Source of the DNA: a virus
IMG/VR virus record: IMGVR_UViG_3300031949_000004
Location: 94,224-158,223 of that record
Strand: one strand, 5' to 3'
Length of the DNA stretch: 64,000 bases
In this document: one piece after another, positions 1 through 64,000 of the stretch
Position numbering within the stretch: the first letter of the stretch is position 1
Layout: each line of letters starts with the position of its first letter
Position numbers and translations under genes: made by a program
Notes under the pieces: generated by a model
The model's database searches: none
Told to the model about the DNA's origin: nothing
Seen by the model: the letters and a program-made list of their open reading frames with translations, nothing else

Positions 1-1316
1 CCAAGAACGATCCTGCCCTCTTCGCTCTCGCCCTGTGCATGAAGACCGGCGACGATGGCACCCGGCGCGCGGCCTACGCGGTACTGCCCAAGGTCGCCCG
101 CATCGGCACGCACCTCTTCCACCTGGCGGCGTTCGTCAGCACGCTCGGTGGCTGGGGACGCGGCACCAAGCGTGCCTTCGGCAACTGGTACCTCGGCAAG
201 CCCGAGGAGCGCCTGGCCTACGACGCCATCAAGTACCAGTCGCGTGACGGCTGGGCACACCGGGATGTTCTGCGCCTGGCCCACGTGCCTCGTCCCGAGG
301 GCGTTCGCAACGACATCTTCAACTGGATCGTCAACGGTTGGGAAGGTGTCGGCGAGACTCCGCACCCCGACGAGACGCTGCGGAAGATCTGGGCGTTCGA
401 GCGCGCCAAGACGACCACCAGCCGACTGGCTCTCGTCAAGCTCATCGAGGAACACGGTCTACCACACGAATGCGTGCCCAACGAGGCCAAGAGTGATCCG
501 GCGGTCTGGGCCGCCATGCTGCCCAACATGGGCATCACGGCGCTTGTACGCAACCTCGGCAAGATGACTTCCGTGGGTCTCGTAGCACCGATGACTTCTG
601 CGGGCTCCTTGATCATGGATCGCCTCACGGACTTCGAGACCTTGCGCAACAGCCGGATTCACCCGTTGCAACTGCTGGTGGCGCTGCGGACCTACACCAA
701 GGGACACGGCGACAAGGGCAGCTTGTCTTGGAAGCCTGTTCCAGCGATTATCGATGCTCTCGACCAGGCATTTTACCTGGCATTCGAGGCGGTCGAGCCC
801 ACGAACAAGCGCCACGTGCTCGCGCTCGATGTCTCGGACTCGATGACCTGGCAGAACTGCGCGGGCATGCCGATCACGCCGCGCGAGGCAGCCTCGGCCA
901 TGGCGCTCGTCACCGCCAACGTCGAGAGCAATCACCACATCTGCGCCTTCGCGGACACGTTCATCCGGACGACGATCTCGACGCGCCAGCGGCTCGACGA
1001 CGTGAATCGGTACGTCCGGAGTTTGGAGGCGTCGTACACCGACTGCGCGGCGCCCATGGTCTGGGCCATCATGAACAAGATCCCTGCCGACGTGTTCGTG
1101 GTCTACACGGACAGCGAGACCAACGCGGGTGGCAGCCCGCACGCAGCCTCGGCCCTGCGCACCTATCGCCAGAAGATGGGTATCGCGGCCAAGCTCGTGG
1201 TCTGCGCCATGGTCAGCAACAACGTGACCATTGCAGATCCGAACGACGGCGGCATGCTCGATGTCACAGGCTTCGACACCAGTACGCCAGCTCTCCTCGC
1301 GGACTTTGCGCGATGA
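1..1316 (+). CDS. rsr: Ro60/TROVE-domain ribonucleoprotein with C-terminal vWA domain (5' partial; frame open to window edge)
   Basis: The frame has no stop from nt 3. The N-terminal region is TROVE-like. The C-terminal half carries a vWA/MIDAS-like block (LALDVSDSM...TDSETNAGG). The 425 aa visible is shorter than a typical ~500-540 aa Ro60. Confidence 0.75.
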   Translation, partial: KNDPALFALALCMKTGDDGTRRAAYAVLPKVARIGTHLFHLAAFVSTLGGWGRGTKRAFGNWYLGKPEERLAYDAIKYQSRDGWAHRDVLRLAHVPRPEGVRNDIFNWIVNGWEGVGETPHPDETLRKIWAFERAKTTTSRLALVKLIEEHGLPHECVPNEAKSDPAVWAAMLPNMGITALVRNLGKMTSVGLVAPMTSAGSLIMDRLTDFETLRNSRIHPLQLLVALRTYTKGHGDKGSLSWKPVPAIIDALDQAFYLAFEAVEPTNKRHVLALDVSDSMTWQNCAGMPITPREAASAMALVTANVESNHHICAFADTFIRTTISTRQRLDDVNRYVRSLEASYTDCAAPMVWAIMNKIPADVFVVYTDSETNAGGSPHAASALRTYRQKMGIAAKLVVCAMVSNNVTIADPNDGGMLDVTGFDTSTPALLADFAR

Positions 1317-1513
1317 AGTGGTTGGTTATCCTTGTCCTGCTTTCTGGTTGCCCGAGTATCGACTGCAAGGAGAAGGTGGCAAGGCTCACGGGCAATTTGA
1401 TCGATTCAACCGTTATCTTCTGTTCCGACAACCGACAGACGCTGGTGAAGCTGGACAGCAACACCTTCGCATGCGTGTGTTCCAAGAACTCCCCGCTCCT
1501 CGAACAAAAGTGA
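1313..1513 (+). CDS. small putative lipoprotein
   Basis: MKWLVILVLLSGC has a signal peptide and a lipobox cysteine. The start is an ATGA overlap with the rsr stop. Local GC is lower. Confidence 0.45.
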   Translation: MKWLVILVLLSGCPSIDCKEKVARLTGNLIDSTVIFCSDNRQTLVKLDSNTFACVCSKNSPLLEQK

Positions 1514-1516
1514 CAC

Positions 1517-1975
1517 ATGCGGATCCTTCGACATCGAACGACCGCTCCCTGGTTTTTCTTCCGCTCCGGAAACCAGCTCGTGGGGACCATCGAGCAGATC
1601 TATCGACGAGGGCCGAAGACGCACTTATTCTACGACGACGGCGTCTACTTCTCCATCCGACTTCTCGAACCTTGCCAGGTTGCTCGTCGACCGCGCATCG
1701 CAGATCGCGATGACTACAAGCCGGAGCCCTTCAAAGCGGCGGCCGGCAAGCTCGTGAACCTGCAAAACAACCTCAAGACGGAGCACCTGCTCGACCAGAT
1801 CAAGGCTGAGCGGTTCGGAGCCACTCGTTTCCCAACCACCAAGCTCGTCGTCCGTGGTCGGGTGGTTCATCCAACCAGCCGGCGCGTCCTGTGGAATATG
1901 GATCTGTATACCTGGGAAGACTCGCCCGCGAAACCAAAGCTATTGCAAAGACTCAGCGCCATGGCAACACGATGA
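1517..1975 (+). CDS. hypothetical protein
   Basis: 152-aa ORF with high GC3 codon bias and tight spacing. Confidence 0.45.
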   Translation: MRILRHRTTAPWFFFRSGNQLVGTIEQIYRRGPKTHLFYDDGVYFSIRLLEPCQVARRPRIADRDDYKPEPFKAAAGKLVNLQNNLKTEHLLDQIKAERFGATRFPTTKLVVRGRVVHPTSRRVLWNMDLYTWEDSPAKPKLLQRLSAMATR

Positions 1976-2277
1976 TTTTCGGTAAGACAGACGACAAGAG
2001 CATGCGCATCGAGAAAGCCCTGACCGTGGCGTCGGGGCCGCTCACCATCGACGACATCTGCCGGCTCGTGTTCGGCAAGATCACCGAGCGCGACCGCAAT
2101 CTTGTTCGTGTGGTCCTGCACCGGCTCGACGCCCGAGGGATCCTCGTCAAACATGCCCAGACCTACGAGGTCTTGCCCGCTGAATGCGAGAGGTGCCACC
2201 AGAGCTTTCCACCCAAGGCGCGATCAATGCGCGACGCTCACTTTTGCCTGGAATGTGCCAGGGAGAAGATCGCATGA
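1972..2277 (+). CDS. hypothetical protein with C-terminal CxxC...CxxC zinc ribbon
   Basis: The ATG at 1972 forms an ATGA overlap with the upstream stop. CERCHQ...CLECAR is a zinc-ribbon-like pair. Confidence 0.45.
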   Translation: MIFGKTDDKSMRIEKALTVASGPLTIDDICRLVFGKITERDRNLVRVVLHRLDARGILVKHAQTYEVLPAECERCHQSFPPKARSMRDAHFCLECAREKIA

Positions 2278-2681
2278 ACAACTCGCGGGCCATCGATCTC
2301 CGCACGCCGATCACGAAACTTGAGCTGTCCGTGAGGGCGCAGAACTGTCTCGTCGGCATCGAGAACCTGTATCAACTTTTACGCATGACCCACGCCGACC
2401 TGTTGAAACGTCGCCACCTCGGCAAAAAGGTCTTGTACGAGATTGAAACCCTGCTGACCGAGATGGGGCTTCGGTTGCGCACAATCATGGAGAATGGGAA
2501 AGCGATCAAGATCGCTCACTGGCTCGGCCGCGAGATCGTTCTGCCTCCCGATTTCGCGAAGCTTCGCCTCGGCGACCAGGTCAACGACCTCGCGCAATAC
2601 TGGGACGTGATGGTCACACACAGCAAATCGGGAACGGTCATCTGGCTCGACGACAAGGGGAAACACTTCTCGGTCAGATGA
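2274..2681 (+). CDS. RNA polymerase alpha-subunit C-terminal-domain (alpha-CTD)-like protein
   Basis: Residues ~10-75 (LELSVRAQNCLVGIENLYQLLRMTHADLLKRRHLGKKVLYEIETLLTEMGL) match the RpoA alpha-CTD pattern LEL[ST]VR[SA]xNCL...LGKKSLxEI...GL. The start is an ATGA overlap. A ~60-aa C-terminal extension has no recognisable match. Confidence 0.6.
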   Translation: MNNSRAIDLRTPITKLELSVRAQNCLVGIENLYQLLRMTHADLLKRRHLGKKVLYEIETLLTEMGLRLRTIMENGKAIKIAHWLGREIVLPPDFAKLRLGDQVNDLAQYWDVMVTHSKSGTVIWLDDKGKHFSVR

Positions 2682-2694
2682 GCAGGGGAACGAC

Positions 2695-2949
2695 ATGGTC
2701 AAATCAAGATTCAAGTCACAACCACATGATAAGTGCATCGTGTTCGGTTGTCTGAACCACAAGGACGAAGGAACCTTCGTGGGTGACTTATGTGGTCCCT
2801 GCCACAACTTCATCACCACGGGCAAAGGTGACGTTGCAGGTAGCTCGCAGGTCTACCGCAACGCGGTTTCATGCTTCATTGAGCGACTCACGAAGCGACT
2901 TTCGACATTCTTGCTTGCCAAGCTCACGAAACCCTATGCCCTTGAATGA
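2695..2949 (+). CDS. hypothetical Cys-rich protein
   Basis: 84-aa ORF with CxxC/CxxC motifs. Confidence 0.4.
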   Translation: MVKSRFKSQPHDKCIVFGCLNHKDEGTFVGDLCGPCHNFITTGKGDVAGSSQVYRNAVSCFIERLTKRLSTFLLAKLTKPYALE

Positions 2950-3320
2950 GGAACGACACTGTGGGCAAAAACGACAAAGCATCCAACAAGATCGACAGGA
3001 CAACGTCCGAGCTGTGTACCTGCGGATGCAGCCTGGCCAAGCACTACATGGATTTCCAGCCTGGGAAGTCCGACTGCTCGACCTGTGACGAGTGCCGGGG
3101 TTTCGTCGGAACCGGGCGCTTCGATTCGTCGAAGTTGTCGCGAAGGAAACCCCAGAAGAAGAGCGACAAGGAATTCCATCGTCGGGTGGTGGCCGCCATG
3201 GCGGCCAAGCGACGAGCCCGGAAAAGAGCTGCCTTCAAGTTCGCCAAGGAATCGGGGTGGACGATCATCAGCGCAAAAGGGAAGGTGCTGCTGAAGTCCC
3301 CAACGACTCGCTCCGGTTGA
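2946..3320 (+). CDS. hypothetical Cys-rich protein with basic C-terminal tail
   Basis: Start is an ATGA overlap. The N-terminus GKNDKASNKIDRT is shared with the ORF at 3348. Confidence 0.45.
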   Translation: MRNDTVGKNDKASNKIDRTTSELCTCGCSLAKHYMDFQPGKSDCSTCDECRGFVGTGRFDSSKLSRRKPQKKSDKEFHRRVVAAMAAKRRARKRAAFKFAKESGWTIISAKGKVLLKSPTTRSG

Positions 3321-3347
3321 ATCTCACGACCCTGCTCGCTTGAGTGA

Positions 3348-3575
3348 TTGATGATGAGTAAGAACGACAAAGCATCCAACAAGGTTGTCAGGACTGTGAA
3401 GTCCGACGTGAAGGTCGTCTGTTGCAACTGCGGCAAGGAATTTCCTCCGGACATCAAGCTGGATCCGGCGCTTTGGATCTGCACGAGCCAGTGTTACCTG
3501 GTGTGGTTCGAAAAGCACCTCGGTCGCCCGCTCCGTTCGCTCGAACCCAAGGAGAACGATCGTCATGGGCTTTGA
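3348..3575 (+). CDS. hypothetical Cys-rich protein (N-terminal paralogue of 2946-3320)
   Basis: MMMSKNDKASNKVVRT shares its N-terminal peptide with 2946-3320, followed by CCNCGKEF. Confidence 0.45.
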   Translation: MMMSKNDKASNKVVRTVKSDVKVVCCNCGKEFPPDIKLDPALWICTSQCYLVWFEKHLGRPLRSLEPKENDRHGL

Positions 3576-3843
3576 TACCACTTCCGGCGAGAAGAGCGCG
3601 CAAACGAGAACCAAGGGTGTCTGGTACCTCGCCTACGACGACTTCGACTCCATGGAGAACCGCAACCCCGTGCGCGAGGTGCGCGTCAAGCTGCCGGGCA
3701 GGTTGAGCGAAGAGGCGGCCGTGCGTTTAGCCGTCATCAAATGCCCAACATTGCAAACCTTCCGGGGCTACGACAATGAGCTGTACCCGCGAAACGCCAG
3801 GGTGATTTACGAGATCGATCTTTCGACTCGGTTCTGCCGATGA
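3565..3843 (+). CDS. hypothetical protein
   Basis: 92-aa ORF. Its 3' end is duplicated ~110 bp downstream. Confidence 0.4.
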   Translation: MGFDTTSGEKSAQTRTKGVWYLAYDDFDSMENRNPVREVRVKLPGRLSEEAAVRLAVIKCPTLQTFRGYDNELYPRNARVIYEIDLSTRFCR

Positions 3844-3946
3844 AAGGACAAGATGGGCACTGATTTCTGCCGAGCAGTTGATACGACAACGCGGTGTACC
3901 CGCGAAACGCCAGGGTGATTTACGAGATCAAGCTTTCAGCGCGGTT
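3783..3946. repeat. direct repeat: ~51-bp 3' end of ORF 3565-3843 duplicated (3783-3833 and 3896-3946, 34-bp perfect core)
   Basis: gtacccgcgaaacgccagggtgatttacgagatc occurs twice. The second copy is a short out-of-context gene fragment (VYPRNARVIYEIKLSARF...). Confidence 0.6.
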
Positions 3947-3969
3947 TCGACTCTATCGATGAAGGAACT

Positions 3970-4188
3970 ATGATCATGCTGACCACACACAGGAAAGTCG
4001 TTCTGGCCGAGAAGATGTGGGACACCTTTCGGTCCTTGAATTACTACCGGGGAACGTGTCGAAAAACCTACGATCAACTTGGCGTGCCTCTACAAAATCT
4101 GTGGTTGGCCATGGCGGAAGCCGCTTACCGCGAAGTCTTGGCCCTCAACAAACGTCAAGTTCAAAAACTGAAAAATCGTCGTTTGTAA
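3970..4188 (+). CDS. hypothetical protein
   Basis: 72-aa ORF. Confidence 0.35.
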   Translation: MIMLTTHRKVVLAEKMWDTFRSLNYYRGTCRKTYDQLGVPLQNLWLAMAEAAYREVLALNKRQVQKLKNRRL

Positions 4189-4194
4189 ACAACA

Positions 4195-4442
4195 TGACCA
4201 CCGAGCAGTTGATGGCATTCGTGATCAAGGTTTCCGATGAACACGCGGGTGTGGCGGTGGGGCTCTCGGAAGCCGTTTCTCGCATTCCGGTACAGCGGCT
4301 CATGGAGATCGTCGACGGGTTGGGAGTTCGGGGACAAGAGCTATATGACCTCTACGGTCTGTGGCTCCGGGCAGACGACAAACGATTCGAGCAGAACCCG
4401 TCGTTCGCGACGTGGTTGCAAACCTTGAACGTGGGGCAATGA
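4195..4442 (+). CDS. hypothetical protein
   Basis: Internal ATG of frame 4017-4442 (MTTEQLMAFVIKV...). Confidence 0.4.
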
Positions 4443-4834
4443 CCATGACACGAGGAATTCGCGGTGAGACTCACGATGCTCCACCTGAAAGGATCGTGGT
4501 TCGGGGCGTGTGGCGGGTTCGCAAGGTCTCACGCTTCGAGGCGATGTACTGGTACGATCATCCAACCTCGTTTTTTAGCTTCCAGGCCGAGGTCGAGGCT
4601 CGCCGCGAATCTTCACGCGATACTTGCGGCTTCTGGTTGACCGTCTATGCCAAGCCTGCATTTCTGCTCGGTGACGGGGCCGGCGCGTCTCAGGGCAACT
4701 GGTGCCGCGTGGAGCCTCCCGACGATTTCTTCGACAACAACACCAACAACATCGGCGCCCTGGAACGGCTCTTCCAACGCAAGATTGTCGAGGAAGCCAA
4801 GCGTTTCCTCAAGCGACAGGCAGCAATTCTCTAG
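4439..4834 (+). CDS. hypothetical protein
   Basis: ATGA overlap with the upstream stop. 131 aa. Confidence 0.45.
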   Translation: MTMTRGIRGETHDAPPERIVVRGVWRVRKVSRFEAMYWYDHPTSFFSFQAEVEARRESSRDTCGFWLTVYAKPAFLLGDGAGASQGNWCRVEPPDDFFDNNTNNIGALERLFQRKIVEEAKRFLKRQAAIL

Positions 4835-4845
4835 GCAAGGACATC

Positions 4846-5085
4846 ATGACAGACATCACCCCCAAGTATATGAGTTCGGCTCCCCGGCAAGGATCCGCAG
4901 TGGTTCCCATGTACTCGGCCGTAACTCCAGGTCGTCCTCCACAGGAATCGCCACCTGCCCCAATCACGGCCGTCGAGATGACCTACAAGGTCGTCAAGAA
5001 ACTCTTGGCCGAGCTGCCGCCCGCTGAACAGGCCGAATGCTTGCGGCGGCTCTCCAAGGACATCTTCGAGAGTGTGACCACATGA
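4846..5085 (+). CDS. hypothetical protein
   Basis: 79-aa ORF (MTDITPKY...). Confidence 0.35.
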   Translation: MTDITPKYMSSAPRQGSAVVPMYSAVTPGRPPQESPPAPITAVEMTYKVVKKLLAELPPAEQAECLRRLSKDIFESVTT

Positions 5086-5453
5086 TCCGCAAGCACGGAA
5101 AACGTCCCAGGAAACGCCGTCCTCGTTTCGAGGGTACCTTGCCCAACGGTACGTCCAGCACGGATCCGATGATGTACATGAAAGCCTGGCGTGACTTGGC
5201 CGAACCCATCGCCAAGGAATTCGGCTGGGGCATCATTGGCTACGAGCCAGGTATCATGTTCTCGCTCGCGGCGACCGATGCGAGCGGAGAACCTTGCGCG
5301 ATGCACGGGAACAACATCGTGCTCTCGGCCAGCGTGGCAACCAGACTTTGTAAGCTCATCGAGGAAGCCAAGCTGGTCCGTGCTATCGGCGAGTTGCTTG
5401 CGGAGATCAACAAGACCCGTTGCTCGGACAGCAGATCGCGGAGCGTCCGATGA
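5082..5453 (+). CDS. hypothetical protein
   Basis: ATGA overlap. 123 aa. Confidence 0.4.
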   Translation: MIRKHGKRPRKRRPRFEGTLPNGTSSTDPMMYMKAWRDLAEPIAKEFGWGIIGYEPGIMFSLAATDASGEPCAMHGNNIVLSASVATRLCKLIEEAKLVRAIGELLAEINKTRCSDSRSRSVR

Positions 5454-5713
5454 ATCAATGTCCTTCGTGCAAGCACGCCGCGCACGAGCCTGGAAAGTGC
5501 CACGTAACCCTCGGGCATCACGTGATTCCTATCTGCCTGTGCGGGGATGTCGTGGCGCCTTCCTCGGTGAGTGTTCAAAGGCAGGATGACAATCCCGTTA
5601 GGTCTCTCCTCTTGCTCGGGCTTGAACTCAATACCAAGGAGCAGCTCCGACAACTGGCGGAACAAGACCGGAAGAATGCTGTCGACAGCGATACGCCCCA
5701 GAGGGCCGAATGA
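5450..5713 (+). CDS. hypothetical Cys-rich protein
   Basis: ATGA overlap. Carries CPSC...C motifs. Confidence 0.35.
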   Translation: MNQCPSCKHAAHEPGKCHVTLGHHVIPICLCGDVVAPSSVSVQRQDDNPVRSLLLLGLELNTKEQLRQLAEQDRKNAVDSDTPQRAE

Positions 5714-6234
5714 AGCTCATTCTTCAGTACGACGATGGGACGGAGACGATTACCTATCTTGACTGGAAAGGCATCGTGCCTCCACCTCTGCCAGGCGATG
5801 AAATCCAGCAAGGCAGCAAGGTCTACCGGGTTACATCGCGCCGGTACCAGATCGCCAACAACCATCTCAGGGTTGCCGTCACCTATGCGGATGCGCTAGT
5901 GCTAAAGCTCGCTGCTGTCCCAAAGAAGAAAGCCACGCAGGCGCAAGATCCTTCGGCCCTGGCTCTCGCGCACCCCTGGCTGCCCGCCATCGGCTCGGAA
6001 GTCTTCATCCAGACACGAAGGAGCAAGAGCAAGCCGTTGCGGTGCCCTGTACTGAAGCACGGGTCTCGCGTTTCAGATTTGGAAGATGGCGACAAGATGT
6101 GCGAGCCCTGTTTCTGGGCGTGGGACGACGATGTCAAGATGGGGCCGTATTTCCAACACGAGGAGACCATCGACGGGCACGTCTTGCCCGGTCACTGGAA
6201 ACGAGCGAAGCCAAGCAACGACATGGAGAAGTGA
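5710..6234 (+). CDS. hypothetical protein
   Basis: ATGA overlap. 174 aa. Confidence 0.45.
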   Translation: MKLILQYDDGTETITYLDWKGIVPPPLPGDEIQQGSKVYRVTSRRYQIANNHLRVAVTYADALVLKLAAVPKKKATQAQDPSALALAHPWLPAIGSEVFIQTRRSKSKPLRCPVLKHGSRVSDLEDGDKMCEPCFWAWDDDVKMGPYFQHEETIDGHVLPGHWKRAKPSNDMEK

Positions 6235-6235
6235 C

Positions 6236-6550
6236 GTGATCGATCCCTATCCCCCACAAGGCACCGTCATCGAGGAGAACCAGGAATGTTCGCCCGGCTT
6301 CGGTCTCTCGCCCGCCGAGCTGCGCGCCCTGGCGGACGAATTCTGGCGGATGTTCGTCGAGGAGGATGATCCCGACGAAGTCTTCGTGGCCAAGGCCGAG
6401 GACTGGTTCTGGCGTGCGATGGCCGTGCTCAGCGAGGAGGAGAACCACGCCGAAGATCCGGCCGACAAGATCTGCACCATCGCGCAGTCGATGCTCTATT
6501 CCGAGGCCGTGGCGCTCGAAATGTTGAACCCGTCGGGAGAACAACCATGA
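6236..6550 (+). CDS. hypothetical acidic protein (GTG start)
   Basis: GTG start preceded by GGAGAAG. Acidic composition. Confidence 0.35.
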   Translation: MIDPYPPQGTVIEENQECSPGFGLSPAELRALADEFWRMFVEEDDPDEVFVAKAEDWFWRAMAVLSEEENHAEDPADKICTIAQSMLYSEAVALEMLNPSGEQP

Positions 6551-6768
6551 AAACACGTGTGAACGCCTTCAACCTGCAACCCACGCGATCGTTCCCACAA
6601 GGTGCGCCACAACGCGAGGAGTACGACACCGACGAAGACCTGTTCACCGCCGAAAAACTGTACGCGCAGGAATGGCGCGAGGAGTACGAGTGTCAGGGTT
6701 GCAAAGATCGCTACTGCCCACAATGCGGCGACAAAGATTGTTGCTGCCCACAATGTGGTGAATCGTGA
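6547..6768 (+). CDS. hypothetical Cys-rich protein
   Basis: ATGA overlap. Carries CQGC...CPQCG...CPQCG. Confidence 0.4.
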   Translation: MKTRVNAFNLQPTRSFPQGAPQREEYDTDEDLFTAEKLYAQEWREEYECQGCKDRYCPQCGDKDCCCPQCGES

Positions 6769-6815
6769 TGCAAGAATCATCAATCATCACGTCGCTACTA
6801 CCTGAGAGGTGAAAC

Positions 6816-7079
6816 ATGGCGGAACGAATCGGATCCATGTTGCTAATCACCCCGACCGCGCCCGAAAAATGCGAGCTGTGCGGCCAGAAAGCGGAGTTGC
6901 GCCCTTACGGTCCGAACGGCAAAAACATCTGCTGCGATTGTGGAAACAAGGATCCCGAAAGCACGCACGCCAGGATGATCGCCACGCTGGAAAAACAGCT
7001 CTCCGGGGTCACGGAGGTCGTTGCTCCCGACGGAAGGGTCTTCAATCGCAAACGCGTTCCCACCTCGAAGGCATCGTGA
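6816..7079 (+). CDS. hypothetical zinc-ribbon protein
   Basis: RBS GAGAGGTGA. Carries CELCG...CCDCG. Confidence 0.45.
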   Translation: MAERIGSMLLITPTAPEKCELCGQKAELRPYGPNGKNICCDCGNKDPESTHARMIATLEKQLSGVTEVVAPDGRVFNRKRVPTSKAS

Positions 7080-7327
7080 TGAAAGACAGCAACCCCATAC
7101 CGCTTCTGCCCGACAGCACGGAAAGACGCCGCATGGCCATCGCCAGCCGGTTGCTGGAGGCGCTCGAAAAGGATCCCTGGCACCCCAAGCGCGACGTGCA
7201 AACCCTGGCCCGCATCCTCGCGAGCATGTTCCTGGAGCACGAAGACAAGATCGCCGAGCTGACCCGACAACTGGCGATCGTCAACCATCGCCTCGGCATC
7301 ACCAACAACGGCAAAAGGCAGTCATGA
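7079..7327 (+). CDS. hypothetical protein
   Basis: 82 aa. Start overlaps the previous stop. Confidence 0.4.
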   Translation: MKDSNPIPLLPDSTERRRMAIASRLLEALEKDPWHPKRDVQTLARILASMFLEHEDKIAELTRQLAIVNHRLGITNNGKRQS

Positions 7328-7545
7328 GCAACAAGGGTTGCAAGTACGTGGCTATTGCGTTGATACCAGGTCAAGCCGTCGAAACCTGTCCCTACAAGGA
7401 CTTTGAAGATCTGCCAACCAAGGAGCAGGTGGCAGCTTTCTACAAAGAGAACCCCAAGGCCCGCGAGGTGATTGTCCGTGCCGTGAGCAGCTACGGCAGC
7501 CCACTCGCCGACAAGATCGTCGTCAACGCAACGGAGAAAAACTGA
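7324..7545 (+). CDS. hypothetical protein
   Basis: ATGA overlap. 73 aa. Confidence 0.4.
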   Translation: MSNKGCKYVAIALIPGQAVETCPYKDFEDLPTKEQVAAFYKENPKAREVIVRAVSSYGSPLADKIVVNATEKN

Positions 7546-7547
7546 GG

Positions 7548-7985
7548 ATGTCAGGCAAGATGTTCGACGAACCCAAACCCTACCTGGTGCAGCGGCTCCT
7601 CTATCGGTCGGAGCCCGCGCCGGAGAGCGAGCGTTTCAGCGTGTTCGAGCACTTCGCGCTCGATCGCATGGGCTGCGCCGAGTTCGAGCGAGGCATTCAG
7701 CTCGAAGCCTTGGACCAGGCGTGTTTGCTGATCCAGAGGTGCAAGGAGATCTGGGACCGCCCGGTTCTGCGCCTGGTGGCGCGTCGATCTCGACCACCAG
7801 TTCGTGCTCTGCAAGACCCGGCAGGTGGCGCAGACCTTCCTCGCTGCCGTTTTTTCAACCGACCGGAAGCTCTTGAAACAGATCGCAGGGAGATGACCCA
7901 TGCCCAAGATCGCCGAACTGGAAAAGCTGGATCCGAAAGATCGCCTGGGCTTCAAAACCAGTACCCAGGTTTTGTTCATGGATAG
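7548..7985 (+). CDS. hypothetical protein (3' half questionable; possible frameshift near 7730-7800)
   Basis: The first ~60 aa look protein-like. The tail is low-complexity, while the +1 frame is open from 7732 to 7896 and reads protein-like. Confidence 0.3.
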   Translation: MSGKMFDEPKPYLVQRLLYRSEPAPESERFSVFEHFALDRMGCAEFERGIQLEALDQACLLIQRCKEIWDRPVLRLVARRSRPPVRALQDPAGGADLPRCRFFNRPEALETDRREMTHAQDRRTGKAGSERSPGLQNQYPGFVHG

Positions 7986-8451
7986 GCTCGTGGAGCACGG
8001 CAAGGTCAGCGTATCTTTCCTCACCGAGAATCGCGACTTCCCAGGGCTCGATTTACCCGACTGGTGGCCGGTGAACGAGCACGGGGTCATCGTGCTCGAA
8101 TACACCAGCAAAACTCTTCCATCCTGCCATCCTGAAGGTGTAGCAGCCAGACTTTCGGCGAACGGCCGCGAGGCGAAGACCTTCGTCCCCTGGGAAGCCA
8201 TGGAAGGCATGTTGCCTGCACCCGAACCCAGCAAGCTGAAAGGACTTGAGACCATGGCATTGGAAGACAAGCAAGCCAGTTGCACGGTGTTCGTGCAAGC
8301 GTGCGACACGCCGGAGAGAGTGATCGACAAGCTGGCCAAACGAACAGGCCATCCAACCCTCGAAGCCTCCACCGCGAACCCTTGTCCGGTTTGCAAAGAT
8401 CAGTATCACTACGAGATCACCATCACCGCCAAGCTGATCGGGAAAATGTAA
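7900..8451 (+). CDS. hypothetical protein
   Basis: 183-aa ORF with RBS GCAGGGAGA. Confidence 0.45.
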   Translation: MPKIAELEKLDPKDRLGFKTSTQVLFMDRLVEHGKVSVSFLTENRDFPGLDLPDWWPVNEHGVIVLEYTSKTLPSCHPEGVAARLSANGREAKTFVPWEAMEGMLPAPEPSKLKGLETMALEDKQASCTVFVQACDTPERVIDKLAKRTGHPTLEASTANPCPVCKDQYHYEITITAKLIGKM

Positions 8452-8487
8452 CTCACGAAAGTCATCATCAAGAGACGGGGATGAACA

Positions 8488-18286: not shown

Positions 18287-19035
18287 GGTAACCACCTCCT
18301 GGCATCTGAATTTACCCCTGGAAAGCTGGGACTGCGCCGTTCGCCGAAGTGCGAATGACCACACGCACTATTAAGTGAACCTTCGTGTTGCACGAGACTC
18401 GGCGAGTGAATGGCATAGTACCAATCTTGTTTGCTGAGCACCTTGGCCACGAGCACATCACAACCATGTCGTCCTTCCCAAAGACTTCCATGAACAAGCA
18501 AAGCTTCGGTTGTTCGGCGCGACAATGTTACGCATTGAGCACCAAAGAAGCTGTAACCCTTGAAGATGCCAAGTGAAGGTACAGGTCTGCTCATTACTGG
18601 CCAGACCTCGCTGTGATAGGAAATCAAGGCCACATCGTCCGGAGTATTTACACGAGAGATATAGTCGAGAGCGCCCTCGCAGATTACAATGTCATCCTGA
18701 AGGATAGTCAAGCTCGTCATGCAAGGCCAGCGATCTACTGTTTCCTGAAGCAAAAACAAAAAGGCATTTCGAGATCCTGTTTCCTCCTGGGTGTTTGCCA
18801 GATTCCAGCCGTCAATCTTGGGTTGATAGTTACCATCGACGATGAGCAAGCGAGAGCCAAACCAAGTATCCGCGTTGGCTAAAGAACGAAGGGCGCTATG
18901 AAGTGTTGAACCTTGAGGTCGAGAACAGGTTTGCATTGTCAAAACATGGTCGCTTGATGGCGAACGAAAATCCACTGCTCGCACTTCGATGGGCACGAGT
19001 TGCGGAGGTTTCCAGGTTGTTTCGAGTGTCAGCAA
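18283..19035 (-). CDS. hypothetical protein (possibly glycan-related)
   Basis: 250-aa ORF within the sugar-modification cassette. Confidence 0.4.
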   Translation of the reverse strand: MLTLETTWKPPQLVPIEVRAVDFRSPSSDHVLTMQTCSRPQGSTLHSALRSLANADTWFGSRLLIVDGNYQPKIDGWNLANTQEETGSRNAFLFLLQETVDRWPCMTSLTILQDDIVICEGALDYISRVNTPDDVALISYHSEVWPVMSRPVPSLGIFKGYSFFGAQCVTLSRRTTEALLVHGSLWEGRHGCDVLVAKVLSKQDWYYAIHSPSLVQHEGSLNSACGHSHFGERRSPSFPGVNSDARRWLP

Positions 19036-19748
19036 TTCTGTCCTACTATGAAACCGTCATAGGTATTCGCACCTGTTCGGCGAAAGCCAAAAGTGTCGCG
19101 TTTTCCCACTACCGCCGTCAGTGTGGGTGGTGAACCACCAGCCCAACGTACGGTAGCGAACCAAGCTGAAATGGTGGAGACGACGGCTCCTTGGAGAATT
19201 ACCACGATGAAACATTGTGAGTTGATGCTGTTCGCGACCGCAAACGTGATGGCCGTTCCGGCCGCATTGCCAGTAACCACATGGACATCGCCTTTACCAC
19301 AATCAATTGTCACGACTTGAGCCCCGGAAGCGGGAGTATAGGGGATTTCAGACGGAACCGGCGGCAAGCTCGATCCGATGGGCGTGATGCTGGCATAGTT
19401 TACTCCGGCTATGACCGCGACTTCGTAGCAGATCCCCAGGGGTGCTGTGATAAGGGGGGGAGTTATGGTGCCTACACCCGGCGTGGAGTCTGAAAGATAG
19501 ATGATATTTCCAATCGCTGGCGCGGCGTCCATGCGAACACGCGTGCCGGGCTCCGCGAAGCCGCCAATGCGGCCATTGGCTCCCGCGAGAACGTCCTCCT
19601 GGCGCACGCCCAGAATACTGGCGATATTGGGCAGAGAATCGGCTAAAGCCAACAAGGCGTCACCAGGCGCGGCACCCGCGCGCACAATCATTCCTGCGAA
19701 TTGAGTTGTTATATTAGCGTTGCTAAAGGATGCATATGCCATGATCAA
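19029..19748 (-). CDS. hypothetical Gly/Ala/Thr-rich protein
   Basis: 239-aa ORF. Confidence 0.4.
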   Translation of the reverse strand: MIMAYASFSNANITTQFAGMIVRAGAAPGDALLALADSLPNIASILGVRQEDVLAGANGRIGGFAEPGTRVRMDAAPAIGNIIYLSDSTPGVGTITPPLITAPLGICYEVAVIAGVNYASITPIGSSLPPVPSEIPYTPASGAQVVTIDCGKGDVHVVTGNAAGTAITFAVANSINSQCFIVVILQGAVVSTISAWFATVRWAGGSPPTLTAVVGKRDTFGFRRTGANTYDGFIVGQNC

Positions 19749-19799
19749 TCTCCATCGGATGACCGGTTGTTACCCACAACACCCAAAATGTCCTCGCCG

Positions 19800-20162
19800 T
19801 CACCTATTTGGACATTTAACACCACATTGCTGAACGCCGTATGCGGTTTCCGCTTTCGTCAGGCATTTCACATCCAAATTAATAAACCTCGTTCTCTGGA
19901 TTTTCTCGCAGGTATCAACGCACACGACTTGACCGTGCTTGGTGGCTTCCGGGCATCCCGCGCTGTAGAGGTTCGCGCAAGCGATCTCACAGTCGCTCAA
20001 AACAGTAGGAGCGTCGCTGACATCTGCATCAGCAATCACGACGGCTGCGTCTGGATAAACCGGTGGTGGTCCCGGCGGAGCCGGAGGCAGGGGTTGCGGG
20101 CATCCAGAGCAGCCGAGGATGCAACCGATAAGAAACGCCACGTGAACGAGATAGCTTTTCAT
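19800..20162 (-). CDS. Cys-rich secreted lipoprotein
   Basis: MKSYLVHVAFLIGCILGCSGC has a signal peptide and lipobox. RBS GGAGA. Also a Pro-rich linker and multiple Cys. Confidence 0.5.
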   Translation of the reverse strand: MKSYLVHVAFLIGCILGCSGCPQPLPPAPPGPPPVYPDAAVVIADADVSDAPTVLSDCEIACANLYSAGCPEATKHGQVVCVDTCEKIQRTRFINLDVKCLTKAETAYGVQQCGVKCPNR

Positions 20163-20188
20163 GATGATCTCCGATTGCCTTGGCATGA

Positions 20189-21028
20189 CTATTCACCAAG
20201 GTTAGCAATGAGGGTGTTGAACGTTCCCCTGCGAATGAATTCCTCAGACACCCAGATCATGCCCTGCTGGCCCCAGGAAAGTCCCCAGGAATTGACGAGC
20301 AAGAACTCCTTCTTGCCGGCGGCATTCGTCCGGTACGCCCCGAAGTAGATCCAGTGATCGGGCAAGACCCCCTGGGGACCGAGCACACGGCTGCCGTCCG
20401 CGCCTTGGAACTCGTTGGTGCCGGCTTGGATGGCGCCCATCACCGCGTGCCCCGTGGCGATGGCCTGGCAGAACTGCGCAATCTTGTCCGAGGCCAGATC
20501 ACCGACTGCATTGAATCCGCGCACGAAGAACATCGACTCGTCTTCAAGCTCAAGCAACGAGGGCTCGTCGTTGACGTGGACTTCAAGGTAGTCGGAATAG
20601 TCCGCCGACTTGGCGGTGCGTCCCTCGTCTTGCTCGTTCTCCAGGGCCACGCCCCATAGATCCATCGCTCGTACGAGCGAATTCGGCATGGCGCCGTCAT
20701 CGACGAGCGGCGGCAAGGATCCATTGGCCTCGGGAACCCTGTCGATGATGCGACCATTGGCATAAAGGCCACGCGGCCAAACGGACGCCGGCAGGATGTG
20801 TCCGTGCGCCGCGAACGTCGTCGTGATGGCCCCGGCGAAGCCATGTCCGGTGCATGATCCCGTGCGCCGCTGATTCCAAATCGGCGGCAAGAACGCCAGG
20901 AGATCGGCCTGCGGTGCCAGGGCATCGGCACGCAGCTTTGCCGCTGGGTGCAGGTGGAAGCCGTTATACTGATGCCCCTCTGGATCGCGCTTGTAACCGA
21001 AACCGTGTGTCGGATGTCCCCATGCCAT
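20189..21028 (-). CDS. papain-like (C1 family) cysteine peptidase
   Basis: Q-x5-C in NQRRTGSCTGHGF, plus GHAV and NSWGLSWG. These match the papain Gln19/Cys25, His159 and Asn175-Ser-Trp-Gly motifs. The start is MAWGH, after AAGGAAA. Confidence 0.7.
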   Translation of the reverse strand: MAWGHPTHGFGYKRDPEGHQYNGFHLHPAAKLRADALAPQADLLAFLPPIWNQRRTGSCTGHGFAGAITTTFAAHGHILPASVWPRGLYANGRIIDRVPEANGSLPPLVDDGAMPNSLVRAMDLWGVALENEQDEGRTAKSADYSDYLEVHVNDEPSLLELEDESMFFVRGFNAVGDLASDKIAQFCQAIATGHAVMGAIQAGTNEFQGADGSRVLGPQGVLPDHWIYFGAYRTNAAGKKEFLLVNSWGLSWGQQGMIWVSEEFIRRGTFNTLIANLGE

Positions 21029-21297
21029 GATGCGTTTCCTTTCGTCTGGTACTTGCCGGCAACCCCCATTATTAGATACCGGAGAAGTCGATTCCACAAG
21101 CCCGGCTTTGAGTCGGCTTTGAGCCCGGCAATGACGCAATCGTAACCCTGGGCACCGGGCGACCCGCAACCCGGAGATCTGAGCACACCTGTGGTACACC
21201 TGTCGCACGAAACCACACTCTACCCATAGCGAAACCAGCCAAACGGTGAGATCATGATTTCACTGAACACGAACATCAACATCGACCTCGCTGCTAG

Positions 21298-22014
21298 ATG
21301 ATAATCCCAAAACTGATACATCTGATCTGGTTGGGTGAGCAGCCCCTGCACCCGCTGATGAACCAATGGCGGTGTCGGTGGAAGGAATTGCACCCCGATT
21401 GGGAGGTTCTGTTATGGACAGATCGAACGGGTGTGTCGATGGTCAGGAGCAACCACTTGCAGGGCGAGGCTCACTTGGCAGCATCACCCGAGCACAATAG
21501 TTTACTCGCTCAAGCCTGTCATCTTTCACAGAGAAGTAATATCTGGCGATACCTGATCATGAACAAGTTTGGAGGGCTCTATGTCGACACCGATGTCGAG
21601 CCCTTCAAACCAGTTGATGACGTTGTTGGCAACCTGACAGCGTTTGCAGCGAAACGCCAGTTACCACCACTCGGGACTTGGCTTCAAAAACAGGAACCTG
21701 TTTACGAGTGCGCATTTTTTGGGGCAGTTCCAGATCATCCTTGGCTTCGTCACCTGGTCAACAACCTTCAGCTTTGCGACCCAGCGGTTTCGCTATCCAT
21801 GGGATGTGGATACTTCACACGCGTCACAAAAGAACACCCCGAGGTGTGCATACTAGACACTCAACTAGTGCTCTTTGAACCTCCCGACGACTGGGAGATG
21901 GCGAGGGAATGCGGATGTGTTCCCGATGTTGGAAAACCTGTTGCTACTTCAATCGTCGCGAAACACCACTGGTCATCAACTTGGTTTGAGAGGAGCTTTC
22001 GATCGTTGAAGTAA
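21298..22014 (+). CDS. glycosyltransferase, GT32 / DXD sugar-binding family
   Basis: N-terminal IPKLIHLIWLG and YVDTDVE (DXD). Paralogue of 40962-41645. Confidence 0.55.
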   Translation: MIIPKLIHLIWLGEQPLHPLMNQWRCRWKELHPDWEVLLWTDRTGVSMVRSNHLQGEAHLAASPEHNSLLAQACHLSQRSNIWRYLIMNKFGGLYVDTDVEPFKPVDDVVGNLTAFAAKRQLPPLGTWLQKQEPVYECAFFGAVPDHPWLRHLVNNLQLCDPAVSLSMGCGYFTRVTKEHPEVCILDTQLVLFEPPDDWEMARECGCVPDVGKPVATSIVAKHHWSSTWFERSFRSLK

Positions 22015-22033
22015 CCTACCACCATCGCCCTGG

Positions 22034-22999
22034 CTACAGGTTTTTCAACATGAAGGCCCAGGCACTCCTCACCATGTCGCCAGTGCTTCGCCTGGGACAC
22101 CATCCCAGTTCGGATACGATCTTTGCTGTTGATGCCACAACATAATCAGGGTCGCCTGGGCGATGAGCAACTGTTGTTGTGCAGACAGATCGCCCGGTGA
22201 CAGAGCGCACGACTTCCACCATCTCGTTCACGCTCGTTCCCATCCCGCTGCCGACGTTGTAAACTCGATAATCACCGGGGTTCAGATCTGACAACAGCGC
22301 CAGAATGGCACTGACAACATCGTCCACGTGAACGTAATCGCGCACACAAGTTCCGTCGACCGTGTTATGCTCATGTCCATTGATCGCGAACGGCTCATTC
22401 CTCAAAACAGCCTGTAAGATCTTGGGAATCAGGTGTGTCTCGGGATCGTGACGTTCGCCAGCGGAGAGGTTGGATGCCGCGCCAGCCACGTTGAACAACC
22501 TCAAGACCCCTACGCCGGCTCCATGTTGCTGGCGAAGCGCGAACAAGACCTTCTCCGCCGCTGCCTTGGATTCAGCATACGGGCTGGCAGGAGCAAGCAG
22601 CGTCTCATCTTCGAGAGCCAGGAGACTATTCCCGTACACCGAACACGAGGATGCAAATACGACACGCTCGCATCTGCATCGTGACATGGCAATGGCTTGA
22701 GCCAGATTCAGAATACCCATACCGTTACTCGTATAGTAACGAAGAGGTTCACGTCGAGATTCTTCAACACTTGCAAGAGAAGCCAGGTGAATCACGGCGT
22801 ATATGGGCTCCTCCAACAACGAAAGAAGTTCGCCGAGGTCGCACACGTTGGCCTTGATGAATCTGGCGCCTGGGGAAACAGTATCTCGATGACCTTGGCT
22901 AAGATCATCGAGCGCGATCACGTCATGACCCTCCGAAAGCAGTCTGTTGGTAACAATCGATCCAATGTAACCGGCGGCTCCTGTGCAAAGCACACGCAT
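22034..22999 (-). CDS. NAD-dependent sugar epimerase/dehydratase (GalE-like)
   Basis: MRVLCTGAAGYIGS Rossmann motif and YAESK (YxxxK) catalytic motif. Confidence 0.75.
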   Translation of the reverse strand: MRVLCTGAAGYIGSIVTNRLLSEGHDVIALDDLSQGHRDTVSPGARFIKANVCDLGELLSLLEEPIYAVIHLASLASVEESRREPLRYYTSNGMGILNLAQAIAMSRCRCERVVFASSCSVYGNSLLALEDETLLAPASPYAESKAAAEKVLFALRQQHGAGVGVLRLFNVAGAASNLSAGERHDPETHLIPKILQAVLRNEPFAINGHEHNTVDGTCVRDYVHVDDVVSAILALLSDLNPGDYRVYNVGSGMGTSVNEMVEVVRSVTGRSVCTTTVAHRPGDPDYVVASTAKIVSELGWCPRRSTGDMVRSAWAFMLKNL

Positions 23000-23001
23000 G
23001 G

Positions 23002-24240
23002 TCACCTTGCCGCGAGAGCCCTTCGCACGAGATCGGCGTTTTTCCACCTGCCCGCCTTGAAGTGGATGAGCTTGGGACGATGGCGCTTGATGCGATCTAG
23101 CCAAACATCGTCTTTGTCATCCTCCAGGTTGTAGAGATCTTCGGGCAAGGGGGTGCAGGTGTAAGACTTCTTGCCTGCGTACGCATCGTGCGCCAAAACC
23201 GAGAGAGCGTGTTGCTCAGCCCAGATACCTGCTTCACCGGTCTTCTCGAAGTGGTCGGACAGTTGTGCCCATTCCGCGAAAAACGTGGTGAGTTCTGGGG
23301 CTCGACGGAAAAAAATCACTCCCGCGTTGACGTCCCCTCGTGCCCTGACGTTGAACATTCGGGTGGCACCCAGGTGAACACCGGCAAGTCTTCCCCAGAC
23401 TTCGGCGAACGGTGCAACCGGCATGACATCCGCATCGAGCCAGACCATGTAGGAAGCGACGCATTTGGTGTGAGATTCAGAAAGTATGTCAATCTTTCTC
23501 CTCCAGTGATCTGATGGAGTGATGCAGGTTCTCTCGGGAGCAGGACGAAATGTCACTCCAGATGGGAGACCTGGCGCCAGCTTCTCCTTCACGGAGGCGG
23601 ATGAAGTATAGACGACAACCTTGCTAGCTCGACCGTGTTCGAGCATTTTGGGCAAGGTCAACCGAAGGCAATCCAAATATCCTTCGGTGCAATAGGTGAT
23701 GATTTCAGGAAGAGAAGGTCGAAGGTCGATCAACCACGAGTGATCTTCGTAGAAGCGATGTGGGGCACCAAAAGCTTCGTCGACAGCTCTCGTCACGCCG
23801 TGAAGCTCTTTCTTCTCCTGGGCATAGTCATGTCCCGCTATGATGCCCCTTGTGCCAAACTTGGGCAGCCAGAGCTTGATATCCTCCTTCACATGCTCGT
23901 AGTCGTGATTGGCGTCGATGTAGACGAAATCAAGCGACCCGTCGAGAAACTCGGGGGCGGCTTTCTTCGAGGTGTTCTTGTTCTTCTTGATGATGGGCGA
24001 AAATTCCTTCACGACCCGATCGAACATGGCCTCGGCGGCTTTCCAGTCGCCCTGCGGCCATGGATCGATGCACGTGAGAGACTTGAACTTTCCGCTTTGG
24101 ACGAAAATGCGGGTACTCTCGCCCGCATAGGATCCAACTTCGACCCCTACCAGGTTGACGGGCAAGTCTCGCACGAGGGCTTCCAGCCCTCGACGGTTGC
24201 TACCGGGGCCGCGCATGAAACGAACATCGAACTCAGACAT
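23002..24240 (-). CDS. two-domain protein: class I SAM-dependent methyltransferase (Methyltransf_24/TylF-like) plus unknown C-terminal domain
   Basis: Motifs VGVEVGSYAGEST, LDFVYIDANHDYEHV and GIIAGHDY. The MSEF start has RBS AAAGGAG. Confidence 0.5.
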   Translation of the reverse strand: MSEFDVRFMRGPGSNRRGLEALVRDLPVNLVGVEVGSYAGESTRIFVQSGKFKSLTCIDPWPQGDWKAAEAMFDRVVKEFSPIIKKNKNTSKKAAPEFLDGSLDFVYIDANHDYEHVKEDIKLWLPKFGTRGIIAGHDYAQEKKELHGVTRAVDEAFGAPHRFYEDHSWLIDLRPSLPEIITYCTEGYLDCLRLTLPKMLEHGRASKVVVYTSSASVKEKLAPGLPSGVTFRPAPERTCITPSDHWRRKIDILSESHTKCVASYMVWLDADVMPVAPFAEVWGRLAGVHLGATRMFNVRARGDVNAGVIFFRRAPELTTFFAEWAQLSDHFEKTGEAGIWAEQHALSVLAHDAYAGKKSYTCTPLPEDLYNLEDDKDDVWLDRIKRHRPKLIHFKAGRWKNADLVRRALAAR

Positions 24241-24943
24241 CTTGAACTCCTTTGGCAACAACTCGCCGATTGCCGAGATGACCAACTTGAAAGTAGAAAC
24301 GGTTGTCGCGAGCATGTCCCGATATGAGCGCGGGCACAATGCCTGTCTTCCAGCAGGCGTATCCGAAGCTGAGTTGATCGCGCTGGCTGCCCCGGAGGTA
24401 TTCGTCCCACCACCGCTGTCCAAAAATCCTCATGCGCTCGCTGTCTCGACGAACGAGAAAGCAGTTCTCCGTGAGTGGCAAGGTGTCGGGAAAGCCGGCT
24501 TGCTCGTAACGTGCAACCACCCGTTCGACAACCTCCCGAACATCGAGCCCCAGTTGAATGACTTTCGCTGCCTCGTGATGCATGGTGGTGCTCGCCGGGT
24601 TAGGATGCGCGAACACCGCAAGCTCGGAAGACCCGAGCAGCCCCTCGGCTTTGGAAGCGAGATCACACCGAAGGCGCAAGTTGGCATCGACGTAGACAGA
24701 GATCTCATGGTCGGGCAAGACGTGATGGGGCAAGAGCTTCGGCATTCGGCTCAAACGTCGTGGTGAAAGCTTCGGGTCCAACGGTTCGATGGTTGAAACA
24801 CACCATCCCGGCGCTCGCAGGTTCGGTTGATCGGTGAAGAGAAAACACGGGACAGTCTGGCCCGGATCGGGAGGCACCGTATCATACGAACCGAACAGAC
24901 AAGAGTAGATCACCGTTCTGGCCGGCGCGACCATCTGCCACAC
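24233..24943 (-). CDS. putative glycosyltransferase-like protein
   Basis: The N-terminus VIYSCLFGSYD resembles DUF616/GT-like proteins. Confidence 0.35.
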   Translation of the reverse strand: MWQMVAPARTVIYSCLFGSYDTVPPDPGQTVPCFLFTDQPNLRAPGWCVSTIEPLDPKLSPRRLSRMPKLLPHHVLPDHEISVYVDANLRLRCDLASKAEGLLGSSELAVFAHPNPASTTMHHEAAKVIQLGLDVREVVERVVARYEQAGFPDTLPLTENCFLVRRDSERMRIFGQRWWDEYLRGSQRDQLSFGYACWKTGIVPALISGHARDNRFYFQVGHLGNRRVVAKGVQDV

Positions 24944-24948
24944 CTGAA

Positions 24949-25188
24949 CTAGGTTACCTGCTTCTCGGCTACGGGAGCGGGGTTCTTGAGCCTCGCGATG
25001 GCACGTTCGTAGGCATGGAGCCGGGCGGCCTTGGCCATGGGCATGGCCGCAAGCTGCTCATCAAACAGCTTGCCGGCGGCGAGCGCGTTCGAGGCGTCGG
25101 CATCCTCCACGCGACTCGGGATTTCGTTGGCGTCAATCAGGAGCGCCTTGTGGCCTTCTTCCAGGAATTCGAGCACTGTCTTCGGCAT
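24949..25188 (-). CDS. hypothetical protein
   Basis: Internal start MPKTVLEFLEE. 79 aa. Confidence 0.3.
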   Translation of the reverse strand: MPKTVLEFLEEGHKALLIDANEIPSRVEDADASNALAAGKLFDEQLAAMPMAKAARLHAYERAIARLKNPAPVAEKQVT

Positions 25189-25317
25189 GATGACCTCGCG
25201 AGATAGGGTGGTTGTTACGGCGACGAATTCACGGGCTCCGGAGCCAGGGGTGCGGCGTCCGGAGCCCGCGTGGGTTGCTTTTTCATGGCACACTTCGACC
25301 TGAACATGGCTGCCCGA

Positions 25318-26208
25318 TCATGATGGCGAGATCTTCTTTGCCTTCCCCCTCTCGACGACGGTGTCAAGCTCATCGGCCGGCACCACAGGAATGCCAAGGT
25401 GAGTTTTCGACTTGCCGCTCAAGCTGTGCAAGAGCGAGACGAGAAGCACCGTGGTAGTCGAGATGCCAGCCAAGACACCGGGCGAGAGCGCAGGGATCTG
25501 CGAGAGCGATTCGAGGAAATTGACGATCACGGTCAGCGCCGAGACGATGAACTCCGAGGTGAAGAAGATCCCTTTCCAAGAGATCCCCCAAGCACGCTTC
25601 TGCATGCAGCGAACGACCGCATAGATGATGGCCACAGCGTTCGCGACCACGAGCCCGTAGGGAGAAGGGATCACGTCCGCGTAGTGCCCACCCAAGGTCG
25701 CGAGCCACAGACCCACGGCAGCCCAGAACGTGTACGTCTTCCAGAACGGCGTCATGGAGATCTTTCCTTTCTTGGCAGATGAAATGGTATCGGTTGCCAT
25801 GGCAGGTTCGATACGTCTGACGATGCACACACCCTGAAAGTTGAAGGTCTCGCCCCGCTGGTTGGTCACGGATATGGCGATGAATTCGCCTTTTTTGATG
25901 GTCTCGAACTCGGGTGAAAACGGCCTGGCATCGTCAGCCGAGAACACGCCGGCCGGCAGCGCGCCCGGCGTGCTCAACTGGCTGTTGCGTCCCACCTTGA
26001 AATCGGTGACCAGGAAGACCGCGCAGATCTCCGCAGGGATGGAGATCCTTTCGATCACGGCATCGAATGGCACCTGGACGCTGATGTTGGCCGAGCAGTG
26101 TCCTTGCACGGCCGTCGAACCAAACCCGATGGGCATCATGCGAACCGGAGCTGGCGGACTTGCCGAATCGCTTGGCTGGTAATCGATGTCGATGGTCGCG
26201 AGTCGCAT
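25318..26208 (-). CDS. membrane protein: N-terminal beta domain homologous to the C-terminus of 27603-28199, then four TM helices
   Basis: ANISVQVPFDAVIERISIPAEICAVFLVTDFKVGRNSQL...ISVTNQRGETFNFQGV aligns with ANINVQPQVIFRPERIVIPSNIAADFLITDVKVGKNSQL...TVSVTNQNGAARNFQGA. Confidence 0.45.
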   Translation of the reverse strand: MRLATIDIDYQPSDSASPPAPVRMMPIGFGSTAVQGHCSANISVQVPFDAVIERISIPAEICAVFLVTDFKVGRNSQLSTPGALPAGVFSADDARPFSPEFETIKKGEFIAISVTNQRGETFNFQGVCIVRRIEPAMATDTISSAKKGKISMTPFWKTYTFWAAVGLWLATLGGHYADVIPSPYGLVVANAVAIIYAVVRCMQKRAWGISWKGIFFTSEFIVSALTVIVNFLESLSQIPALSPGVLAGISTTTVLLVSLLHSLSGKSKTHLGIPVVPADELDTVVERGKAKKISPS

Positions 26209-26218
26209 GGCGATCCTT

Positions 26219-26773
26219 TCAGGCGGCGGGTTTGACGGGCTCCTCGATGCGCAGAAGGTTTTCTAGGTACGAAACGGCTGCCTCACGCTCACGGGCTCGA
26301 CCCACGCGCAGGATGTCCACGGCAGCCATGATGTTGTAGAGCGGTTGGTTCTGAGAGCAGGCGATCGGGATCGTCGGATAGAGCGGGATGAGACCTTCGC
26401 CCATATCCTTGCCCTTGGCGTACGGCCACACGATCGGTATGTCCCCGTCCTTGGTGAACCGGGCGCGAAAAAGTGGTGAAAAGGTCGCCGTGGCGATGCC
26501 TCGCACAACCTCCAGCTTGCGTGGATAGAAGGAGGTGGGCACGCCATGGATGAGGTAGTCGAAGAGCCTTTGCCCCACGACCTGGGCGCCCTGATTGGTG
26601 GACGCCACGAGCTTCGCGGCACGACATCGGCCAAGCGCCTCGAACACACCAGAAGGCGATAGATGCAGGCGCTCCGCGAGCTGCACATACGTCCATTTCT
26701 CGCCTTCCCAGATCGCGAGCTGACACGCAACGAATACGTCCTGTGGTTTCAATGCCGTAGATCGCTCCGACAT
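26219..26773 (-). CDS. HTH (winged-helix) transcriptional regulator
   Basis: The start MSERSTALKPQDVFVACQLAIWEGEKWTYVQLAERLHLSPSGV resembles an HTH. It is transcribed divergently from the + strand structural block. Confidence 0.5.
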   Translation of the reverse strand: MSERSTALKPQDVFVACQLAIWEGEKWTYVQLAERLHLSPSGVFEALGRCRAAKLVASTNQGAQVVGQRLFDYLIHGVPTSFYPRKLEVVRGIATATFSPLFRARFTKDGDIPIVWPYAKGKDMGEGLIPLYPTIPIACSQNQPLYNIMAAVDILRVGRAREREAAVSYLENLLRIEEPVKPAA

Positions 26774-26786
26774 GAAAAAGGACTCT

Positions 26787-26895
26787 ATTCGCGATTCGCA
26801 AACGGCGCAAGACCAAACAATAGGTGAAAGAACTTTCACCAATTAAGTGGTTCACGACGCTGTCATTTCATTCGCAATTCGCGAATGGGCGCAAT
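26787..26895. promoter_or_regulatory. operator-like repeats in the divergent intergenic region
   Basis: Direct repeats ATTCGCGATTCGCAAACGGCGCAA (26787-26810) and ATTCGCAATTCGCGAATGGGCGCAA (26870-26894). An 18-bp perfect palindrome GGTGAAAGAACTTTCACC lies at 26823-26840. Confidence 0.4.
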
Positions 26896-27055
26896 TGAAT
26901 TGCGAGATTCACAAGAAAACCCTGCAATCAATGCCCGGAATTTGCACAGGTTGAATTATCGCCCGGAGCATCGACATCTCTCTTAACCTAGTAGTGTACC
27001 GCCCACGAGTGGGCAATTTCGCGGTTGAGACCGCACCATCACAAGGAGATCTCCA

Positions 27056-27528
27056 TGGCACTCACACTTACAAGGGACAATGTTCTTTCGCGCATCGGTG
27101 GCTACCGGGCGGGAGCCTCGCACCTCATCAGCGGTGCCGGCGCCATGCTCCGAAGGGAAATCAAGGCCGTTCGCACTGCCGAGATCGCCCTCTCCTCGTT
27201 CGCCTTCGGCGTGATCCAGGGCAAGTTCCAGAAGCAGGGTGGCTTGACCCTCGCGGGTCTGCCGGTCGATCTTCTCTCCGGTGCGGCATTCCACGTCGTC
27301 GCACTGTTCGGTTTCGCGCGTCCGTGGTCGCACCACCTGCACGCGTTCGGGGATGGCGCCTTGGCGACCTACCTCGCGACGACGGGCTACCGGGTGGGCG
27401 AGCGTTGGGGCGGGGGCGTCGGCCTCGTCTCCAGCATCAAGGGCGCCTTCGTGGGCGAGGACAAGCCGGTCTCCGGTGGTGCCTCGATCGCCGACGACGA
27501 GCTGCGAAACCTGGTGCGCGGCGAGTAG
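27056..27528 (+). CDS. hypothetical protein (one hydrophobic helix)
   Basis: RBS CAAGGAGA. 157 aa. Confidence 0.5.
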
Positions 27529-27602
27529 CCGAGCACACGGTCAGCAATCGTCAGCAACCACAGCAGAACTGAACCTCAACCTCCGAAACAAAGGACAAAA
27601 CC

Positions 27603-28199
27603 ATGCACTACGGAATGTACGGCGACGAGAACCTTGGCAACCTGCTCGAAGGCGACGACAGCGGCTTCGAGGGTCTCACTGAGATCATCGGCGACGATGA
27701 AGCAGGCGACGACTCGGGCGACGACTCGGGCGCGCAGTTCGTTGGCGACGACCTGATGGGCGCCGCGAAGCGGAAGCAGAAGAGCAACGCTGCCAAGCAG
27801 GCAATGATGCGTCGTCGCGTCGCGGCCGGCGCGCTTCTGCGCACCCTGCCGCCCCGCTCGGCTCGCGAGTTCGTCATCGGTTTGGGCTCGACCGCGATCC
27901 CCGGCCTCTCCTCGGCGAACATCAACGTTCAGCCCCAGGTCATCTTCCGCCCCGAGCGTATCGTGATCCCGTCGAACATCGCGGCGGACTTCCTCATCAC
28001 GGACGTGAAGGTCGGCAAGAACAGCCAGCTCGTCAGCCCCGGCGCCATCCCGGCCGTCGTGTTCGTCGAGAACGCGTTCGGCGTCCGTCTGAAGATGGAC
28101 ACCGCGCAGATCGCTCAGTTCATCACGGTCTCCGTGACAAACCAGAACGGCGCAGCCCGCAACTTCCAGGGCGCGATCATCGGCCCGGCGGTCGAGTAG
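27603..28199 (+). CDS. putative virion structural protein (acidic DDSGDDSG N-terminus)
   Basis: 198 aa, followed by a strong GC hairpin. Its C-terminal domain is shared with 25318-26208. Confidence 0.5.
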   Translation: MHYGMYGDENLGNLLEGDDSGFEGLTEIIGDDEAGDDSGDDSGAQFVGDDLMGAAKRKQKSNAAKQAMMRRRVAAGALLRTLPPRSAREFVIGLGSTAIPGLSSANINVQPQVIFRPERIVIPSNIAADFLITDVKVGKNSQLVSPGAIPAVVFVENAFGVRLKMDTAQIAQFITVSVTNQNGAARNFQGAIIGPAVE

Positions 28200-28214
28200 T
28201 AGATCCCCGCAGCT

Positions 28215-28250
28215 AGGGAGCGGAGGCGTGATGAGCGCCTCCGCTCTCCG
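28215..28250 (+). terminator. GC-rich hairpin (11-bp perfect stem), terminator-like, no T-tract
   Basis: gagcggaggcg-tgatgag-cgcctccgctc. Confidence 0.4.
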
Positions 28251-28283
28251 GTAGCGGATCTACCTTCACGAGGAAGCTCGACC

Positions 28284-28667
28284 ATGTTGGATCAAGCAAA
28301 GCTAGCAGTCGTCGCCTACGGAGAGGTCTCGGGAGCCGACGGCTCTTCGACCCTCACCAACAGCGGCGTTTACACCACGCGACTCGGCACAGGCGTTTTC
28401 CGGATCGACCTGTCGAAGAACCCGGACGGCTCGGCCAACCAGCAAGAGCTGACCCAGTTCTCCGACCGCGACCTGATCATCGTCACGGCCATCAACAAGT
28501 CCACCAATCTGTGGCCGTATGCCAGTGCCAGCAATGTCACGGGCAGCAACGGCTCGCTGAAAGAAATTCACACGAGCCAGGCTGGTTCCAGCACAGGCGT
28601 CGATGCGGACTTCAGCTACATCATCTACCGCACCCTGACCCCGCCCGTCGTTGGCGGTCCCGCCTAG
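28284..28667 (+). CDS. small beta-type protein, MLDQAKLAVVAY family, copy 1
   Basis: Conserved N-terminus and C-terminus (IIYRTLTPP..GGPA) with a variable middle. Followed by the hairpin at 28683-28717. Confidence 0.5.
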   Translation: MLDQAKLAVVAYGEVSGADGSSTLTNSGVYTTRLGTGVFRIDLSKNPDGSANQQELTQFSDRDLIIVTAINKSTNLWPYASASNVTGSNGSLKEIHTSQAGSSTGVDADFSYIIYRTLTPPVVGGPA

Positions 28668-28738
28668 CCAGGCATAGATGATTCCGGGGAGCGGAGTTCT
28701 CAAATCCTCTCCCCGGAACACTTGCACAAGGAAACACC

Positions 28739-29143
28739 ATGTTGGATCAAGCAAAGCTTGCGGTCGTGGCCTATGCGGAAGTCGTTGGCAGCAACGGTAC
28801 CTCAACGCTCACGAACAGCGGTGTCTATACAACGAGGATTTCTTCCGGTCTCTACCAGATCGATCTGTCGAAAAACCCCGACGGTACGCCCAGTCAGCAA
28901 GATCTGAAGCAGTTCTCCGACCGCGATCTGATCGTGGTCACGCCGAATCCCACGACACAAGACATGCAAAGCAACTTCTTCGTCTACGCTTGCGCGAACA
29001 GCGAAACGGGCGGCGCGATCAAGAACGTTGGACTCGGCGCGGTGGTGGACCAGGGAGGCGTTCACTTCTCCGCTGTCGACTGTGATTTCAGCTTCATCAT
29101 CTACCGCACGCTCACCCCGCCCACGTCAAGCGGACCGGCGTAG
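28739..29143 (+). CDS. MLDQAKLAVVAY family, copy 2
   Basis: Same termini as copy 1. The first 20 nt are identical. Confidence 0.5.
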   Translation: MLDQAKLAVVAYAEVVGSNGTSTLTNSGVYTTRISSGLYQIDLSKNPDGTPSQQDLKQFSDRDLIVVTPNPTTQDMQSNFFVYACANSETGGAIKNVGLGAVVDQGGVHFSAVDCDFSFIIYRTLTPPTSSGPA

Positions 29144-29197
29144 TCATCTCGCTAGCTCAGCTAGCACAACCATCAACCATCATCGAGGAGAAAGAAA

Positions 29198-29536
29198 ATG
29201 TTGGATCAAGCAAAGCTGGCAGTCGTAGCCTACGTCGAGGTTTCGGGTGTCGACGGTTCGTCAACCCTCACGAACAGCGGTGTCGTCACGACCAGGCTGG
29301 CCCTGGGAACCTACGCCATCGACCTGCCCGCCGGGCAGTACCAGGCGTCTGACCGCGACCTGATCTTCGTTCAGGTCAAGGGCAGCAACCCGGCCATCTC
29401 GGCGGCCGAGACCGACACCGATCCCCAGCGCAAGCTGGTGTACGTCGGTTCCAGTGCCACGACGGCCACGGACACCGACTTCACCTGCATCATCTACCGG
29501 ACGGTGACTCCGCCGGCACCGGGCGGCCCCGCCTAG
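29198..29536 (+). CDS. MLDQAKLAVVAY family, copy 3
   Basis: Same termini as copy 1. Confidence 0.5.
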   Translation: MLDQAKLAVVAYVEVSGVDGSSTLTNSGVVTTRLALGTYAIDLPAGQYQASDRDLIFVQVKGSNPAISAAETDTDPQRKLVYVGSSATTATDTDFTCIIYRTVTPPAPGGPA

Positions 29537-29591
29537 TCGCAAGACCTTCTGCAACGAGTAGAACCATGTATCGCCCGCGATCGTGCTCGGG

Positions 29592-29649
29592 GTGGGGCAA
29601 CGGTCGCGGGCGTACGCCTTAACAGGTCGCACACTTCGAGTTGCCCCAC
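29592..29649. other. 10-bp perfect inverted repeat GTGGGGCAAC...GTTGCCCCAC (38-nt spacer), with a nested CCCGCGATCG/CGGTCGCGGG hairpin
   Basis: Read directly from the intergenic sequence 29537-29695. Confidence 0.4.
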
Positions 29650-29695
29650 GTAGAAGGTTGAGCCGCGCATGCGTGCTCCCCTCCGAGGCAACCAC

Positions 29696-30058
29696 ATGGC
29701 ATACGATCTCCTACTCCGCCGACTGACACGCGCCAACTGGGCTCGCCGCTCCACGCTCCCGGTTGTCGCGCCCGCTTCTCCGGTCTCGGGCTGGCCCCGG
29801 AAATCCATCTCCTGCGGTGTCGAACGTTCGCCTCGCACAGTGAAGGGCGAGATCGTAAACGGACGTCGCGTATCAATCGTTGGCGGTCCGGATGATCCAC
29901 TTGCCCAGCTCCCGGCAAAGGAGCGCAAGGCCGTAGCCCAGCTCATCGTTCTGCGCAAACGTGCCGACGATGGCAACGCGTCTGCTCAACGGATTGTCGA
30001 GGCCGTGGCCCGGTTGAAGATCTTCGTGTCACCGGCCGGCGAACCCGCGAAGCTCTGA
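29696..30058 (+). CDS. MAYDLL-family protein (basic, AxxGD-type motif)
   Basis: MAYDLLLRRL N-terminus. Paralogue of 30291-30641. Confidence 0.45.
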   Translation: MAYDLLLRRLTRANWARRSTLPVVAPASPVSGWPRKSISCGVERSPRTVKGEIVNGRRVSIVGGPDDPLAQLPAKERKAVAQLIVLRKRADDGNASAQRIVEAVARLKIFVSPAGEPAKL

Positions 30059-30069
30059 AAGGAAATCTC

Positions 30070-30264
30070 ATGGCCATCGACCTTCTCACGGGCAAGCAAA
30101 ACAAAGGCAACTTCGCCCGCTCTTCCTCGATGGGCGCCTACTACTCGCCCGAACGCTCCCTCGCTCCCCAGGTCACCGTCGTCCGGCAATCCTGGTGGCC
30201 AGGACTCATTCCCCTGGCCATCGGTGCCTACGTCGTTACCAAGATCGTCAAGCACACCAAGTAA
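30070..30264 (+). CDS. small membrane protein, MAxDLLxGK family (C-terminal TM)
   Basis: MAIDLLTGKQNKGNFA...WWPGLIPLAIGAYVV. Paralogue of 63093-63563. Confidence 0.4.
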   Translation: MAIDLLTGKQNKGNFARSSSMGAYYSPERSLAPQVTVVRQSWWPGLIPLAIGAYVVTKIVKHTK

Positions 30265-30290
30265 CCCTCATCAAGTCGAAGGAGAATTCC

Positions 30291-30641
30291 ATGGCATACG
30301 ACCTCCTGCTTCGCCGTCGGATCCGACGGAGCTACGCCCGCAAACCCACCGTCACGGTTCGCAGCACCGACAGCCTTGTGCTTACCGAACCTGAGAAAGC
30401 CTGGCTGGCTCGCATCGCGCTCTGCCGTGCGCAAGCCCAAGCGGGCGACAAGCGCGCCGCCAAGGACTGGAAGAAGACAGTCAAGCAGATCGTCGCGACC
30501 CGCCGCAAGGCCGCGCGAGGCGATGTGAAAGCCCAACGCACGGTCGCCGTGCTCGTGCAGTCGGGCATGTTCCCCAGCTCGAAGAAGCTCGCGCCCAAGG
30601 GCACCCGAGTCCTCAAGCCGCTCGTCGCTGGCAAGTGCTAA
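30291..30641 (+). CDS. MAYDLL-family protein (basic)
   Basis: MAYDLLLRRR N-terminus, plus AQAGDKRAAKDW...ARGDVKAQRTVAVL repeats. Confidence 0.45.
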   Translation: MAYDLLLRRRIRRSYARKPTVTVRSTDSLVLTEPEKAWLARIALCRAQAQAGDKRAAKDWKKTVKQIVATRRKAARGDVKAQRTVAVLVQSGMFPSSKKLAPKGTRVLKPLVAGKC

Positions 30642-30677
30642 CAGATCTCAACGTCCTCGACAACCAAGGAGACAATC

Positions 30678-31034
30678 ATGGGTTTCGCAAATTTCGACAA
30701 AGCAGGACTCGCCGTCATCGCCTACGCCATCGTCAACGCCGACGGAACATTTCGCGGCAGTAGCAATGTGACCTTGCTACCCCACGGCGCGGGCACGGGC
30801 AACTACACATTTATTGCCCCCTACGATCTCCAGGGCGTTCAAATCCCCTTGTTCTCGGCTGACGATCTGAGCATCGCCACGCTCATGGACGATGGATCTG
30901 GCGGCAACAGCATGATCCGCGTGAGCAACCTCGGTCCCTATGCCAAAGCAGTGATCGTTGGCGAGGTTGCCGGTCCTCCGGTTGATCGTGCCTTCTCGCT
31001 CTTGATCCTCCGCCAGCTCACCCAACAACCATAG
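30678..31034 (+). CDS. divergent member of the small beta-protein family
   Basis: MGFANFDKAGLAVIAY...LILRQLTQ parallels MLDQAKLAVVAY...IIYRTLTPP. Confidence 0.45.
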   Translation: MGFANFDKAGLAVIAYAIVNADGTFRGSSNVTLLPHGAGTGNYTFIAPYDLQGVQIPLFSADDLSIATLMDDGSGGNSMIRVSNLGPYAKAVIVGEVAGPPVDRAFSLLILRQLTQQP

Positions 31035-31038
31035 CACG

Positions 31039-31608
31039 ATGCCTTCCAGATCTTCCTTCAGCCTGTCGAAAGAAGCTCCGAACGAGCTTGTCGGTGGCTA
31101 TCGGACGGTGTGTGGTGGCGTCGAGCACGACGAAGATCGCCGACTCGAAACCTGGACCATCATTCGGGGGTTCACCGAGGTGGGCGACGTGGAGCTGGAA
31201 CTGGACATCTATGCCGATGTCTGGAACATCGTGGAAGTCAAACGAATCATCGGACTCGGGTCGCCACTGCCCTCACAGGAAGGGAACATTCCACAAGAAG
31301 TCATCGACGACTTGCTTGCCAGGCGAAACGCAACAAAGGAAAAGTTCTACGTGCTCGTGGGCATGTGCCATTACGTCGACTGTTCGGACAAGCCAAGAGA
31401 TCGCCGCGTTCCCGTACAAGCACACTCAGGACGTGGCGCGGTCGAAAACCTTCGCAAACTCGTGAATGAAGAGCGCGCTCGTGACGGTCTTGAATCGGGA
31501 CTCAAGGGCGACGGCGTCTGCGTTCTTGGCAAATCAACACACAAGTACGTCTCGACTGTCTACGCCAATGCACTCGATTGGAAACACCAACCGCTCTACA
31601 ACATTTAG
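31039..31608 (+). CDS. hypothetical protein
   Basis: 189-aa ORF. Confidence 0.45.
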   Translation: MPSRSSFSLSKEAPNELVGGYRTVCGGVEHDEDRRLETWTIIRGFTEVGDVELELDIYADVWNIVEVKRIIGLGSPLPSQEGNIPQEVIDDLLARRNATKEKFYVLVGMCHYVDCSDKPRDRRVPVQAHSGRGAVENLRKLVNEERARDGLESGLKGDGVCVLGKSTHKYVSTVYANALDWKHQPLYNI

Positions 31609-31623
31609 GGAGTAATTACCGAC

Positions 31624-32586
31624 ATGGCAATGCCCAAGATCGAATTCCGGTGTCAGATGTTTCGCGGTGACTGGGATCAGGTCTGGAGCCAGCGACGCAT
31701 GCTCTGGTTGATGGAAGCATTGTGTCGGGTCAATCAGACCCACTTGCAGGAGTTCGAGGCATTTCGCAAGCGCGGTCTCGTCGAGCGCAACTATCCTTCC
31801 GTCTACAAGGCGGGACTCCACTACGAGACCGAAAAGGGCACGGAGATCTGGCCGGACATCCCGTCATTGCTCGGCGGCACCATGGGCAAAGGGATCTACG
31901 ACGGCATCTGGGCCGACTGCGAAGATCTCTCGTGCTACCGGGTCGCCGAGCTGCGTGAGCTGGAATGGCACTACGAGCGCCCGCACCCCAAGACCAAGGG
32001 CAAGGTCGAGAAAGCCGATCCGCGATTTCCCCAAGAACCCCTGGCCATGCAAGCCGCCCAGGAAGGTCGCGACTGGCCGAGCTGGAAGAGGGTCAAAGGA
32101 GGCATCGCCGCCAAACCCTTCGCCAAATGGCGCCGGGGACAGCAAGGCCAATACCATTATCACGCGCTCGTCTACCTGCCCGACGGCAGGCTCGAAGATC
32201 CATCACTCGTCCTCGGCATGGGCAAAGAGCGCGAGTTCGCCGAGAACGACACGGCCGCGAAGCTCAAAGCTGGCACGCTGCCGGTGATCTACCAGTACGC
32301 AAAGAAACCGGAAGTCATGGTCGTGGATCCGGAAAAACCCTCCGGGTACAACGGCGGAGACGCCAGGAAGCTCGACGAGGAGATCTTGAAGCGCCTACGC
32401 CAAGAGGTGCCCATGTCGGGCGATCTGGAAGTCGGCGCCTACCTCGCCAACCCCGTGGGCTCGGCACGAGATCCGGACGAAGTAGATCTGGACGAGCTGT
32501 TCGGCTGGTCGAAGCTCCACAGGCAGTTCATTCCCTACTCCGCCAAGGCAGAACTTCGCCGCTTACTGGGGTACAACAATCGCTAA
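31624..32586 (+). CDS. hypothetical protein
   Basis: 320-aa ORF. Confidence 0.5.
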   Translation: MAMPKIEFRCQMFRGDWDQVWSQRRMLWLMEALCRVNQTHLQEFEAFRKRGLVERNYPSVYKAGLHYETEKGTEIWPDIPSLLGGTMGKGIYDGIWADCEDLSCYRVAELRELEWHYERPHPKTKGKVEKADPRFPQEPLAMQAAQEGRDWPSWKRVKGGIAAKPFAKWRRGQQGQYHYHALVYLPDGRLEDPSLVLGMGKEREFAENDTAAKLKAGTLPVIYQYAKKPEVMVVDPEKPSGYNGGDARKLDEEILKRLRQEVPMSGDLEVGAYLANPVGSARDPDEVDLDELFGWSKLHRQFIPYSAKAELRRLLGYNNR

Positions 32587-32646
32587 CAGCATTCAGTCGT
32601 TCGCCATTCACGAATTTCTCAGCCCTACACACGTCGATGTCACAAC

Positions 32647-32859
32647 ATGCCCACCAAAGTTTTCTACGCCTTCTTCGTACGGGATGTGGGAGGATCTTGG
32701 ACACTCAAAGGAATCGACGAAAACAAGGAAGTGGTGATCTGCATGTTGGAAAAGTGGAAACGCGCCCAGGGTTGTGAGCACATCGAAGTGCTGGAGCTAC
32801 CCGGCGGCCGAATGGTCTACGAATGGACGGCCGAGGCGCCGCAAAGGAGCGAACCATGA
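32647..32859 (+). CDS. hypothetical protein
   Basis: 70-aa ORF. Confidence 0.35.
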   Translation: MPTKVFYAFFVRDVGGSWTLKGIDENKEVVICMLEKWKRAQGCEHIEVLELPGGRMVYEWTAEAPQRSEP

Positions 32860-34823
32860 CCATTGACATCACGAACCCTGGCGTCGTCGAAATCGCCAAT
32901 CAAGGCTATCCCCGGGCGCCGGATGGCGGCTCCCCAGCCCCGACCAACGACAACGTGCGTGTGGCCGACCAAGCCACGCCACCCGCACCGCTCGACAGCG
33001 TGTTCTCGACCAATCCTCCGCCTCCCCTGCAACCGACGCTACCAGCCAACCAGGGTAATCCCCTCGGTCTCCCGACGAACCTGACCGTCCCTGCCGAAAA
33101 CCCGGTACTCGCGGGCGTGGTCAACGATGTTTGCAGCCTCAAGCTGTTCCTTGATGGCTGTACCTTCGCGGCCCTCACCGCCGGCAACATCACCATCACG
33201 ATCATCCTCGATAGCGGCACGCGCTTCACGTTCACGCAAACACTAAGCAATCTTCAGGTATTGGGTGGCACCGATCAGGCCACGCTGCTCTTCACACCGA
33301 CGCCCGGCAACTTTATCCTCGGCGCCATCATGACCGTCATCGCCCTGCAAGGCCCCGGTTTGCAGGTTCCGACCACGACTGGCAGCGTGCAGCGCGACAC
33401 CCTGAGCAGTCAGGACGGCGAAATCGTCCCCATCTCCTCGATCGCCACCAGCCAGACGATCACCACGCGTCTCTCCGACACGCTGACCACAGATCTCATG
33501 GAAGACGACACGCCGCCCGCGAATCCGAAAGCCTACCTCGTGTCTCAGGTCGGTTCGATTCAGATCGACGCGGCCGAGGCCATCGTCGACTACACGATTG
33601 GCGTGCTGAGCGCCCTTTGCAACGTCAAGATGACCCTATCGGGTTGCACCTTCGATCTCCTGACGGCTGGCAACCTGGTCATCACGATCTTCTTCAGCGA
33701 CGGAACCAACACCGTCACGACCATCGCGCTTGGAGATCTTCAGGCGCTGGGCGCCGTAGCCACCGGACAGATCCCTTTCGCGCCAACACCTGGCAAAATC
33801 ATCATCGGTGCTCGCATGGTCGTGACCGCGCTCCAGGGGCCGGGACTGCTCATTCCCGGAACGGTAGCCACGGTTCAACGTGTTGGATCGCCCGATGGTG
33901 AATTGATCGACGTAACTCAGATCGCCGTATCCCAGACCGTCGTTGGCGGGACAAGTGGTGTCGTCTCGAATGTTGCCGTCGTAACCGACGATGCCACTGG
34001 ACTTCCCCCCACTGTCAACACGGTCAACTTGAGACTGACGTTCGCAATGACACGCTCTTTCACCGCCAATGGCATTTCACTGGTCGGACGACCGGTAACC
34101 TTCCAAGAGATTGACGTCAATCGTCCAATCTTGATCATGGCCGACTTCTATCTGGTCGTGGCCAACAACGATCCAAATGACGGAGCGGTTGTGCCCCTCG
34201 GCATCGAACCTGGCGCACTCATTTCGTTCGATGTAGCCCGGTATGCGGGCGAACTGATCTTCCAGGTGGATCCATTCGCCACTCAGAACGTTGGCGCGGG
34301 AACACCAATCGAATTGCCCGGCACACAGCCGCAGGTTGGCATCTACGCCGAAACCATGACTGCCAAGATCGATCTCGTTGGTTGCAATTTCAACGCGCTC
34401 ACGAACGGTAACCTGGCCGTGAGCTTGACACTTGCCAATGGCACCTTCCACTACACATCTTTCAACCATGCTGCGCTTGTTGCCCTGGGCAATCGAGCAA
34501 GTGCCTTGATCTCCCTTCCTTTCGCGCAGGGCGATCCACCGCCGTTCGTTGCTCCCAACGATATCGTGCTCACGGCCTACGTCATGATCGGTGTCGGTGT
34601 CACCGGCCCCGGTCTTGTTGCCGCCACGATTGTCGTACAACGCGTCGGTCGCCCGATGGGGGAAATCATACCGACTTGTTCAATCCTCACCATGAACATT
34701 TTCACGCACAGATTCAATACACCGGGAACACAGCCCGGTGTCACCATCGGTGGAGCTTCTCGCGATGTCAACGTGGCTGACCAGATATCGACCATCGGCA
34801 CGCCCCTCAACGTCCTTCCATGA
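32856..34823 (+). CDS. fibre/host-recognition-like structural protein with three internal ~150-aa repeats
   Basis: ATGA overlap. The repeated module L.GC.F.ALT.GN..I.I...DGT....T...L..LG........F.PTPG....GA.M.V.ALQGPGL..P.T...VQR occurs three times. The N-terminus carries an IANQGYP motif. Confidence 0.6.
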   Translation: MTIDITNPGVVEIANQGYPRAPDGGSPAPTNDNVRVADQATPPAPLDSVFSTNPPPPLQPTLPANQGNPLGLPTNLTVPAENPVLAGVVNDVCSLKLFLDGCTFAALTAGNITITIILDSGTRFTFTQTLSNLQVLGGTDQATLLFTPTPGNFILGAIMTVIALQGPGLQVPTTTGSVQRDTLSSQDGEIVPISSIATSQTITTRLSDTLTTDLMEDDTPPANPKAYLVSQVGSIQIDAAEAIVDYTIGVLSALCNVKMTLSGCTFDLLTAGNLVITIFFSDGTNTVTTIALGDLQALGAVATGQIPFAPTPGKIIIGARMVVTALQGPGLLIPGTVATVQRVGSPDGELIDVTQIAVSQTVVGGTSGVVSNVAVVTDDATGLPPTVNTVNLRLTFAMTRSFTANGISLVGRPVTFQEIDVNRPILIMADFYLVVANNDPNDGAVVPLGIEPGALISFDVARYAGELIFQVDPFATQNVGAGTPIELPGTQPQVGIYAETMTAKIDLVGCNFNALTNGNLAVSLTLANGTFHYTSFNHAALVALGNRASALISLPFAQGDPPPFVAPNDIVLTAYVMIGVGVTGPGLVAATIVVQRVGRPMGEIIPTCSILTMNIFTHRFNTPGTQPGVTIGGASRDVNVADQISTIGTPLNVLP

Positions 34824-34832
34824 GGTAATCAC

Positions 34833-35897
34833 ATGGCCATTCTCACAGTTCCAGTCGTAGTACCCGTAGCGGGCGATGGCCCGATCGCCAGTATCGCCGC
34901 GCTCATCAACGCCAAGACCGTGACCTTCGCGGGTAGGTTCACGGGCTCGTACACGTTGCTCGGCAGCCACAACGATGTGGATTTCGTGCCCGTGCTACTG
35001 TTTGACGCCGACGGTATCGAAGGCATCGAACAGATCTTGCAAGGCTCGTTCAAGTCGGTGCGCTTGCGCGCCAATGGCGCCGTGATCGGCAGTCCGCTTT
35101 CCTGTGAGGTATCTGCCGTGGCAGTGCCGGGACAAAACCTGTTCGCCACAGTCGCAAGCCTTATAGCAGGAGCCTCAGGACCGACACCCTCAATCGATAC
35201 GGCCGCGCTCTTTCCACCCACGGGCCTCGAAGTCGGCATCAACTTCGCTTGCTCCGGCTACTTCGCGGGCGCCATCGTGGTCGAAGGCAGCCCCGACAAC
35301 GCCGACTGGAATCCTATCTGCACGTTCAGCGCAGGACAACCCGGCTCCCGTCCCCTCGTGGGCCTGCAACCCAAGCTGGAGTTTTCGCCAATCTGCACGC
35401 TCGACAAGGTTCGCTACCTGCGCGTAAACGTGGCCGGCCAAATCACAGCCGCGACAGTCATTACCGTGGGTGGCGGCATCCCGGCAAGCGGGGGAGCGGG
35501 CGCCACACCCCGACTGTCGTTCACCGACAACGAGGGCATGGCCATGCTGGTCCCGCCCGGTGGTGTCGATCTCGAAGGCATCCTCTACGAATGGGCCGTG
35601 AATCTGAATCTGCTTGGCGGCATCATCACTGCCACCTTGGCCGGTATCATCGCGGTGCAAGGCACGGCGCCCGGCACCTTCAATCTCTACCTCGGCAGCA
35701 CCACACCGGGCGACACGACCGGAGGCACGCTCATCGCCTCTATCTCCACGGCAAGCGGTGCCGAGGTCGTGGTGAGCGCCACGGGCGCCGCCTTCGCCAA
35801 TCCCGGCGGCACCTGCCTTCTCCAGGTCACGGGCGTCGTGGCCGACGTAAACAGCCAGGCGCTCATCCGTGGTGTTTGGGTCGCTTTCGAAGAATGA
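34833..35897 (+). CDS. structural protein (Gly/Ala/Thr-rich, beta-type)
   Basis: 354-aa ORF adjacent to the fibre genes. Confidence 0.5.
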   Translation: MAILTVPVVVPVAGDGPIASIAALINAKTVTFAGRFTGSYTLLGSHNDVDFVPVLLFDADGIEGIEQILQGSFKSVRLRANGAVIGSPLSCEVSAVAVPGQNLFATVASLIAGASGPTPSIDTAALFPPTGLEVGINFACSGYFAGAIVVEGSPDNADWNPICTFSAGQPGSRPLVGLQPKLEFSPICTLDKVRYLRVNVAGQITAATVITVGGGIPASGGAGATPRLSFTDNEGMAMLVPPGGVDLEGILYEWAVNLNLLGGIITATLAGIIAVQGTAPGTFNLYLGSTTPGDTTGGTLIASISTASGAEVVVSATGAAFANPGGTCLLQVTGVVADVNSQALIRGVWVAFEE

Positions 35898-35959
35898 CAA
35901 CTCACATACTTGCTTAGCTTGGAAACTGCATTTACCACCCCCAGCCAAGGACAGCGAAA

Positions 35960-36478
35960 ATGATCAAGTGTACCTATCATGATCTCGCAGGGCTCCGTGA
36001 CCAGACCGTCAACCAAGGTTCTACCCAGATCACCAAGCCCGGTCCCCTGACCAAGCTTGCCCAGGCCGATGAAACCCGCATCCCGCTGCTCATGGATCGC
36101 ATTCGCATCGGTCGCTTCGTCGGCAAGATCGTCGCCGAGATCAAGGAGATGGAAGCCGACGCCATGAAACTGCTGAGCAAGTATGGCAAACAAGAGGAAA
36201 AAAACCCCGCCATATTCAACATTCCGCCCATAAACCGCGAGCTGTTCAACGAGGAGAACAACAAGCTCAATGACACCGAATGTGAGATCACGCTCCTGCC
36301 CTTGCCCGAATCGGTTTACGGCCGCCTACCACTCACGGCCGGTGACCTGATGGCTCTGGAGAAGTTCATCGTCTTGTCACCCGAAATGCAAAAGCTGCTC
36401 GCCGAGATGGAAGACGAGGACGAAGACGAGAACGAAGAAGATGAAGCGGACGTTGGCCAATCCGTCGCAACAGCCTAG
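35960..36478 (+). CDS. hypothetical protein with acidic C-terminal tail (possible fibre chaperone)
   Basis: EDEDEDENEEDE tail. Terminator hairpin follows. Confidence 0.45.
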   Translation: MIKCTYHDLAGLRDQTVNQGSTQITKPGPLTKLAQADETRIPLLMDRIRIGRFVGKIVAEIKEMEADAMKLLSKYGKQEEKNPAIFNIPPINRELFNEENNKLNDTECEITLLPLPESVYGRLPLTAGDLMALEKFIVLSPEMQKLLAEMEDEDEDENEEDEADVGQSVATA

Positions 36479-36489
36479 CAACATCGTTC

Positions 36490-36507
36490 AACCGGAAGCC
36501 CGGTTTT
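36490..36507 (+). terminator. hairpin AACCGG-aagc-CCGGTT followed by TT
   Basis: Read directly from the sequence. Confidence 0.4.
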
Positions 36508-36566
36508 GACCAGCAAAAGCCGGGCTCCAAACACCGATAACTCAATACCGCGACAAGGAGCACACA

Positions 36567-38348
36567 ATGCCAGTACAAGGTGGAAAACGCAGGGAATATC
36601 GTCCGGTGTGGTATGGCGAGAATAACACTTCACCTGTCCAAAACTACTCGGTTGGCAACTGGCTCACGTTCGCTGGGGGACCAAACCCAAACCTCGCGGC
36701 TATCGCCATCGGCAACAACGTTCTTCTCAATAACAGCTTTGGAAACGTAGCACTTGGGCAGGATATTACCGTAACCGGTTTTTACAGCGCCATCTGCGTC
36801 GGGCAACAACTTTCGGTTGGTTGCGCTAGCGGAACCTGCATAGGCCACAGCAGCACGATAGGTTCGGGGGGTGGCAATATAATAACCCTGGGTGACAGTC
36901 TCACTGTCCAGAATGGTGGTGGCGACATCACCTGTATTGGTTCCTTCTCGGAAATACAAACCCCCGGCAGCGGCCACATCTCCATAGGCCCTGACAATCG
37001 AATACTTGCAAATAGCGATGGCAACGTTTGTGTTGGTAGCAATCTCACCACCGGAGCTTTCGGTGACAACATTGTGCTTGTCGGCTACTCATTGTCAACC
37101 CAGGGCCAAGGCGGCAATCTCGTACTCATCGGTGCCCTCTCACGCACGTACACCAACTGCTCGGAAAGTGTATGTCTGGGAAACAACATGAATATCTTCA
37201 ACAACACAAACCGGTCGGTCTGTGTTGGCTACCAGTCAACCCTTGCACCAGAGACTGGCGACTGCGTCGTCGTTGGATCTGGCTCCATCATCTACAACAC
37301 CTCCATCCGTTCCACGGCCATCGGTTACGATGTCACCATCGGCGCGGCCACCAATGCCACGTTCTTCATGATCGTTCCCGACCTGGCAGATCTTGCCAAC
37401 AACGACTGGGTCTCGCTTCCGGATGGTCGTGGTGGCACCATCGAAGTCGAGTTCCAGGTCGACGGCAGCTTTGTTCCCTTCGGCCCGCCCCGGCTCGTGG
37501 CCGACGTACAATTCGCCGCCAATTCCACCGACGTTGGTTACATTCTCGTGGACACCTGGAACAGTGTCTACGGACTGCCCTACACATTCCCCATCCAAAG
37601 CGAAAGCGTCGGGGGCGACGGTCGCTGGACCGGAAACTTCATCTACCCGTCGCCCGGAGTCGCTGGCAACGGCTGGTCGGTCGTGCCCACCGTGGCTTCG
37701 GGCCTCTTCACGGGTTCGACATCCTTGGACGGCACCCAGACAGCTTCTCCCAACTGCGTATGCATCGGTTCGCTCAGTACGATCAACGGCAACTGTGCTG
37801 ACAGCGTCCTCATTGGTCACAACAGCACACTTACGGGACTCAACGGAGTGGCCATCGGAGCCGACGTGGTGTTGACAGGAAACGGCTGTGTCGCCATCGG
37901 TACGGGAGCCAGCACGAATGAGGTGGGCGGCATCGCCATCGGTTCAGGAACCATTTGCCACGATGGCGGCGGTCTGGCCATCTGTATAGGCGCGGAAGCT
38001 ACCGGAAACAACTGCATGGCCATCGGTCCTACCGCTCAAGCCACGGGAATCGCCGGTATCGCGCTCGGAGATCGCGCTGTCGCGAGTAGCTACGAATTCG
38101 TCGTCGGCGACTCAGAGAATATCTCCCCTATCAAGCCCTTCATTCACCACTTCGTGGTACGAGGTTTCGATCTCGTGGCAGTCACCCCCATCGACACCTT
38201 GTCCGTCATCGACAATCCATCTGTCGCCGGGGAAACCGGTCTCACCTTGACCTACTACAATGGCGTAACCGTCTCGAACAAAACCTTGAAAGCCAGCACC
38301 CTGGGCACCCTGCCCGCTGGCTCACTCGTCATCTACGTGGATCCATAG
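36567..38348 (+). CDS. tail-fibre-like protein with degenerate (V/I)xIGxxxxxxG repeats
   Basis: 593 aa. N-terminus GGKRREYRPVWYG and C-terminus SLVIYVDP are shared with the next gene. Confidence 0.6.
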   Translation: MPVQGGKRREYRPVWYGENNTSPVQNYSVGNWLTFAGGPNPNLAAIAIGNNVLLNNSFGNVALGQDITVTGFYSAICVGQQLSVGCASGTCIGHSSTIGSGGGNIITLGDSLTVQNGGGDITCIGSFSEIQTPGSGHISIGPDNRILANSDGNVCVGSNLTTGAFGDNIVLVGYSLSTQGQGGNLVLIGALSRTYTNCSESVCLGNNMNIFNNTNRSVCVGYQSTLAPETGDCVVVGSGSIIYNTSIRSTAIGYDVTIGAATNATFFMIVPDLADLANNDWVSLPDGRGGTIEVEFQVDGSFVPFGPPRLVADVQFAANSTDVGYILVDTWNSVYGLPYTFPIQSESVGGDGRWTGNFIYPSPGVAGNGWSVVPTVASGLFTGSTSLDGTQTASPNCVCIGSLSTINGNCADSVLIGHNSTLTGLNGVAIGADVVLTGNGCVAIGTGASTNEVGGIAIGSGTICHDGGGLAICIGAEATGNNCMAIGPTAQATGIAGIALGDRAVASSYEFVVGDSENISPIKPFIHHFVVRGFDLVAVTPIDTLSVIDNPSVAGETGLTLTYYNGVTVSNKTLKASTLGTLPAGSLVIYVDP

Positions 38349-38359
38349 GAGCAAAACAC

Positions 38360-38842
38360 ATGGCAATCACAGGTGGAAAACGCCGTGAGAATCGTCCCGT
38401 CTGGTACGGCAACACCAACAGCTCTGGCCAGAGCTACTCCATCGGTGATTGGCTCACCTTTATCAATCCGATCGGAACAACGAATTGCATCAGTATCGGC
38501 AACGGAAGCGCCATACCGCTCGGCCTAACCGCAGCCATCGCTCTTGGTATATCGACCAACGCCACGGGCTCTTACGCCATCGCCCTCGGTGCCTCGGCGG
38601 TCGCGGGTGCCAATACCATGATCGTGGGTGACAACACAAATCTCTTGAGAGCCATTCACCAGTTCACCGTACGCGGGCACAACGGCGGCGTGCTCGACAC
38701 CATCTCGGCCATCGACAATCCTGCCAGTGAAGCGTTTGGTCTCACCCTCGTCTACAACGCCGACGGCACCTTCAGCAACAAGACCGTCAAAGGACTCGTT
38801 TCACCGCCGGTCGGTGCCATCCTACTTTACGTGGATCCATAG
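38360..38842 (+). CDS. short paralogue of the tail-fibre-like protein
   Basis: 160 aa. N-terminus GGKRRENRPVWYG and C-terminus AILLYVDP. Confidence 0.5.
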   Translation: MAITGGKRRENRPVWYGNTNSSGQSYSIGDWLTFINPIGTTNCISIGNGSAIPLGLTAAIALGISTNATGSYAIALGASAVAGANTMIVGDNTNLLRAIHQFTVRGHNGGVLDTISAIDNPASEAFGLTLVYNADGTFSNKTVKGLVSPPVGAILLYVDP

Positions 38843-38931
38843 ATCGCTTACTGTTTCAACCGGCTTCGATAAAATCGCTCCTCAAGAATCACTCCTCAAG
38901 AACCCTTTCCATCGCTCAAAAGGTAACACAC

Positions 38932-39204
38932 ATGCCCCAGGTAACAAAGACTCTCAACGGCAACATCAACGGCATCTCGATCACCGTTGACGGCAACTCC
39001 ATCTACGCCAACGTCATGTGGACGGATCCATCTGCTCGCCATCTCAGCGTCTCCCCGGTACAGATCACTGCGAGCAAGGTCAAGATCGGCCAGAACGTCA
39101 TCGGCGACGCCCCCGCCGACATCGCCACCGCAGCCACCGCCCTGGCCAGCAAAGTCAAGATTTTGGTCGAGGGCCTCATCGCCTCCGGCAAGATCACCCT
39201 CTAG
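38932..39204 (+). CDS. hypothetical small structural protein
   Basis: 90-aa ORF. Confidence 0.4.
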   Translation: MPQVTKTLNGNINGISITVDGNSIYANVMWTDPSARHLSVSPVQITASKVKIGQNVIGDAPADIATAATALASKVKILVEGLIASGKITL

Positions 39205-39267
39205 TCCGCCACAAGCCGGCGAATGGTCGTCCGGCGCCCATAGACCTTCCCCACAAAGGATCTCCCC

Positions 39268-39678
39268 ATGCCCCAAGACATCATCAACCCCGTACAGGTT
39301 GCCAACCAGGGATTTGACGGCAATCCTGCCACCGTACCCTCCAACGTCACAACCACCGCCACGAACAAGGTCAACCGTTCGGGTGCCGATGGCGCTCCAG
39401 GAACGGGCCGAAGCGCGCAGGTTCCCGCCTTCGGCACCCTGGCCCCGCCAACCCGCGTCTACGCTTCAGGAGACGCCGGCAAACCCGGCATCGGCACGGC
39501 CGCGCAAGCCCCCGCCGTGGGGATCGTGGATGCCGTGCCCGCTGCGCTCGGTTCAACGCCCGGCGGGCTCCTGCAACCAGGGGGCGCGGGCACCAACGTC
39601 ACGCCCGATGCCGTGGCCTCGCAGACCTTCAGCGCGGGCAAGGGCCTGACGCCGACCTACAACGGCGGCTCCACCTAG
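39268..39678 (+). CDS. hypothetical Gly/Ala/Pro/Thr-rich protein with N-terminal VANQGFDG motif
   Basis: 136-aa ORF. Confidence 0.4.
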   Translation: MPQDIINPVQVANQGFDGNPATVPSNVTTTATNKVNRSGADGAPGTGRSAQVPAFGTLAPPTRVYASGDAGKPGIGTAAQAPAVGIVDAVPAALGSTPGGLLQPGGAGTNVTPDAVASQTFSAGKGLTPTYNGGST

Positions 39679-39724
39679 CACAACAACGACAACCTGTTTA
39701 TCATCAACCAACGAGGAGAGCACC

Positions 39725-39913
39725 ATGCCAGTCATCAACGTCAACCTGATCACCATCGCCAACCAGTCCTTCGACGGACTGCCCGTCGAGGTCAAGCCGG
39801 CCGACAGGCCCGCCGAGACCATTCCCTCGTCAACCCCCGTGGTCAATACCCCGATCGCCAACCAAGGCTTCGGCCGTGGCGTTGCCCGGAACATCTCCGG
39901 CGCGCTCCACTAG
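39725..39913 (+). CDS. small protein with two ANQ(S/G)F motifs
   Basis: 62-aa ORF. Confidence 0.3.
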   Translation: MPVINVNLITIANQSFDGLPVEVKPADRPAETIPSSTPVVNTPIANQGFGRGVARNISGALH

Positions 39914-39955
39914 ACAACATCACCACCCCACAACTTTCACCGAAAAGGGATCGCC

Positions 39956-40570
39956 ATGCCTCGACTCGAACCACACGCCGGAATGAAAACACCCTGGGGC
40001 CGGGCCGACAACGTCCACAAGCTGGTCGAAGGGATCTGGTTCGTGGGCACCCCTGGCCATGGTGGGCTCAAGGTCTCCGCAGCCTTGAACAAGAAGATCC
40101 CCGAAACCGTGCGCGCGGACGGCGGCTGGTACGAGGAAGATCTGGCCTACAACTGGGTCGTGGTCTTCTTCCCCGAGCTTGTCGAACGCAACGTCGTGCA
40201 GGGCACCGTCGAGGACGCGCACACCACCTTGCGCAACTGGTTCCCCAACGAATACGAACGCGTCTTCGGCCTCGCGCTCGATGCTTCGCAGAGCCGAGTT
40301 CGCCGGGAAGATCTGTTCCGGGCGGCCCACGGCAACGATTGGATCGTCATCGCCGCCTGGGGCGACTGGCACCAAAGCGTACCCAAGGGCATGGTGGGTG
40401 TCTGCTGCCAGCCGGCACACCTCGCCCGGAGGCGCGGCGCCCCCGAGCGATACTTCCTGGTGCCGAAAGCCGACTACGATAGCCAGGAACTCAAAACACC
40501 GATCGGCTTCATCTGCGATCCTCCCCCGCGACCTGGTGAGCCCTACGAAGAGATCGACAAGATCTCCTGA
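39956..40570 (+). CDS. hypothetical protein
   Basis: 204-aa ORF (WFVGTPGHGG...). Confidence 0.45.
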   Translation: MPRLEPHAGMKTPWGRADNVHKLVEGIWFVGTPGHGGLKVSAALNKKIPETVRADGGWYEEDLAYNWVVVFFPELVERNVVQGTVEDAHTTLRNWFPNEYERVFGLALDASQSRVRREDLFRAAHGNDWIVIAAWGDWHQSVPKGMVGVCCQPAHLARRRGAPERYFLVPKADYDSQELKTPIGFICDPPPRPGEPYEEIDKIS

Positions 40571-40572
40571 CC

Positions 40573-40947
40573 ATGTACGCACCCCGCGCCTACTACGTCA
40601 TCGTTCGCGGCAAGCGTCACCGCGCCTATGGCCCCTACCTGTCTCGCGACGATGCTGCTCGCGCCGGCTACTTCGCGAAGAGCGTCGCGAAACGCGATCT
40701 GTGCGCCGTGGGACACGACCCCGGACGATGGGCGGTCTTCTTCGGAATCGGCGTGAACGAATACGACGACCGCGAAATCGAATACCTGTCGCGACATCCC
40801 GAAGAAGCTCTGCCCGGCTGCAAATCCTTCGAGGTTCATTCTCCCGAAAAGCTTCCCATGGATGCCTCGTGGAAAGTGTTTCAAGGCGAATACGGGACCG
40901 ATGCCCTGATTCGTTGCCTCGAACGCGACTGGCAACTGGTGCGCTGA
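40573..40947 (+). CDS. hypothetical protein
   Basis: 124-aa ORF. Confidence 0.4.
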   Translation: MYAPRAYYVIVRGKRHRAYGPYLSRDDAARAGYFAKSVAKRDLCAVGHDPGRWAVFFGIGVNEYDDREIEYLSRHPEEALPGCKSFEVHSPEKLPMDASWKVFQGEYGTDALIRCLERDWQLVR

Positions 40948-40961
40948 CCGGAATCCACCCT

Positions 40962-41645
40962 ATGCCAATACCCAAAATCCTACATCAGATCTGGCTTGGA
41001 AAGGCAACCCAGCATCCCAAGTTCATCGAATGGCGTGCGCGCTGGCGGGAGCTGCATCCCGACTGGCAGCTCAAGCTCTGGACAGGACCGGCTAACGCCA
41101 TCGAAATCTTCTCGGGCACCGAACGCGTCGCAACCCGGTACCCCGAGCTGATTGCCGGGTCGAGTTACATCGGGCAATGCGCCAACATCTTCCGTCTGGA
41201 GATCTTGATGGCCCAGGGAGGAATTTACATCGACACCGATGTTGAGCCTCGCCGCAACATCTCAGCCATCATCGACGGCCACGAAACCGTAGTCTCGCGC
41301 ATGTGGAGCTTGGAGCCCGACGGCAGCGTCCGGCACAGCAACGCCTTCCTAGGTGCGGCGCCGGGACACCCGTTCATCGCAGAGGCCCTGGCGGGCCTGC
41401 CACAAAGAGATCCGGCCGTGCGCACGTCGATGGGCGATCCCTATATCACAATGCTGATGCATAAGCCTCCGGGTGGTCGCTCAGACGTGCATGTCATCGA
41501 CCGCGACCACTTCCTGTTCTTCAAGGCACAGTGGAAAATTCTCAACGTAAACTTTCACCCGAGCCCCGAAGTCTACGCCATCCACCACTGGTCCCACGAA
41601 TGGCATCCGACGATCTTCAACAACCCTCACGCTGAGCCTGCATAG
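40962..41645 (+). CDS. glycosyltransferase, GT32 / DXD family (second copy)
   Basis: Internal start MPIPKILHQIWLG of the long frame 40179-41645. IYIDTDVE is the DXD motif. Confidence 0.55.
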   Translation: MPIPKILHQIWLGKATQHPKFIEWRARWRELHPDWQLKLWTGPANAIEIFSGTERVATRYPELIAGSSYIGQCANIFRLEILMAQGGIYIDTDVEPRRNISAIIDGHETVVSRMWSLEPDGSVRHSNAFLGAAPGHPFIAEALAGLPQRDPAVRTSMGDPYITMLMHKPPGGRSDVHVIDRDHFLFFKAQWKILNVNFHPSPEVYAIHHWSHEWHPTIFNNPHAEPA

Positions 41646-41652
41646 ACGCACC

Positions 41653-42345
41653 ATGACCTCCCACGTCCTTGGCCCGTTTGCATTCACCTTCGAGGACAAG
41701 GTGATCTCGGGCGACTACTACGGTACCGGCTACCTGGAAGAGCTACGCGAAGCTGCCACGCGGGCTCTTGCTTCCGGGGGATCCATCCTGGAATGGGGCA
41801 GCGGCATTTCCACGCTTATGCTCGCCAACCTCGTCAACACCTTGAACGAACGTCCGCTTGTCACACCTCGCATGCGCGCCCAGATCGTGACTATCGACAA
41901 CAACGAGCCCTACCTCCACGCCGTGCTCGCCGCCATGCCCGACAAGCTGAACGTGCTCGCCGTAGCTTGCAGCCTCAGCGGTCCTTGCCATGACCAGCTC
42001 GACCTCCCACTTGGCTACGCCACCGTGCCCTTCGCCCTGGCTCATCCCGCCCCCTGGAAGCTCATCGTAATCGATGGACGCCGCCGCATGGAATGCGCGC
42101 TCATGGCCGCCATGCTGGCCAACGACGACACCATCATCATGCTGCACGACTACCGGCGTTTGCGCTACCAGCCCGTGCTTGGGCTCTACGACATCGTTGC
42201 CGACCAACCACAGTACCGCGCAATGCGCGTGAGCACCAAGACCCGTCTGACCCTGGCACAAGGCCGAACCGCGATGTTCGACGCGCATCTCGATGATGAT
42301 CTACGTGCCAAGGCGCTCGCTGGCATCAAGATCTTGTGCGGCTGA
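41653..42345 (+). CDS. putative class I SAM-dependent methyltransferase-like protein
   Basis: ILEWGSGIST is a GxGxG motif. LIVIDGRRR...MLHDY is Methyltransf_24-like. Confidence 0.4.
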   Translation: MTSHVLGPFAFTFEDKVISGDYYGTGYLEELREAATRALASGGSILEWGSGISTLMLANLVNTLNERPLVTPRMRAQIVTIDNNEPYLHAVLAAMPDKLNVLAVACSLSGPCHDQLDLPLGYATVPFALAHPAPWKLIVIDGRRRMECALMAAMLANDDTIIMLHDYRRLRYQPVLGLYDIVADQPQYRAMRVSTKTRLTLAQGRTAMFDAHLDDDLRAKALAGIKILCG

Positions 42346-42355
42346 CCGGGCCATC

Positions 42356-43000
42356 TCAGGCAACGGCCGAGACATTGGCAACGAAAGTTGAGAATCCTGC
42401 CCGCAGCTTCTTGGCTTCATGGGCATTATGCGAGCACAGATCCAGGAAGACCGTGCTCTTTGCAATCTGTCCCAGGAGCACGATCAAGTCATCGCGCAGA
42501 TAGGGAGCAACCAACCTCATCCTGGTCTTCCTGCCAAGCAACAAACCCAGCTTCGCCACGTCCCGGCGATCTTTTTCACCTTTGCTTGAATGTCCCCGGC
42601 TCTGGAATGCCTCCAGCTTGAGCACGAGCAAGTGCTCCAGGCATGCCACCTTGACCTCGCCGTTCCCATAGGCAATTGCAGCCGCGTGCGCGAAGACCTC
42701 GTCATAGGGCACGACGAGCTGGTTCAACCGCTCGACATACACGTCGAACTCGACGCCATCGACGATCATCTGGTGCTTGGCAAGGCGAGGAGAAGGCACG
42801 ATTTCCTCCATATCCTTCAGGGTGCCGTAATCAGGGAAGGAGATCATAAAGTCGGCATCATGGCTCGTCTCCAGGGATATCATCCTGGATGCCCGGCGCA
42901 TCGCATGAAGGTACACGGCGACCCCACCGATGAAAACCACGCCCGGCAAGTTGTTGCCGATACCCTGGCAGAGATCCAAGATCTTGGCAAACGTGCTCAT
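42356..43000 (-). CDS. nucleotidyltransferase (AbiEii/DUF6036-like Pol-beta fold)
   Basis: VFIGGVAVYLH...SHDADFMI matches the GG.A...DxDF motif. Confidence 0.5.
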   Translation of the reverse strand: MSTFAKILDLCQGIGNNLPGVVFIGGVAVYLHAMRRASRMISLETSHDADFMISFPDYGTLKDMEEIVPSPRLAKHQMIVDGVEFDVYVERLNQLVVPYDEVFAHAAAIAYGNGEVKVACLEHLLVLKLEAFQSRGHSSKGEKDRRDVAKLGLLLGRKTRMRLVAPYLRDDLIVLLGQIAKSTVFLDLCSHNAHEAKKLRAGFSTFVANVSAVA

Positions 43001-43012
43001 GCCTGGTAGAAT

Positions 43013-43453
43013 ATGTCACAAGTGACGAAAATGCTACCAGCAATCCTGCCCGAGGTAACGATCACGGCCAAGGCGCCGAATGGACAACGCGAGACCATCT
43101 TCTCCCTTTGCCAAGCCGGAGGCATCGAATGCAAGGTCACGGGACCAGCCGCCTTACGCCACATCCACCTCCTCGCTGGCCAGCTAGCCGTGGCTCGGGA
43201 GCCAGGATCCTTGGGTCTCGTTGCCATCACCATTCCCGAAGAGGATCCAAAGCGGCGCGCGATCTTGGCTCTAGGGATCTTGGCCTATGCGGTGTTCGAT
43301 TATGCAGCTCGTGAATCCCTGCGCGGCAATCCCGAAGCAGCATTTGCCCTTCCCCTCGGCAGGCCGCGAAAAGCTCGGCCCTTGAATGGCGCCGAACGAC
43401 AACGGCTCTGGCGTACCAGGCACGGAATCCATTCGAGCTTGCCAAGTCCATGA
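43013..43453 (+). CDS. hypothetical protein with C-terminal basic Arg-rich motif
   Basis: GRPRKARPLNGAERQRLWRTRHG resembles the GG.ARA..LS.ERRREIARKA..ARW motif. Transcribed divergently from the 42356-43000 NTase gene. The palindrome GTCACAAGTGAC lies at the junction. Confidence 0.35.
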   Translation: MSQVTKMLPAILPEVTITAKAPNGQRETIFSLCQAGGIECKVTGPAALRHIHLLAGQLAVAREPGSLGLVAITIPEEDPKRRAILALGILAYAVFDYAARESLRGNPEAAFALPLGRPRKARPLNGAERQRLWRTRHGIHSSLPSP

Positions 43454-43502
43454 CCACTGCCGAACGCTTGACCAAGCGTGCGTTAAATGATACGCTTAAA
43501 TC

Positions 43503-44216
43503 ATGGATCACACCACTGTCACCACGCCTGCCGGATTCATGCGCGCCGTCGATCAGGCAAGAATGGCACGCAACCTCTCCAAAGCGGAAGTATCCAGAAG
43601 GTGCCACATGCGCCCGGAAGCGGTCCGGCGGCTCCTGTCCGGAAGTGCTCCCAACCCCACATTATCGAACGTGCTCAGCCTCCTTGGATCCCTCGACCTC
43701 GGCCTCCAGCTCAGGCCCTTGGCGACAAACAACGAAAATGCAAAACACGTCCTCATGGGCTGGCTAGCGCATTACGGGGCACCCCTTTATGGACCGCAAA
43801 ATCCCGGCAATCCCCCACCACCCGAAGTCGTGCTGGCAGACGCCCTCGTCCTAGCGCGCGGAAGCGGCTCGGTCGCCCGTGCTCTGCCGATGGCCTTCCT
43901 TGGCGCCCGCAAGAAGCTCGATTTCGATCGACTTGCCAAGGAAGCTGAAAGCCGGGGACAAGTCCGCACGCTCGGCTTCTTCCTTGATCTGTCAGCCGAG
44001 CTTTCCGGCCACCAAACCTTTGCAACGGCTGCCAGCAAGCTCCACGTCCATCCCGCCGCCACCATGACACGCCCTATACAGTTCTTTAAGCCAACCACGG
44101 CCCTGGAGCGGAAGCTGGCCGAAGGCCGCACGCCCAAAGTCGCCCGGAAGTGGGGTTTCCGCATGAACATGGACATGGACAGCTTCACGAGCATGTTCAG
44201 GAAAGTCGCTACATGA
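43503..44216 (+). CDS. XRE-type HTH protein with C-terminal domain (AbiEi-like antitoxin candidate)
   Basis: HTH ARNLSKAEVSRRCHMRPEAVRRLLSG. C-terminus ...ERKLAEGRTPKVARKWG. Lies directly upstream of an NTase gene. Confidence 0.5.
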   Translation: MDHTTVTTPAGFMRAVDQARMARNLSKAEVSRRCHMRPEAVRRLLSGSAPNPTLSNVLSLLGSLDLGLQLRPLATNNENAKHVLMGWLAHYGAPLYGPQNPGNPPPPEVVLADALVLARGSGSVARALPMAFLGARKKLDFDRLAKEAESRGQVRTLGFFLDLSAELSGHQTFATAASKLHVHPAATMTRPIQFFKPTTALERKLAEGRTPKVARKWGFRMNMDMDSFTSMFRKVAT

Positions 44217-44262
44217 ACAGGGACAAGGCCAGTCTTGCAAGCCTGATCAAGAAGGCAAGGCC

Positions 44263-44802
44263 ATGAAGACCTACGGCCGCGACGCGCTGCTGGGATTCCT
44301 TACTGAGATCGACAGGTTGCTGGAAAAGCCCGCCGACATGGAGATCATCGGCGGTGCCGCCGCTCTCCTGGTCTACGGTGCCACGAGCCCGACCAAGGAC
44401 ATCGACAGCTTCCTGCCCATCCCTGATGAGATCCTGCGCGCTGCCGCCGAAGTCAGGCGACGCATTCCTCTCGATCGCGCCACGGTGGCCGATCCTCCGT
44501 GGAACTACGAAGATCGCAGGCTACTGGTGGATCTGCCCTTCCACAGCCTGTCCATATGGGTGCCCGAGCGCCACGATCTCTTACTCATGAAGTCCATCAG
44601 ATCATCCCGGCACGACGACGAGGTCATCCAGGAGATGCACCAAGTCCAGCCGTTCGATCTGGAAACGATCGTGCATCGCTGGAACGAGGAGATAAGCCAA
44701 GCGATCGGCGACCACAGGATCCTGGATCAGAAGATCCAACTCATCATCGGGAAGCTGTTCGGCGATCCCGCCATGTCCCGCATCAAGCTCAAGCAGAAGT
44801 GA
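44263..44802 (+). CDS. nucleotidyltransferase (AbiEii/DUF6036-like)
   Basis: MEIIGGAAALLVYGATSPTKDIDSF. Confidence 0.5.
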   Translation: MKTYGRDALLGFLTEIDRLLEKPADMEIIGGAAALLVYGATSPTKDIDSFLPIPDEILRAAAEVRRRIPLDRATVADPPWNYEDRRLLVDLPFHSLSIWVPERHDLLLMKSIRSSRHDDEVIQEMHQVQPFDLETIVHRWNEEISQAIGDHRILDQKIQLIIGKLFGDPAMSRIKLKQK

Positions 44803-45034
44803 TACCCAGCAACCCCAAGACCTCGACCGCTTCGTTCTGCGCGGACTCGCTGGTCAGCATGGTCTGCAATCTATCGAACACCACATCGACCAGCATCTCA
44901 TATTCCGCCAACCCCGCGCTATCCCAGGCGCAGGGCAAACGCAGCTTCTCGCCGGCCTGCTTGCGCGTCTTCACGGCTTCCGTCATCGCCATGGCCAGAC
45001 GTGTGCGTATTTCGTCTCGTGAAAGCTTCGCCAT
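44789..45034 (-). CDS. small hypothetical protein downstream of the PcfJ-like gene
   Basis: Internal start MAKLSRDEIRTRL has a strong RBS GAGGAGG. Not called separately in the ORF track. Confidence 0.35.
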   Translation of the reverse strand: MAKLSRDEIRTRLAMAMTEAVKTRKQAGEKLRLPCAWDSAGLAEYEMLVDVVFDRLQTMLTSESAQNEAVEVLGLLGITSA

Positions 45035-45050
45035 CGAATCCTCCTCAAAA

Positions 45051-46310
45051 CTAGGCACCAACCGTCGGGGCACCCGAAAGCCGGTTTTTCGCTGCCCACT
45101 CGCGCACAATCTGGATCTCTCGGGAAAGTGGCATGCGGTTGCACGGGCCGCGCACCTGGACGATGGTACCGCCAACCTTGCGCACCTCAATAGTGAGGCG
45201 CCGCCAGTGCCCGGTACTGTCCTCCTCGGTCACAACCCAAATCGAGCTGGCACCAGACGCGATGGTGGAAGCATAAGACGCGACACAGTGGTGCATCACC
45301 CGACCCTCCTCGACCAAATCTGCCCGGTTCAAAATCTCCCGGACATGCCAGATCTCCTTGCAGTGCTTGCCGGCGCGATTCCGATGCGTGCGATCGAGAT
45401 CATGTTTCAGATAGCCGCTCGGTTTGAAGGCCTTGGGCTCCCGCGACCAGATCTTCTCCTTGGCCAACTCGCGGTGCCACACCTCCATCGCTCGTTGCGT
45501 GGCCAGCACGCTCCGACCCTTCATGCCAAAAGACAGGTCGGTGGTATGACGATGATGCAGGTAATCAAGCAAGGGACCAACCTGCTCCATGGGTAGCATC
45601 GGGTTCCGACAGAACCATTCGATCACGCTCTGCCAGAACGTCTCCCAGTGTGTCGGCTGCAAGTCCCAGGCTCTCGTGCCCCGCCACGCGAGCCATAGGG
45701 CAGGGTTGCCGCCCGAGCCCAAGATCTGCGCCCGCCGCAAAGCCGACACGACACCAAGCCCCCCCGTGGTCGTCATGAAAATGTGCGCCATCTTGCGGGT
45801 GAGCGGAACGTCGATGAGCAGGGCCACGGGCGGCGGCACGACCTTCGACGGCACCACGGCCATGAGACTACCGCCCGCAGCCAGGTGAATCGCCAGGTTT
45901 TGAAGACGGGTCGCATTCGCATAGGCAGGATCCCCGACCTTGTCGTAGGCAAACGCGGTCCAGAGGAAATCCGGCATCCTGTACCTGGCGAAAAGGTGCG
46001 AAGCCAGAGAGCGGAAGACCGTATCAAAACCCTTGCCCCTCGGAGACCAATCTTCCAGCTTCCGGATCCACTGATCGCGATGCAGGTACAAATTGTGAAG
46101 GCTATCGACGTGCTCCTCGCGTTCGAGCAACCTCGGCGCCCGCTTGCGCACGATCTCGACAACCGGTGTCGAGCAGATCTCGGGACCGATATTCGATCGC
46201 GCCAGGGCCTCGGCGATCTCCCGCTCCTTCTGCGCGGTCACGGCTTGCTTGGCGAGGATCTCCCGGCGCCTCTGCGCCTTGAACCAGTTCGAGTAGTGAT
46301 TACTGCTCAT
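45051..46310 (-). CDS. PcfJ-like protein
   Basis: VMHHCVASYASTIASGASSIWVVTEE...LTIEV resembles the PcfJ domain HHC..Y motif. The MSSNHY start abuts the upstream stop. Confidence 0.5.
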   Translation of the reverse strand: MSSNHYSNWFKAQRRREILAKQAVTAQKEREIAEALARSNIGPEICSTPVVEIVRKRAPRLLEREEHVDSLHNLYLHRDQWIRKLEDWSPRGKGFDTVFRSLASHLFARYRMPDFLWTAFAYDKVGDPAYANATRLQNLAIHLAAGGSLMAVVPSKVVPPPVALLIDVPLTRKMAHIFMTTTGGLGVVSALRRAQILGSGGNPALWLAWRGTRAWDLQPTHWETFWQSVIEWFCRNPMLPMEQVGPLLDYLHHRHTTDLSFGMKGRSVLATQRAMEVWHRELAKEKIWSREPKAFKPSGYLKHDLDRTHRNRAGKHCKEIWHVREILNRADLVEEGRVMHHCVASYASTIASGASSIWVVTEEDSTGHWRRLTIEVRKVGGTIVQVRGPCNRMPLSREIQIVREWAAKNRLSGAPTVGA

Positions 46311-46705
46311 GAACCCCCCTGCGCCATCGAACGATTCTTGTTCCAAGAACGCCGCCAAGCGGATTCCAGGACGGGCTCATGCGTCTCGAACCAAAACACC
46401 ACCCGTTCACCCTGGAACCTGGCCGCCAGCTCCACAAGCCTCTTTCCAGCTTCGGAGCGTTCCGTTTTCTTGTACGGCATCACGCCTTCACGAACCTTGG
46501 AAAGCATATGCCTGAACTCTTCCACCGTCATGCTGTCTTTGGCGTTGTTGCAATCCTTGCAAGATGGCAGACAGTTGTCAATGAAGTCGCAACCACCATT
46601 TGAAAGCGAATGAACATGGTCAACAGTCTTACCCTTGCCGATACCACAGTAACCACATCGACCAAAAAACATCGCCAGGATTTCCCTTCGCATGCAGTCG
46701 TTCAT
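46307..46705 (-). CDS. HNH endonuclease
   Basis: GRCGYCG...VDHVHSLSNGGCDFIDNCLPSCKDCNNAK is an HNH motif. RBS GGGGGAAG. Lower GC. An alternative longer start lies at 46894. Confidence 0.6.
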   Translation of the reverse strand: MNDCMRREILAMFFGRCGYCGIGKGKTVDHVHSLSNGGCDFIDNCLPSCKDCNNAKDSMTVEEFRHMLSKVREGVMPYKKTERSEAGKRLVELAARFQGERVVFWFETHEPVLESAWRRSWNKNRSMAQGGS

Positions 46706-46916
46706 GCATACTTCCCCCAAAGATGTTTCCACACACGTCGCAGCCAACGTCTTATGACTGTGAAACGCATATGTCGACGCGAAAGCATGATACCCTTCTC
46801 GAATCTCCTGTCTCGACGGCGCGCTCGCTTGTAGTGCTTTCGCAATCTCCTGTACGTATCCCGATTGTATAACTTCCAACCCCACCAGCCCCACGGATCC
46901 TTACTCCGATTGCCCA

Positions 46917-47147
46917 TCACTTCTCGTCTTGGTGAAACTTCCCCTCGGCCGCGCGCTTTGACTTGACAACCATGTCATCGAGCACCCGATCGACAACCGT
47001 CATCCCGGCCACCACGGGCTCCACGCCCTCGTAGCCGACGATCTTCACGTCGATATCGTCATCCTCGCCGCGCCCCATAGATCGCAGCACATACGACGGG
47101 ATAATGACCCCGAGACTGTTCCCCACGGCGCGCAACTTCAAGATCAT
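46917..47147 (-). CDS. AbrB/MazE (SpoVT-AbrB) fold small protein
   Basis: MILKLRAVGNSLGVIIPSYVLRSMG...DIDVKIV matches the looped-hinge-helix consensus. Confidence 0.5.
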   Translation of the reverse strand: MILKLRAVGNSLGVIIPSYVLRSMGRGEDDDIDVKIVGYEGVEPVVAGMTVVDRVLDDMVVKSKRAAEGKFHQDEK

Positions 47148-47370
47148 GCCCACATGGTACCACGTGGGAACATGAGTTACAACGTCGGTCCGTCGGCACT
47201 TGAACCCGAAAACCCTTGATCTGGGAGCCGGTAGCGATAGCATGGAGAGAACGAAGCCTCGGTCCCCTTGATCTGTCCGTGCGGCACATTAAGCGGATTA
47301 CCACGATGGCGAAGTCAGCTCGGATCCCGGCGACTTCAAAGATACCCTCCTCGTCCTTCCGTGAGGTGTC

Positions 47371-47943
47371 ATGCATCCGCTCTACACAATTCCAATTGGC
47401 ATCGGCAGCTTCCTCCTCGGCGTGATCTCGACCAATTCACGCAAGGGACTCTCCATGTTGCCCAAACCTCCGCGAAGTCCGCTCAAAGGCGTGACTTTCC
47501 TACTGTGGACCCGCTACATCGGCAAAATGGCCCGGCATCCCCGACGCTTCGATAGCCCCCGTGGTCGCATGGGCACGTTTGGCATGGACGCCCGAAGGCT
47601 TTGCGATGTCGGCTTCGCGAACTCCCCTCGCAAAACCACCATCGGCCGCGAGACCGGTGTGTGGACAGCGGACTTCCGCATGCCCATCTCCAAGGAAGTG
47701 TATCTCGCCTCACTTCCGCTCCAGTACGAGTCCTTCAAGAAATCGATGCGTAAGATGCAGCCCAAAGCCATCCAGTTCGTGGGGACCGAAGTAGACGGCC
47801 AAGCCTGCACGCTCTCGGGATTGCTCGGCGTGGGTCACCTGGCAGGCGAAGCGGGAATCGAGAGCTGGGTGAAGGATCCCAAGGCTCGTCAACGATTCAA
47901 GGCCACGACCGACACCTTCAAGCTCGTGAACGGAATCTTCTAA
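47371..47943 (+). CDS. hypothetical protein
   Basis: 190-aa ORF. The start is uncertain, with internal Met candidates. Confidence 0.35.
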   Translation: MHPLYTIPIGIGSFLLGVISTNSRKGLSMLPKPPRSPLKGVTFLLWTRYIGKMARHPRRFDSPRGRMGTFGMDARRLCDVGFANSPRKTTIGRETGVWTADFRMPISKEVYLASLPLQYESFKKSMRKMQPKAIQFVGTEVDGQACTLSGLLGVGHLAGEAGIESWVKDPKARQRFKATTDTFKLVNGIF

Positions 47944-47975
47944 CCGAATGACAACGCCAAAGCAAGGAAGTACCA

Positions 47976-48314
47976 GTGGCAACACCATCTCTCGCTGACA
48001 TGCCAACAGAGACCCCTCCACCCGACCCAACCAAACCACCGAACGGCAACAAGGACAACAATCCCGTTACCCCTTTCCAATGTCAACTCCTCCAGGAAAC
48101 ACTTCTGATACAAGCAAAGTCTTTCACCGATCTCAAGGAATCAATCGACAAGCTGACCAACGAAACCAGAGCCCAGTCTCACGAATTCGCATCGCTCAAT
48201 GATGCTCTCCAGGAACTCACGCGCGAAATGAAGCTCTCCCGGGAATCACTCACCAGCATTCTCGCGCGCTGGGCCGACATGGTTCTCGCTGAACACCAGA
48301 AACAAGGACGATAA
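47976..48314 (+). CDS. hypothetical coiled-coil protein
   Basis: 112 aa with a Pro-rich N-terminus. Confidence 0.4.
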   Translation: MATPSLADMPTETPPPDPTKPPNGNKDNNPVTPFQCQLLQETLLIQAKSFTDLKESIDKLTNETRAQSHEFASLNDALQELTREMKLSRESLTSILARWADMVLAEHQKQGR

Positions 48315-48315
48315 C

Positions 48316-48750
48316 ATGAATCACAGCCAAATCGGACGTGGTGGCCATGGAGGACATGGAGGACATGGTGGTCGGGGCGGTCGGGGATTCGGCTATGGCC
48401 AAGGTTTCATTCCCTACTACGGCTACGGCTACCCTTATGACTACGCCCCGATCTACAACATCGTGGATCCTCTCTATGCAGATGACGACGACCTGGGCGA
48501 GGAAGAGCGCGAGCTGGCCCGCTCATGCGGCGCCGAGGAAGACGCGCTCATGCGCCGAACCTTGAACGGCATCCCGCACAACGACTATCGCGTGCTCGTG
48601 GTCGCCGCCGCCCGCAAGCTCGCCAAGAATCCACGCAATCCCACGACTAGGGACTACGCCTTAGCCAAAACCAAGATCGACGATGAGCTGGTCCGACGCG
48701 GACTCTCAGTCGTCGTACCCCACGCGCGTCCCGGTCGTGTGACCCGCTAG
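48316..48750 (+). CDS. hypothetical protein with Gly/His/Tyr-rich N-terminus
   Basis: GRGGHGGHGGHGGRGGRGFGYGQG... Confidence 0.4.
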   Translation: MNHSQIGRGGHGGHGGHGGRGGRGFGYGQGFIPYYGYGYPYDYAPIYNIVDPLYADDDDLGEEERELARSCGAEEDALMRRTLNGIPHNDYRVLVVAAARKLAKNPRNPTTRDYALAKTKIDDELVRRGLSVVVPHARPGRVTR

Positions 48751-48758
48751 AAAACAAC

Positions 48759-49061
48759 ATGGCCATCACCAAAGTCACCAACCTCACAACCAAAGGGCGC
48801 GGACTGCGAGCCGCGCATCGCGGATACGACCGTGACTACGGCAAGCTCCCACGACTCTCCGGCAGCTCGCGCGGCAAGACCGTACTCGACTTTCTACCCT
48901 ACGTCACCGACGCCTTCCCCGAAAGTCGCGGCAGCGTTCAGGTCGTGCTCGCCGACGCCCATCAGGCAAAAAAGCTCTTCGAGGAGCTGGAGCGCGATAC
49001 GCTCATCGAAGCCTGCCGGCTCATCCCCCCCAACGGACACATCGAGGTTCTGAAGGAATAG
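48759..49061 (+). CDS. hypothetical protein
   Basis: 100-aa ORF. Confidence 0.4.
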   Translation: MAITKVTNLTTKGRGLRAAHRGYDRDYGKLPRLSGSSRGKTVLDFLPYVTDAFPESRGSVQVVLADAHQAKKLFEELERDTLIEACRLIPPNGHIEVLKE

Positions 49062-49065
49062 ACAC

Positions 49066-49677
49066 ATGGCCGACAAGACCTACGGCGCGAAGTACGATCG
49101 GAAGCTCTCCGTCAAGGAGATCGCCGTGCGGATCCGCGCCGACATCAAGGACGCCATCACACGTGGTGAGATCCCCGCTGTCAAGATATCCGTGCGCAGC
49201 GATCGAAACTCCATCGACGTGACCATCATGTCCTGGCCGAAGGGCTTCCAAATCTTGAACCCCGAACGAGTGATCTACGACCACTTGCACCCGAATCAAT
49301 TCGTTGACGAACGCATCCTTCCCTTGCACACCGAAGAAGCTTCCGCCCTGCACAAGCACATCGAAAAGCTGCGCAACGCCTACAACTACGACGACTCGGA
49401 TCCGATGACCGACCACTTCGATGTCAACTACTACGGCAGTACCCAGTGGAACTGGGAAGCCGAACGCAACGCGCGCCAGGAACTTCTGCGCAGCTTGCCG
49501 AAGTACGTGCCTGGTCAAGACGCCAAGATCACCTCGGGGCCTTTCGCCGGCTGGTACAAGATTGTCGATGTCTACGAAAACGAAGACGGACTCAACGTCG
49601 AGCTGGCACGCAAAGGCATAGATCCCCATGTCGTCGTTAACGGTCCCGATCTCGCCCTCCTCAGTCTCATGGAGTAA
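49066..49677 (+). CDS. hypothetical protein
   Basis: 203-aa ORF. Confidence 0.45.
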   Translation: MADKTYGAKYDRKLSVKEIAVRIRADIKDAITRGEIPAVKISVRSDRNSIDVTIMSWPKGFQILNPERVIYDHLHPNQFVDERILPLHTEEASALHKHIEKLRNAYNYDDSDPMTDHFDVNYYGSTQWNWEAERNARQELLRSLPKYVPGQDAKITSGPFAGWYKIVDVYENEDGLNVELARKGIDPHVVVNGPDLALLSLME

Positions 49678-49681
49678 CAAC

Positions 49682-51490
49682 ATGTCGAAGAATCTCGCCA
49701 ACGATCTCATGATCACCACTTCCTACGACGATCCAGATCCAGACGGAACGGATGTCGACGGCATTCTTCCTTTGCTCACACCCTACTCCGAGGAAGACGA
49801 AAACGACGAAGCCGCCGAGGACAACGAGGAAAACGTCGCCATCGACACCGCCGGGGGCACCGAAATCATGGGCGCCTCCAAGAACAGGGCCGAAGAAGAA
49901 GAGCTGGAGGCCGAGATCGAACCGGGCTTCCGCGACATCGACTTGCCCAAAAACGAGAGAATGCCCGACGAAGATCCGGAAGGCTTTGCCGCCCTCCAAG
50001 AAGATCTCGAACCCGGCGAGGCTGAAGGCTACCTCGAATACATGCGCCCCCTCACGGCCGAAGAAGCCGAGCTGGTAGATGACCCGATGTTCAAAGATCT
50101 ACGCTGGGTCGACGACCCCGCGCACGTCCAGGACATCCTTCGCACCGGCAAAAACGAGCGAGGCATCGACAACCGCCTGAAGGACACAATCTACGGAGAC
50201 ATGCTCATGAAGAACGAAGAAGAACTCGCAGACATCCTCGACTCCGATAAGCTTGCAAGTTGGGGCGACAACTTCACACCCCTGCCCAAGACCTACGTTC
50301 CCACCCGTGATGCCAAGAAACTTGCGCTGGTGCGCGGACTCTCGCAAACGCTTCAGTGCGGTCATGCACGCTACCTCCGGGCGGCAGATCACACTGCCGG
50401 CGTGGCGATACGTCCGGGCTCGTACTACATGAACGTCGCCGGTCTGTGGACCCAAAACAAGCTTCGCCGGAACAACGTGCCGATGTCCCCCCGCTCGAAC
50501 TGGGCGCGTGTGTCCATGCCCGTCCTGCTCGGCGCCGCGCAAACCCTTCTCGACGAAACGAGTGGCACGCGACTCTTCGATGCCCAAGGCCACGCCGACA
50601 TGATGGGCTGGGGACTTTCGTCCCTGAATCCAATCAAGGCCGTCAAGAGCGTCGCGAAGCGCGCCAAAGGCGCGGCTTCATCGATCCACAAATACACAGT
50701 CAAGATGCCCGCCAAGTACGCCTACAAGTACACGGTCAAGATGCCCGCCAAGTACGCCTACAAATACGGCGTCAAGATGCCTGCCAAGTACGCCTACAAG
50801 GGCGCCAAGGTCGTGGGCAAGGTCGCACAAAGTCTCGCTCTGCGTCCCATCAAGGCCATCATCCGCAAGTTCACCAACACAGCGGTGAATCGTCGCGCGG
50901 CAGCCATCGCCAAACAACGCGGTCTCCCCAAGCCCGGTCCTGCCGAACGCACCGCCGCGCTTACCTGGGCCAAGAATCTCGTGCGCAAGACGAACAGGCT
51001 ATACGGCTCAGCCATCGCCTCGCTCATGGGCGCGGAACACGGCGTCCAAGCAGCGGACATCTCTTTGGGTAATGCCGATAACGCCACCATCGGAAACGAC
51101 GTGATGGGGACAGCCGGACTCATCATGCTCGGACCCATCGCGCTCATCAGCCTGCTCACGAAGCTCTTCAAGACCAAGTCAGCACAGCAAGCTGCCCCAC
51201 CCTTGCCAGGCGAAGATCCGAATGCCGAAGATCTGGGCACGCCCGACGAAGGTTACGAAGAAGATGCTTCCGAAGAAAGCTACGCCGAAGAAAGCTATCC
51301 CGAAGAAAGCTATCCCGAAGATTCAGCCGGGGGACCAAGCAGGGGTGGTATTGGGAAACGTGTTGCCGCCACGTTGCTCAGAAATTTTCCAAACGGCATT
51401 CCCCGCGCAAGGCTCGCCCAGCTTCGCCTGATCTCGGCAGCCGTCGCCAAGGCACTGATCCAAGCAGGCAAGCTCAAGGTCATCGGATGA
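49682..51490 (+). CDS. large acidic/repeat protein (putative internal virion/ejection protein)
   Basis: 602 aa. The N-terminus is acidic. It has 3 copies of KYTVKMPAKYAY and EESY repeats. Its C-terminal tail is shared with 51782-52129. Confidence 0.5.
   Translation: MSKNLANDLMITTSYDDPDPDGTDVDGILPLLTPYSEEDENDEAAEDNEENVAIDTAGGTEIMGASKNRAEEEELEAEIEPGFRDIDLPKNERMPDEDPEGFAALQEDLEPGEAEGYLEYMRPLTAEEAELVDDPMFKDLRWVDDPAHVQDILRTGKNERGIDNRLKDTIYGDMLMKNEEELADILDSDKLASWGDNFTPLPKTYVPTRDAKKLALVRGLSQTLQCGHARYLRAADHTAGVAIRPGSYYMNVAGLWTQNKLRRNNVPMSPRSNWARVSMPVLLGAAQTLLDETSGTRLFDAQGHADMMGWGLSSLNPIKAVKSVAKRAKGAASSIHKYTVKMPAKYAYKYTVKMPAKYAYKYGVKMPAKYAYKGAKVVGKVAQSLALRPIKAIIRKFTNTAVNRRAAAIAKQRGLPKPGPAERTAALTWAKNLVRKTNRLYGSAIASLMGAEHGVQAADISLGNADNATIGNDVMGTAGLIMLGPIALISLLTKLFKTKSAQQAAPPLPGEDPNAEDLGTPDEGYEEDASEESYAEESYPEESYPEDSAGGPSRGGIGKRVAATLLRNFPNGIPRARLAQLRLISAAVAKALIQAGKLKVIG
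50690..50797. repeat. 36-nt tandem repeat, three copies, in-frame (KYTVKMPAKYAY)
   Basis: aaatacacagtcaagatgcccgccaagtacgcctac occurs three times with few substitutions. Confidence 0.8.
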
Positions 51491-51765
51491 ACCGAGACGA
51501 AAAAGAAGCACTCCGCGAAAACTCGCTCGATGGCGTCGACGAGTTCGCCCGCGATGTTACGGGTTTCCCGGCCTTCCTTTCGACCCTCGCAATCGATCAG
51601 CTCATCAAGCCCACCATCTCCGAAGTCGTCAGTCCATGGCGCAAAAAAGCCGTTCACGGCGCCAAGAGCAGCACTGCCAAAGCCGTCCGCAAAACCGTGT
51701 CCAAGTCGCCGAACGAACAAAGCTCCCAAGCAGATCACAACGAAGATTCCGACGAAAAGTCGTAG
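51487..51765 (+). CDS. MNRDE-family small protein 1
   Basis: ATGA overlap. The N-terminus MNRDEKEALRENS..DEFARDV is shared with the next two genes. Confidence 0.45.
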   Translation: MNRDEKEALRENSLDGVDEFARDVTGFPAFLSTLAIDQLIKPTISEVVSPWRKKAVHGAKSSTAKAVRKTVSKSPNEQSSQADHNEDSDEKS

Positions 51766-51781
51766 TCACCAAAGGAACATC

Positions 51782-52129
51782 ATGAACCGCGAAGAAAAAG
51801 AAATTTTGGCCGAAAGCCGCAGCCGCAGTGGCGCCGAGCTAGCCCGTGAAGTTGCCGGAGGTCTCGATGACCAAGGCTGGGGTTGGGGCTCGATCAAACG
51901 TGGTCTCCGGTCATCGGTCACTGCGCCTTTGAAGGCTGCAAAATACTCGCTCACGATCCCCTACAGGGGAGCCAAAGCCTACCTCACCAACAAGCCCGGC
52001 AATCTCGCCACCAAGTTGCTCTCGACATTCCGCCAGGGCATCACGCTCGAACAACTCACTCGCATGTCCCCCGCTCTCAGGAAACAGGTCCAGAAACTCA
52101 TCGCCGCCGGTAAGATCCGTCTCGCATGA
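51782..52129 (+). CDS. MNRDE-family small protein 2
   Basis: MNREEKEILAESRSRSGAELAREVAGG. The C-terminus LIAAGKIRLA resembles the C-terminus of 49682-51490. Confidence 0.45.
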   Translation: MNREEKEILAESRSRSGAELAREVAGGLDDQGWGWGSIKRGLRSSVTAPLKAAKYSLTIPYRGAKAYLTNKPGNLATKLLSTFRQGITLEQLTRMSPALRKQVQKLIAAGKIRLA

Positions 52130-52178
52130 TCGGGCGGCCAACCCCTTCGACGAACAACCTCGAAACAAGGATCCCATC

Positions 52179-55100
52179 ATGAACCGTGACGAACAAGAAG
52201 CCAACACCCAGAACCAGAGCCGCAGCGGCGTCGAGCTGGCCCGCGAGGTTGCACTCGGTGCCCTGCCCGCAGAGATCTTGTCGGCCGGCGATGCTCCCGC
52301 TTCCCCGGTCTACGTCTTCGACGTGCAGGCGGCCGTGAACAAGGCAGTGAGCAAAGCCACGGCAAGCAAGCGCATCTGGGATCGCAAGATCCTCGGCATC
52401 GCCTGCCAGGCCGCCCAACCAGCCGTCGAACAGGGCTTGCGCCAAGCCGGCAAGGCATTCACGCGCGACGAGCTGCGCGCGGCAATCCGCTTGCACGTGA
52501 AAGCCTACGTGGATCAGTTCGCCGTGACCTTGCCCCGCGACGTGATCTTGGGCAACACGCAGCTCGAAGCCGTGGCCGCCGACATCTGCGGTGGGCTCAA
52601 CATGCCCTGGCAGGCGTTCCTACCGCCTCAAGTCCAGTTCGCCCTGGCAGCGAGCAAGGCCGGCAAACCCCAGGCAACCTCATGGCTCAAGAAGCTCTTC
52701 AGTCGCGGCAAGAAAGCCTCCCCGGCTCCCGCTGCACCGGTTGCCGCAAGCGACAAGACGGCTCCTGCATCACCTGCACCTACGCCGGCAGCCACGGAAG
52801 CTGCCCCCGCAAGCCCACCCCCGGCAACGGCCGGCTCGTCCGATTCACTCGGTGACAGTGAACTCGGAGCCTGGTTGCACAAGCTCAATCCTGCCTATTG
52901 GATCAAGAGCAGCCAGGAGAAGAAGTTCATCGACGCCGAAAAACAGGCTTGGATCGACAACGCCTACAACCTCAAACAACAAAAGAAGAAGGAAGCGGTG
53001 ATGTCCCAGGCTGAAAAGGCGCTCGCCGCCAAGCAGGCCTCGGCCCTCGCCTACCAGCGTACATCCGAGCTGGAAGCCCAGCTCAAGTCCATCGAATCCC
53101 AGGTCGCTGGTGCCGTTGGTCCTGCTGAAATCATGGGCTCCATCGGTCCCGCTGAGATTATGGGCAAAGCGGAAATCGTCGGAACAAAGCTCGACGATCC
53201 GTTCGACAGCAAGATCCCCGAGGAAGCCGCCGCACCCGTGCTCAAGAAGGTTGCGAAGGCTCGCCAGCTCAACGAAGCCAATCGACAAGATCTCGAAACC
53301 ATCTCGACCAAGCTCAGAAGCGGTGAAGGCTTGATGCCGGACGAATCCGCCAAACTGCTCATCTTGCTCGCGCGCAACGAACAACTCCACGAATTCCGCA
53401 AGAGCCTCGTCTCGGGCAAGCTGTACGCCACGTCCCCCGCGCGGGCACAGATCCAGCGCCAGGTCGTACTCGGTGCCGTCAAGGCCCTCACGCCCACCGA
53501 ACAACAACAACTGGCCTACATGATGAAGCTTGCCAAGCAAGGCAATCCTGCCGCCATCAAAGCAATCGAACAGCTACGCCAGCAAGGCTACTCGGTCATG
53601 GGCTGGGGGATCAGCGACGCATTCAAAGCCGTCACTTCACCCATCTGGAAGCCAGCCAAATACTTGGGCAAAGGTCTCAAATGGACGGGCAAGAAGCTCG
53701 GCATCATCAAGGGCAAGGCCAGCCCCGAGCAGGTGCGCATGGCCAGGCTCAAGTCCGCACAGAAACGCGCGCAGGCTGCCCAAGCCCGCGCTCGTGCTGC
53801 CGATGCCCAGTCCGAGGCTGAATACCGTGTCCAGCAACAGCTCGCCTCCGCCGCCGATGCGGAAGCTGATGCCGCCGATGCGGAAGCCACGGCCAAGGAA
53901 GCCCAGATGCAGACCGCCGAAGCCGAGTACATTCCCGGCCAAACGGCTGAAACCGACGAATCCGGTTTGCCTCCGGCCCCGCCACCGCCCGCATCGGTCA
54001 TCAACGCACCCTATGCGTTCCGTGGCGTCAAGCCCATCATAACCCCGCTTGCTGCAACCCCGTCGCCCGAGGCAGCAAAGATCAAGGCCGTCAAAAAAGC
54101 AATCTTGAACAAAAAGCACCCCAAGGCCGCCAAAATCTTGTCCAAGGCCGAAGAAGACTCCCCCGGCGGCATGAAGCTGCGCGCTTCGATGAAGCTCTAC
54201 GCTGGCGCCAAGCTCAATCCCAAGGGGCCAGAGGCGCAAGCCATCCGAGTCATGGCCGCCAGGGCAAGGAAGGGCGACAAGCAAGCCCTCGCCGACATCC
54301 ACGCGGTCAAGCTGGCTCAGATCGCCGTCAAGGCCGACCAGAAAGCCGGACGCCAGACAGCGGCGCTCTACGCGGCACGAGCACGCAAGAAGAAGGTGGC
54401 AGCCGTGCAGAAAAAGATGGAAATAGCGACCTCGAACGTCCTCATCCGGCGCTCGCGCACGCACCAGCTCGCCAAGCTCGCCAAGGTCGAACGCAAGGCT
54501 GCTGCCGGCGACAAGAAGTGCCAAACCTTCATCAAGCAAGTCGCGACCAAGGCCAAGGCTGGGGATCCGAAAGCCAAGAAAGTGGCCGCCGGCCTCGTCC
54601 TCGCCAAGCACGTTCGCACCTCGGCGCCTACACGCCGCGAGCGCAAGAACCTCCGCGACGCGCACAAGCTCGTGGCCAAAGTCGCCAAAGGCAATCGCAA
54701 AGCCACAGCCCAGGCTCGCGTGATCGTCGCCGCCGCCAAGGCCGGCAACCCGAACGCACAACGGGCGCGCAGGCGCATGCAGACGGCTGCGGCCGTCCAT
54801 CAGACCATCGCCACGGGCACCATCGTCCTGCCCGCCGTGATCGCGACTGCCGAGCGCCAGGGCAAGAAACACAAGCAGAACCAGCAGAAGGTGGCAGTGG
54901 CCGAAACCAAGCTCGCCCGAGGCACCGCCTCACGTGAAGAATTGCAAGCTGGCGCCAAGGCCGCCGCCGACAACGGCGACAAGACCAAGGCCGGCGAGCT
55001 GCTCGCCGCTTCCGCTGCTGCGCCTTCCAAAGCCGAATCGCTCAAGAAGACGGGCGCTGTGCTCGCGGCTGCCGCCAACGACAACCCCAAAGCTCAAGCT

Positions 55101-56393
55101 TCGATGGAGAAAGCCCAAACCCTGGCCGCGCAAGGAGATCCATTGGGCATGGAAGCCATGGGCAACGTCGTGGCCGTGAAGAACCTCGATCAGATCTCCA
55201 AGGGCAAACCCATGGACAAGGAAATGGCCGAGGCCGTGCAGCTTACGCAGGCGGCTGCCCAGGGCGACGAGGTCGCCGCCGCCAAGCTCAAGAGCAATCT
55301 CGAAGCGGCTAAGACCGGTAACGGCGTTGCCGTCAAGGCCACCGTGGTCGCGGCTGGCGCAATCGCGGTCGCCAAATCCCTGGCCAACAACCCGGTGGCA
55401 CGCGACGAATGGCTCGCCAAGGCAGGGGTCAAACCCGACGAGGCATCCGAGCTGCAAAACACCGATCTATCCTCCCGACCGTCGGGACCGCACCCATTCT
55501 CGTCGCTCGGCCGCGATGAGCTGGCCCCCATCACAGGCCTGTGGTCGCTGGTCGTCGAGTCGTTGCGAGCCCTCACGCTCGCGACCCCCGACCCCGTGGC
55601 CAACTACCGGCAGGGTGTCGCCGCTCGCGCGGCGAGCCGCCGCTTGCTCACTGCTTCCTCGACTACGGGCGATGAACCAGGCAAGCGTCGCCTGTTCCGC
55701 GATCTGGACGACAACGAACCTACGCCACCCAAACCCGAGCCTCCGAAGCCAGGTAAAACCGGCAAGCCAACCAAGAAGAAAGATCCGGAAGCCCCGGCTC
55801 GCGTCAAGTTGGATCCGGAAGAGCAATGGCGCGTTCACGGCAGCAGTTCCGGCAAAGCCGAACGCCCGGTGGTGAACGACAGCGATCAGGCCATCGAGGC
55901 TCTGGCCAAGCAGACCAAGAAACCCGAGATGCAAAAATACATTCTCGGAATCAAGAAGTACGGTCCGCAAGATCCAGAACGCCAGGGCCGCATGCTCTAC
56001 GCCCTTGAAGTCGTACAAATGGAGAAGGTCGCGGGCATGGGCAACGACGATCGCCAAACCAAGCTCCGCGAAAAGATCGCCCAGCTTCGTAAGAAGTCGC
56101 CCCAGACAGACGCCGACAGGCGCGAGCTGGAGCAGGCAACCGAACAGCTCGAACGCGCCGAAGCCATGAGCGGCGAAAGCCTGCCCGACATCGCACGCAA
56201 GAAGCTGGCTGACACGACGGCAGAACGCCTAGCCAAGATCAAGCATGCCGCCGGCAAGGGCGACAAGAACGCCGCCGCGAAGTGGGAGATCGTCAAGAAA
56301 AACCACGCCAGTGCCAAGGCCAAGGCCGCCAAGGGCGACGCCAAGGCCAAAGACTTGCTCGCGGTCCTCGAAGCCACCAAGCTGTTCTCGTGA
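52179..56393 (+). CDS. giant Ala/Lys-rich repeat protein with MNRDE-type N-terminus (tape-measure or internal virion protein candidate)
   Basis: 1404 aa. MNRDEQEANTQNQSRSGVELAREVALG. It has >15 degenerate ~20-aa repeats of the form A[KA]xGDxKA......V..A. It sits directly upstream of a membrane protein and an SLT. Confidence 0.6.
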   Translation: MNRDEQEANTQNQSRSGVELAREVALGALPAEILSAGDAPASPVYVFDVQAAVNKAVSKATASKRIWDRKILGIACQAAQPAVEQGLRQAGKAFTRDELRAAIRLHVKAYVDQFAVTLPRDVILGNTQLEAVAADICGGLNMPWQAFLPPQVQFALAASKAGKPQATSWLKKLFSRGKKASPAPAAPVAASDKTAPASPAPTPAATEAAPASPPPATAGSSDSLGDSELGAWLHKLNPAYWIKSSQEKKFIDAEKQAWIDNAYNLKQQKKKEAVMSQAEKALAAKQASALAYQRTSELEAQLKSIESQVAGAVGPAEIMGSIGPAEIMGKAEIVGTKLDDPFDSKIPEEAAAPVLKKVAKARQLNEANRQDLETISTKLRSGEGLMPDESAKLLILLARNEQLHEFRKSLVSGKLYATSPARAQIQRQVVLGAVKALTPTEQQQLAYMMKLAKQGNPAAIKAIEQLRQQGYSVMGWGISDAFKAVTSPIWKPAKYLGKGLKWTGKKLGIIKGKASPEQVRMARLKSAQKRAQAAQARARAADAQSEAEYRVQQQLASAADAEADAADAEATAKEAQMQTAEAEYIPGQTAETDESGLPPAPPPPASVINAPYAFRGVKPIITPLAATPSPEAAKIKAVKKAILNKKHPKAAKILSKAEEDSPGGMKLRASMKLYAGAKLNPKGPEAQAIRVMAARARKGDKQALADIHAVKLAQIAVKADQKAGRQTAALYAARARKKKVAAVQKKMEIATSNVLIRRSRTHQLAKLAKVERKAAAGDKKCQTFIKQVATKAKAGDPKAKKVAAGLVLAKHVRTSAPTRRERKNLRDAHKLVAKVAKGNRKATAQARVIVAAAKAGNPNAQRARRRMQTAAAVHQTIATGTIVLPAVIATAERQGKKHKQNQQKVAVAETKLARGTASREELQAGAKAAADNGDKTKAGELLAASAAAPSKAESLKKTGAVLAAAANDNPKAQASMEKAQTLAAQGDPLGMEAMGNVVAVKNLDQISKGKPMDKEMAEAVQLTQAAAQGDEVAAAKLKSNLEAAKTGNGVAVKATVVAAGAIAVAKSLANNPVARDEWLAKAGVKPDEASELQNTDLSSRPSGPHPFSSLGRDELAPITGLWSLVVESLRALTLATPDPVANYRQGVAARAASRRLLTASSTTGDEPGKRRLFRDLDDNEPTPPKPEPPKPGKTGKPTKKKDPEAPARVKLDPEEQWRVHGSSSGKAERPVVNDSDQAIEALAKQTKKPEMQKYILGIKKYGPQDPERQGRMLYALEVVQMEKVAGMGNDDRQTKLREKIAQLRKKSPQTDADRRELEQATEQLERAEAMSGESLPDIARKKLADTTAERLAKIKHAAGKGDKNAAAKWEIVKKNHASAKAKAAKGDAKAKDLLAVLEATKLFS

Positions 56394-56402
56394 TGCGAGA
56401 TC

Positions 56403-56660
56403 ATGGGCGCCCTCCTCCTGGCCTTCGGGCTCGTCTCCGGGATCGTCGGCCTGGCATGGAACCAGGCTGACGATCCGACGATCAAACGACTCGTCGCCCA
56501 AAAACGCCTGCACTTCATCGCGGGCAAGCCCGACAGCAAGATCACACTAGATCAAGCCGAGGACGGTTTGGTCCTGGCGCGACATCACGGTAACAAGGCG
56601 CTCGTCATGAGGTTCGGGAAGCTGGTAGCATTGCTCCGAAAGAGGAGGCCCACCCCATGA
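56403..56660 (+). CDS. small membrane protein
   Basis: N-terminal TM MGALLLAFGLVSGIVGLAW. Confidence 0.35.
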   Translation: MGALLLAFGLVSGIVGLAWNQADDPTIKRLVAQKRLHFIAGKPDSKITLDQAEDGLVLARHHGNKALVMRFGKLVALLRKRRPTP

Positions 56661-57292
56661 ACCTACTCCCCATTCTCATCAGCTTGCCCCTGGCGCTCGC
56701 CACCATGCTCGCCTGTTCCCCGCCAGCCCTGGCCTCCATGTCCCCGGCGCCGGTCATGAGCCTCACCCCGCTCATGAGCCTCGCACCACCAGCAAAGCGG
56801 CCAAAGTGCCCGGAAGGCCGGCAACCCGAGCTGGTGGTCAAGCTCTCCAAGAAGTGGTCCAAGGTCTTCCACATCCCGAAATCGTGGATCCGCTCCCAGG
56901 CATACGTCGAAACCCAAGACAGACCCAATGCCGTCAATCCCGTCACGGGCGCCATGGGCGTCATGCAGATCATGCCCCGGACTTACGAATGGCTCCTGCC
57001 GAGCCTCAAGAAAACCAAGCTCGCAAAGAGCAAGCTCGTCAAGGAAACCCTGCTCCTCGACACCGGCAACCCGAACGATCTCATGCATCCCGATCTCAAC
57101 ATCATGATGGCGTCCTATCTCATGGTGATCTTGAAACGGAAGTTCGGGAACGATCATACCAACGTCGCCGCCGCCTACGACGCCGGCCACGTCCGCATCG
57201 CCAAGTGCCTCGACGAGGGCACGGCCTTCCCCGCCCAGGTCCAAGAATACCTCGCCCGCGTCGAGGCCGCCAAGCGACGAGGATTCATGTAA
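56657..57292 (+). CDS. lytic transglycosylase (SLT domain) with signal peptide / possible lipobox
   Basis: ATGA overlap. YVETQDRPNAVNPVTGAMGVMQIMPRTYEWL is an SLT motif. Signal peptide ...ATMLACS. Confidence 0.7.
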   Translation: MNLLPILISLPLALATMLACSPPALASMSPAPVMSLTPLMSLAPPAKRPKCPEGRQPELVVKLSKKWSKVFHIPKSWIRSQAYVETQDRPNAVNPVTGAMGVMQIMPRTYEWLLPSLKKTKLAKSKLVKETLLLDTGNPNDLMHPDLNIMMASYLMVILKRKFGNDHTNVAAAYDAGHVRIAKCLDEGTAFPAQVQEYLARVEAAKRRGFM

Positions 57293-57302
57293 AGGTTAAC
57301 CC

Positions 57303-57575
57303 ATGAAACACTCAAAAATCCCGAGTGCAAATGACGTGGAAACACTCGCACAGAAATGTGCTCGCGAGCTTGCCGAGAACATCAGACAGCAAGCCGAACA
57401 GCGACCAATCGCACTACCACTCGAAGACAAAGACATCCAACACCTGCTTGATGCAACAATCGAAGATTTGCGGCGCGCGGGCAAGATCTCTTGGTTTGGG
57501 ATCTCAACAGATCGTCGTCAGATCTTCGTCGACGCTTGGACCCGCGAAATGACTCGACAAGGGATCAGAAATTGA
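57303..57575 (+). CDS. hypothetical protein
   Basis: 90-aa ORF. Confidence 0.35.
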   Translation: MKHSKIPSANDVETLAQKCARELAENIRQQAEQRPIALPLEDKDIQHLLDATIEDLRRAGKISWFGISTDRRQIFVDAWTREMTRQGIRN

Positions 57576-57615
57576 TCTCGCAGTGAAGCAACGGACGAAC
57601 CCAAGGAGTAACAAC

Positions 57616-57996
57616 ATGTCCGACGGCACGCCGATCCCCATCAACCCCAGCCAGGAAGTCACCCAGAACTACCGACCTGGCGCCGCGCCGAGCCTCCCCG
57701 CCAACAACCCCTGGAAGCTGCTCGCACTCTTCCTGAGCATGGTCATCGCGGGCGGAACCATCATCTCCGTCATGGGCAAGGCATTCTACGTCACGCGCGC
57801 CGAATACACCGAGCGCGTGCAGAAGGATGCCATCGAGCAGACAACCCTCAAGCAGACGCTCGACAACGTGCGCATCGCCCTCGACAACCAGAAGACGGAA
57901 TTCAAGGATCAGAAAACGGAATTCAAGGCACTCTCCGACAGCGTTTACGTCCTCAAGTACGAGCTGGCCAAGGAAGGGAGCCGCAACCAGCGATGA
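57616..57996 (+). CDS. single-TM protein with periplasmic coiled-coil (holin or i-spanin candidate)
   Basis: RBS CAAGGAG. TM LLALFLSMVIAGGTIISVM followed by a coiled-coil. Confidence 0.45.
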   Translation: MSDGTPIPINPSQEVTQNYRPGAAPSLPANNPWKLLALFLSMVIAGGTIISVMGKAFYVTRAEYTERVQKDAIEQTTLKQTLDNVRIALDNQKTEFKDQKTEFKALSDSVYVLKYELAKEGSRNQR

Positions 57997-58490
57997 AAAC
58001 CATGAACAATCGTGATCTGGCGCTCGCCATCGCCATGATAGCAATCGGCACGGCACTCTACTTCGTCATCATGGCATCCCTAGAGATGCCGCTGCGATGG
58101 ATCGTGCTGGCCGTCTTCCTCAGCGGCGTCCTCCTCGTGCTCGGCGGCTCCGTCAGGAAAGCCTGGAAACAACGCAAGCTCATGGCCATCCGGCACACCC
58201 TGATCGTGGAAGAGCACAACCACGGCGAGGTTACCTTCGCCCCCGAGCAAAAACTCCAGAGCCCTACCCTCTACCTATGGGCAAACCGTCCCGGCATCAC
58301 GGTCATCGAGGTGTGGTTCGCCGGCATCGGCACCCTGCTCACTTTGCGCAGCCTCGACTACTGGAGGGACGGCGTCACCTACGAAGGGATCCTCGATTCC
58401 CGAAACAGCTTGCGGCTGCTCATGCGAAACGACAACAGCTTCCCCACAACCGTTCGCGCGAAGATCATCGCGACCAAGGAAAAGAGATAG
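57993..58490 (+). CDS. two-TM membrane protein (holin-like candidate)
   Basis: ATGA overlap. TMs LALAIAMIAIGTALYFVIM and WIVLAVFLSGVLLVLGG. Confidence 0.45.
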   Translation: MKTMNNRDLALAIAMIAIGTALYFVIMASLEMPLRWIVLAVFLSGVLLVLGGSVRKAWKQRKLMAIRHTLIVEEHNHGEVTFAPEQKLQSPTLYLWANRPGITVIEVWFAGIGTLLTLRSLDYWRDGVTYEGILDSRNSLRLLMRNDNSFPTTVRAKIIATKEKR

Positions 58491-58492
58491 CC

Positions 58493-59509
58493 ATGGCACA
58501 GATGGATCCCAAAAACCTGCTCATGCAACAACAGCAAGCCGAACGAGATGCGGCCCTTCGTTCGGGCAAAATCGGCCCCAAGATGCTAGACGATTCCGAC
58601 AACAACATCGGCAACGGAGAAACACTCAATCCCAACGCCTTGAGCGCCGGACTTCTTTACTCGACAACACCTCCAGCCTATAGAGCCAGACTTCTCAACC
58701 TGACCGGCTCATCAAGATATGGACAATCAATAACCGTTGTCTTCACCGCAGCACGTGTCTCCAACCAACAGGGATTTGTTGGTCCTGTTACTGGAATCAT
58801 CGAGTTTGGAAACGGATCCCTGGCAACAGTGATAGAAATTGACATTCCCGTTGGACCGTACACCGGGGATTTTGCCATCGTGTCCCCAGCCACACAACCA
58901 CAGGATTCCGGCGCAGTCATTCAAGTGCCTACCGGGACGCTTCGTGCCTTCACCCGATACGACAACACACTGATCACACCAACGCTTCAAGGATACGCCT
59001 GGGGTGCACTAGGATCCCCGAACCCGTTACCTGCGGGAGCAGGTCCGTTCGCGCCAGCCTACAACACATCACCACTTTTGCGACCAATCGGCTCCGTGCA
59101 AACCAAAGCCTTCGCTGCCTACTTCGGACGCCACTACTCCAGGGCATACAAAACACAATACCTGTTCCTGGGCAATGGTGGTGGTGCTGCTCAAATCTTC
59201 ACCGCAGCACCGATACCACCAGCCATAGCCCCCACGGCTGTATACTACTGCATCCCTCCCTTTGCCAAAAACGTGCGCCTGGTCCGCTTTCCCGAAACCT
59301 CAAGCATGACCATTCAGGTTTTAGGACAAGAAGTCCTGGGCAGCGCAGCAGCGATAGCCGTGCCGTTCATCGAGGCACACGTCGTCCCAGCAGGACCGAT
59401 GATCAACCCCATCGTTCTCGATGGGCACAGCAACATCGTAGGTGTTTCAAGCACAGCGGTCGGCGACATCGTTTGGGCGGTCAAACTGATCTACGAAATC
59501 GGATTCTAG
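58493..59509 (+). CDS. hypothetical protein
   Basis: 338 aa. Start lies 3 nt after the upstream stop. Confidence 0.45.
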   Translation: MAQMDPKNLLMQQQQAERDAALRSGKIGPKMLDDSDNNIGNGETLNPNALSAGLLYSTTPPAYRARLLNLTGSSRYGQSITVVFTAARVSNQQGFVGPVTGIIEFGNGSLATVIEIDIPVGPYTGDFAIVSPATQPQDSGAVIQVPTGTLRAFTRYDNTLITPTLQGYAWGALGSPNPLPAGAGPFAPAYNTSPLLRPIGSVQTKAFAAYFGRHYSRAYKTQYLFLGNGGGAAQIFTAAPIPPAIAPTAVYYCIPPFAKNVRLVRFPETSSMTIQVLGQEVLGSAAAIAVPFIEAHVVPAGPMINPIVLDGHSNIVGVSSTAVGDIVWAVKLIYEIGF

Positions 59510-59514
59510 TGATC

Positions 59515-60243
59515 TCAGTTCTCACATACTCCCGAACCAGACCACGAAGCAACAAATGTTGCCGTGTTCAACCTGCAAACATGTCCCCCACCTTGATCAG
59601 ATCGATAGGAGTAGTAAGCCGTGCGCTCCCATACCAAAACCGTGTTTGGACCATAGGAGGCATTAACACACCATTTCACAGCATCGCACAGACCATTGAT
59701 ATGGGTGGTGACCATCGGGAAACAGGTGTTGGTTGTGGGATTCCAGCCACAGTTCGTATCCGCAAGTCCAGCCGCAACTCGACACTCGGGATGCAGATCA
59801 GCGTTCGTACAGGGATTCAACCCCAGATTTGTGGTTACGCCTGCCGGTCCAAAACCTTGAGCATCAGCCCCGCCAGTGTAAACCGCTCCCTTGCTGTCGC
59901 TGTGCAGAACATCCGTGCTGACCTGCGTGTCGAGGAGACCGGCGTCCGGGGCCAGGTCGCCGCTACCACCATCGCAACCCGCCAGGGACATGGCCGTACA
60001 GATCGCGATCGCCAGGAGATCCGAAACCCGCGCATCGACCACACTCGCGCTCCCCAGGTCGGCGATCTGCGTGTCGTCGGCCGCATCGTCCCGCACGCCT
60101 GGTCCTCGCCCCACACCTCGGGCAGCCAGATCTTCGCGCCCAGACGATCCCGCGTCCAGAGCTACGTTCACGGGTACCCCTTCAGCCGCGCAACCGGAAA
60201 TTGCCAGAACCGCAACGGAAGCCTTGAGATTCGTCATGACCAT
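59515..60243 (-). CDS. Cys-rich lipoprotein
   Basis: MVMTNLKASVAVLAISGC is a signal peptide plus lipobox. Convergent with 58493-59509. Confidence 0.45.
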   Translation of the reverse strand: MVMTNLKASVAVLAISGCAAEGVPVNVALDAGSSGREDLAARGVGRGPGVRDDAADDTQIADLGSASVVDARVSDLLAIAICTAMSLAGCDGGSGDLAPDAGLLDTQVSTDVLHSDSKGAVYTGGADAQGFGPAGVTTNLGLNPCTNADLHPECRVAAGLADTNCGWNPTTNTCFPMVTTHINGLCDAVKWCVNASYGPNTVLVWERTAYYSYRSDQGGGHVCRLNTATFVASWSGSGVCEN

Positions 60244-60255
60244 ACCTGCCTTTCT

Positions 60256-60396
60256 TCACACTAGATGAACGTTCAAGAGAAATATCACGGCGAAAAGAGA
60301 CTTGAGAATCAGGGGAAGGTATCGCATGGCCGAGAACAACACGAAAAACAAGAACACCGCCCCGAGGGTCAGAGCCGAGTTCTTCATCCAAGCCAT
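60256..60396 (-). CDS. small hydrophobic protein (46 aa), speculative
   Basis: MAWMKNSALTLGAVFLFFVLFSAMRYLP. AT-richer region. GAGAAGAGAAGTCA direct repeats upstream. Confidence 0.2.
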   Translation of the reverse strand: MAWMKNSALTLGAVFLFFVLFSAMRYLPLILKSLFAVIFLLNVHLV

Positions 60397-60536
60397 CGAA
60401 TGACTTCTCTTCTCTTCCGTGACTTCTCTTCTCTCCACACCAATAAAGTACCACATCTTTCCAGGGAAATCAACAAAGAGGTGACAAGCCGCGTCTAATA
60501 CTACTCCGGTAAGTCATTTCCCCGAGGACAAAGCAA

Positions 60537-60791
60537 ATGGCACAGGACATCATTTTCGGTCGAACCAGAGCGAACTGGAGCCGCTCGTCGAGCCTCTCGG
60601 GCATGGGCTCGGTGATCCTTTCGACCAAGGAGCAGGCCCGCATGCTCGACAAGGTAGACGACGTTCGCTACGACGTACGCAAAGCCAGCGGCAGGGTAGC
60701 CATCGCGCTCGGGTGTCTGGCGGCCTCCGTCGGCATGTTCTCCGTCGCGAGCATCTTTCGCACCTCGCGTCTCCCTCCCCGCTCACCATGA
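60537..60791 (+). CDS. hypothetical protein with C-terminal TM
   Basis: 84-aa ORF. Confidence 0.3.
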   Translation: MAQDIIFGRTRANWSRSSSLSGMGSVILSTKEQARMLDKVDDVRYDVRKASGRVAIALGCLAASVGMFSVASIFRTSRLPPRSP

Positions 60792-60814
60792 CAATGCTTC
60801 CCCATCACAACAAC

Positions 60815-61297
60815 TCACCTGCCGGAATCATAACGACGATTGGCGGCTAACGTGGCTTTCAAAGTGGGAAGATGCGCGCGATCTTTGGCACGATTGGCTG
60901 CTCGCTTGCTGGCGATAACCCTGTCAAGAGGCAAGACCTTGAGAAGCAAACCTTCCACATCCATCTCAACGGCGTCCTCGTATTCTCGTGCAAAAGACTT
61001 CAAGCCGCTGCACGATCTGACAATATCGATCCTTTCCAGCTTTTCCCCTGTCAGCACCGGAGAATCCGCGCGCCACGCAAACATGCTACCCACAGCACGT
61101 GCCGCCTGGTCCAATACCCCATCAGAAGTTGATTCAAACCAGAGATCGATGTCCTGGGTGCCGATATTGGCACCCTGCAAATCGGCCGCCGACATGCCCA
61201 CAACCATGAACCGGGAGCCATTCTCGATCAAAATGCGCAGGAAATCGTGCTCTTCATCCGTGAGCGGCGTGTCCTTTATGAGTGGCGAGCGAGACAT
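60815..61297 (-). CDS. nucleotidyltransferase (DUF6036/AbiEii-like core)
   Basis: FMVVGMSAADLQGANIGTQDIDLWF. Overlaps the upstream partner gene by 22 nt. Confidence 0.5.
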   Translation of the reverse strand: MSRSPLIKDTPLTDEEHDFLRILIENGSRFMVVGMSAADLQGANIGTQDIDLWFESTSDGVLDQAARAVGSMFAWRADSPVLTGEKLERIDIVRSCSGLKSFAREYEDAVEMDVEGLLLKVLPLDRVIASKRAANRAKDRAHLPTLKATLAANRRYDSGR

Positions 61298-61572
61298 CTC
61301 GACAACCTTTCTGCTGGCGTCAACGTCAAACTGTAAAGCGAGTGCTCGACATCGCCAGCATCCACCCGGAAACGCGCTGCCACTTCTCCGGCAACCTTAC
61401 AACGATATACACGATCAGCACGCAACCGTCGCCTTGAATCCCATCGCGCAGCAATGGCCTTACGCGCAATCTCCCTGCGCCGCTCGCTGGAAAGCAAAGC
61501 AGCCCTTGCCGGTCCTCCCCGGAGTCCTCCCAAGCGGCCCAAAGCCACGGCATTGGCATTCTTCATGCCCAC
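61276..61572 (-). CDS. small basic partner protein of the NTase (antitoxin-like)
   Basis: GRLGGLRGGPARAALLSSERRREIARKAIAARW. Forms an operon with 60815-61297. Confidence 0.45.
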   Translation of the reverse strand: MGMKNANAVALGRLGGLRGGPARAALLSSERRREIARKAIAARWDSRRRLRADRVYRCKVAGEVAARFRVDAGDVEHSLYSLTLTPAERLSRCLARHS

Positions 61573-61664
61573 AAACTACCTCATCCATCTTGAGCGGTCA
61601 AGTATCTTGCACACCCAACAAACAACGACCCAACCGACCGAACTATATAAAATCACAAGACAAT

Positions 61665-62171
61665 ATGGTGTACGTTCAAAGATTGACGATCACATCAAAA
61701 CAGCGTACATTCAAGACCATGCAAACTATGTGCGCCACCCACCTCCGAAAGAAACTCTTCGACACGCTCGCTCGGATTGCGGAAAACCGCGAGCCCGTGG
61801 AAATCACCATCGACAATCGCTCCATCGCCGCCCTCGTCCCTTCCACGGGACTTCCCCCAACCAGACGCAAGCCACTCCTCGATCTCGACGCCATCTCGGC
61901 ATTCTGCCGCAAGCATCAAGTAAAGAGCTTCGCCCTCTTCGGATCCATCCTGCGCGACGACTTCAACGAAGAGAGCGATGTGGATGTGCTCCTCGATGTC
62001 GATGGCCGGAGTCTCGAATTCCACGAATCGTGCTCCATGATCGACGAATTGGAGACCATGTTCGGTCGCAAAGTCGACATGGCCACGGATTCCGATCTCA
62101 AACGCGCCAATCGTTACCGCCGGGAATCCATCCAATCCGCCAGCCAGGAGATTTATCGTGTCACCGCGTGA
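61665..62171 (+). CDS. minimal nucleotidyltransferase (MNT) with Phd/YefM-like N-terminal extension
   Basis: LFGSILRDDFNEESDVDVLLD is a GS...DxD motif. The N-terminus RKKLFDTLARIAENREPVEITIDNRSIAALVP is Phd-like. An alternative start lies at 61719. Confidence 0.6.
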   Translation: MVYVQRLTITSKQRTFKTMQTMCATHLRKKLFDTLARIAENREPVEITIDNRSIAALVPSTGLPPTRRKPLLDLDAISAFCRKHQVKSFALFGSILRDDFNEESDVDVLLDVDGRSLEFHESCSMIDELETMFGRKVDMATDSDLKRANRYRRESIQSASQEIYRVTA

Positions 62172-62502
62172 AGGAGGAGATCTCGCGTGGATCTCCGACA
62201 TCCTGGAAGCAGCAGCCGCCATCATCAACGGTACCAACGGTCTGCGGCTTACGGAGTTCATAGGCTTACCCCAACTCACATACGCCGGAATCCTCCTGAA
62301 GCTCCAGATCATCGGCGAAGCATCGAAGAACCTCACGGCCAAAACAAAGACCAAGTACCCAGATATCAAATGGTCAAACCTAGCAAAGCTGCGCGACTTC
62401 ATCGCCCATCATTACTGGCGAGCAGATCACGTGCTGATCTGGAACCTCATCCAGAAAGAACTGCCGACCCTAATCGACAAATTGCAGATCCCCGACGAAT
62501 GA
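62158..62502 (+). CDS. HepT/DUF86 HEPN-domain toxin
   Basis: LQIIGEASKNL...KWSNLAKLRDFIAHHYWRADHVLIW contains the R-x4-6-H HEPN motif. The GTG start overlaps the MNT stop by 14 nt, with AGGAG upstream. Confidence 0.7.
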   Translation: MSPREGGDLAWISDILEAAAAIINGTNGLRLTEFIGLPQLTYAGILLKLQIIGEASKNLTAKTKTKYPDIKWSNLAKLRDFIAHHYWRADHVLIWNLIQKELPTLIDKLQIPDE

Positions 62503-62515
62503 AACGGTGACCACC

Positions 62516-63079
62516 ATGGCATACGATCTCCTTTTTCGCCGCGAGACCGACTCGGACTACTCCATCCACCCCGAGGGCACCGAACCCACCACGCAACCTC
62601 TACCCATCGAATTCTCAGCCGTCGAGCGCAAGACCCTGGCACAGCTCGAACCCGCCACCCGCGTCTTCGCAATCAACGTGATCGGGTGGGCACGCAGCAA
62701 GGGCATCAAGGCTCGCCTCACTTCCACCGCCATCTACACCACTGAAGACGTCGCCAAACACCACAAGGAAGGTCGCAGCAGCATCGCGCCTGGCCGCTTA
62801 TCCTGGCACAGCGTCGGTCGCGCCTTCCACATCACCTTGCCCAAGCTGCCTCCCTACAACAAGATCGACGAGGAGTCGTACAAGCGCATCGGTGCCTATG
62901 CACGCAGCCAGGGCGGCGAATGGCTCGGCGACAAGCCCATCCGCACCACCAAAGGGATCGTCTACGACACCGCGCACTTCGAGTACCACCCAGGATTCGA
63001 CATCGCCACCTACCGCCAGTTGCCGCTCGCCGCCGCCGAGATGAAAGCTGCGCTACAGCGCCGCAAGCTCTACGGCTAG
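62516..63079 (+). CDS. MAYDLL-family protein with LAS/M15-like peptidase motifs (endolysin or virion peptidase candidate)
   Basis: SWHSVGRAFHI parallels SxHxxGxAxD, and DTAHFEYH parallels DxxH. The MAYDLLFRR N-terminus is shared with four other proteins. Confidence 0.4.
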   Translation: MAYDLLFRRETDSDYSIHPEGTEPTTQPLPIEFSAVERKTLAQLEPATRVFAINVIGWARSKGIKARLTSTAIYTTEDVAKHHKEGRSSIAPGRLSWHSVGRAFHITLPKLPPYNKIDEESYKRIGAYARSQGGEWLGDKPIRTTKGIVYDTAHFEYHPGFDIATYRQLPLAAAEMKAALQRRKLYG

Positions 63080-63092
63080 AAAGGATCCTCGC

Positions 63093-63563
63093 ATGGCCTA
63101 CGATCTCCTCTCCGGCAAGGTGACATCCGCCAACTTCGCCCTGTCCGGCATCGGCGACGACGATCCGCTCCTCTGGACCTCGGCTTCCGCCAAGGCCGAG
63201 TTTGCACGCATTCGCACCATGCTCGACACCGTCAACCTCGAAATGACCCAGGCCGTGAAAGATCAGAAGATCTCCAGCGACGAGTGGAAGCAATGGTTCT
63301 CGCTCTACAAGACCGGACACAAGCTCACCAGCCAATCGACCTGGTTCTCTGTCTCCAAAGGCGACATCATCGTGGCCCGCAAAATCGAACAGAACGCCAA
63401 AGGCTGGCATGATCTCGTGCAGTCCCGAGGTGGCAAGGGCATCGGCCCCAAGGGACAGTTCCGCAAGGACGAGCCAACCGGCGGCAGTTGGTTCTGGCCG
63501 ATCGTCGGTGGCACCCTGCTCGTCGGCGCGGGCCTCATGGTCACCAAGAAAGTCATCAAGTGA
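63093..63563 (+). CDS. MAYDLL-family protein with C-terminal TM (holin/spanin-like)
   Basis: MAYDLLSGKVTSANFA...SWFWPIVGGTLLVGAGLMVTKKVIK. Paralogue of 30070-30264. Confidence 0.45.
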   Translation: MAYDLLSGKVTSANFALSGIGDDDPLLWTSASAKAEFARIRTMLDTVNLEMTQAVKDQKISSDEWKQWFSLYKTGHKLTSQSTWFSVSKGDIIVARKIEQNAKGWHDLVQSRGGKGIGPKGQFRKDEPTGGSWFWPIVGGTLLVGAGLMVTKKVIK

Positions 63564-63589
63564 TCCACCAGATCCAAGGTCAACAAACC

Positions 63590-64000
63590 ATGGCTAATAA
63601 AAAAAGATTCCTGAATCCTCAAGACGTGGAAGACGCGATCGTCGAAGTTGCGCGAATTGCCCAAAAAGAAAACATCTCCGTTGCTCTCATCGGCGGCGTA
63701 GCCATGGAGATCTTCGGCTCCGATCGCATGACCAAAGATATCGACTTCGTTTGCTCGGCAATGCCATCTTCCGGAATCATTCCCAAACGCACCCTGTCCT
63801 TCGGAGGCATCTCAGGATCTACAAAACATGGACACCCCGTCGATCTGGTGGTCCGCAACGATGTCTACGAAGCACTGTATGACGAAGCCCTTGCCCAAGC
63901 CATCGAGCACGAAGATCTGCCAGTCAAGCTCGTGACACCCCCCTACCTCGCCGCCATGAAGATGGCCGCCGGACGCGACAAAGACGAAATGGATCTCAAG
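63590..64000 (+). CDS. nucleotidyltransferase (DUF6036/AbiEii-like core), 3' partial
   Basis: VALIGGVAMEIFGSDRMTKDIDFV. The frame is open to the window end. Confidence 0.45.
   Translation, partial: MANKKRFLNPQDVEDAIVEVARIAQKENISVALIGGVAMEIFGSDRMTKDIDFVCSAMPSSGIIPKRTLSFGGISGSTKHGHPVDLVVRNDVYEALYDEALAQAIEHEDLPVKLVTPPYLAAMKMAAGRDKDEMDLK

Follow-up and report, generated by a model that had tools for sequence, protein, structure and literature searches.

The window analysed here is a stretch of 64,000 nucleotides from the IMG/VR virus record IMGVR_UViG_3300031949_000004, and the locus of interest within it holds four open reading frames. The genes pA (42356-43000, minus strand, 214 amino acids) and pB (43031-43453, plus strand, 140 amino acids) are transcribed divergently, and pC (43503-44216, 237 amino acids) and pD (44263-44802, 179 amino acids) follow on the plus strand. 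All four frames are present, and each is a real gene with a conserved family of homologs. Judged by sequence comparison, the region is two independent, mutually unrelated and evolutionarily conserved pairs, pA-pB and pC-pD, rather than one island of paralogs; aligning the pA and pD profiles with hhalign gives a probability of 0.9%, on which a common family was rejected. Each pair appears to combine a small nucleotidyltransferase (NTase) of the MenT/AbiEii style with its own DNA-binding partner. A preliminary description of the locus had two NTases flanking two candidate partner genes. The NTases and the partners hold, but the layout does not, as pB goes with pA and pC with pD. Comparison with related loci shows that the side-by-side placing of the two pairs is peculiar to this contig, and nucleotide searches with the 2.4-kb region returned no match among GenBank phages or PLSDB plasmids. 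Neither pair has been described before; literature searches on 'DUF6036' and on 'PDC-M21' found nothing.

pA is a Pol-beta-type NTase of an unannotated family with more than 340 homologs, none of which carries a Pfam domain. Its motif I is FIGG (G25 G26), followed by S46 and D48-A-D50, and its further motifs are E84/D86/E90 and K128...K140 G141 x K143 D144 xx D147. The family alignment shows G25, D48 and D50 as invariant, together with the motif-III-like stretch (K128, K140, G141, K143, D144 and D147), while G26, E84, D86 and E90 are conserved at 90% or more. S46 is also invariant (S-H-D-A-D) and, lying two residues ahead of the DxD, is likely to be the phosphoacceptor of pA. Against Pfam, pA matches neither AbiEii (PF08843) nor DUF6036; sub-threshold AbiEii matches occur in 7 of 31 pA relatives, the best with E=0.0039. 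pA also weakly matches DUF2204 and PDC-M21B (the latter with E=0.0074 in PADLOC-DB v2), and its relatives give AbiEii and PDC-M21B matches in PADLOC, all of them weak. A tblastn search of pA against phages gave no match, and a scan of IMG/VR found no relative.

pD, by comparison, matches PF19502 (DUF6036) over residues 13-149, scoring 55.1 bits where the cut-off is 23.6 (E=1e-14). PF19502 is found in 54 of its 57 listed relatives, the other three being fragments of 99-140 amino acids. Its motifs are IGG (G30 G31), T44-K-D46-I-D48, E83 D84 and K110..R113..D118. Within the family, G30, G31, D46, E83 and D84 are invariant, as are the motif-III-like residues K110, R113 and D118, and D48 is conserved at 90% or more. 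T44 (T-K-D-I-D) is invariant two residues ahead of the DxD and, by analogy with characterised enzymes, is probably the phosphoacceptor. No match to pD was found by tblastn against plasmids or by an IMG/VR scan with an exact pD 51-mer, and IMG/VR yielded only one relative, at 26% identity. The preliminary description had taken both proteins for small Pol-beta-type NTases sharing the core GG.A.......T.DIDF. The assignment is borne out by intact catalysis motifs, with hGG and DxD invariant in the pA and pD families. The literal string fits neither protein, since the stretch reads GGVAVYLH...SHDADF in pA and GGAAALLVYGATSPTKDIDSF in pD; what they have in common is hGG...[ST]xDxD. An alignment check of the hG[GS] and [DE]x[DE] residues likewise finds hGG, DxD and a further acidic pair kept in both families, and K..R..D is invariant besides.

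The link between pA and pB is strongly conserved. pB adjoins pA in every related locus with room for it, usually in divergent orientation with about 30 bp between the genes, and such neighbours occur in Myxococcales, Chloroflexota, Burkholderiaceae and Saccharibacteria MAGs and in metagenomes. Distant relatives in Chloroflexota, Saccharibacteria and Rhizobium are co-directional, with the NTase first and a partner of about 140 amino acids second; a Rhizobium leguminosarum megaplasmid carries an adjacent pair of this kind. Although the longest reading frame for pB begins at 43013, the likely start is the ATG at 43031, because homolog alignments and the only promoter-like site place it there. The divergence noted in the preliminary description is retained, and the 12-bp gap (43001-43012) that went with a start at 43013 is rejected in favour of a control region of 30 bp (43001-43030). 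The palindrome said to sit in the shorter gap, GTCACAAGTGAC, lies at 43015-43026, inside the reading frame as earlier delimited and within the 30-bp region.

This control region appears to serve both genes. The predicted pB promoter (42984-43012, plus strand) combines a -35 TTGGCA at 42984-42989, within pA codons 4-6, with a 17-nt spacer and an extended -10, TGgTAGAAT, at 43004-43012; it matches at 10 of 12 positions plus the TG, stands alone as a sigma-70-like site within 42200-45000 and would start transcription near 43019-43020. Closer relatives place the -10 hexamer 18 nt ahead of the pB ATG. In the orientation of pA, the relatives share the consensus cat-TTTC-GTNAC-N1-2-GTNAC-(N0-1)-TATAAT-N7-ATG; among 29 distinct intergenic sequences, 25 have TAnnnT 5-9 nt ahead of the ATG and 20 have the strict double GTNAC. 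The pA -10 in the window is a degenerate TATTCT (43013 down to 43008, minus strand), and its spacing of 7 nt from the pA ATG suggests a leaderless pA mRNA. The -10 box abutting the candidate operator is predicted to read as a promoter on both strands.

The operator-like element itself, GTCAC-AA-GTGAC (43015-43026), consists of two GTNAC half-sites, with the shared -10 region on one side and the start codon of pB on the other; its 5-bp arms, GTCAC and GTGAC, surround AA, and the palindrome is imperfect. The window contains GTNACNNGTNAC a single time, where 0.69 occurrences are expected, which is not significant alone. It is also found exactly once, at the equivalent position beside pA, in 20 related loci, so the element is more than chance. 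Co-directional loci keep it upstream of pA as TTTCGTAAC..GTTACGAAA, and the operator and promoter layout persists down to about 40% protein identity in both gene arrangements. An inverted repeat at 43003-43040 does not form one large palindrome with the GTCAC element, as their centres lie one base apart and pB codons account for the outer arms.

pB, which the ENA gene caller missed, has 115 relatives among representatives of 50%-identity clusters. Its N-terminal alpha/beta domain, predicted with confidence as a compact structure, is followed by GRPRK, which resembles an AT-hook, and by a C-terminal helix of basic character (AERQRLWR). The basic tail GRPRKARPLNGAERQRLWR, noted earlier at the end of the 43013-43453 frame, is present and is the best-conserved part of the family; C27, C34, R43, Y86, D90 and an ARES stretch are near-invariant. 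No match was found for pB in Pfam or PADLOC at E up to 1, for its family profile in the PDB, or for its predicted structure among PDB folds, the AbiEi-like fold included, and it contains no helix-turn-helix (HTH). A HEPN domain was rejected for want of a conserved Rx4-6H and of any Pfam or fold match. In a distant relative from Rhizobium, the tail is not detectable and the central LAY..D..ARE helix is retained.

pC, described earlier as an XRE-type HTH protein with a C-terminal domain directly upstream of the second NTase gene, is just that. Its HTH_3 match in Pfam covers residues 18-66 and places it in the XRE family, and profile and structure comparisons put this HTH closest to those of the HipB and HigA antitoxins. 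The C-terminal domain (about 77-237) is conserved and mostly helical, with no known family or fold found; it was also rejected as a HEPN domain, having neither a conserved Rx4-6H nor a Pfam or fold match. A PDB profile search with the pC family recovers the HTH only, and neither pC nor pD has a match in PADLOC-DB v2 at E up to 1. Across the 67 pC relatives, the DNA-binding domain is exchangeable and the C-terminal domain is kept. Each NTase has, as had been proposed, a conserved partner with DNA-binding features, pB for pA and pC for pD. Just upstream of pC lies an inverted repeat, GCGT-N8-ACGC (43480-43495), which may serve the HTH of pC as an operator; at the same place, relatives show by eye GTAyC-N6-GGTAC overlapping a -10-like TACACT.

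The pC and pD homolog lists have 18 longest contigs of matching size in common, and in loci L002, L003/L004, L058, L059 and L060-62 pC immediately precedes pD and overlaps it by 4 bp. These relatives, with their overlap and upstream palindrome, have the layout of a bicistronic autoregulated operon, whereas the two genes in the window are 46 bp apart; pA-pB is divergent in most loci and co-directional only in distant relatives. Junction comparison shows that the spacer is an insertion relative to homologous loci, filled by a mini-ORF of 17 codons (44213-44266, plus strand) that connects the stop codon of pC to the start codon of pD through an ATGA overlap at either end. In one lineage, a Ser/Thr protein kinase gene occupies the pC slot upstream of the DUF6036 gene. 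The DUF6036 protein linked to it has DxN in place of DxD and may for that reason be inactive.

Both pairs resemble AbiE and MenAT3/MenAT4 (a COG5340 antitoxin plus a DUF1814 NTase toxin) in joining a DNA-binding partner to a Pol-beta-fold NTase in two genes, in the hGG, DxD and K..R..D residues of pA and pD, and in a palindromic candidate operator at the promoter. pC-pD also shares their antitoxin-then-toxin order and, in its relatives, translational coupling. The Ser/Thr two residues before the DxD is, in AbiE and MenAT, the residue at which the antitoxin, by inducing autophosphorylation, turns the toxin off (PMC11375011; bioRxiv 10.64898/2026.01.19.700257). The 7.4-kDa MenA1 triggers this reaction at T39 of MenT1, next to D41xD43 (PMC11375011, PMC10435456); the MenT1 phosphoacceptor motif is T39-R-D41-x-D43, its S/T is reported to be strictly conserved across the superfamily (PMC11375011), and T65 has been described in AbiEii (bioRxiv 10.64898/2026.01.19.700257). 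Unlike those systems, pA and pD measure about 180-214 amino acids and fall below PF08843, pD being a DUF6036 protein and pA of no family; pC joins an XRE HTH to a C-terminal domain that is unrelated, pB lacks an HTH altogether, and pA and pB are divergently transcribed. Of the AbiEi/AbiEii organisation suggested at the outset, the gene order of pC-pD remains, but membership of the AbiE family falls away: neither NTase reaches the PF08843 gathering threshold, and neither partner is of the COG5340/AbiEi type. A DUF6036 assignment holds for pD (55.1 bits) and not for pA. PDB profile searches with the pA and pD families give no match, to MenT and AbiEii or otherwise, and it is the motifs and weak matches that suggest a relationship with the characterised MenT/AbiEii toxins.

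Other known systems share single traits with these pairs. MenAT1 likewise has a small NTase toxin (MenT1 has about 200 amino acids) with an unrelated, non-COG5340 partner, which illustrates that diverse partners can control such NTases. Unlike the present pairs, MenA1 is tiny and has no DNA-binding domain, the MenAT1 genes are co-directional, and the PDB profile searches detect no sequence similarity to pA or pD. SanaTA/RlegTA/SdenTA and PygAT encode a DUF1814- or COG2253-type NTase upstream of a regulator or antitoxin, the toxin-first order of distant pA-pB relatives, whose partner has about 140 amino acids; SanaA has 136 (bioRxiv 10.64898/2026.01.19.700257). They are set apart here by the absence of a PADLOC match for pB, by the purely sub-threshold matches of pA and by a pB model with no AbiEi-like fold match. 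HepT/MntA, a type VII HEPN/MNT system, also pairs a minimal NTase with a small partner under control by covalent modification, but there the NTase, a member of NTP_transf_2, acts as the antitoxin, and neither pB nor the pC C-terminal domain has a HEPN match or a conserved Rx4-6H. The XRE-HTH autorepressors of HipBA and HigBA resemble pC in the DNA-binding domain only; their toxin partners and neutralising domains are unrelated.

Three more NTases at 60.8-64.0 kb bring the number in the window to five, as the preliminary description had counted. The third small NTase (60815-61297, minus strand, 160 amino acids) has T-Q-D-I-D and K..R.KD and is distantly DUF6036-like. A 98-residue ORF at 61276-61572 was rejected as its confirmed partner: gene callers do not call it, and it has no Pfam match at E up to 0.1 and no tblastn match in plasmids. 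The fifth NTase (63590-64000, plus strand; 181 amino acids in full) is cut by the window end and shows GG...T-K-D-I-D-F and K..GRDKD..D. Between them, MntA (61719-62171, plus strand; NTP_transf_2, PF01909, E=1.2e-11) overlaps by 14 nt a HepT HEPN RNase gene (62158-62502, plus strand; PF01934, E=7.5e-17) whose product has RDFIAH as its Rx4H motif. By its domain matches, 61719-62502 is an ordinary HepT/MntA pair with MntA as the antitoxin. The phage-like character ascribed to the genome is not confirmed. PHROG and Pfam scans of 20 large window ORFs found no capsid, portal or terminase, and we do not endorse the label for that reason; tblastn of three large ORFs against phages gave no match either. 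The element also encodes a PHROG 'RNA-binding protein', a Dda-like helicase, methyltransferases and glycosyltransferases, and neighbours of the related loci include RelE/MqsA, HEPN/MNT, HicA, AbiE, transposase and integrase genes.

Our preferred reading, to which we give a probability of roughly 55%, is that two mobile two-gene cassettes lie side by side, each a toxin-antitoxin module in the style of MenAT and AbiE. By analogy with MenT and AbiEii, pA and pD would be the growth-arresting components, adding nucleotides to tRNA 3' ends and so blocking translation. pB and pC would each bind the operator at the promoter of their own cassette and repress it, a role that for pB is suggested by its basic tail and AT-hook-like motif; they would also bind the NTase and silence it, probably through autophosphorylation of S46 in pA and T44 in pD. 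The kinase gene in the pC slot fits control by phosphorylation. pC-pD would act as a classical antitoxin-then-toxin operon. At pA-pB, one AT-rich -10 would serve both strands, giving a probably leaderless pA mRNA one way and a short-leader pB mRNA the other, and one protein bound at the double GTNAC operator could shut off both genes, since the operator sits beside the shared -10. Counting against this reading, divergent transcription of toxin and antitoxin is atypical for protein toxin-antitoxin systems and gives up fixed operon co-expression, the pC-pD spacer in the window is 46 bp, and the -10 of pA is degenerate. Both NTases also stay below the AbiEii threshold, and PADLOC has no model that matches pB, pC or pD.

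A more far-reaching version, which we put forward tentatively, takes pA-pB as an unrecognised class of NTase toxin-antitoxin or defence system, with a new NTase family, a partner of new fold, a shared bidirectional -10 and a double GTNAC operator. The orientation of RNA polymerase and a single repressor would then set the toxin-to-antitoxin ratio, and to our knowledge no operon-type toxin-antitoxin system uses such control logic. pA-pB, pC-pD and the three further NTases would form a MenT-like battery wielded by the element in competition between mobile elements.

Instead of toxin-antitoxin modules, the pairs could be regulated accessory enzymes belonging to the mobile element, repairing or modifying, for example, the 3' ends of tRNA or RNA, or altering a small molecule, as a counter to host defences, with pB and pC as plain dedicated regulators of transcription. 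The five NTases cluster in an element that encodes RNA- and DNA-metabolism proteins as well. Phages are known to repair tRNA 3' ends, and divergent enzyme-regulator pairs with a common operator are frequent in bacteria; tRNA 3' ends are also the substrate of MenT-type enzymes (PMC7450476, PMC10435456). We consider this unlikely, because bacterial chromosomes, MAGs and a megaplasmid carry the pairs as well, next to other toxin-antitoxin genes and transposases, a pattern that marks selfish addiction or defence cassettes and not a function specific to phages. In relatives pC and pD are coupled by their 4-bp overlap, both partners have a conserved domain that does not bind DNA, and the phosphoacceptor is invariant, all of which points to a direct protein-protein relationship.

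The ordinary HepT/MntA pair in the same window, with its NTase as antitoxin, raises the question of whether the roles of pA and pB are reversed, with pB as a toxin, built from an N-terminal domain of novel fold and a tail for nucleic-acid binding, that pA inactivates by nucleotidylylation. pB is unlike any known antitoxin, and C27, C34, R43, Y86, D90 and ARES in its compact modelled domain could form an active site. pA, however, keeps the MenT-type S-x-D-x-D and K..R..KD..D, and its weak matches are to AbiEii toxin models, none being to MntA or NTP_transf_2. Where one partner has a likely DNA-binding tail and a conserved operator lies alongside, that partner as a rule serves as antitoxin and autoregulator, and the Rhizobium relative with no detectable tail, in keeping LAY..D..ARE, suits a binding interface better than an enzyme. 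Such a reversal is accordingly rated as decidedly improbable. Phage-encoded antitoxin mimics are known in general, and the pairs lie on a large mobile, possibly viral, element; the earlier idea of decoy antitoxins or anti-defence proteins against host AbiE or MenAT is nonetheless very hard to sustain, since an antitoxin alone would suffice, each pair has two intact genes that are strictly co-inherited, cellular genomes included, with invariant catalytic residues, and pB and pC are unlike AbiEi or any known MenA.

If the preferred reading of two MenAT/AbiE-style cassettes is correct, the locus bears on the MenT/AbiEii-type NTases, which are abundant as toxins and as effectors of phage defence. 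The pA-pB region, with its predicted bidirectional promoter and operator, is compact and strongly conserved and would be a tractable model for the balance between toxin and antidote, and a cultured Rhizobium leguminosarum strain with the megaplasmid homolog makes experiments feasible. Recent work suggests that partner-induced autophosphorylation controls all such NTases, despite mutually unrelated partners, and the two cassettes offer a direct test of that generality. The range of unrelated partners would grow by two types, one an XRE-HTH protein whose C-terminal domain is new and the other a 140-residue protein with an AT-hook-like tail and no known fold, and two NTase lineages would join that fall outside the DUF1814 model and yet keep the phosphoacceptor.

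All four open reading frames named in the preliminary description are present, at exactly the coordinates it gave: the nucleotidyltransferase (NTase) pA (42356-43000, minus strand, 214 aa), the pB frame (43013-43453, plus strand), pC (43503-44216, plus strand, 237 aa) and pD (44263-44802, plus strand, 179 aa). Their source is a large uncultivated contig (194 kb in JGI; 141 kb in ENA, ERZ27256953), and GC content is unremarkable throughout the region (0.57-0.62). pD is a Pfam DUF6036 NTase (E=1e-14), from a family for which a literature search found no paper. In pC, first-pass annotation shows an HTH_3 domain of XRE type (residues 18-66) and no further domain. pA gives only sub-threshold matches (DUF2204, E=0.065; PADLOC PDC-M21B, E=0.007), and pB has none in Pfam, PADLOC, NCBIfam or PHROGs. 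Although the ENA gene caller missed it, pB is a genuine gene.

Homolog searches divide these genes into two cassettes. They returned 57 homologs of pD and 67 of pC, with 18 identical longest-contig sizes shared by the two lists. In every independent locus fetched (L002, L003/L004, L058, L059 and L060-62), the DUF6036 gene is directly preceded by a pC homolog of 237-274 aa, whose end it overlaps by 4 bp. The pA family counts more than 340 relatives, none containing a Pfam domain; that of pB counts 115 among 50%-identity cluster representatives. Wherever a fetched locus has room for it, a profile detects a pB copy beside the pA homolog, across Myxococcales, Chloroflexota, Burkholderiaceae and Saccharibacteria MAGs and 35 metagenome contigs. 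Closer relatives keep the two genes divergent, 29-62 bp apart; in distant ones pB follows pA co-directionally. Profile-profile comparison of pA with pD gives a probability of 0.9%, with nothing in common beyond the GG turn, and among the loci compared the cassettes are adjacent only in this contig. The linkage in homolog loci and the unrelatedness of pA and pD indicate that pB pairs with pA and pC with pD. A single island of paralogs is ruled out by these separate conserved pairings and the 0.9% probability.

A Rhizobium leguminosarum megaplasmid carries, after a pA homolog, an ORF with a weak match to the pB profile (E=7.7e-6) that covers the central helix. This locus, on plasmid pRlX5 of strain TP16 (NZ_CP140867.1, 157598-159000), provides a pA homolog from a cultured organism (37% identity). 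Its co-directional, weakly pB-like ORF keeps the LAY..D..ARE helix with no obvious GRPRK tail, and its database record carries no annotation.

The Pol-beta catalytic set is kept without exception in both NTase families. pA has FIGG (G25, G26), S46-H-D48-A-D50, E84/D86/E90 and K128...K140-G-x-K143-D144-xx-D147, while pD has IGG (G30, G31), T44-K-D46-I-D48, E83-D84 and K110..R113..D118. The preliminary description had named loss of hG[GS] or DxD as evidence against its reading; both motifs are present in the two families, and with the catalytic set intact that reading withstands the check. The Ser/Thr two residues before DxD is also invariant in both families, at the same position as T39 of MenT1 (T39-R40-D41-x-D43), where antitoxin-induced autophosphorylation turns the toxin off (PMC11375011). 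This position is reported to be strictly conserved over the DUF1814 superfamily (PMC11375011), and T65 is its equivalent in AbiEii (bioRxiv 10.64898/2026.01.19.700257).

The best-supported reading, with a probability of roughly 0.55, is that the cassettes are two MenAT/AbiE-like toxin-antitoxin modules. The NTase would be the toxin in each, with tRNA as its putative target. The partner would act as autorepressor and neutraliser, probably by inducing NTase autophosphorylation at S46 in pA or T44 in pD. The analysis establishes the linkage, the motifs, the operator and the HTH; binding of DNA by pB, the positions of the transcription starts, toxicity, the tRNA target and phosphorylation are inferences. 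Both cassettes would work in the manner of AbiE and MenAT, yet membership fails: there is no PF08843 match and no COG5340 partner, neither pB nor pC being an AbiEi/COG5340 protein, and pA-pB is divergent. The earlier proposal of an AbiE-like island is borne out as to the kind of system, while its family assignment and its layout as one island give way to two cassettes outside AbiE. Homology to characterised toxins is weak: the AbiEii model is touched by 7 of 31 pA relatives (best E=0.004), a few pA relatives touch the PADLOC AbiEii or PDC-M21B models, and PDB profile searches with the pA and pD families found neither MenT nor AbiEii. An unlikely alternative is that the NTases are regulated accessory or counter-defence enzymes.

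The AlphaFold model of pC is confident (pLDDT 91), and a PDB sequence-profile search recovers HigA (E=4e-5) and also HipB. Its C-terminal domain of about 160 aa is mostly helical and is the best-conserved region of the family, with no Pfam or fold match. In distant family members the XRE domain is swapped for a winged helix (HTH_IclR, HTH_20 or MarR_2) and the C-terminal domain is retained, as expected if the latter were NTase-directed and the N-terminal part an exchangeable DNA-binding module. In the pC homolog of L002, a related 153-kb contig (P0090, 5180-6004), a tandem repeat of the peptide SLRLE separates the HTH from the C-terminal domain. In the very confident pB model (pLDDT 93.6), a small alpha/beta domain is followed by an extended stretch that bears the AT-hook-like GRPRK, and the C-terminus is a basic helix (AERQRLWR).

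The pA-pB control region depends on where pB begins. Alignments with many relatives begin at residue 7 of the long frame, and the family N-terminus reads M-x-x-P-x-F-x-P. The sole sigma-70-like site in 42200-45000 (TTGGCA-17-TGgTAGAAT, 42984-43012, plus strand) has its predicted transcription start near 43019, downstream of the ATG at 43013. On these grounds the probable pB start is placed at 43031, which leaves a 30-bp gap holding the palindrome at 43015-43026. The palindrome had been described as intergenic, which holds for this start and fails for one at 43013.

Comparison of 29 distinct intergenic sequences gives a consensus, reading toward pA, of cat-TTTC-GTNAC-N1-2-GTNAC-(N0-1)-TATAAT-N7-ATG, with the strict double GTNAC in 20 of them. 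A TAnnnT box lies 5-9 nt ahead of the pA ATG in 25 of the 29, a spacing that suggests a leaderless pA mRNA. The reverse complement of this AT-rich box, together with the conserved ACCAC that follows it, forms TGgTATTAT, an extended -10 located 18 nt ahead of the pB ATG. Because the same box reads as a -10 on both strands, transcription both ways appears to use a single -10 region, with the predicted operator alongside. GTNACNNGTNAC has a single copy in the window, where 0.69 would be expected, which alone is not significant; in each of 20 related loci exactly one copy occupies the equivalent position. Co-directional relatives retain the element in the form TTTCGTAAC..GTTACGAAA, between a TATAAT and the pA gene downstream. 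That the operator moves with its cassette between phyla implies that its binder is encoded there too; pB, which has an AT-hook and a basic helix, is the most evident candidate. Just past the pB stop, a 10-nt inverted repeat at 43461-43482 (CGAACGCTTG / CAAGCGTGCG, 90% complementary, no T-run) could form a hairpin between pB and pC.

Inspection by eye shows a palindrome in relatives of the second cassette, GTAyC-N6-GGTAC, that shares sequence with a -10-like TACACT, a few nucleotides ahead of the pC start; the window has GCGT-N8-ACGC at 43480-43495. Relatives have a direct 4-bp pC-pD overlap, whose place is taken here by a 47-bp insertion filled by a 17-codon mini-ORF (44213-44266, plus strand). 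Its ATGA overlaps with the pC stop and pD start may preserve translational coupling. In L055 (4199-5702; JGI Ga0265324_10000020, 172 kb, chromosome-like) and L056, a Ser/Thr protein kinase gene takes the place of pC directly before a DUF6036 homolog that has 51% identity to pD and DxN replacing DxD. A kinase gene in the pC slot accords with control by phosphorylation.

Relatives of both cassettes adjoin RelE/MqsA, HEPN/MNT, HicA, AbiE, transposase and integrase genes, surroundings usual for toxin-antitoxin and defence cassettes. The preliminary count of five NTases in the window was correct. Besides pA and pD, they include a 160-aa protein (60815-61297, minus strand) with T-Q-D-I-D, for which tblastn to a Fibrella plasmid gene shows a distant likeness to DUF6036. 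Its start is overlapped by a 98-aa ORF (61276-61572, minus strand) that gene callers did not call and that has no homolog found in plasmids. MntA belongs to an ordinary HepT/MntA (HEPN/MNT) module at 61719-62502 (plus strand), in which an NTP_transf_2 NTase and a HepT-like RNase with RDFIAH overlap by 14 nt. It is quite unlikely that pA and pB follow this HepT/MntA model, with their roles reversed. The fifth NTase (63590-64000, plus strand, continuing at L053 8498-9043; 181 aa) has T-K-D-I-D-F and a faint AbiEii match, and is cut by the window end; it and the 160-aa protein both show the T-x-D-x-D pattern seen in MenT1 and pD. The idea that the two cassettes are decoy antitoxins is very improbable.

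A 128-aa gene follows the fifth NTase (L053 9062-9448). A weakly M15-peptidase-like protein and, after it, one with an apparent C-terminal transmembrane segment (by eye), wedged between NTase modules at 62507-63563 (plus strand), are a possible lysis cassette. In L002, an unrelated 215-aa NTase (4205-5049, minus strand; T-Q-D-I-D, faint AbiEii match) occupies pA's position and is followed, with a 4-bp overlap, by a 66-aa gene, forming another NTase cassette beside the pC-pD pair.

The phage-like character first suggested for this genome was not confirmed. PHROG matches comprise DNA- and RNA-metabolism proteins only, 20 large ORFs scanned include no capsid, terminase or portal, and neither searches of GenBank phages nor IMG/VR scans for pA and for an exact stretch of pD gave matches. 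The flanks (39956-42345 and 45051-46894) encode a DUF7007 protein, a Gly_transf_sug glycosyltransferase, an HNH endonuclease, and methyltransferase-like and PcfJ-like proteins. PcfJ is characteristic of conjugative plasmids and adds doubt over the phage label; together with an SLT transglycosylase it would also fit a conjugative element. What gives the locus its value is a pair of undescribed NTase-partner families, together with a control region that is unusually compact and apparently bidirectional.

Follow-up and report, generated by a model that had tools for sequence, protein, structure and literature searches.

Shared terminal peptides connect a basic helical giant protein with its neighbors in an uncultivated phage-like element

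INTRODUCTION

The internal core, or ejectosome, of T7-type phages includes gp14, gp15, and gp16, and gp16 has an SLT domain. In phage T4, the internal proteins IPI, IPII, IPIII, and Alt carry an N-terminal capsid targeting sequence, or CTS (PMC3012670). The head and ejection proteins of SPN3US lose N-terminal propeptides of 20 to 254 residues after an A-X-E motif (PMC10052503), and PVC payloads are loaded via N-terminal signals (PMC9054023). Here, we describe four consecutive genes (g602, g92, g115, and g1404) within a 64-kb stretch of DNA (referred to as the window) from an uncultivated, phage-like element with a minimum length of 194 kb. We propose, at somewhat less than even confidence, that these genes form one functional module and represent a previously undescribed protein family.

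RESULTS

The four genes lie at the coordinates given in the original prediction, and all of the open reading frames (ORFs) are on the + strand. The module and its neighbors are as follows.

49066..49677, + strand: g203, LPD29-like, directly upstream of the g602 module
49682..51490, + strand: g602 (ORF and composition)
51487..51765, + strand: g92, the first small MNRDE-tagged protein (ORF; the g602 stop and g92 start overlap as ATGA)
51782..52129, + strand: g115, with an MNRDE-type tag, a variable middle, and a g602-type C-terminal tail
52179..56393, + strand: g1404, a basic all-alpha giant (ORF and composition)
56403..56660, + strand: g85, small, with an N-terminal transmembrane segment and a basic C-terminus (hydropathy)
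56657..57292, + strand: SLT lytic transglycosylase (PF01464, E = 2.4e-15) with a hydrophobic, signal- or SAR-like N-terminal segment
57616..58490, + strand: g126 and g165 (hydropathy)

A membrane protein (g85) and the SLT immediately follow g1404, as originally predicted, and the position of g85 directly 3' of the giant is conserved. Further downstream, hydropathy indicates that g126 has a transmembrane segment and a coiled coil in an i-spanin-like architecture and that g165 is a multipass membrane protein; both are kept in five related loci (L002, L005, L006, L009, and L010). The SLT matches PHROG families of endolysins and internal virion proteins, and together with the flanking membrane proteins it looks like a holin/endolysin/spanin-type lysis cassette. 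Because the SLT is missing after the giant in one relative (L004), it lends weak support to a role in the virion. On the other side of the module, g203 has a weak match to Pfam LPD29 (E = 0.003, below the cutoff), a match to phrog_1926, annotated as "released from the phage upon host infection" (E = 8e-9), and 30 to 32% identity by tblastn to hypothetical proteins of mycobacteriophages Myrna and Phabba.

We recognized no capsid, portal, terminase, protease, or tail genes in the window or in the ~20-kb flanks in seven related contigs. Lacking any recognized capsid, portal, or terminase gene, the element has weak support for its phage identity, which is suggested by the style of gene organization and by phage-like hits to a tail fiber (phrog_9017), a virion structural protein (phrog_19200), and a sigma factor, all of which are weak. 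The giant family comprises 42 homologous clusters, with 158 matches among 1.84 billion (1.84e9) representative proteins, and has no match in Pfam, PHROGs, NCBIfam, the PDB, GTDB genomes, IMG/VR, 50,697 deposited phages, or 72,556 plasmids. The g602 family comprises 27 clusters, all of them metagenomic. The P0002 and P0004 contigs both retain the trio of tagged genes (g92, g115, and g1404), with a 95-residue gene at the g92 position in P0004, and dS between genomes that keep the trio is about 0.7 to 0.97. Relative to the L006 orthologs, dN/dS was 0.30 for g602, 0.40 for g92 (52% identity), and 0.22 for g1404.

The N-termini of the trio begin with MNRDEKEALRENSLDGVDEFARDVTG (g92), MNREEKEILAESRSRSGAELAREVAGG (g115), and MNRDEQEANTQNQSRSGVELAREVALG (g1404). 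Local alignment of the first 30 residues gave scores of 76, 52, and 46, far above the background of 15.2 +/- 5.3 obtained by pairing every gene in the window with every other (3828 pairs), which bears out the claim of a common MNRDE-type start. The g115 tag is 63% identical to that of g1404 over 27 residues (BLASTP), and 6 of the 17 identical residues are encoded by different codons, indicating that the tag is conserved at the protein level. MNRDE is also the most conserved stretch of the giant family, whose overall identity is only 30 to 50%. A second shared element, likewise anticipated, is found at the C-termini of g602, which ends in RARLAQLRLISAAVAKALIQAGKLKVIG, and g115. This tail is roughly 30 residues long, and when a tail hidden Markov model (HMM) was run against every ORF in the window and in four related loci, it matched the g602 and g115 families only (E = 2e-7 to 5e-16, with g115 at 5e-16; next best, 0.46). 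The positions of these elements are as follows.

51395..51487, + strand: g602 C-terminal tail (tail HMM)
51782-51862, + strand: g115 tag
52037-52126, + strand: g115 g602-type tail

The g602 tail is kept in L002, L005, L006, L009, and L010. In L006, the g115 ortholog is 219 residues long (versus 115), and the conserved parts are its two ends only. Other paralog sets with common ends are also present in the window. Collectively, these sequence comparisons support the conclusion that the peptides shared at these ends are modules subject to selection, and they look like assembly or packaging labels.

The giant itself is a 1404-residue, 149-kDa protein with 19.4% Ala, 10.9% Lys, a pI of 9.9, and a net charge of +82. 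This composition confirms the original description of an Ala/Lys-rich protein, and the high helicity claimed for it agrees with an AF2 model that is all alpha. The model contains several confident helical domains and a 450-residue hairpin array, with six disordered linkers between them. The regions of g1404 are as follows.

52179..52316, + strand: N-terminal extension, residues 1 to 46 (MNRDExEA motif, variable spacer, and LGxLPAEIxG motif)
52323..52703, + strand: helical N-domain, residues 49 to 175 (AF2 pLDDT about 85 to 92)
52911..53117, + strand: single long helix or coiled coil, residues 245 to 313, ending in KSIESQ (AF2 and family consensus)
53118..53198, + strand: disordered linker with three tandem PAEIMG/KAEIVG motifs (pLDDT < 50)
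54066..55433, + strand: helical-hairpin array, residues 630 to 1085, with G[DN]x motifs in three-residue turns
55671..56210, + strand: hypervariable region, residues 1165 to 1344 (0 to 540 residues across the family)
56211..56390, + strand: C-terminal double-GD module, containing KGDKNAAAKW and, further on, KGDAKAKDLLAVLEATKLFS (family conservation)

The N-terminal extension is predicted to be disordered (pLDDT 37 to 44), and its motifs are kept across P0001 to P0033. Domain lengths are fixed in the family (122 to 126 residues throughout for the helical N-domain) and linkers range from 0 to 540 residues; the hypervariable region of P0002, for example, carries insertions of 175, 37, and 165 residues. 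Such linker insertions take the giant from 1404 to 1757 residues in relatives that are 74 to 77% identical; across the clade, its length spans 1273 to 1757 residues. Among the first 34 members of the family, 33 have the C-terminal double-GD module. Hydropathy revealed no signal peptide or transmembrane segment in g92, g115, or g1404, and residues 1047 to 1068 of the giant form one weakly hydrophobic segment. The original prediction described g1404 as built from degenerate repeats of ~20 residues. Profile-profile self-comparison, which paired several segments at 87 to 96% probability, supports internal duplication, but there is no regular 20-residue tandem array; the repeats amount to 11 or more G[DN]x motifs in the turns that separate helices of differing length. 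Comparison with Sel1-like and TPR helical repeats gave no family-model match and no solenoid fold match.

The double-GD module is also found outside the giant. An HMM built from the last 60 residues of g1404 identified one of two small MAYDL-tagged proteins in the window.

29696..30058, + strand: MAYDL-tagged protein of 120 residues that contains one GN unit and ends in ARLKIF (likeness by eye; HMM not significant)
30291..30641, + strand: MAYDL-tagged 116-residue protein with the C-terminal double-GD module of the giant (HMM E = 1e-10)

The proposed presence of the g1404 unit in both proteins thus stands on the HMM for that at 30291 and on inspection by eye for that at 29696. The HMM also matches MAYDL-tagged proteins in L002 and L004, so that reuse of the module is seen in three genomes.

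In g602, an acidic N-terminus is followed by a conserved N-domain (residues ~75 to 269), Lys/Tyr-rich tandem repeats, a hydrophobic segment kept in the family consensus (AGLILLGPIGLIA), acidic EESYP repeats, and the basic tail. Three of its features were located as follows.

49862..49876, + strand: TEIMG motif within the acidic, disordered N-terminus (repeat search and motif analysis)
50688..50800, + strand: three tandem 36-nt repeats encoding KYxVKMPAKYAY (90 to 93% identity; repeat search)
51101..51157, + strand: hydrophobic, transmembrane-like segment, residues 474 to 492 (Kyte-Doolittle 19-residue mean of 2.09)

A motif of the form E/Q-[FIL]-[VML]-G is enriched in the disordered linkers of g1404 (4 observed versus 0.4 expected; P about 0.001), and relatives of the giant have 1 to 6 copies of [EQ][FIL][VML]G in the linker equivalent to 53118..53198. 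An E-I-M-G-type motif also occurs in the acidic N-terminal region of the protein encoded at 27603. In a distant clade (P0035 to P0039, P0041, and P0042), residues 75 to 269 of g602 are fused ahead of the g1404 core (residues 230 to 1180) in a single protein.

DISCUSSION

We tentatively favor, at somewhat less than even confidence, the reading that the module encodes a virion-internal or ejection-type protein set in which the end peptides would serve as docking or targeting signals, by analogy with the T4 CTS. In this proposal, g1404 would be a multidomain helical protein composed of an N-domain, a long helix, more helical domains, a hairpin array, and very variable disordered linkers. The selected and transferable parts would be the MNRDE-type N-terminal extension, the g602-type basic C-terminal tail, and the double-GD C-terminal module, and such labels may bring different proteins together where assembly takes place, most likely within the virion (the head core or an ejection-protein complex). 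The g115 protein, with the N-terminal label of the giant and the C-terminal label of g602 on either side of a replaceable middle, would then serve as a bridge or carry cargo. The E/Q-[FIL]-[VML]-G linker motifs are candidate maturation-protease sites or binding motifs. An A-R-E sequence occupies residues 21 to 23 of g115 and g1404, at the end of the tag, and an A-X-E-like site is not conserved family-wide. Several observations are consistent with this proposal, including the resemblance of the upstream g203 to LPD29 and phrog_1926, the distant-clade fusion of part of g602 with the g1404 core, and a net charge that is expected of a protein packed with DNA. The predicted architecture, in which the tag and the motif-bearing linkers are disordered, the linkers vary in length, and the domains are confidently modeled and fixed in length, also argues for it. 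Counting against it are the failure to recognize capsid, portal, terminase, protease, or tail genes in the window and related flanks, the absence of the family from IMG/VR and from the deposited phages, and the lack of family-wide conservation of the A-X-E-like site.

The original prediction offered a tape-measure or an internal-ejection set with modular terminal peptides; the modular, selected ends held up, and an internal or ejection set is the best available reading. A tail tape-measure protein, with g92 and g115 as assembly chaperones and the SLT as a tail-associated lysin, is very unlikely. Although g1404 is long, helical, and Ala/Lys-rich, has a weakly hydrophobic segment, and is preceded by two small genes and followed by the SLT, it has no tape-measure match in Pfam, PHROGs, or NCBIfam (E <= 0.01 to 0.1), and its profile has no relative in the PDB. 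The AF2 model has folded domains, a compact hairpin array, and disordered linkers rather than a continuous extended helix. A tape-measure protein would be expected to scale with the tail and to keep much the same length in close relatives; the giant shifts by 350 residues between relatives that are 74 to 77% identical, which may point away from such a role. In addition, g92 and g115 each have their own ATG and tag in a +1 frame relation, not that of a -1 G/GT frameshift pair, and their L006 orthologs overlap by ATGA rather than at a -1 slippery site. Fusion to g602 is no feature of tape-measure proteins, no tube, sheath, or baseplate genes were recognized adjacent to the module, which is followed instead by membrane proteins and an SLT whose N-terminus is signal-like and that L004 lacks. 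The shared ends could also be mere remnants of local segmental duplication or recombination that have no signaling role. The genes are adjacent, other paralog sets in the window have common ends, and mosaicism through illegitimate recombination is common in phages; however, the tagged trio is retained at the dS values given above, the ends of g115 are kept while its middle is replaced, MNRDE is the best-conserved stretch of a divergent family, and conserved residues differ in synonymous codons, and we regard this explanation as very improbable.

Two other roles were considered. The proteins may be a scaffold-like or capsid-size-determining internal set, with basic helix-turn-helix C-terminal modules that would bind the shell, and at maturation they would be expelled or degraded instead of passing into the host. 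The scaffolding protein of P22 binds coat through its C-terminal domain, and the proteins here are extended, helical, and modular, reuse basic helix-turn-helix ends on several small proteins, and have disordered linkers with repeated short motifs that are candidate protease sites. No coat protein or protease was found as a partner, however, and the hypervariable insertion region and LPD29-like neighbor suit delivered cargo better, making a scaffold quite unlikely. A nonvirion, envelope-spanning or membrane apparatus (for lysis, superinfection exclusion, or conjugation/type IV-like transfer), in which the basic C-terminal tails would be secretion signals, might account for the membrane proteins that always follow the module, the signal-bearing SLT that usually does, and the conserved hydrophobic segment of g602. 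Genes resembling PcfJ, ArdA, and polyvalent proteins, typical of conjugative elements, lie nearby, and the lineage is not in IMG/VR. We nevertheless consider such an apparatus distinctly unlikely, since no VirB4, VirD4, relaxase, pilin, or other secretion ATPase gene was found in the window or related-locus flanks, plasmids gave no match, neither a signal peptide nor a transmembrane segment occurs in g92, g115, or g1404, and the gene density, anti-defense genes, and fiber-like paralog sets look phage-like.

A broader and unlikely, though not far-fetched, reading is that the element belongs to a deep unrecognized lineage of large viruses or virus-like particles without detectable hallmark genes. 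There, a combinatorial code of N-terminal (MNRDE-type and MAYDL-type) and C-terminal (AGKIRLA-type and double-GD) peptides would route dozens of proteins to a particle or compartment, with g1404 as the central basic helical organizer. The lineage that carries the module consists of elements of about 100 to 194 kb that are unseen by current virus catalogs and family libraries, and the specificity of the giant core profile, evident from its rare matches, makes it a marker with which to find and bin this dark-matter lineage. If the labels are sorting signals, they could be used directly to load foreign proteins into particles.

Comparison of the favored virion-internal or ejection set with described systems reveals partial likenesses. 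As in the T7 ejectosome, consecutive genes encode mostly helical proteins of rising size, with a lytic transglycosylase in the block. Tape-measure proteins and their G/GT chaperones resemble the module in size, helicity, and Ala/Lys richness and in having two small genes upstream but differ in that the proteins here have no family match, a folded multidomain build, a length that varies among relatives, and no frameshift arrangement. The ejection or inner-body proteins of phiKZ-like giant phages, SPN3US among them (PMC5694885, PMC10052503), are also large internal proteins of a large-genome element, and the A-R-E of g115 and g1404 fits the A-X-E propeptide motif; however, there is no homology, the motif is not conserved in the wider family, and no protease or capsid genes were found here. 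Payload signals of eCIS/PVC particles (PMC9054023, PMC11495950) are likewise disordered N-terminal peptides, which steer diverse cargo into a phage-derived particle as the labels here may do, but PVC signals are not strongly conserved, and no sheath, tube, or Pvc15 ATPase was recognized in our case. In the T4 CTS system, as here, neighboring genes encode otherwise dissimilar or hypervariable basic proteins that have only a short conserved N-terminal peptide in common. The CTS has no sequence similarity to the tag, which is longer (about 25 to 45 residues) and for which targeting is a proposal, with no gp21-type protease or L/I-x-E site identified; unlike the T4 set, the module also has C-terminal labels and a 1404-residue structural giant among their bearers. 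If these labels do sort proteins, they would constitute a second, independent case of the T4 CTS principle, and a richer one because two N-terminal and two C-terminal labels occur in varied combinations.

Adjacent genes share terminal peptides

The giant gene g1404 (genes are named here by residue count) lies in a tight, co-directional run that extends from g203 to g338, and the gene boundaries in this run match those called publicly for the source contig. A scan for promoters and terminators found sites no more commonly than expected by chance, and none beyond chance breaks the run.

Genes of the run around g1404 (window positions)
49066-49677, + strand: g203, open reading frame (ORF)
49682-51490, + strand: g602, ORF
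51487-51765, + strand: g92, ORF whose start overlaps the g602 stop
51782-52129, + strand: g115, ORF
52179-56393, + strand: g1404, ORF
56403-56660, + strand: g85, one transmembrane segment and a basic tail
56657-57292, + strand: lytic transglycosylase (SLT) with a hydrophobic signal or SAR-like N terminus
57616-57996, + strand: g126, transmembrane segment and coiled coil (i-spanin architecture)
57993-58490, + strand: g165, multi-pass membrane protein
58493-59509, + strand: g338, two beta-sandwich domains

Three consecutive genes, g92, g115, and g1404, had been predicted to carry a common MNRDE-type N terminus (MNRDEKEALRENSLDGVDEFARDVTG, MNREEKEILAESRSRSGAELAREVAGG, MNRDEQEANTQNQSRSGVELAREVALG), and our analysis confirmed this. 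A comparison of the 30 N-terminal residues across the 88 predicted window proteins gave the trio scores of 76, 52, and 46; the background was 15.2 +/- 5.3. The g115 and g1404 N termini use different codons at 6 of their 17 identical residues, indicating selection on the peptide and not on an RNA element. The C-terminal tail that g602 was proposed to share with g115 (..ITLEQLTRMSPALRKQVQKLIAAGKIRLA) also held up: across 2176 six-frame ORFs from the window and four related loci, an HMM of the tail matched those two families only. Orthologues of g115 (115 versus 219 residues) align at their two ends, the N-terminal tag and C-terminal tail, and nowhere else, the middle having been replaced.

The original prediction further assigned an AxxGD unit of the giant to small MAYDLL proteins. 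Sharing with the giant was indeed found, but the motif is actually the giant's last 60 residues (..KGDK.A..KW....KGDAKAK..VA.L.ATGLF). An HMM of this C-terminal module matched the protein at 30291 (E = 1e-10) and MAYDL-tagged proteins of related loci L002 (2.5e-18) and L004 (5e-6 and 1e-4). The MAYDL-type peptide is a second N-terminal tag, M[AS][YFH]DL[LIA].[GRK]......[WYF][SA][RI], and is far more widespread than MNRDE, occurring in six window genes (29696, 30070, 30291, 60537, 62516, and 63093, all +) and in two to six genes per related locus (L002, L004, L005, L006, L009, and L010). Beyond this tag, the proteins bearing it are unrelated to one another, and they include membrane-anchored ones and ones with the giant's C-terminal module. 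A segment, GWGIS..K..P.KY, seemingly common to g1404, g602, and g115 reached an HMM E value of just 0.04, and its sharing is therefore treated as unproven.

Predicted architecture of the giant

As predicted, the giant is rich in alanine and lysine (19.4% and 10.9%, respectively); its pI is 9.9 and its net charge +82. Residues 1 to 1190 were modeled with AF2 from a 34-sequence alignment, giving a mean pLDDT of 72 and values of 88 to 93 over residues 630 to 1085. The G[DN]x motifs at 699, 777, 795, 856, 933, 986, 1029, and 1047 fall exactly in three-residue interhelix turns of this model. The degenerate 20-residue units described previously are better described as a helix, a G-[DN]-x turn, and a helix. 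True internal duplication is supported by hhalign of sub-alignments, in which four segment pairs reached probabilities of 96%, 95%, 90%, and 87%. Across giants, the folded segments are near constant in length (122 to 126, 83 to 84, and 107 to 111 residues, with a hairpin array of 366 to 464), and the linkers span 43 to 248, 4 to 69, 15 to 55, and 0 to 540 residues, the last containing three insertions in the giant of homologous cluster P0002. L005 encodes the giant in two overlapping ORFs (1229 and 277 residues; 10001-14493), a split that may stem from a frameshift or an assembly error or may mark a pseudogene.

Following the long helix of g1404, a disordered linker (residues 314 to 340; pLDDT < 50) contains PAEIMG, PAEIMG, and KAEIVG. 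At the same linker, relatives have between one and six copies of the corresponding motif, [EQ]-[FIL]-[VML]-G (e.g., AQFVGAGAQFVGAA and GEFVGEAFVGEEFVG). Among window proteins, g1404 has 4 copies versus 0.4 expected (P about 0.001), and g602 has one (TEIMG) in its acidic N-terminal region. Such repeated short motifs in disordered segments beside folded domains look like protease sites or docking motifs and may be either. Variant forms (TEIIG, AQFVG, and DDLMG) occur in a 198-residue protein at 27603-28199 (+), in which an acidic N terminus with GLTEIIG, GAQFVG, and DDLMG is followed by a basic stretch and then by a beta-rich C-terminal domain; this may be a processed structural protein.

Relatives form a small metagenomic lineage

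Homologues of g1404 form 42 clusters at 90% identity, all of them metagenomic, with contigs reaching 194 kb; those of g602 form 27. A HMMER scan of 1.84 billion representative proteins, based on a trimmed alignment of the giant, gave just 158 matches to the core profile, and Pfam found nothing in ten of the most distant. Among 50,697 phage records, megablast and tblastn found no match for the locus, g1404, SLT, a 593-residue fibre-like protein, or the 27603 protein; the sole matching query was g203, with weak matches to mycobacteriophages Myrna and Phabba. No match to g1404 was found in 72,556 plasmids, nor by pattern scans of IMG/VR (with a single sequence and with a profile) and GTDB genomes. 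Rfam gave nothing on the window, and PDB sequences gave a chance coiled-coil match alone (E = 0.04; giant profile and phmmer of g602). The proteins of the g602/g1404 module are, at the level of sequence, new families with no detectable relatives outside this lineage. The module is borne by JGI metagenome contigs of 55 to 129 kb, none of them in IMG/VR by pattern scan, and virus detection based on hallmark genes seems to miss the lineage.

Seven related contigs keep the order of a 190-residue membrane protein, two small genes, the g602 homologue, and the giant, followed sometimes by g85, usually by SLT, and by transmembrane coiled-coil, multi-pass membrane, and ~320-residue beta-sandwich proteins. 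Accessory inserts differ per genome and include TnpB, RES-Xre, HepT/MNT, ArdA, and PcfJ+HNH. A 144-residue window protein (48316-48750, +) has a Gly/His/Tyr-rich low-complexity N terminus (GGHGGHGGHGGRGGRGFGYGQGFIPYYGYGYPYDY) and a conserved C-terminal half (..ALAK.KID..L...G......A.PGR.T.); every related locus has this C-terminal half just upstream of the g602 homologue. The tagged trio is not a one-off, being present also on the P0002 contig, where genes of 687, 90, 219, and 214 residues precede a 1757-residue giant, and on the P0004 contig (857, 95, 118, and 1423 residues). Values of dN/dS were 0.30 for g602, 0.40 for g92, and 0.22 for g1404, at a dS of 0.7 to 0.97.

A distant clade (P0035-P0039, P0041, and P0042) joins g602 residues 75 to 269 to the N-terminal side of the g1404 core (230 to 1180) in one polypeptide ending in a ..L.FL...GVKVET tail. 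This fusion connects g602 with g1404 in Rosetta-stone fashion. An hhalign comparison of the two families (94% probability) was left unused because fused sequences in the alignment confound it.

Nature of the element

Recognizable window genes encode a Ro60/TROVE protein, a sigma factor, an RNA polymerase alpha C-terminal-domain-like protein (2274-2681, +), a RecD-like helicase, a glycan-modification cluster, toxin-antitoxin and anti-defence-type proteins, and fibre-like proteins (YadA-head repeats; PHROG tail fibre and virion structural matches). Several paralogue sets have common N- or C-terminal ends in the manner of tail-fibre sets. None of the window genes was recognizable as a capsid, portal, terminase, or protease gene; g338 was examined as a double-jelly-roll capsid protein, which would imply a giant tailless virus, but it has two beta-sandwich domains and gave no convincing capsid match. 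We judge the element to be phage-like. Since no hallmark gene was recognized and searches of IMG/VR, GTDB genomes, deposited phages, and plasmids found no family member, this is a judgement and not a demonstration.

The Ro60/TROVE-vWA gene (39-1316, +; also in L008), whose full 530-residue product is truncated at the window edge, adjoins TnpB and an AcrVA2-like gene that lie upstream of the window; Rfam matched no Y-RNA-like element within the window. ARAGORN called a tRNA-Arg(CCG) at 1780-1846 (-); given its location within a called + strand gene, and with no tRNA found by Rfam at gathering threshold, this may be a false positive. One gene among 57 ORFs scanned encodes a sigma-70 region 4 protein (phrog_351). 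The minus-strand cluster at 16422-26842 (sulfotransferase, class I methyltransferase, NAD-dependent epimerase/dehydratase, and a weak papain-like protease match) may be a glycan or surface-modification island. Paralogues with shared ends comprise three or four beta-rich proteins of ~120 residues (28284-29536 and 30678-31034), 593- and 160-residue proteins alike at both termini and not in the middle (36567-38842), and three proteins with an N-terminal NP.VV.IANQG motif (32856, 39268, and 39725); this looks like fibre or spike modularity.

Possible roles of the tagged proteins

A tape-measure role for g1404, one half of the original prediction, is now quite unlikely: no tape-measure model in Pfam, PHROGs, or NCBIfam matches, the predicted architecture is folded and multi-domain, giant length is unstable among close relatives, and each of the two small genes is a tagged gene in its own right rather than half of a frameshifted chaperone pair. 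Nor does SLT with its membrane-protein flanks support a tail-lysin role; SLT is absent after the giant in L004, and from architecture SLT, g85, g126, and g165 are a probable lysis-type cassette. We consider a scaffold-like or size-determining internal protein unlikely, and an envelope or transfer apparatus with C-terminal secretion signals rather improbable. Least credible is that the shared ends are functionless duplication remnants; MNRD(E/K) at the extreme N terminus is near invariant in a giant family otherwise 30 to 50% identical.

We tentatively favor, at somewhat less than even odds, a single assembly in which the four genes encode virion-internal, ejection-type or core/scaffold-like proteins whose terminal peptides would act as address or docking labels. 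The sharing of ends is itself real, and it is both conserved and unusual. The N-terminal label would be the MNRDE extension, predicted to be disordered; the C-terminal labels would be the basic, amphipathic g602-type tail and the double-GD helix-turn-helix module also found on MAYDL-tagged small proteins. With the giant's N-label and the g602 C-label flanking a replaceable middle, g115 has the look of a bridge or cargo slot, and the giant's hypervariable region may carry cargo too. The giant's high positive charge would suit co-packing with DNA, and the LPD29-like neighbor g203, with its match to phrog_1926 ("released from the phage upon host infection"), would fit a delivered-protein block.

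The closest precedents for such labels are the T4 capsid targeting sequence, the only peptide common to diverse internal proteins (PMC3012670), the SPN3US propeptides, which are cut after A-X-E in head and ejection proteins (PMC10052503), and the N-terminal loading signals of PVC payloads (PMC9054023). An A-R-E is present at residues 21 to 23 of g115 and g1404 and is not conserved family-wide, so processing after the tag is speculative. The principle of shared terminal targeting peptides on internal proteins, which we infer here, is already known; the combination of two N-terminal and two C-terminal labels, including on a 149-kDa helical-repeat giant, would be new.

Follow-up and report, generated by a model that had tools for sequence, protein, structure and literature searches.

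The right-hand part of the window (the whole 64,000-nucleotide stretch of DNA analysed here) raises the question of why a short region holds three small nucleotidyltransferase (NTase) genes, two with an overlapping partner gene and one alone, and whether these are toxin-antitoxin (TA) systems. The window derives from a phage-like metagenome contig of 140.7 kb; a 194-kb contig encodes these proteins too. Its phage identity rests on context; searches for structural genes gave almost no matches, and deposited phage genomes gave none. We read the region as an accessory island in the late or tail-proximal part of a large uncultivated phage, comprising three independently mobile NTase modules, namely a type VII TA pair, a MenAT1/AbiE-like pair (genes B and A) and an orphan MenT1-like gene (G), and we put the probability of this reading at roughly 60%. 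What the sequences show directly is how the genes are built, which domains and motifs they carry, that the pairs are conserved and that their placement varies among related phages, and when the sequence was re-read at all coordinates, every gene, overlap and motif of the original prediction was found in its place. Phage-borne TA modules and accessory islands are already well known, and the findings are unsurprising in kind: every part of the island is of a known kind, while B-A belongs to a widespread family that seems to be without prior study.

The plus-strand pair consists of mntA (61719..62171), encoding 150 aa, and hepT (62158..62502), encoding a predicted HEPN RNase toxin of 114 aa. The original prediction placed a canonical MNT/HepT pair at 61665-62502, which is borne out by domain scores, motifs and overlap, and although the open reading frame 61665-62171 exists, the ATG at 61719 is the likelier start because the public gene call and all aligned homologs begin there. 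MntA scores 44.9 bits against NTP_transf_2 (PF01909; cut-off 21, E 1.5e-11), with further matches to Polbeta (1e-8) and, in PADLOC, to PDC-S09 (3e-20), and HepT scores 61.6 bits against HepT-like (HepT/DUF86, PF01934; cut-off 23.5, E 7.5e-17); these two Pfam matches, together with the homologs of B, A and G, are the support that goes beyond chance. The motifs on which the claim had been staked both align exactly: GSX10DXD in MntA as G75-S76-ILRDDFNEES-D87-V-D89, accompanied by D120, and RX4HXY in HepT as R79-DFIA-H84-H-Y86. The MNT gene comes first, and hepT, which starts at a GTG with AGGAG upstream at 7-nt spacing, overlaps it by 14 nt. The same overlap is seen in the homologous pairs L133 and L134-L136, and architecture and overlap recur together on a 1.87-Mb bacterial contig and on related phage-like contigs.

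These are the features of the class I HepT/MntA system of Shewanella oneidensis (SO_3166/SO_3165), from which the motif criteria were taken: a PF01934 protein with RX4HXY, a PF01909 protein with GSX10DXD, the MNT gene first and the genes overlapping (Yao et al., 2020; PMC7641770). Judged by sequence, 61719-62502 is thus a class I HepT/MntA (type VII) pair. It differs from the Shewanella system in lying on a phage-like genome and in scoring far below the cut-off of 60 for the NCBIfam equivalogs MntA_antitoxin (34.3 bits) and HepT_toxin (21.8 bits), and because of these scores we regard it as a divergent member outside the narrow equivalogs. By analogy with that system, HepT would act as an RX4H RNase, whose toxicity we infer, and the GSX10DXD site of MntA would oligo-AMPylate Y86, holding HepT inactive.

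A further difference from the Shewanella antitoxin is that residues 1-42 of MntA form a Phd/YefM-like domain fused to a minimal NTase. The original prediction had called this extension Phd/YefM-like, with which homolog annotations and profile matches agree, and unusual, which it is not, as the fusion recurs throughout a subfamily of ~150-aa proteins that is also present in a bacterial chromosome. One recorded protein of 150 aa (P0121) is identical to MntA, and homologs of similar length likewise carry PF02604 plus PF01909. MntA alone matches PhdYeFM (PF02604) weakly, at 14.6 bits against a cut-off of 29.8 (E 0.028, profile positions 1-41), PF02604 is annotated in 31 of 48 close homologs, and a search of the PDB with the family profile brings up Phd, YefM, VapB46 and RelJ among at least nine chains of Phd/YefM type, all through positions 1-45 (E 0.05-0.6). 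The beta-alpha-beta-beta segment aligned in this way resembles P1 Phd and E. coli YefM; MntA differs from these in having the N-terminal part of the domain only, with weak individual scores, and in having an NTase domain in place of the C-terminal toxin-binding tail. The domain most likely dimerises and would bind an operator in the 146-nt divergent intergenic region (61573..61718), through which the operon would be autoregulated. From its position between B (minus strand) and mntA (plus strand), this region is the probable promoter/operator of both modules; it holds one sigma-70-like match (61683-61711, plus strand), a count not above chance. Because promoter and terminator scans were at chance level, co-transcription within the pairs is deduced from the gene overlaps only. 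The Phd-MntA fusion suggests a route by which type VII systems may gain transcriptional autoregulation.

On the minus strand lies the second pair, gene B (61276..61572) followed by gene A (60815..61297). Gene A encodes a 160-aa minimal Pol-beta-type NTase, MenT1/AbiEii-like and a putative toxin, and contains the NTase core TQDIDLWF as claimed. It scores 18.4 bits against DUF2204 (PF09970; E 0.0018), below the gathering score of 20.3, and a search with A against Pfam AbiEii (PF08843) gave no match. Among 41 members of its family, 17 match DUF2204 (E<0.01), 7 match DUF6036 and one AbiEii; on these profile scores, A is a subfamily neighbouring DUF2204. The homolog search returned 781 related clusters. 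A retains all near-invariant residues of the family (G34, T47, D49, D51, D91, K131, R136, K138 and D139), including motif I (T-x-D-x-D) and motif III (K...R.KD), and its residues align with MenT1 T39, D41, D43 and K137, the catalytic and phospho-acceptor positions being those reported for MenT1 (PMC11375011).

Gene B, a 98-aa partner of A that is absent from the public gene call, combines an N-terminal basic motif (residues ~4-45) with a C-terminal three-helix domain (residues ~54-97). The latter is predicted by AlphaFold2 with pLDDT >93, the N-terminus being disordered in the model, and neither a Pfam search nor a fold search with B gave a match. Gene B carries GGPARAALLSSERRREIARKAIAARW, and the motif GG.ARA...ARW, which the original prediction noted in this small basic protein, is present; it is a free-standing module, seen for the most part at the C-terminal end of unrelated proteins of ~80 aa, and is no mark of an NTase partner, the partner-specific part being the C-terminal domain. 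The 22-nt overlap of B and A is as claimed. B has full-length homologs of 50-82% identity, and an A homolog directly follows a B homolog in four independent contexts, with overlaps of 4-22 nt. At 61 of 73 metagenomic A-family loci a B-like open reading frame ends at the start of A, mostly represented by the C-terminal domain alone. The minus-strand pair is therefore a conserved, translationally coupled module, in which B, from position and co-occurrence, is the putative antitoxin.

From its sequence features, B-A looks like a MenAT1-type TA pair with a new partner family. A small NTase with a small partner gene upstream is also the arrangement of MenAT1 (Rv0078B/Rv0078A) and of the DUF1814 NTase TA systems that make up the AbiE/MenAT family (PMC10435456, PMC11375011). 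Both A and G have motif III (K...R..D) of these systems and, two residues ahead of the DxD in motif I, their phospho-acceptor Thr; by profile the G family matches MenT1, and the predicted fold of A matches both MenT1 and the MenAT1 complex. The phage genes depart from those systems in that A lies closer to DUF2204/DUF6036 than it does to Pfam AbiEii, that B has no relationship to MenA1, to AbiEi/COG5340 or to any Pfam family, and that G lacks any partner. We infer by comparison with MenT1 that A blocks translation through nucleotide addition at tRNA 3' ends, and that B neutralises A and not the reverse. B, translated first and coupled to A through the overlap, would bind A via its C-terminal three-helix domain, possibly inducing auto-phosphorylation of T47; the basic N-terminal arm may be an optional nucleic-acid-binding add-on.

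The fold of A also admits a different function for the pair. Its AlphaFold2 model (pLDDT 93.6) has ANT(2'')-Ia as its best match in Foldseek, and the top matches include LnuA (in the top ten), TM1012 and MenT1/MenAT1, at E 7e-5 to 9e-4 and TM 0.55-0.63; those to MenT1/MenAT1 (E 5e-4, TM 0.57-0.63) are no better than those to ANT(2'')-Ia and LnuA, and by sequence the match of the A family profile to MenT1 is weak (E 0.1). The best PDB profile match of the family is TM1012 (2ewr, 2fcl, 4hx0; E 3e-5), a putative Thermotoga nucleotidyltransferase of the same size and fold class; it is without known function or partner, and its alignment to A is limited to the N-terminal half (53 residues). Minimal NTases often require a helical partner domain for substrate binding, as in the KNTase/HEPN relation, so B could be a specificity or regulatory subunit of a two-subunit enzyme or of a regulated small-molecule nucleotidyltransferase resembling aminoglycoside or lincosamide NTases, and 4 of the 41 family members weakly match Aminoglyc_resit in Pfam. 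We consider this very unlikely, given that the TM-scores are only 0.55-0.6 at 14-17% identity, that the conserved T-x-D-x-D and K...R.KD are the MenT/AbiEii pattern, that hhalign relates the A family to the G family with 97.8% probability and the G family matches MenT1 (8an4) at 7.5e-9, and that TA systems are typically mobile and have a small partner gene that overlaps from upstream. Taken as a TA pair, B-A matters since few families of toxins and anti-phage effectors are as abundant as the MenT/AbiEii-type NTases, whose antitoxins are known to be diverse; that diversity would be widened by a partner family with so tight a link to a sister group of small NTases, and the pair, at 98 + 160 aa, is compact enough to probe the generality of antitoxin-induced auto-phosphorylation.

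Gene G (63590..64000, plus strand) was predicted as a third NTase running off the window, and does so after the first 137 of its 181 codons, the full length being available from L001 11433-11978. The expectation that it forms a TA operon did not survive: extending the window gave the full 181 aa, a conserved neighbour is absent in 12 loci, and we rejected G as a TA pair. The in-window part matches Pfam AbiEii at 26.7 bits (cut-off 22.5) over residues 27-58 only. T48, D50, D52, K124, R129 and D132 are invariant or nearly so in the G family, and these motif residues align with MenT1 T39/D41/D43/K137. Thirty-seven homologs occur on phage-like contigs and eight in IMG/VR, and G, a MenT1-like NTase, would travel without a cognate antitoxin.

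Such recurrent orphan genes on phage genomes raise the question of whether phages use 'toxins' offensively. At least six small NTases are encoded in this genome (42356-43000, 44263-44802, A, MntA, G and H, the last at L001 15049-15630), every G-family gene stands alone, these genes occurring on phage-like and IMG/VR contigs, and the distant relative L012 contains, besides a G homolog and a class II MNT+HEPN pair, an MNT-domain gene that is solitary and lacks a HepT. Small NTases might then serve counter-defence or host take-over, aimed at the host and not forming self-contained TA pairs: enzymes of the MntA type would silence HepT-like RNases of the host by AMPylating them, and MenT1-like G, H and perhaps A would act on tRNAs or other RNAs of the host, their modification shutting off translation or blunting tRNA-targeting defences. 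That mntA-hepT persists in a related phage, where identity is only ~55%, suggests a long-term benefit to the phage and would suit this proposal. The proposal is nonetheless unlikely, since the partner of MntA here is an intact HepT with all its motifs, in the canonical overlapping arrangement, for which no host target is needed, A is tightly linked to a partner in the way that toxins are, the literature searched offered no experimental or other precedent, and the idea is drawn wholly from gene content. We hold as similarly doubtful a bolder combination of both themes, in which B-A founds a widespread and unstudied MenAT-like TA family, its ~45-residue three-helix domain (absent from Pfam) controlling a tRNA nucleotidyltransferase that resembles DUF2204, perhaps in that it sets off auto-phosphorylation of the conserved Thr, and in which the phage lineage also stockpiles its six or more minimal NTases, orphan MenT1-like 'toxins' included, as weapons against host translation or RNA-based defences and not as conventional TA pairs.

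The island reading with which we began is consistent with where the modules lie in other genomes. Window genes at 26-28 kb and at 31.6 kb are shared with two related phages (L002 and L006), in which B-A lies elsewhere; in L004, B-A adjoins a homolog of the HTH+DUF6036 pair found at 43.5-44.8 kb of the window; and L134 has mntA-hepT without B-A. The variable positions fit a variable accessory island. Selfish spread is known for TA modules, and the unrelated neighbourhoods of each module across genomes would also suit addiction cassettes or decaying passengers that bring the phage nothing beyond their own persistence. We regard this as highly improbable: all catalytic motifs are intact, with the family-wide near-invariant residues retained, mntA-hepT persists in the same neighbourhood of a diverged relative, and addiction requires a losable replicon such as a plasmid-prophage, of which nothing seen here is indicative. 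The most likely role of the island would be one that benefits the phage, through abortive infection, exclusion or stabilisation; since no integrase was seen, a defence role based on lysogeny is unsupported.

Between the NTase modules lie two further plus-strand genes, E (62516..63079) and F (63093..63563). The original prediction described them as a tagged M15-like peptidase and a transmembrane protein, of which the tag and the helix are present and the peptidase is probable, and as lysis genes, a label that is weak because the matches behind it are sub-threshold. Gene E encodes a probable LAS/M15-type cell-wall peptidase of 187 aa, with matches to Peptidase_M15_4 (16.6 bits, below the gathering score of 25; E 0.012) and to a PHROG endolysin family (0.0035). 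The Zn ligands of this peptidase type follow the pattern H-x6-D ... H. E shares H98, D151 and H154 with a relative in which HxxGxAxD is canonical; both E and its homolog in L012 have His where that motif has Asp. Gene F encodes 156 aa with one C-terminal transmembrane helix, and searches of Pfam, PHROG and PADLOC gave no match. E and F begin with the same tag, MAYDLL, which is lineage-specific and common to unrelated proteins. On the left flank of the island, a plus-strand gene (60537..60791) encodes an 84-aa protein that carries the tag MAQDIIFGRTRANW and has a C-terminal transmembrane helix; in L134 a homolog of this protein (E 1.3e-19) is encoded just downstream of hepT.

All ORFs, overlaps and motifs listed in the original prediction for this island were recovered at the same coordinates. 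On the minus strand, gene B (61276-61572, 98 aa) precedes gene A (60815-61297), a nucleotidyltransferase (NTase) of 160 aa. Although B was omitted by the public gene caller and is absent from its gene calls, it is clearly a real gene. Full-length B homologs share 50-82% identity, and an A homolog (153-164 aa) follows B with overlaps of 4-22 nt in four unrelated neighbourhoods, those of the window and of the homologous contigs L002, L004 and L006. The linkage was surveyed in 80 metagenome loci encoding A-family proteins, 73 of which had enough upstream sequence; 61 of these have a B-like ORF that terminates where the NTase gene begins. B and A (61572-60815) form a conserved module. About two-thirds of the 61 loci match the C-terminal half of B only, and hence the basic motif of B is a separable part. 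The C-terminal half is predicted with high confidence to form three helices (residues 54-97, pLDDT >93), and disorder is predicted for the N-terminal region that carries the motif. B gave no match in Pfam, NCBIfam or PADLOC, nor did a fold search with its model. The GG.ARA...ARW motif was rejected as a marker of NTase partners because it is mostly found C-terminally in unrelated proteins of about 80 aa (109 bacterial and viral loci, also counted as at least 148 bacterial and 30 viral loci), which had no conserved neighbour in the bacterial and viral loci examined. A few longer proteins (L026, L053, L090) carry the motif N-terminally and are encoded upstream of AbiEii-like NTases. The family of about 80 aa (L016-L124; MPKRSxKxRDxNQLAxxIV...GKNPxAVALGRLGGxKGGKARAxKLSxxxRxEIAKKAAxARW) has no Pfam match and is very widespread, occurring in Acidobacteriota, Planctomycetota, Chloroflexota, Proteobacteria and viral contigs (bacterial MAG and IMG/VR loci).

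The A family comprises 781 clusters and borders DUF2204, DUF6036, and AbiEii; a narrow alignment of the family retrieved 439 relatives in metagenomes and none in IMG/VR. The structure model of A is confident (pLDDT 93.6), and the nearest solved folds are those of ANT(2'')-Ia, TM1012, MenT1/MenAT1, and LnuA (TM 0.55-0.63). Residues T47, D49, D51, D91, K131, R136, K138, and D139 are nearly invariant in the family, and these near-invariant residues align with T39, D41, D43, and K137 of MenT1, which are its phospho-acceptor and catalytic residues (PMC11375011). By analogy, B-A can be read as a MenAT1-like pair in which A would be the NTase toxin and B the antitoxin. A would then be toxic and act on tRNA, and the presumed mode of neutralization would be through the three-helix domain of B. 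The pair would resemble MenAT1 and AbiE in its way of working, but B belongs to no described family and A falls outside Pfam AbiEii. Literature searches returned no paper on the function of DUF2204 or DUF6036.

The plus-strand pair mntA (61719-62171) and hepT (62158-62502) is a new member of a well-characterized family. The proposed MNT and HepT assignments were confirmed by Pfam matches far over the cut-off (NTP_transf_2, 1.5e-11; HepT-like, 7.5e-17), and PADLOC places the MNT in the candidate family PDC-S09 (3e-20). Class I HepT/MntA pairs are defined by two signature motifs (Yao et al., 2020; PMC7641770), both of which are exact here, as G75-S76-x10-D87-x-D89 in MntA and R79-x4-H84-x-Y86 in HepT. 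The hepT gene starts with GTG, 7 nt past AGGAG, and shares 14 nt with mntA. MntA and HepT both score well under the cut-off of the corresponding NCBIfam equivalog models, which makes this a divergent member, and a PDB sequence search with HepT gave no meaningful matches. The MNT gene stands as an ORF, with ATG 61719 (150 aa) as its most likely start in place of 61665, given the public gene call, the identical 150-aa protein on record, and an equivalent methionine in all 33 aligned homologs. From what is known of the family, MntA would oligo-AMPylate HepT at Y86 and thereby keep the RNase silent.

The N-terminal extension of the MNT, described at first as Phd-like and unusual, is supported as Phd-like, but it is not unusual within its subfamily. 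MntA itself matches PF02604 weakly (E 0.028, profile positions 1-41); the domain is recorded for 31 of its 48 nearest homologs, and the N-terminal ~42 residues are well conserved. A MntA-family profile searched against PDB retrieves Phd, YefM, VapB46, RelJ, and related antitoxin chains, always at positions 1-45, with individually weak scores (E 0.05-0.6). The same Phd-MNT and HepT arrangement, with an identical 14-nt overlap, occurs between housekeeping genes on a 1.87-Mb bacterial contig and also in a related phage-like contig. The Phd-like domain probably serves in dimerization and in operator binding within the 146-nt divergent region common with B. Literature searches found no paper on a Phd-MNT fusion or a Phd-fused MntA subfamily. 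A distant relative, the 290-kb contig L012 (features at 1634-2287 and 9958-10756), encodes a solitary 217-aa MNT-domain protein with 57% identity to the NTase part of MntA and no HepT after it; a homolog of G and an MNT and HEPN (PF05168) pair of class II lie with it in one stretch of 16 kb.

Gene G (181 aa, from 63590 on the plus strand) has 37 homologs on phage-like contigs and 8 in IMG/VR. Its family profile matches MenT1 (E 7.5e-9) and the A family (97.8% hhalign probability). The expectation that G belongs to a further toxin-antitoxin-like module with a partner was not borne out, as no neighbor is conserved up- or downstream in 12 loci; G is therefore an orphan NTase and not the start of another such operon. 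The gene downstream of G (128 aa) has neither a Pfam match nor a homolog adjoining other G genes. On profile comparison, G is best regarded as an orphan member of a MenT1-like group. Another small NTase, gene H (193 aa), the fourth in this region, lies about 3.2 kb past the window end on the source-contig locus L001 (15049-15630). It shares 25-28% identity with A and G, its only Pfam match is a weak one to DUF2204, and its upstream neighbor is kept in L012, where it does not adjoin an NTase. H carries GGIAVAAHGYRRDTADVDAF and KFLAGREDPKDALD. An earlier island of similar content spans 42356-44802 and 46917-47243, with PcfJ-like and HNH genes nearby. It holds an NTase-like 214-aa gene without a Pfam match (42356-43000, minus strand), an XRE-type HTH protein (43503-44216) and, after it, a DUF6036 NTase (44263-44802, E 1e-14), and a 108-aa ORF of SpoVT/AbrB (MazE-like) appearance (46917-47243). 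This density of NTases, at least six small ones in one phage genome, is the most unusual aspect here. Such a number would also suit a role of the small NTases in counter-defence or host takeover, which we consider less likely than the toxin-antitoxin reading.

Between hepT and G lie genes E (62516-63079) and F (63093-63563), both on the plus strand. Judged from its sequence, E is probably a LAS/M15-type peptidase; its domain matches are all sub-threshold. E shares the conserved H98, D151, and H154 with a relative whose HxxGxAxD is canonical; in E and its L012 homolog, the Asp of this motif is replaced by His. A PDB sequence search with E gave no meaningful matches. E, F, and five or more further proteins encoded by this genome begin with a tag of ~20 residues (MAYDLL..R.TRANW..S; consensus M-A-Y-D-L-L-x-[GR]-[RK]-x-[TR]-x-[AS]-N-[WFY]-A/S), found at 29696, 30070, 30291, 60537, 62516, and 63093 of the window and at 13265 of L001. 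Distant relatives also carry it (L012 4157, 7190, and 8979, including the E homolog; L134 3503). Among the tagged proteins are the M15-like peptidase and three that have one C-terminal TM helix each; in F this helix is the sole feature besides the tag. The window contains the DNA pattern ATGGCNTAYGAYCTNYT five times, where 0.28 occurrences would be expected. The tag appears to be a targeting or processing signal specific to the lineage. Because it is common to E, F, and these other proteins, and given the sub-threshold peptidase matches and the lone TM helix of F, the label of lysis genes is plausible but unproven; it is equally possible that E and F are virion-associated or otherwise targeted proteins.

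The modules move independently of one another. L002 and L006 have core genes in common with the window (26-28 kb, 31.6 kb) and carry B-A beside those genes, away from the peptidase. In L004, B-A adjoins a homolog of the HTH and DUF6036 pair that lies 17 kb away in the window. L134 has mntA-hepT, the 338-aa gene and the tagged 84-aa TM protein in common with the window, but no B-A. Comparison of the window with these contigs shows that this lineage has retained mntA-hepT despite considerable divergence. Of the hotspot originally proposed, what fits is a variable accessory region occupied by mobile modules.

The window corresponds to bases 46589-110588 of the ENA metagenome contig ERZ27256953 k141_1554128 (140,711 bp), and a 194-kb contig with proteins identical to MntA and G is also on record. 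A DNA search of deposited phage genomes with the window gave no matches. Few window proteins are recognized by PHROGs or Pfam, and among the large structural-looking ORFs almost nothing is, so that phage identity rests on context and IMG/VR relatives: a Dda-like helicase, a tail-length protein of 1404 aa with an SLT-domain gene after it just upstream of the island, long arrays of co-directional genes, and island genes with relatives on IMG/VR contigs. Together, these features suggest that the source genome belongs to a large and highly divergent phage. The island GC content (0.56-0.58) is close to that of the remainder of the window. The expected structural region (32823-38348 and 49628-56393) contains large ORFs of 666, 354, 593, 620, and 1404 aa, which lack terminase, portal, capsid, and tape-measure matches in Pfam and PHROGs; the sole match among them, a YadA-head repeat, lies in the protein of 593 aa. 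The virion module is highly divergent. A Pfam inventory of rough ORF calls in the window matched one protein each to Sigma70_r4 (6e-16) and RNA_pol_A_CTD (3e-14), and others to sulfotransferase, glycosyltransferase, and methyltransferase families. An Rfam scan of the whole window at the gathering threshold gave no matches, tRNA included; ARAGORN places a 67-nt tRNA-Arg(CCG) at 1780-1846, on the opposite strand and 460 nt downstream of a Ro60/TROVE ortholog (39-1316; vWA_Ro60 3.5e-58, TROVE 7.6e-28). Promoter and terminator scans did not exceed chance, and no repeat relevant to the island emerged from the searches. Immediately left of the island, a small minus-strand ORF (60256-60456) contains the exact 15-nt direct repeat TGACTTCTCTTCTCT, in two copies 19 nt apart (60401-60434).
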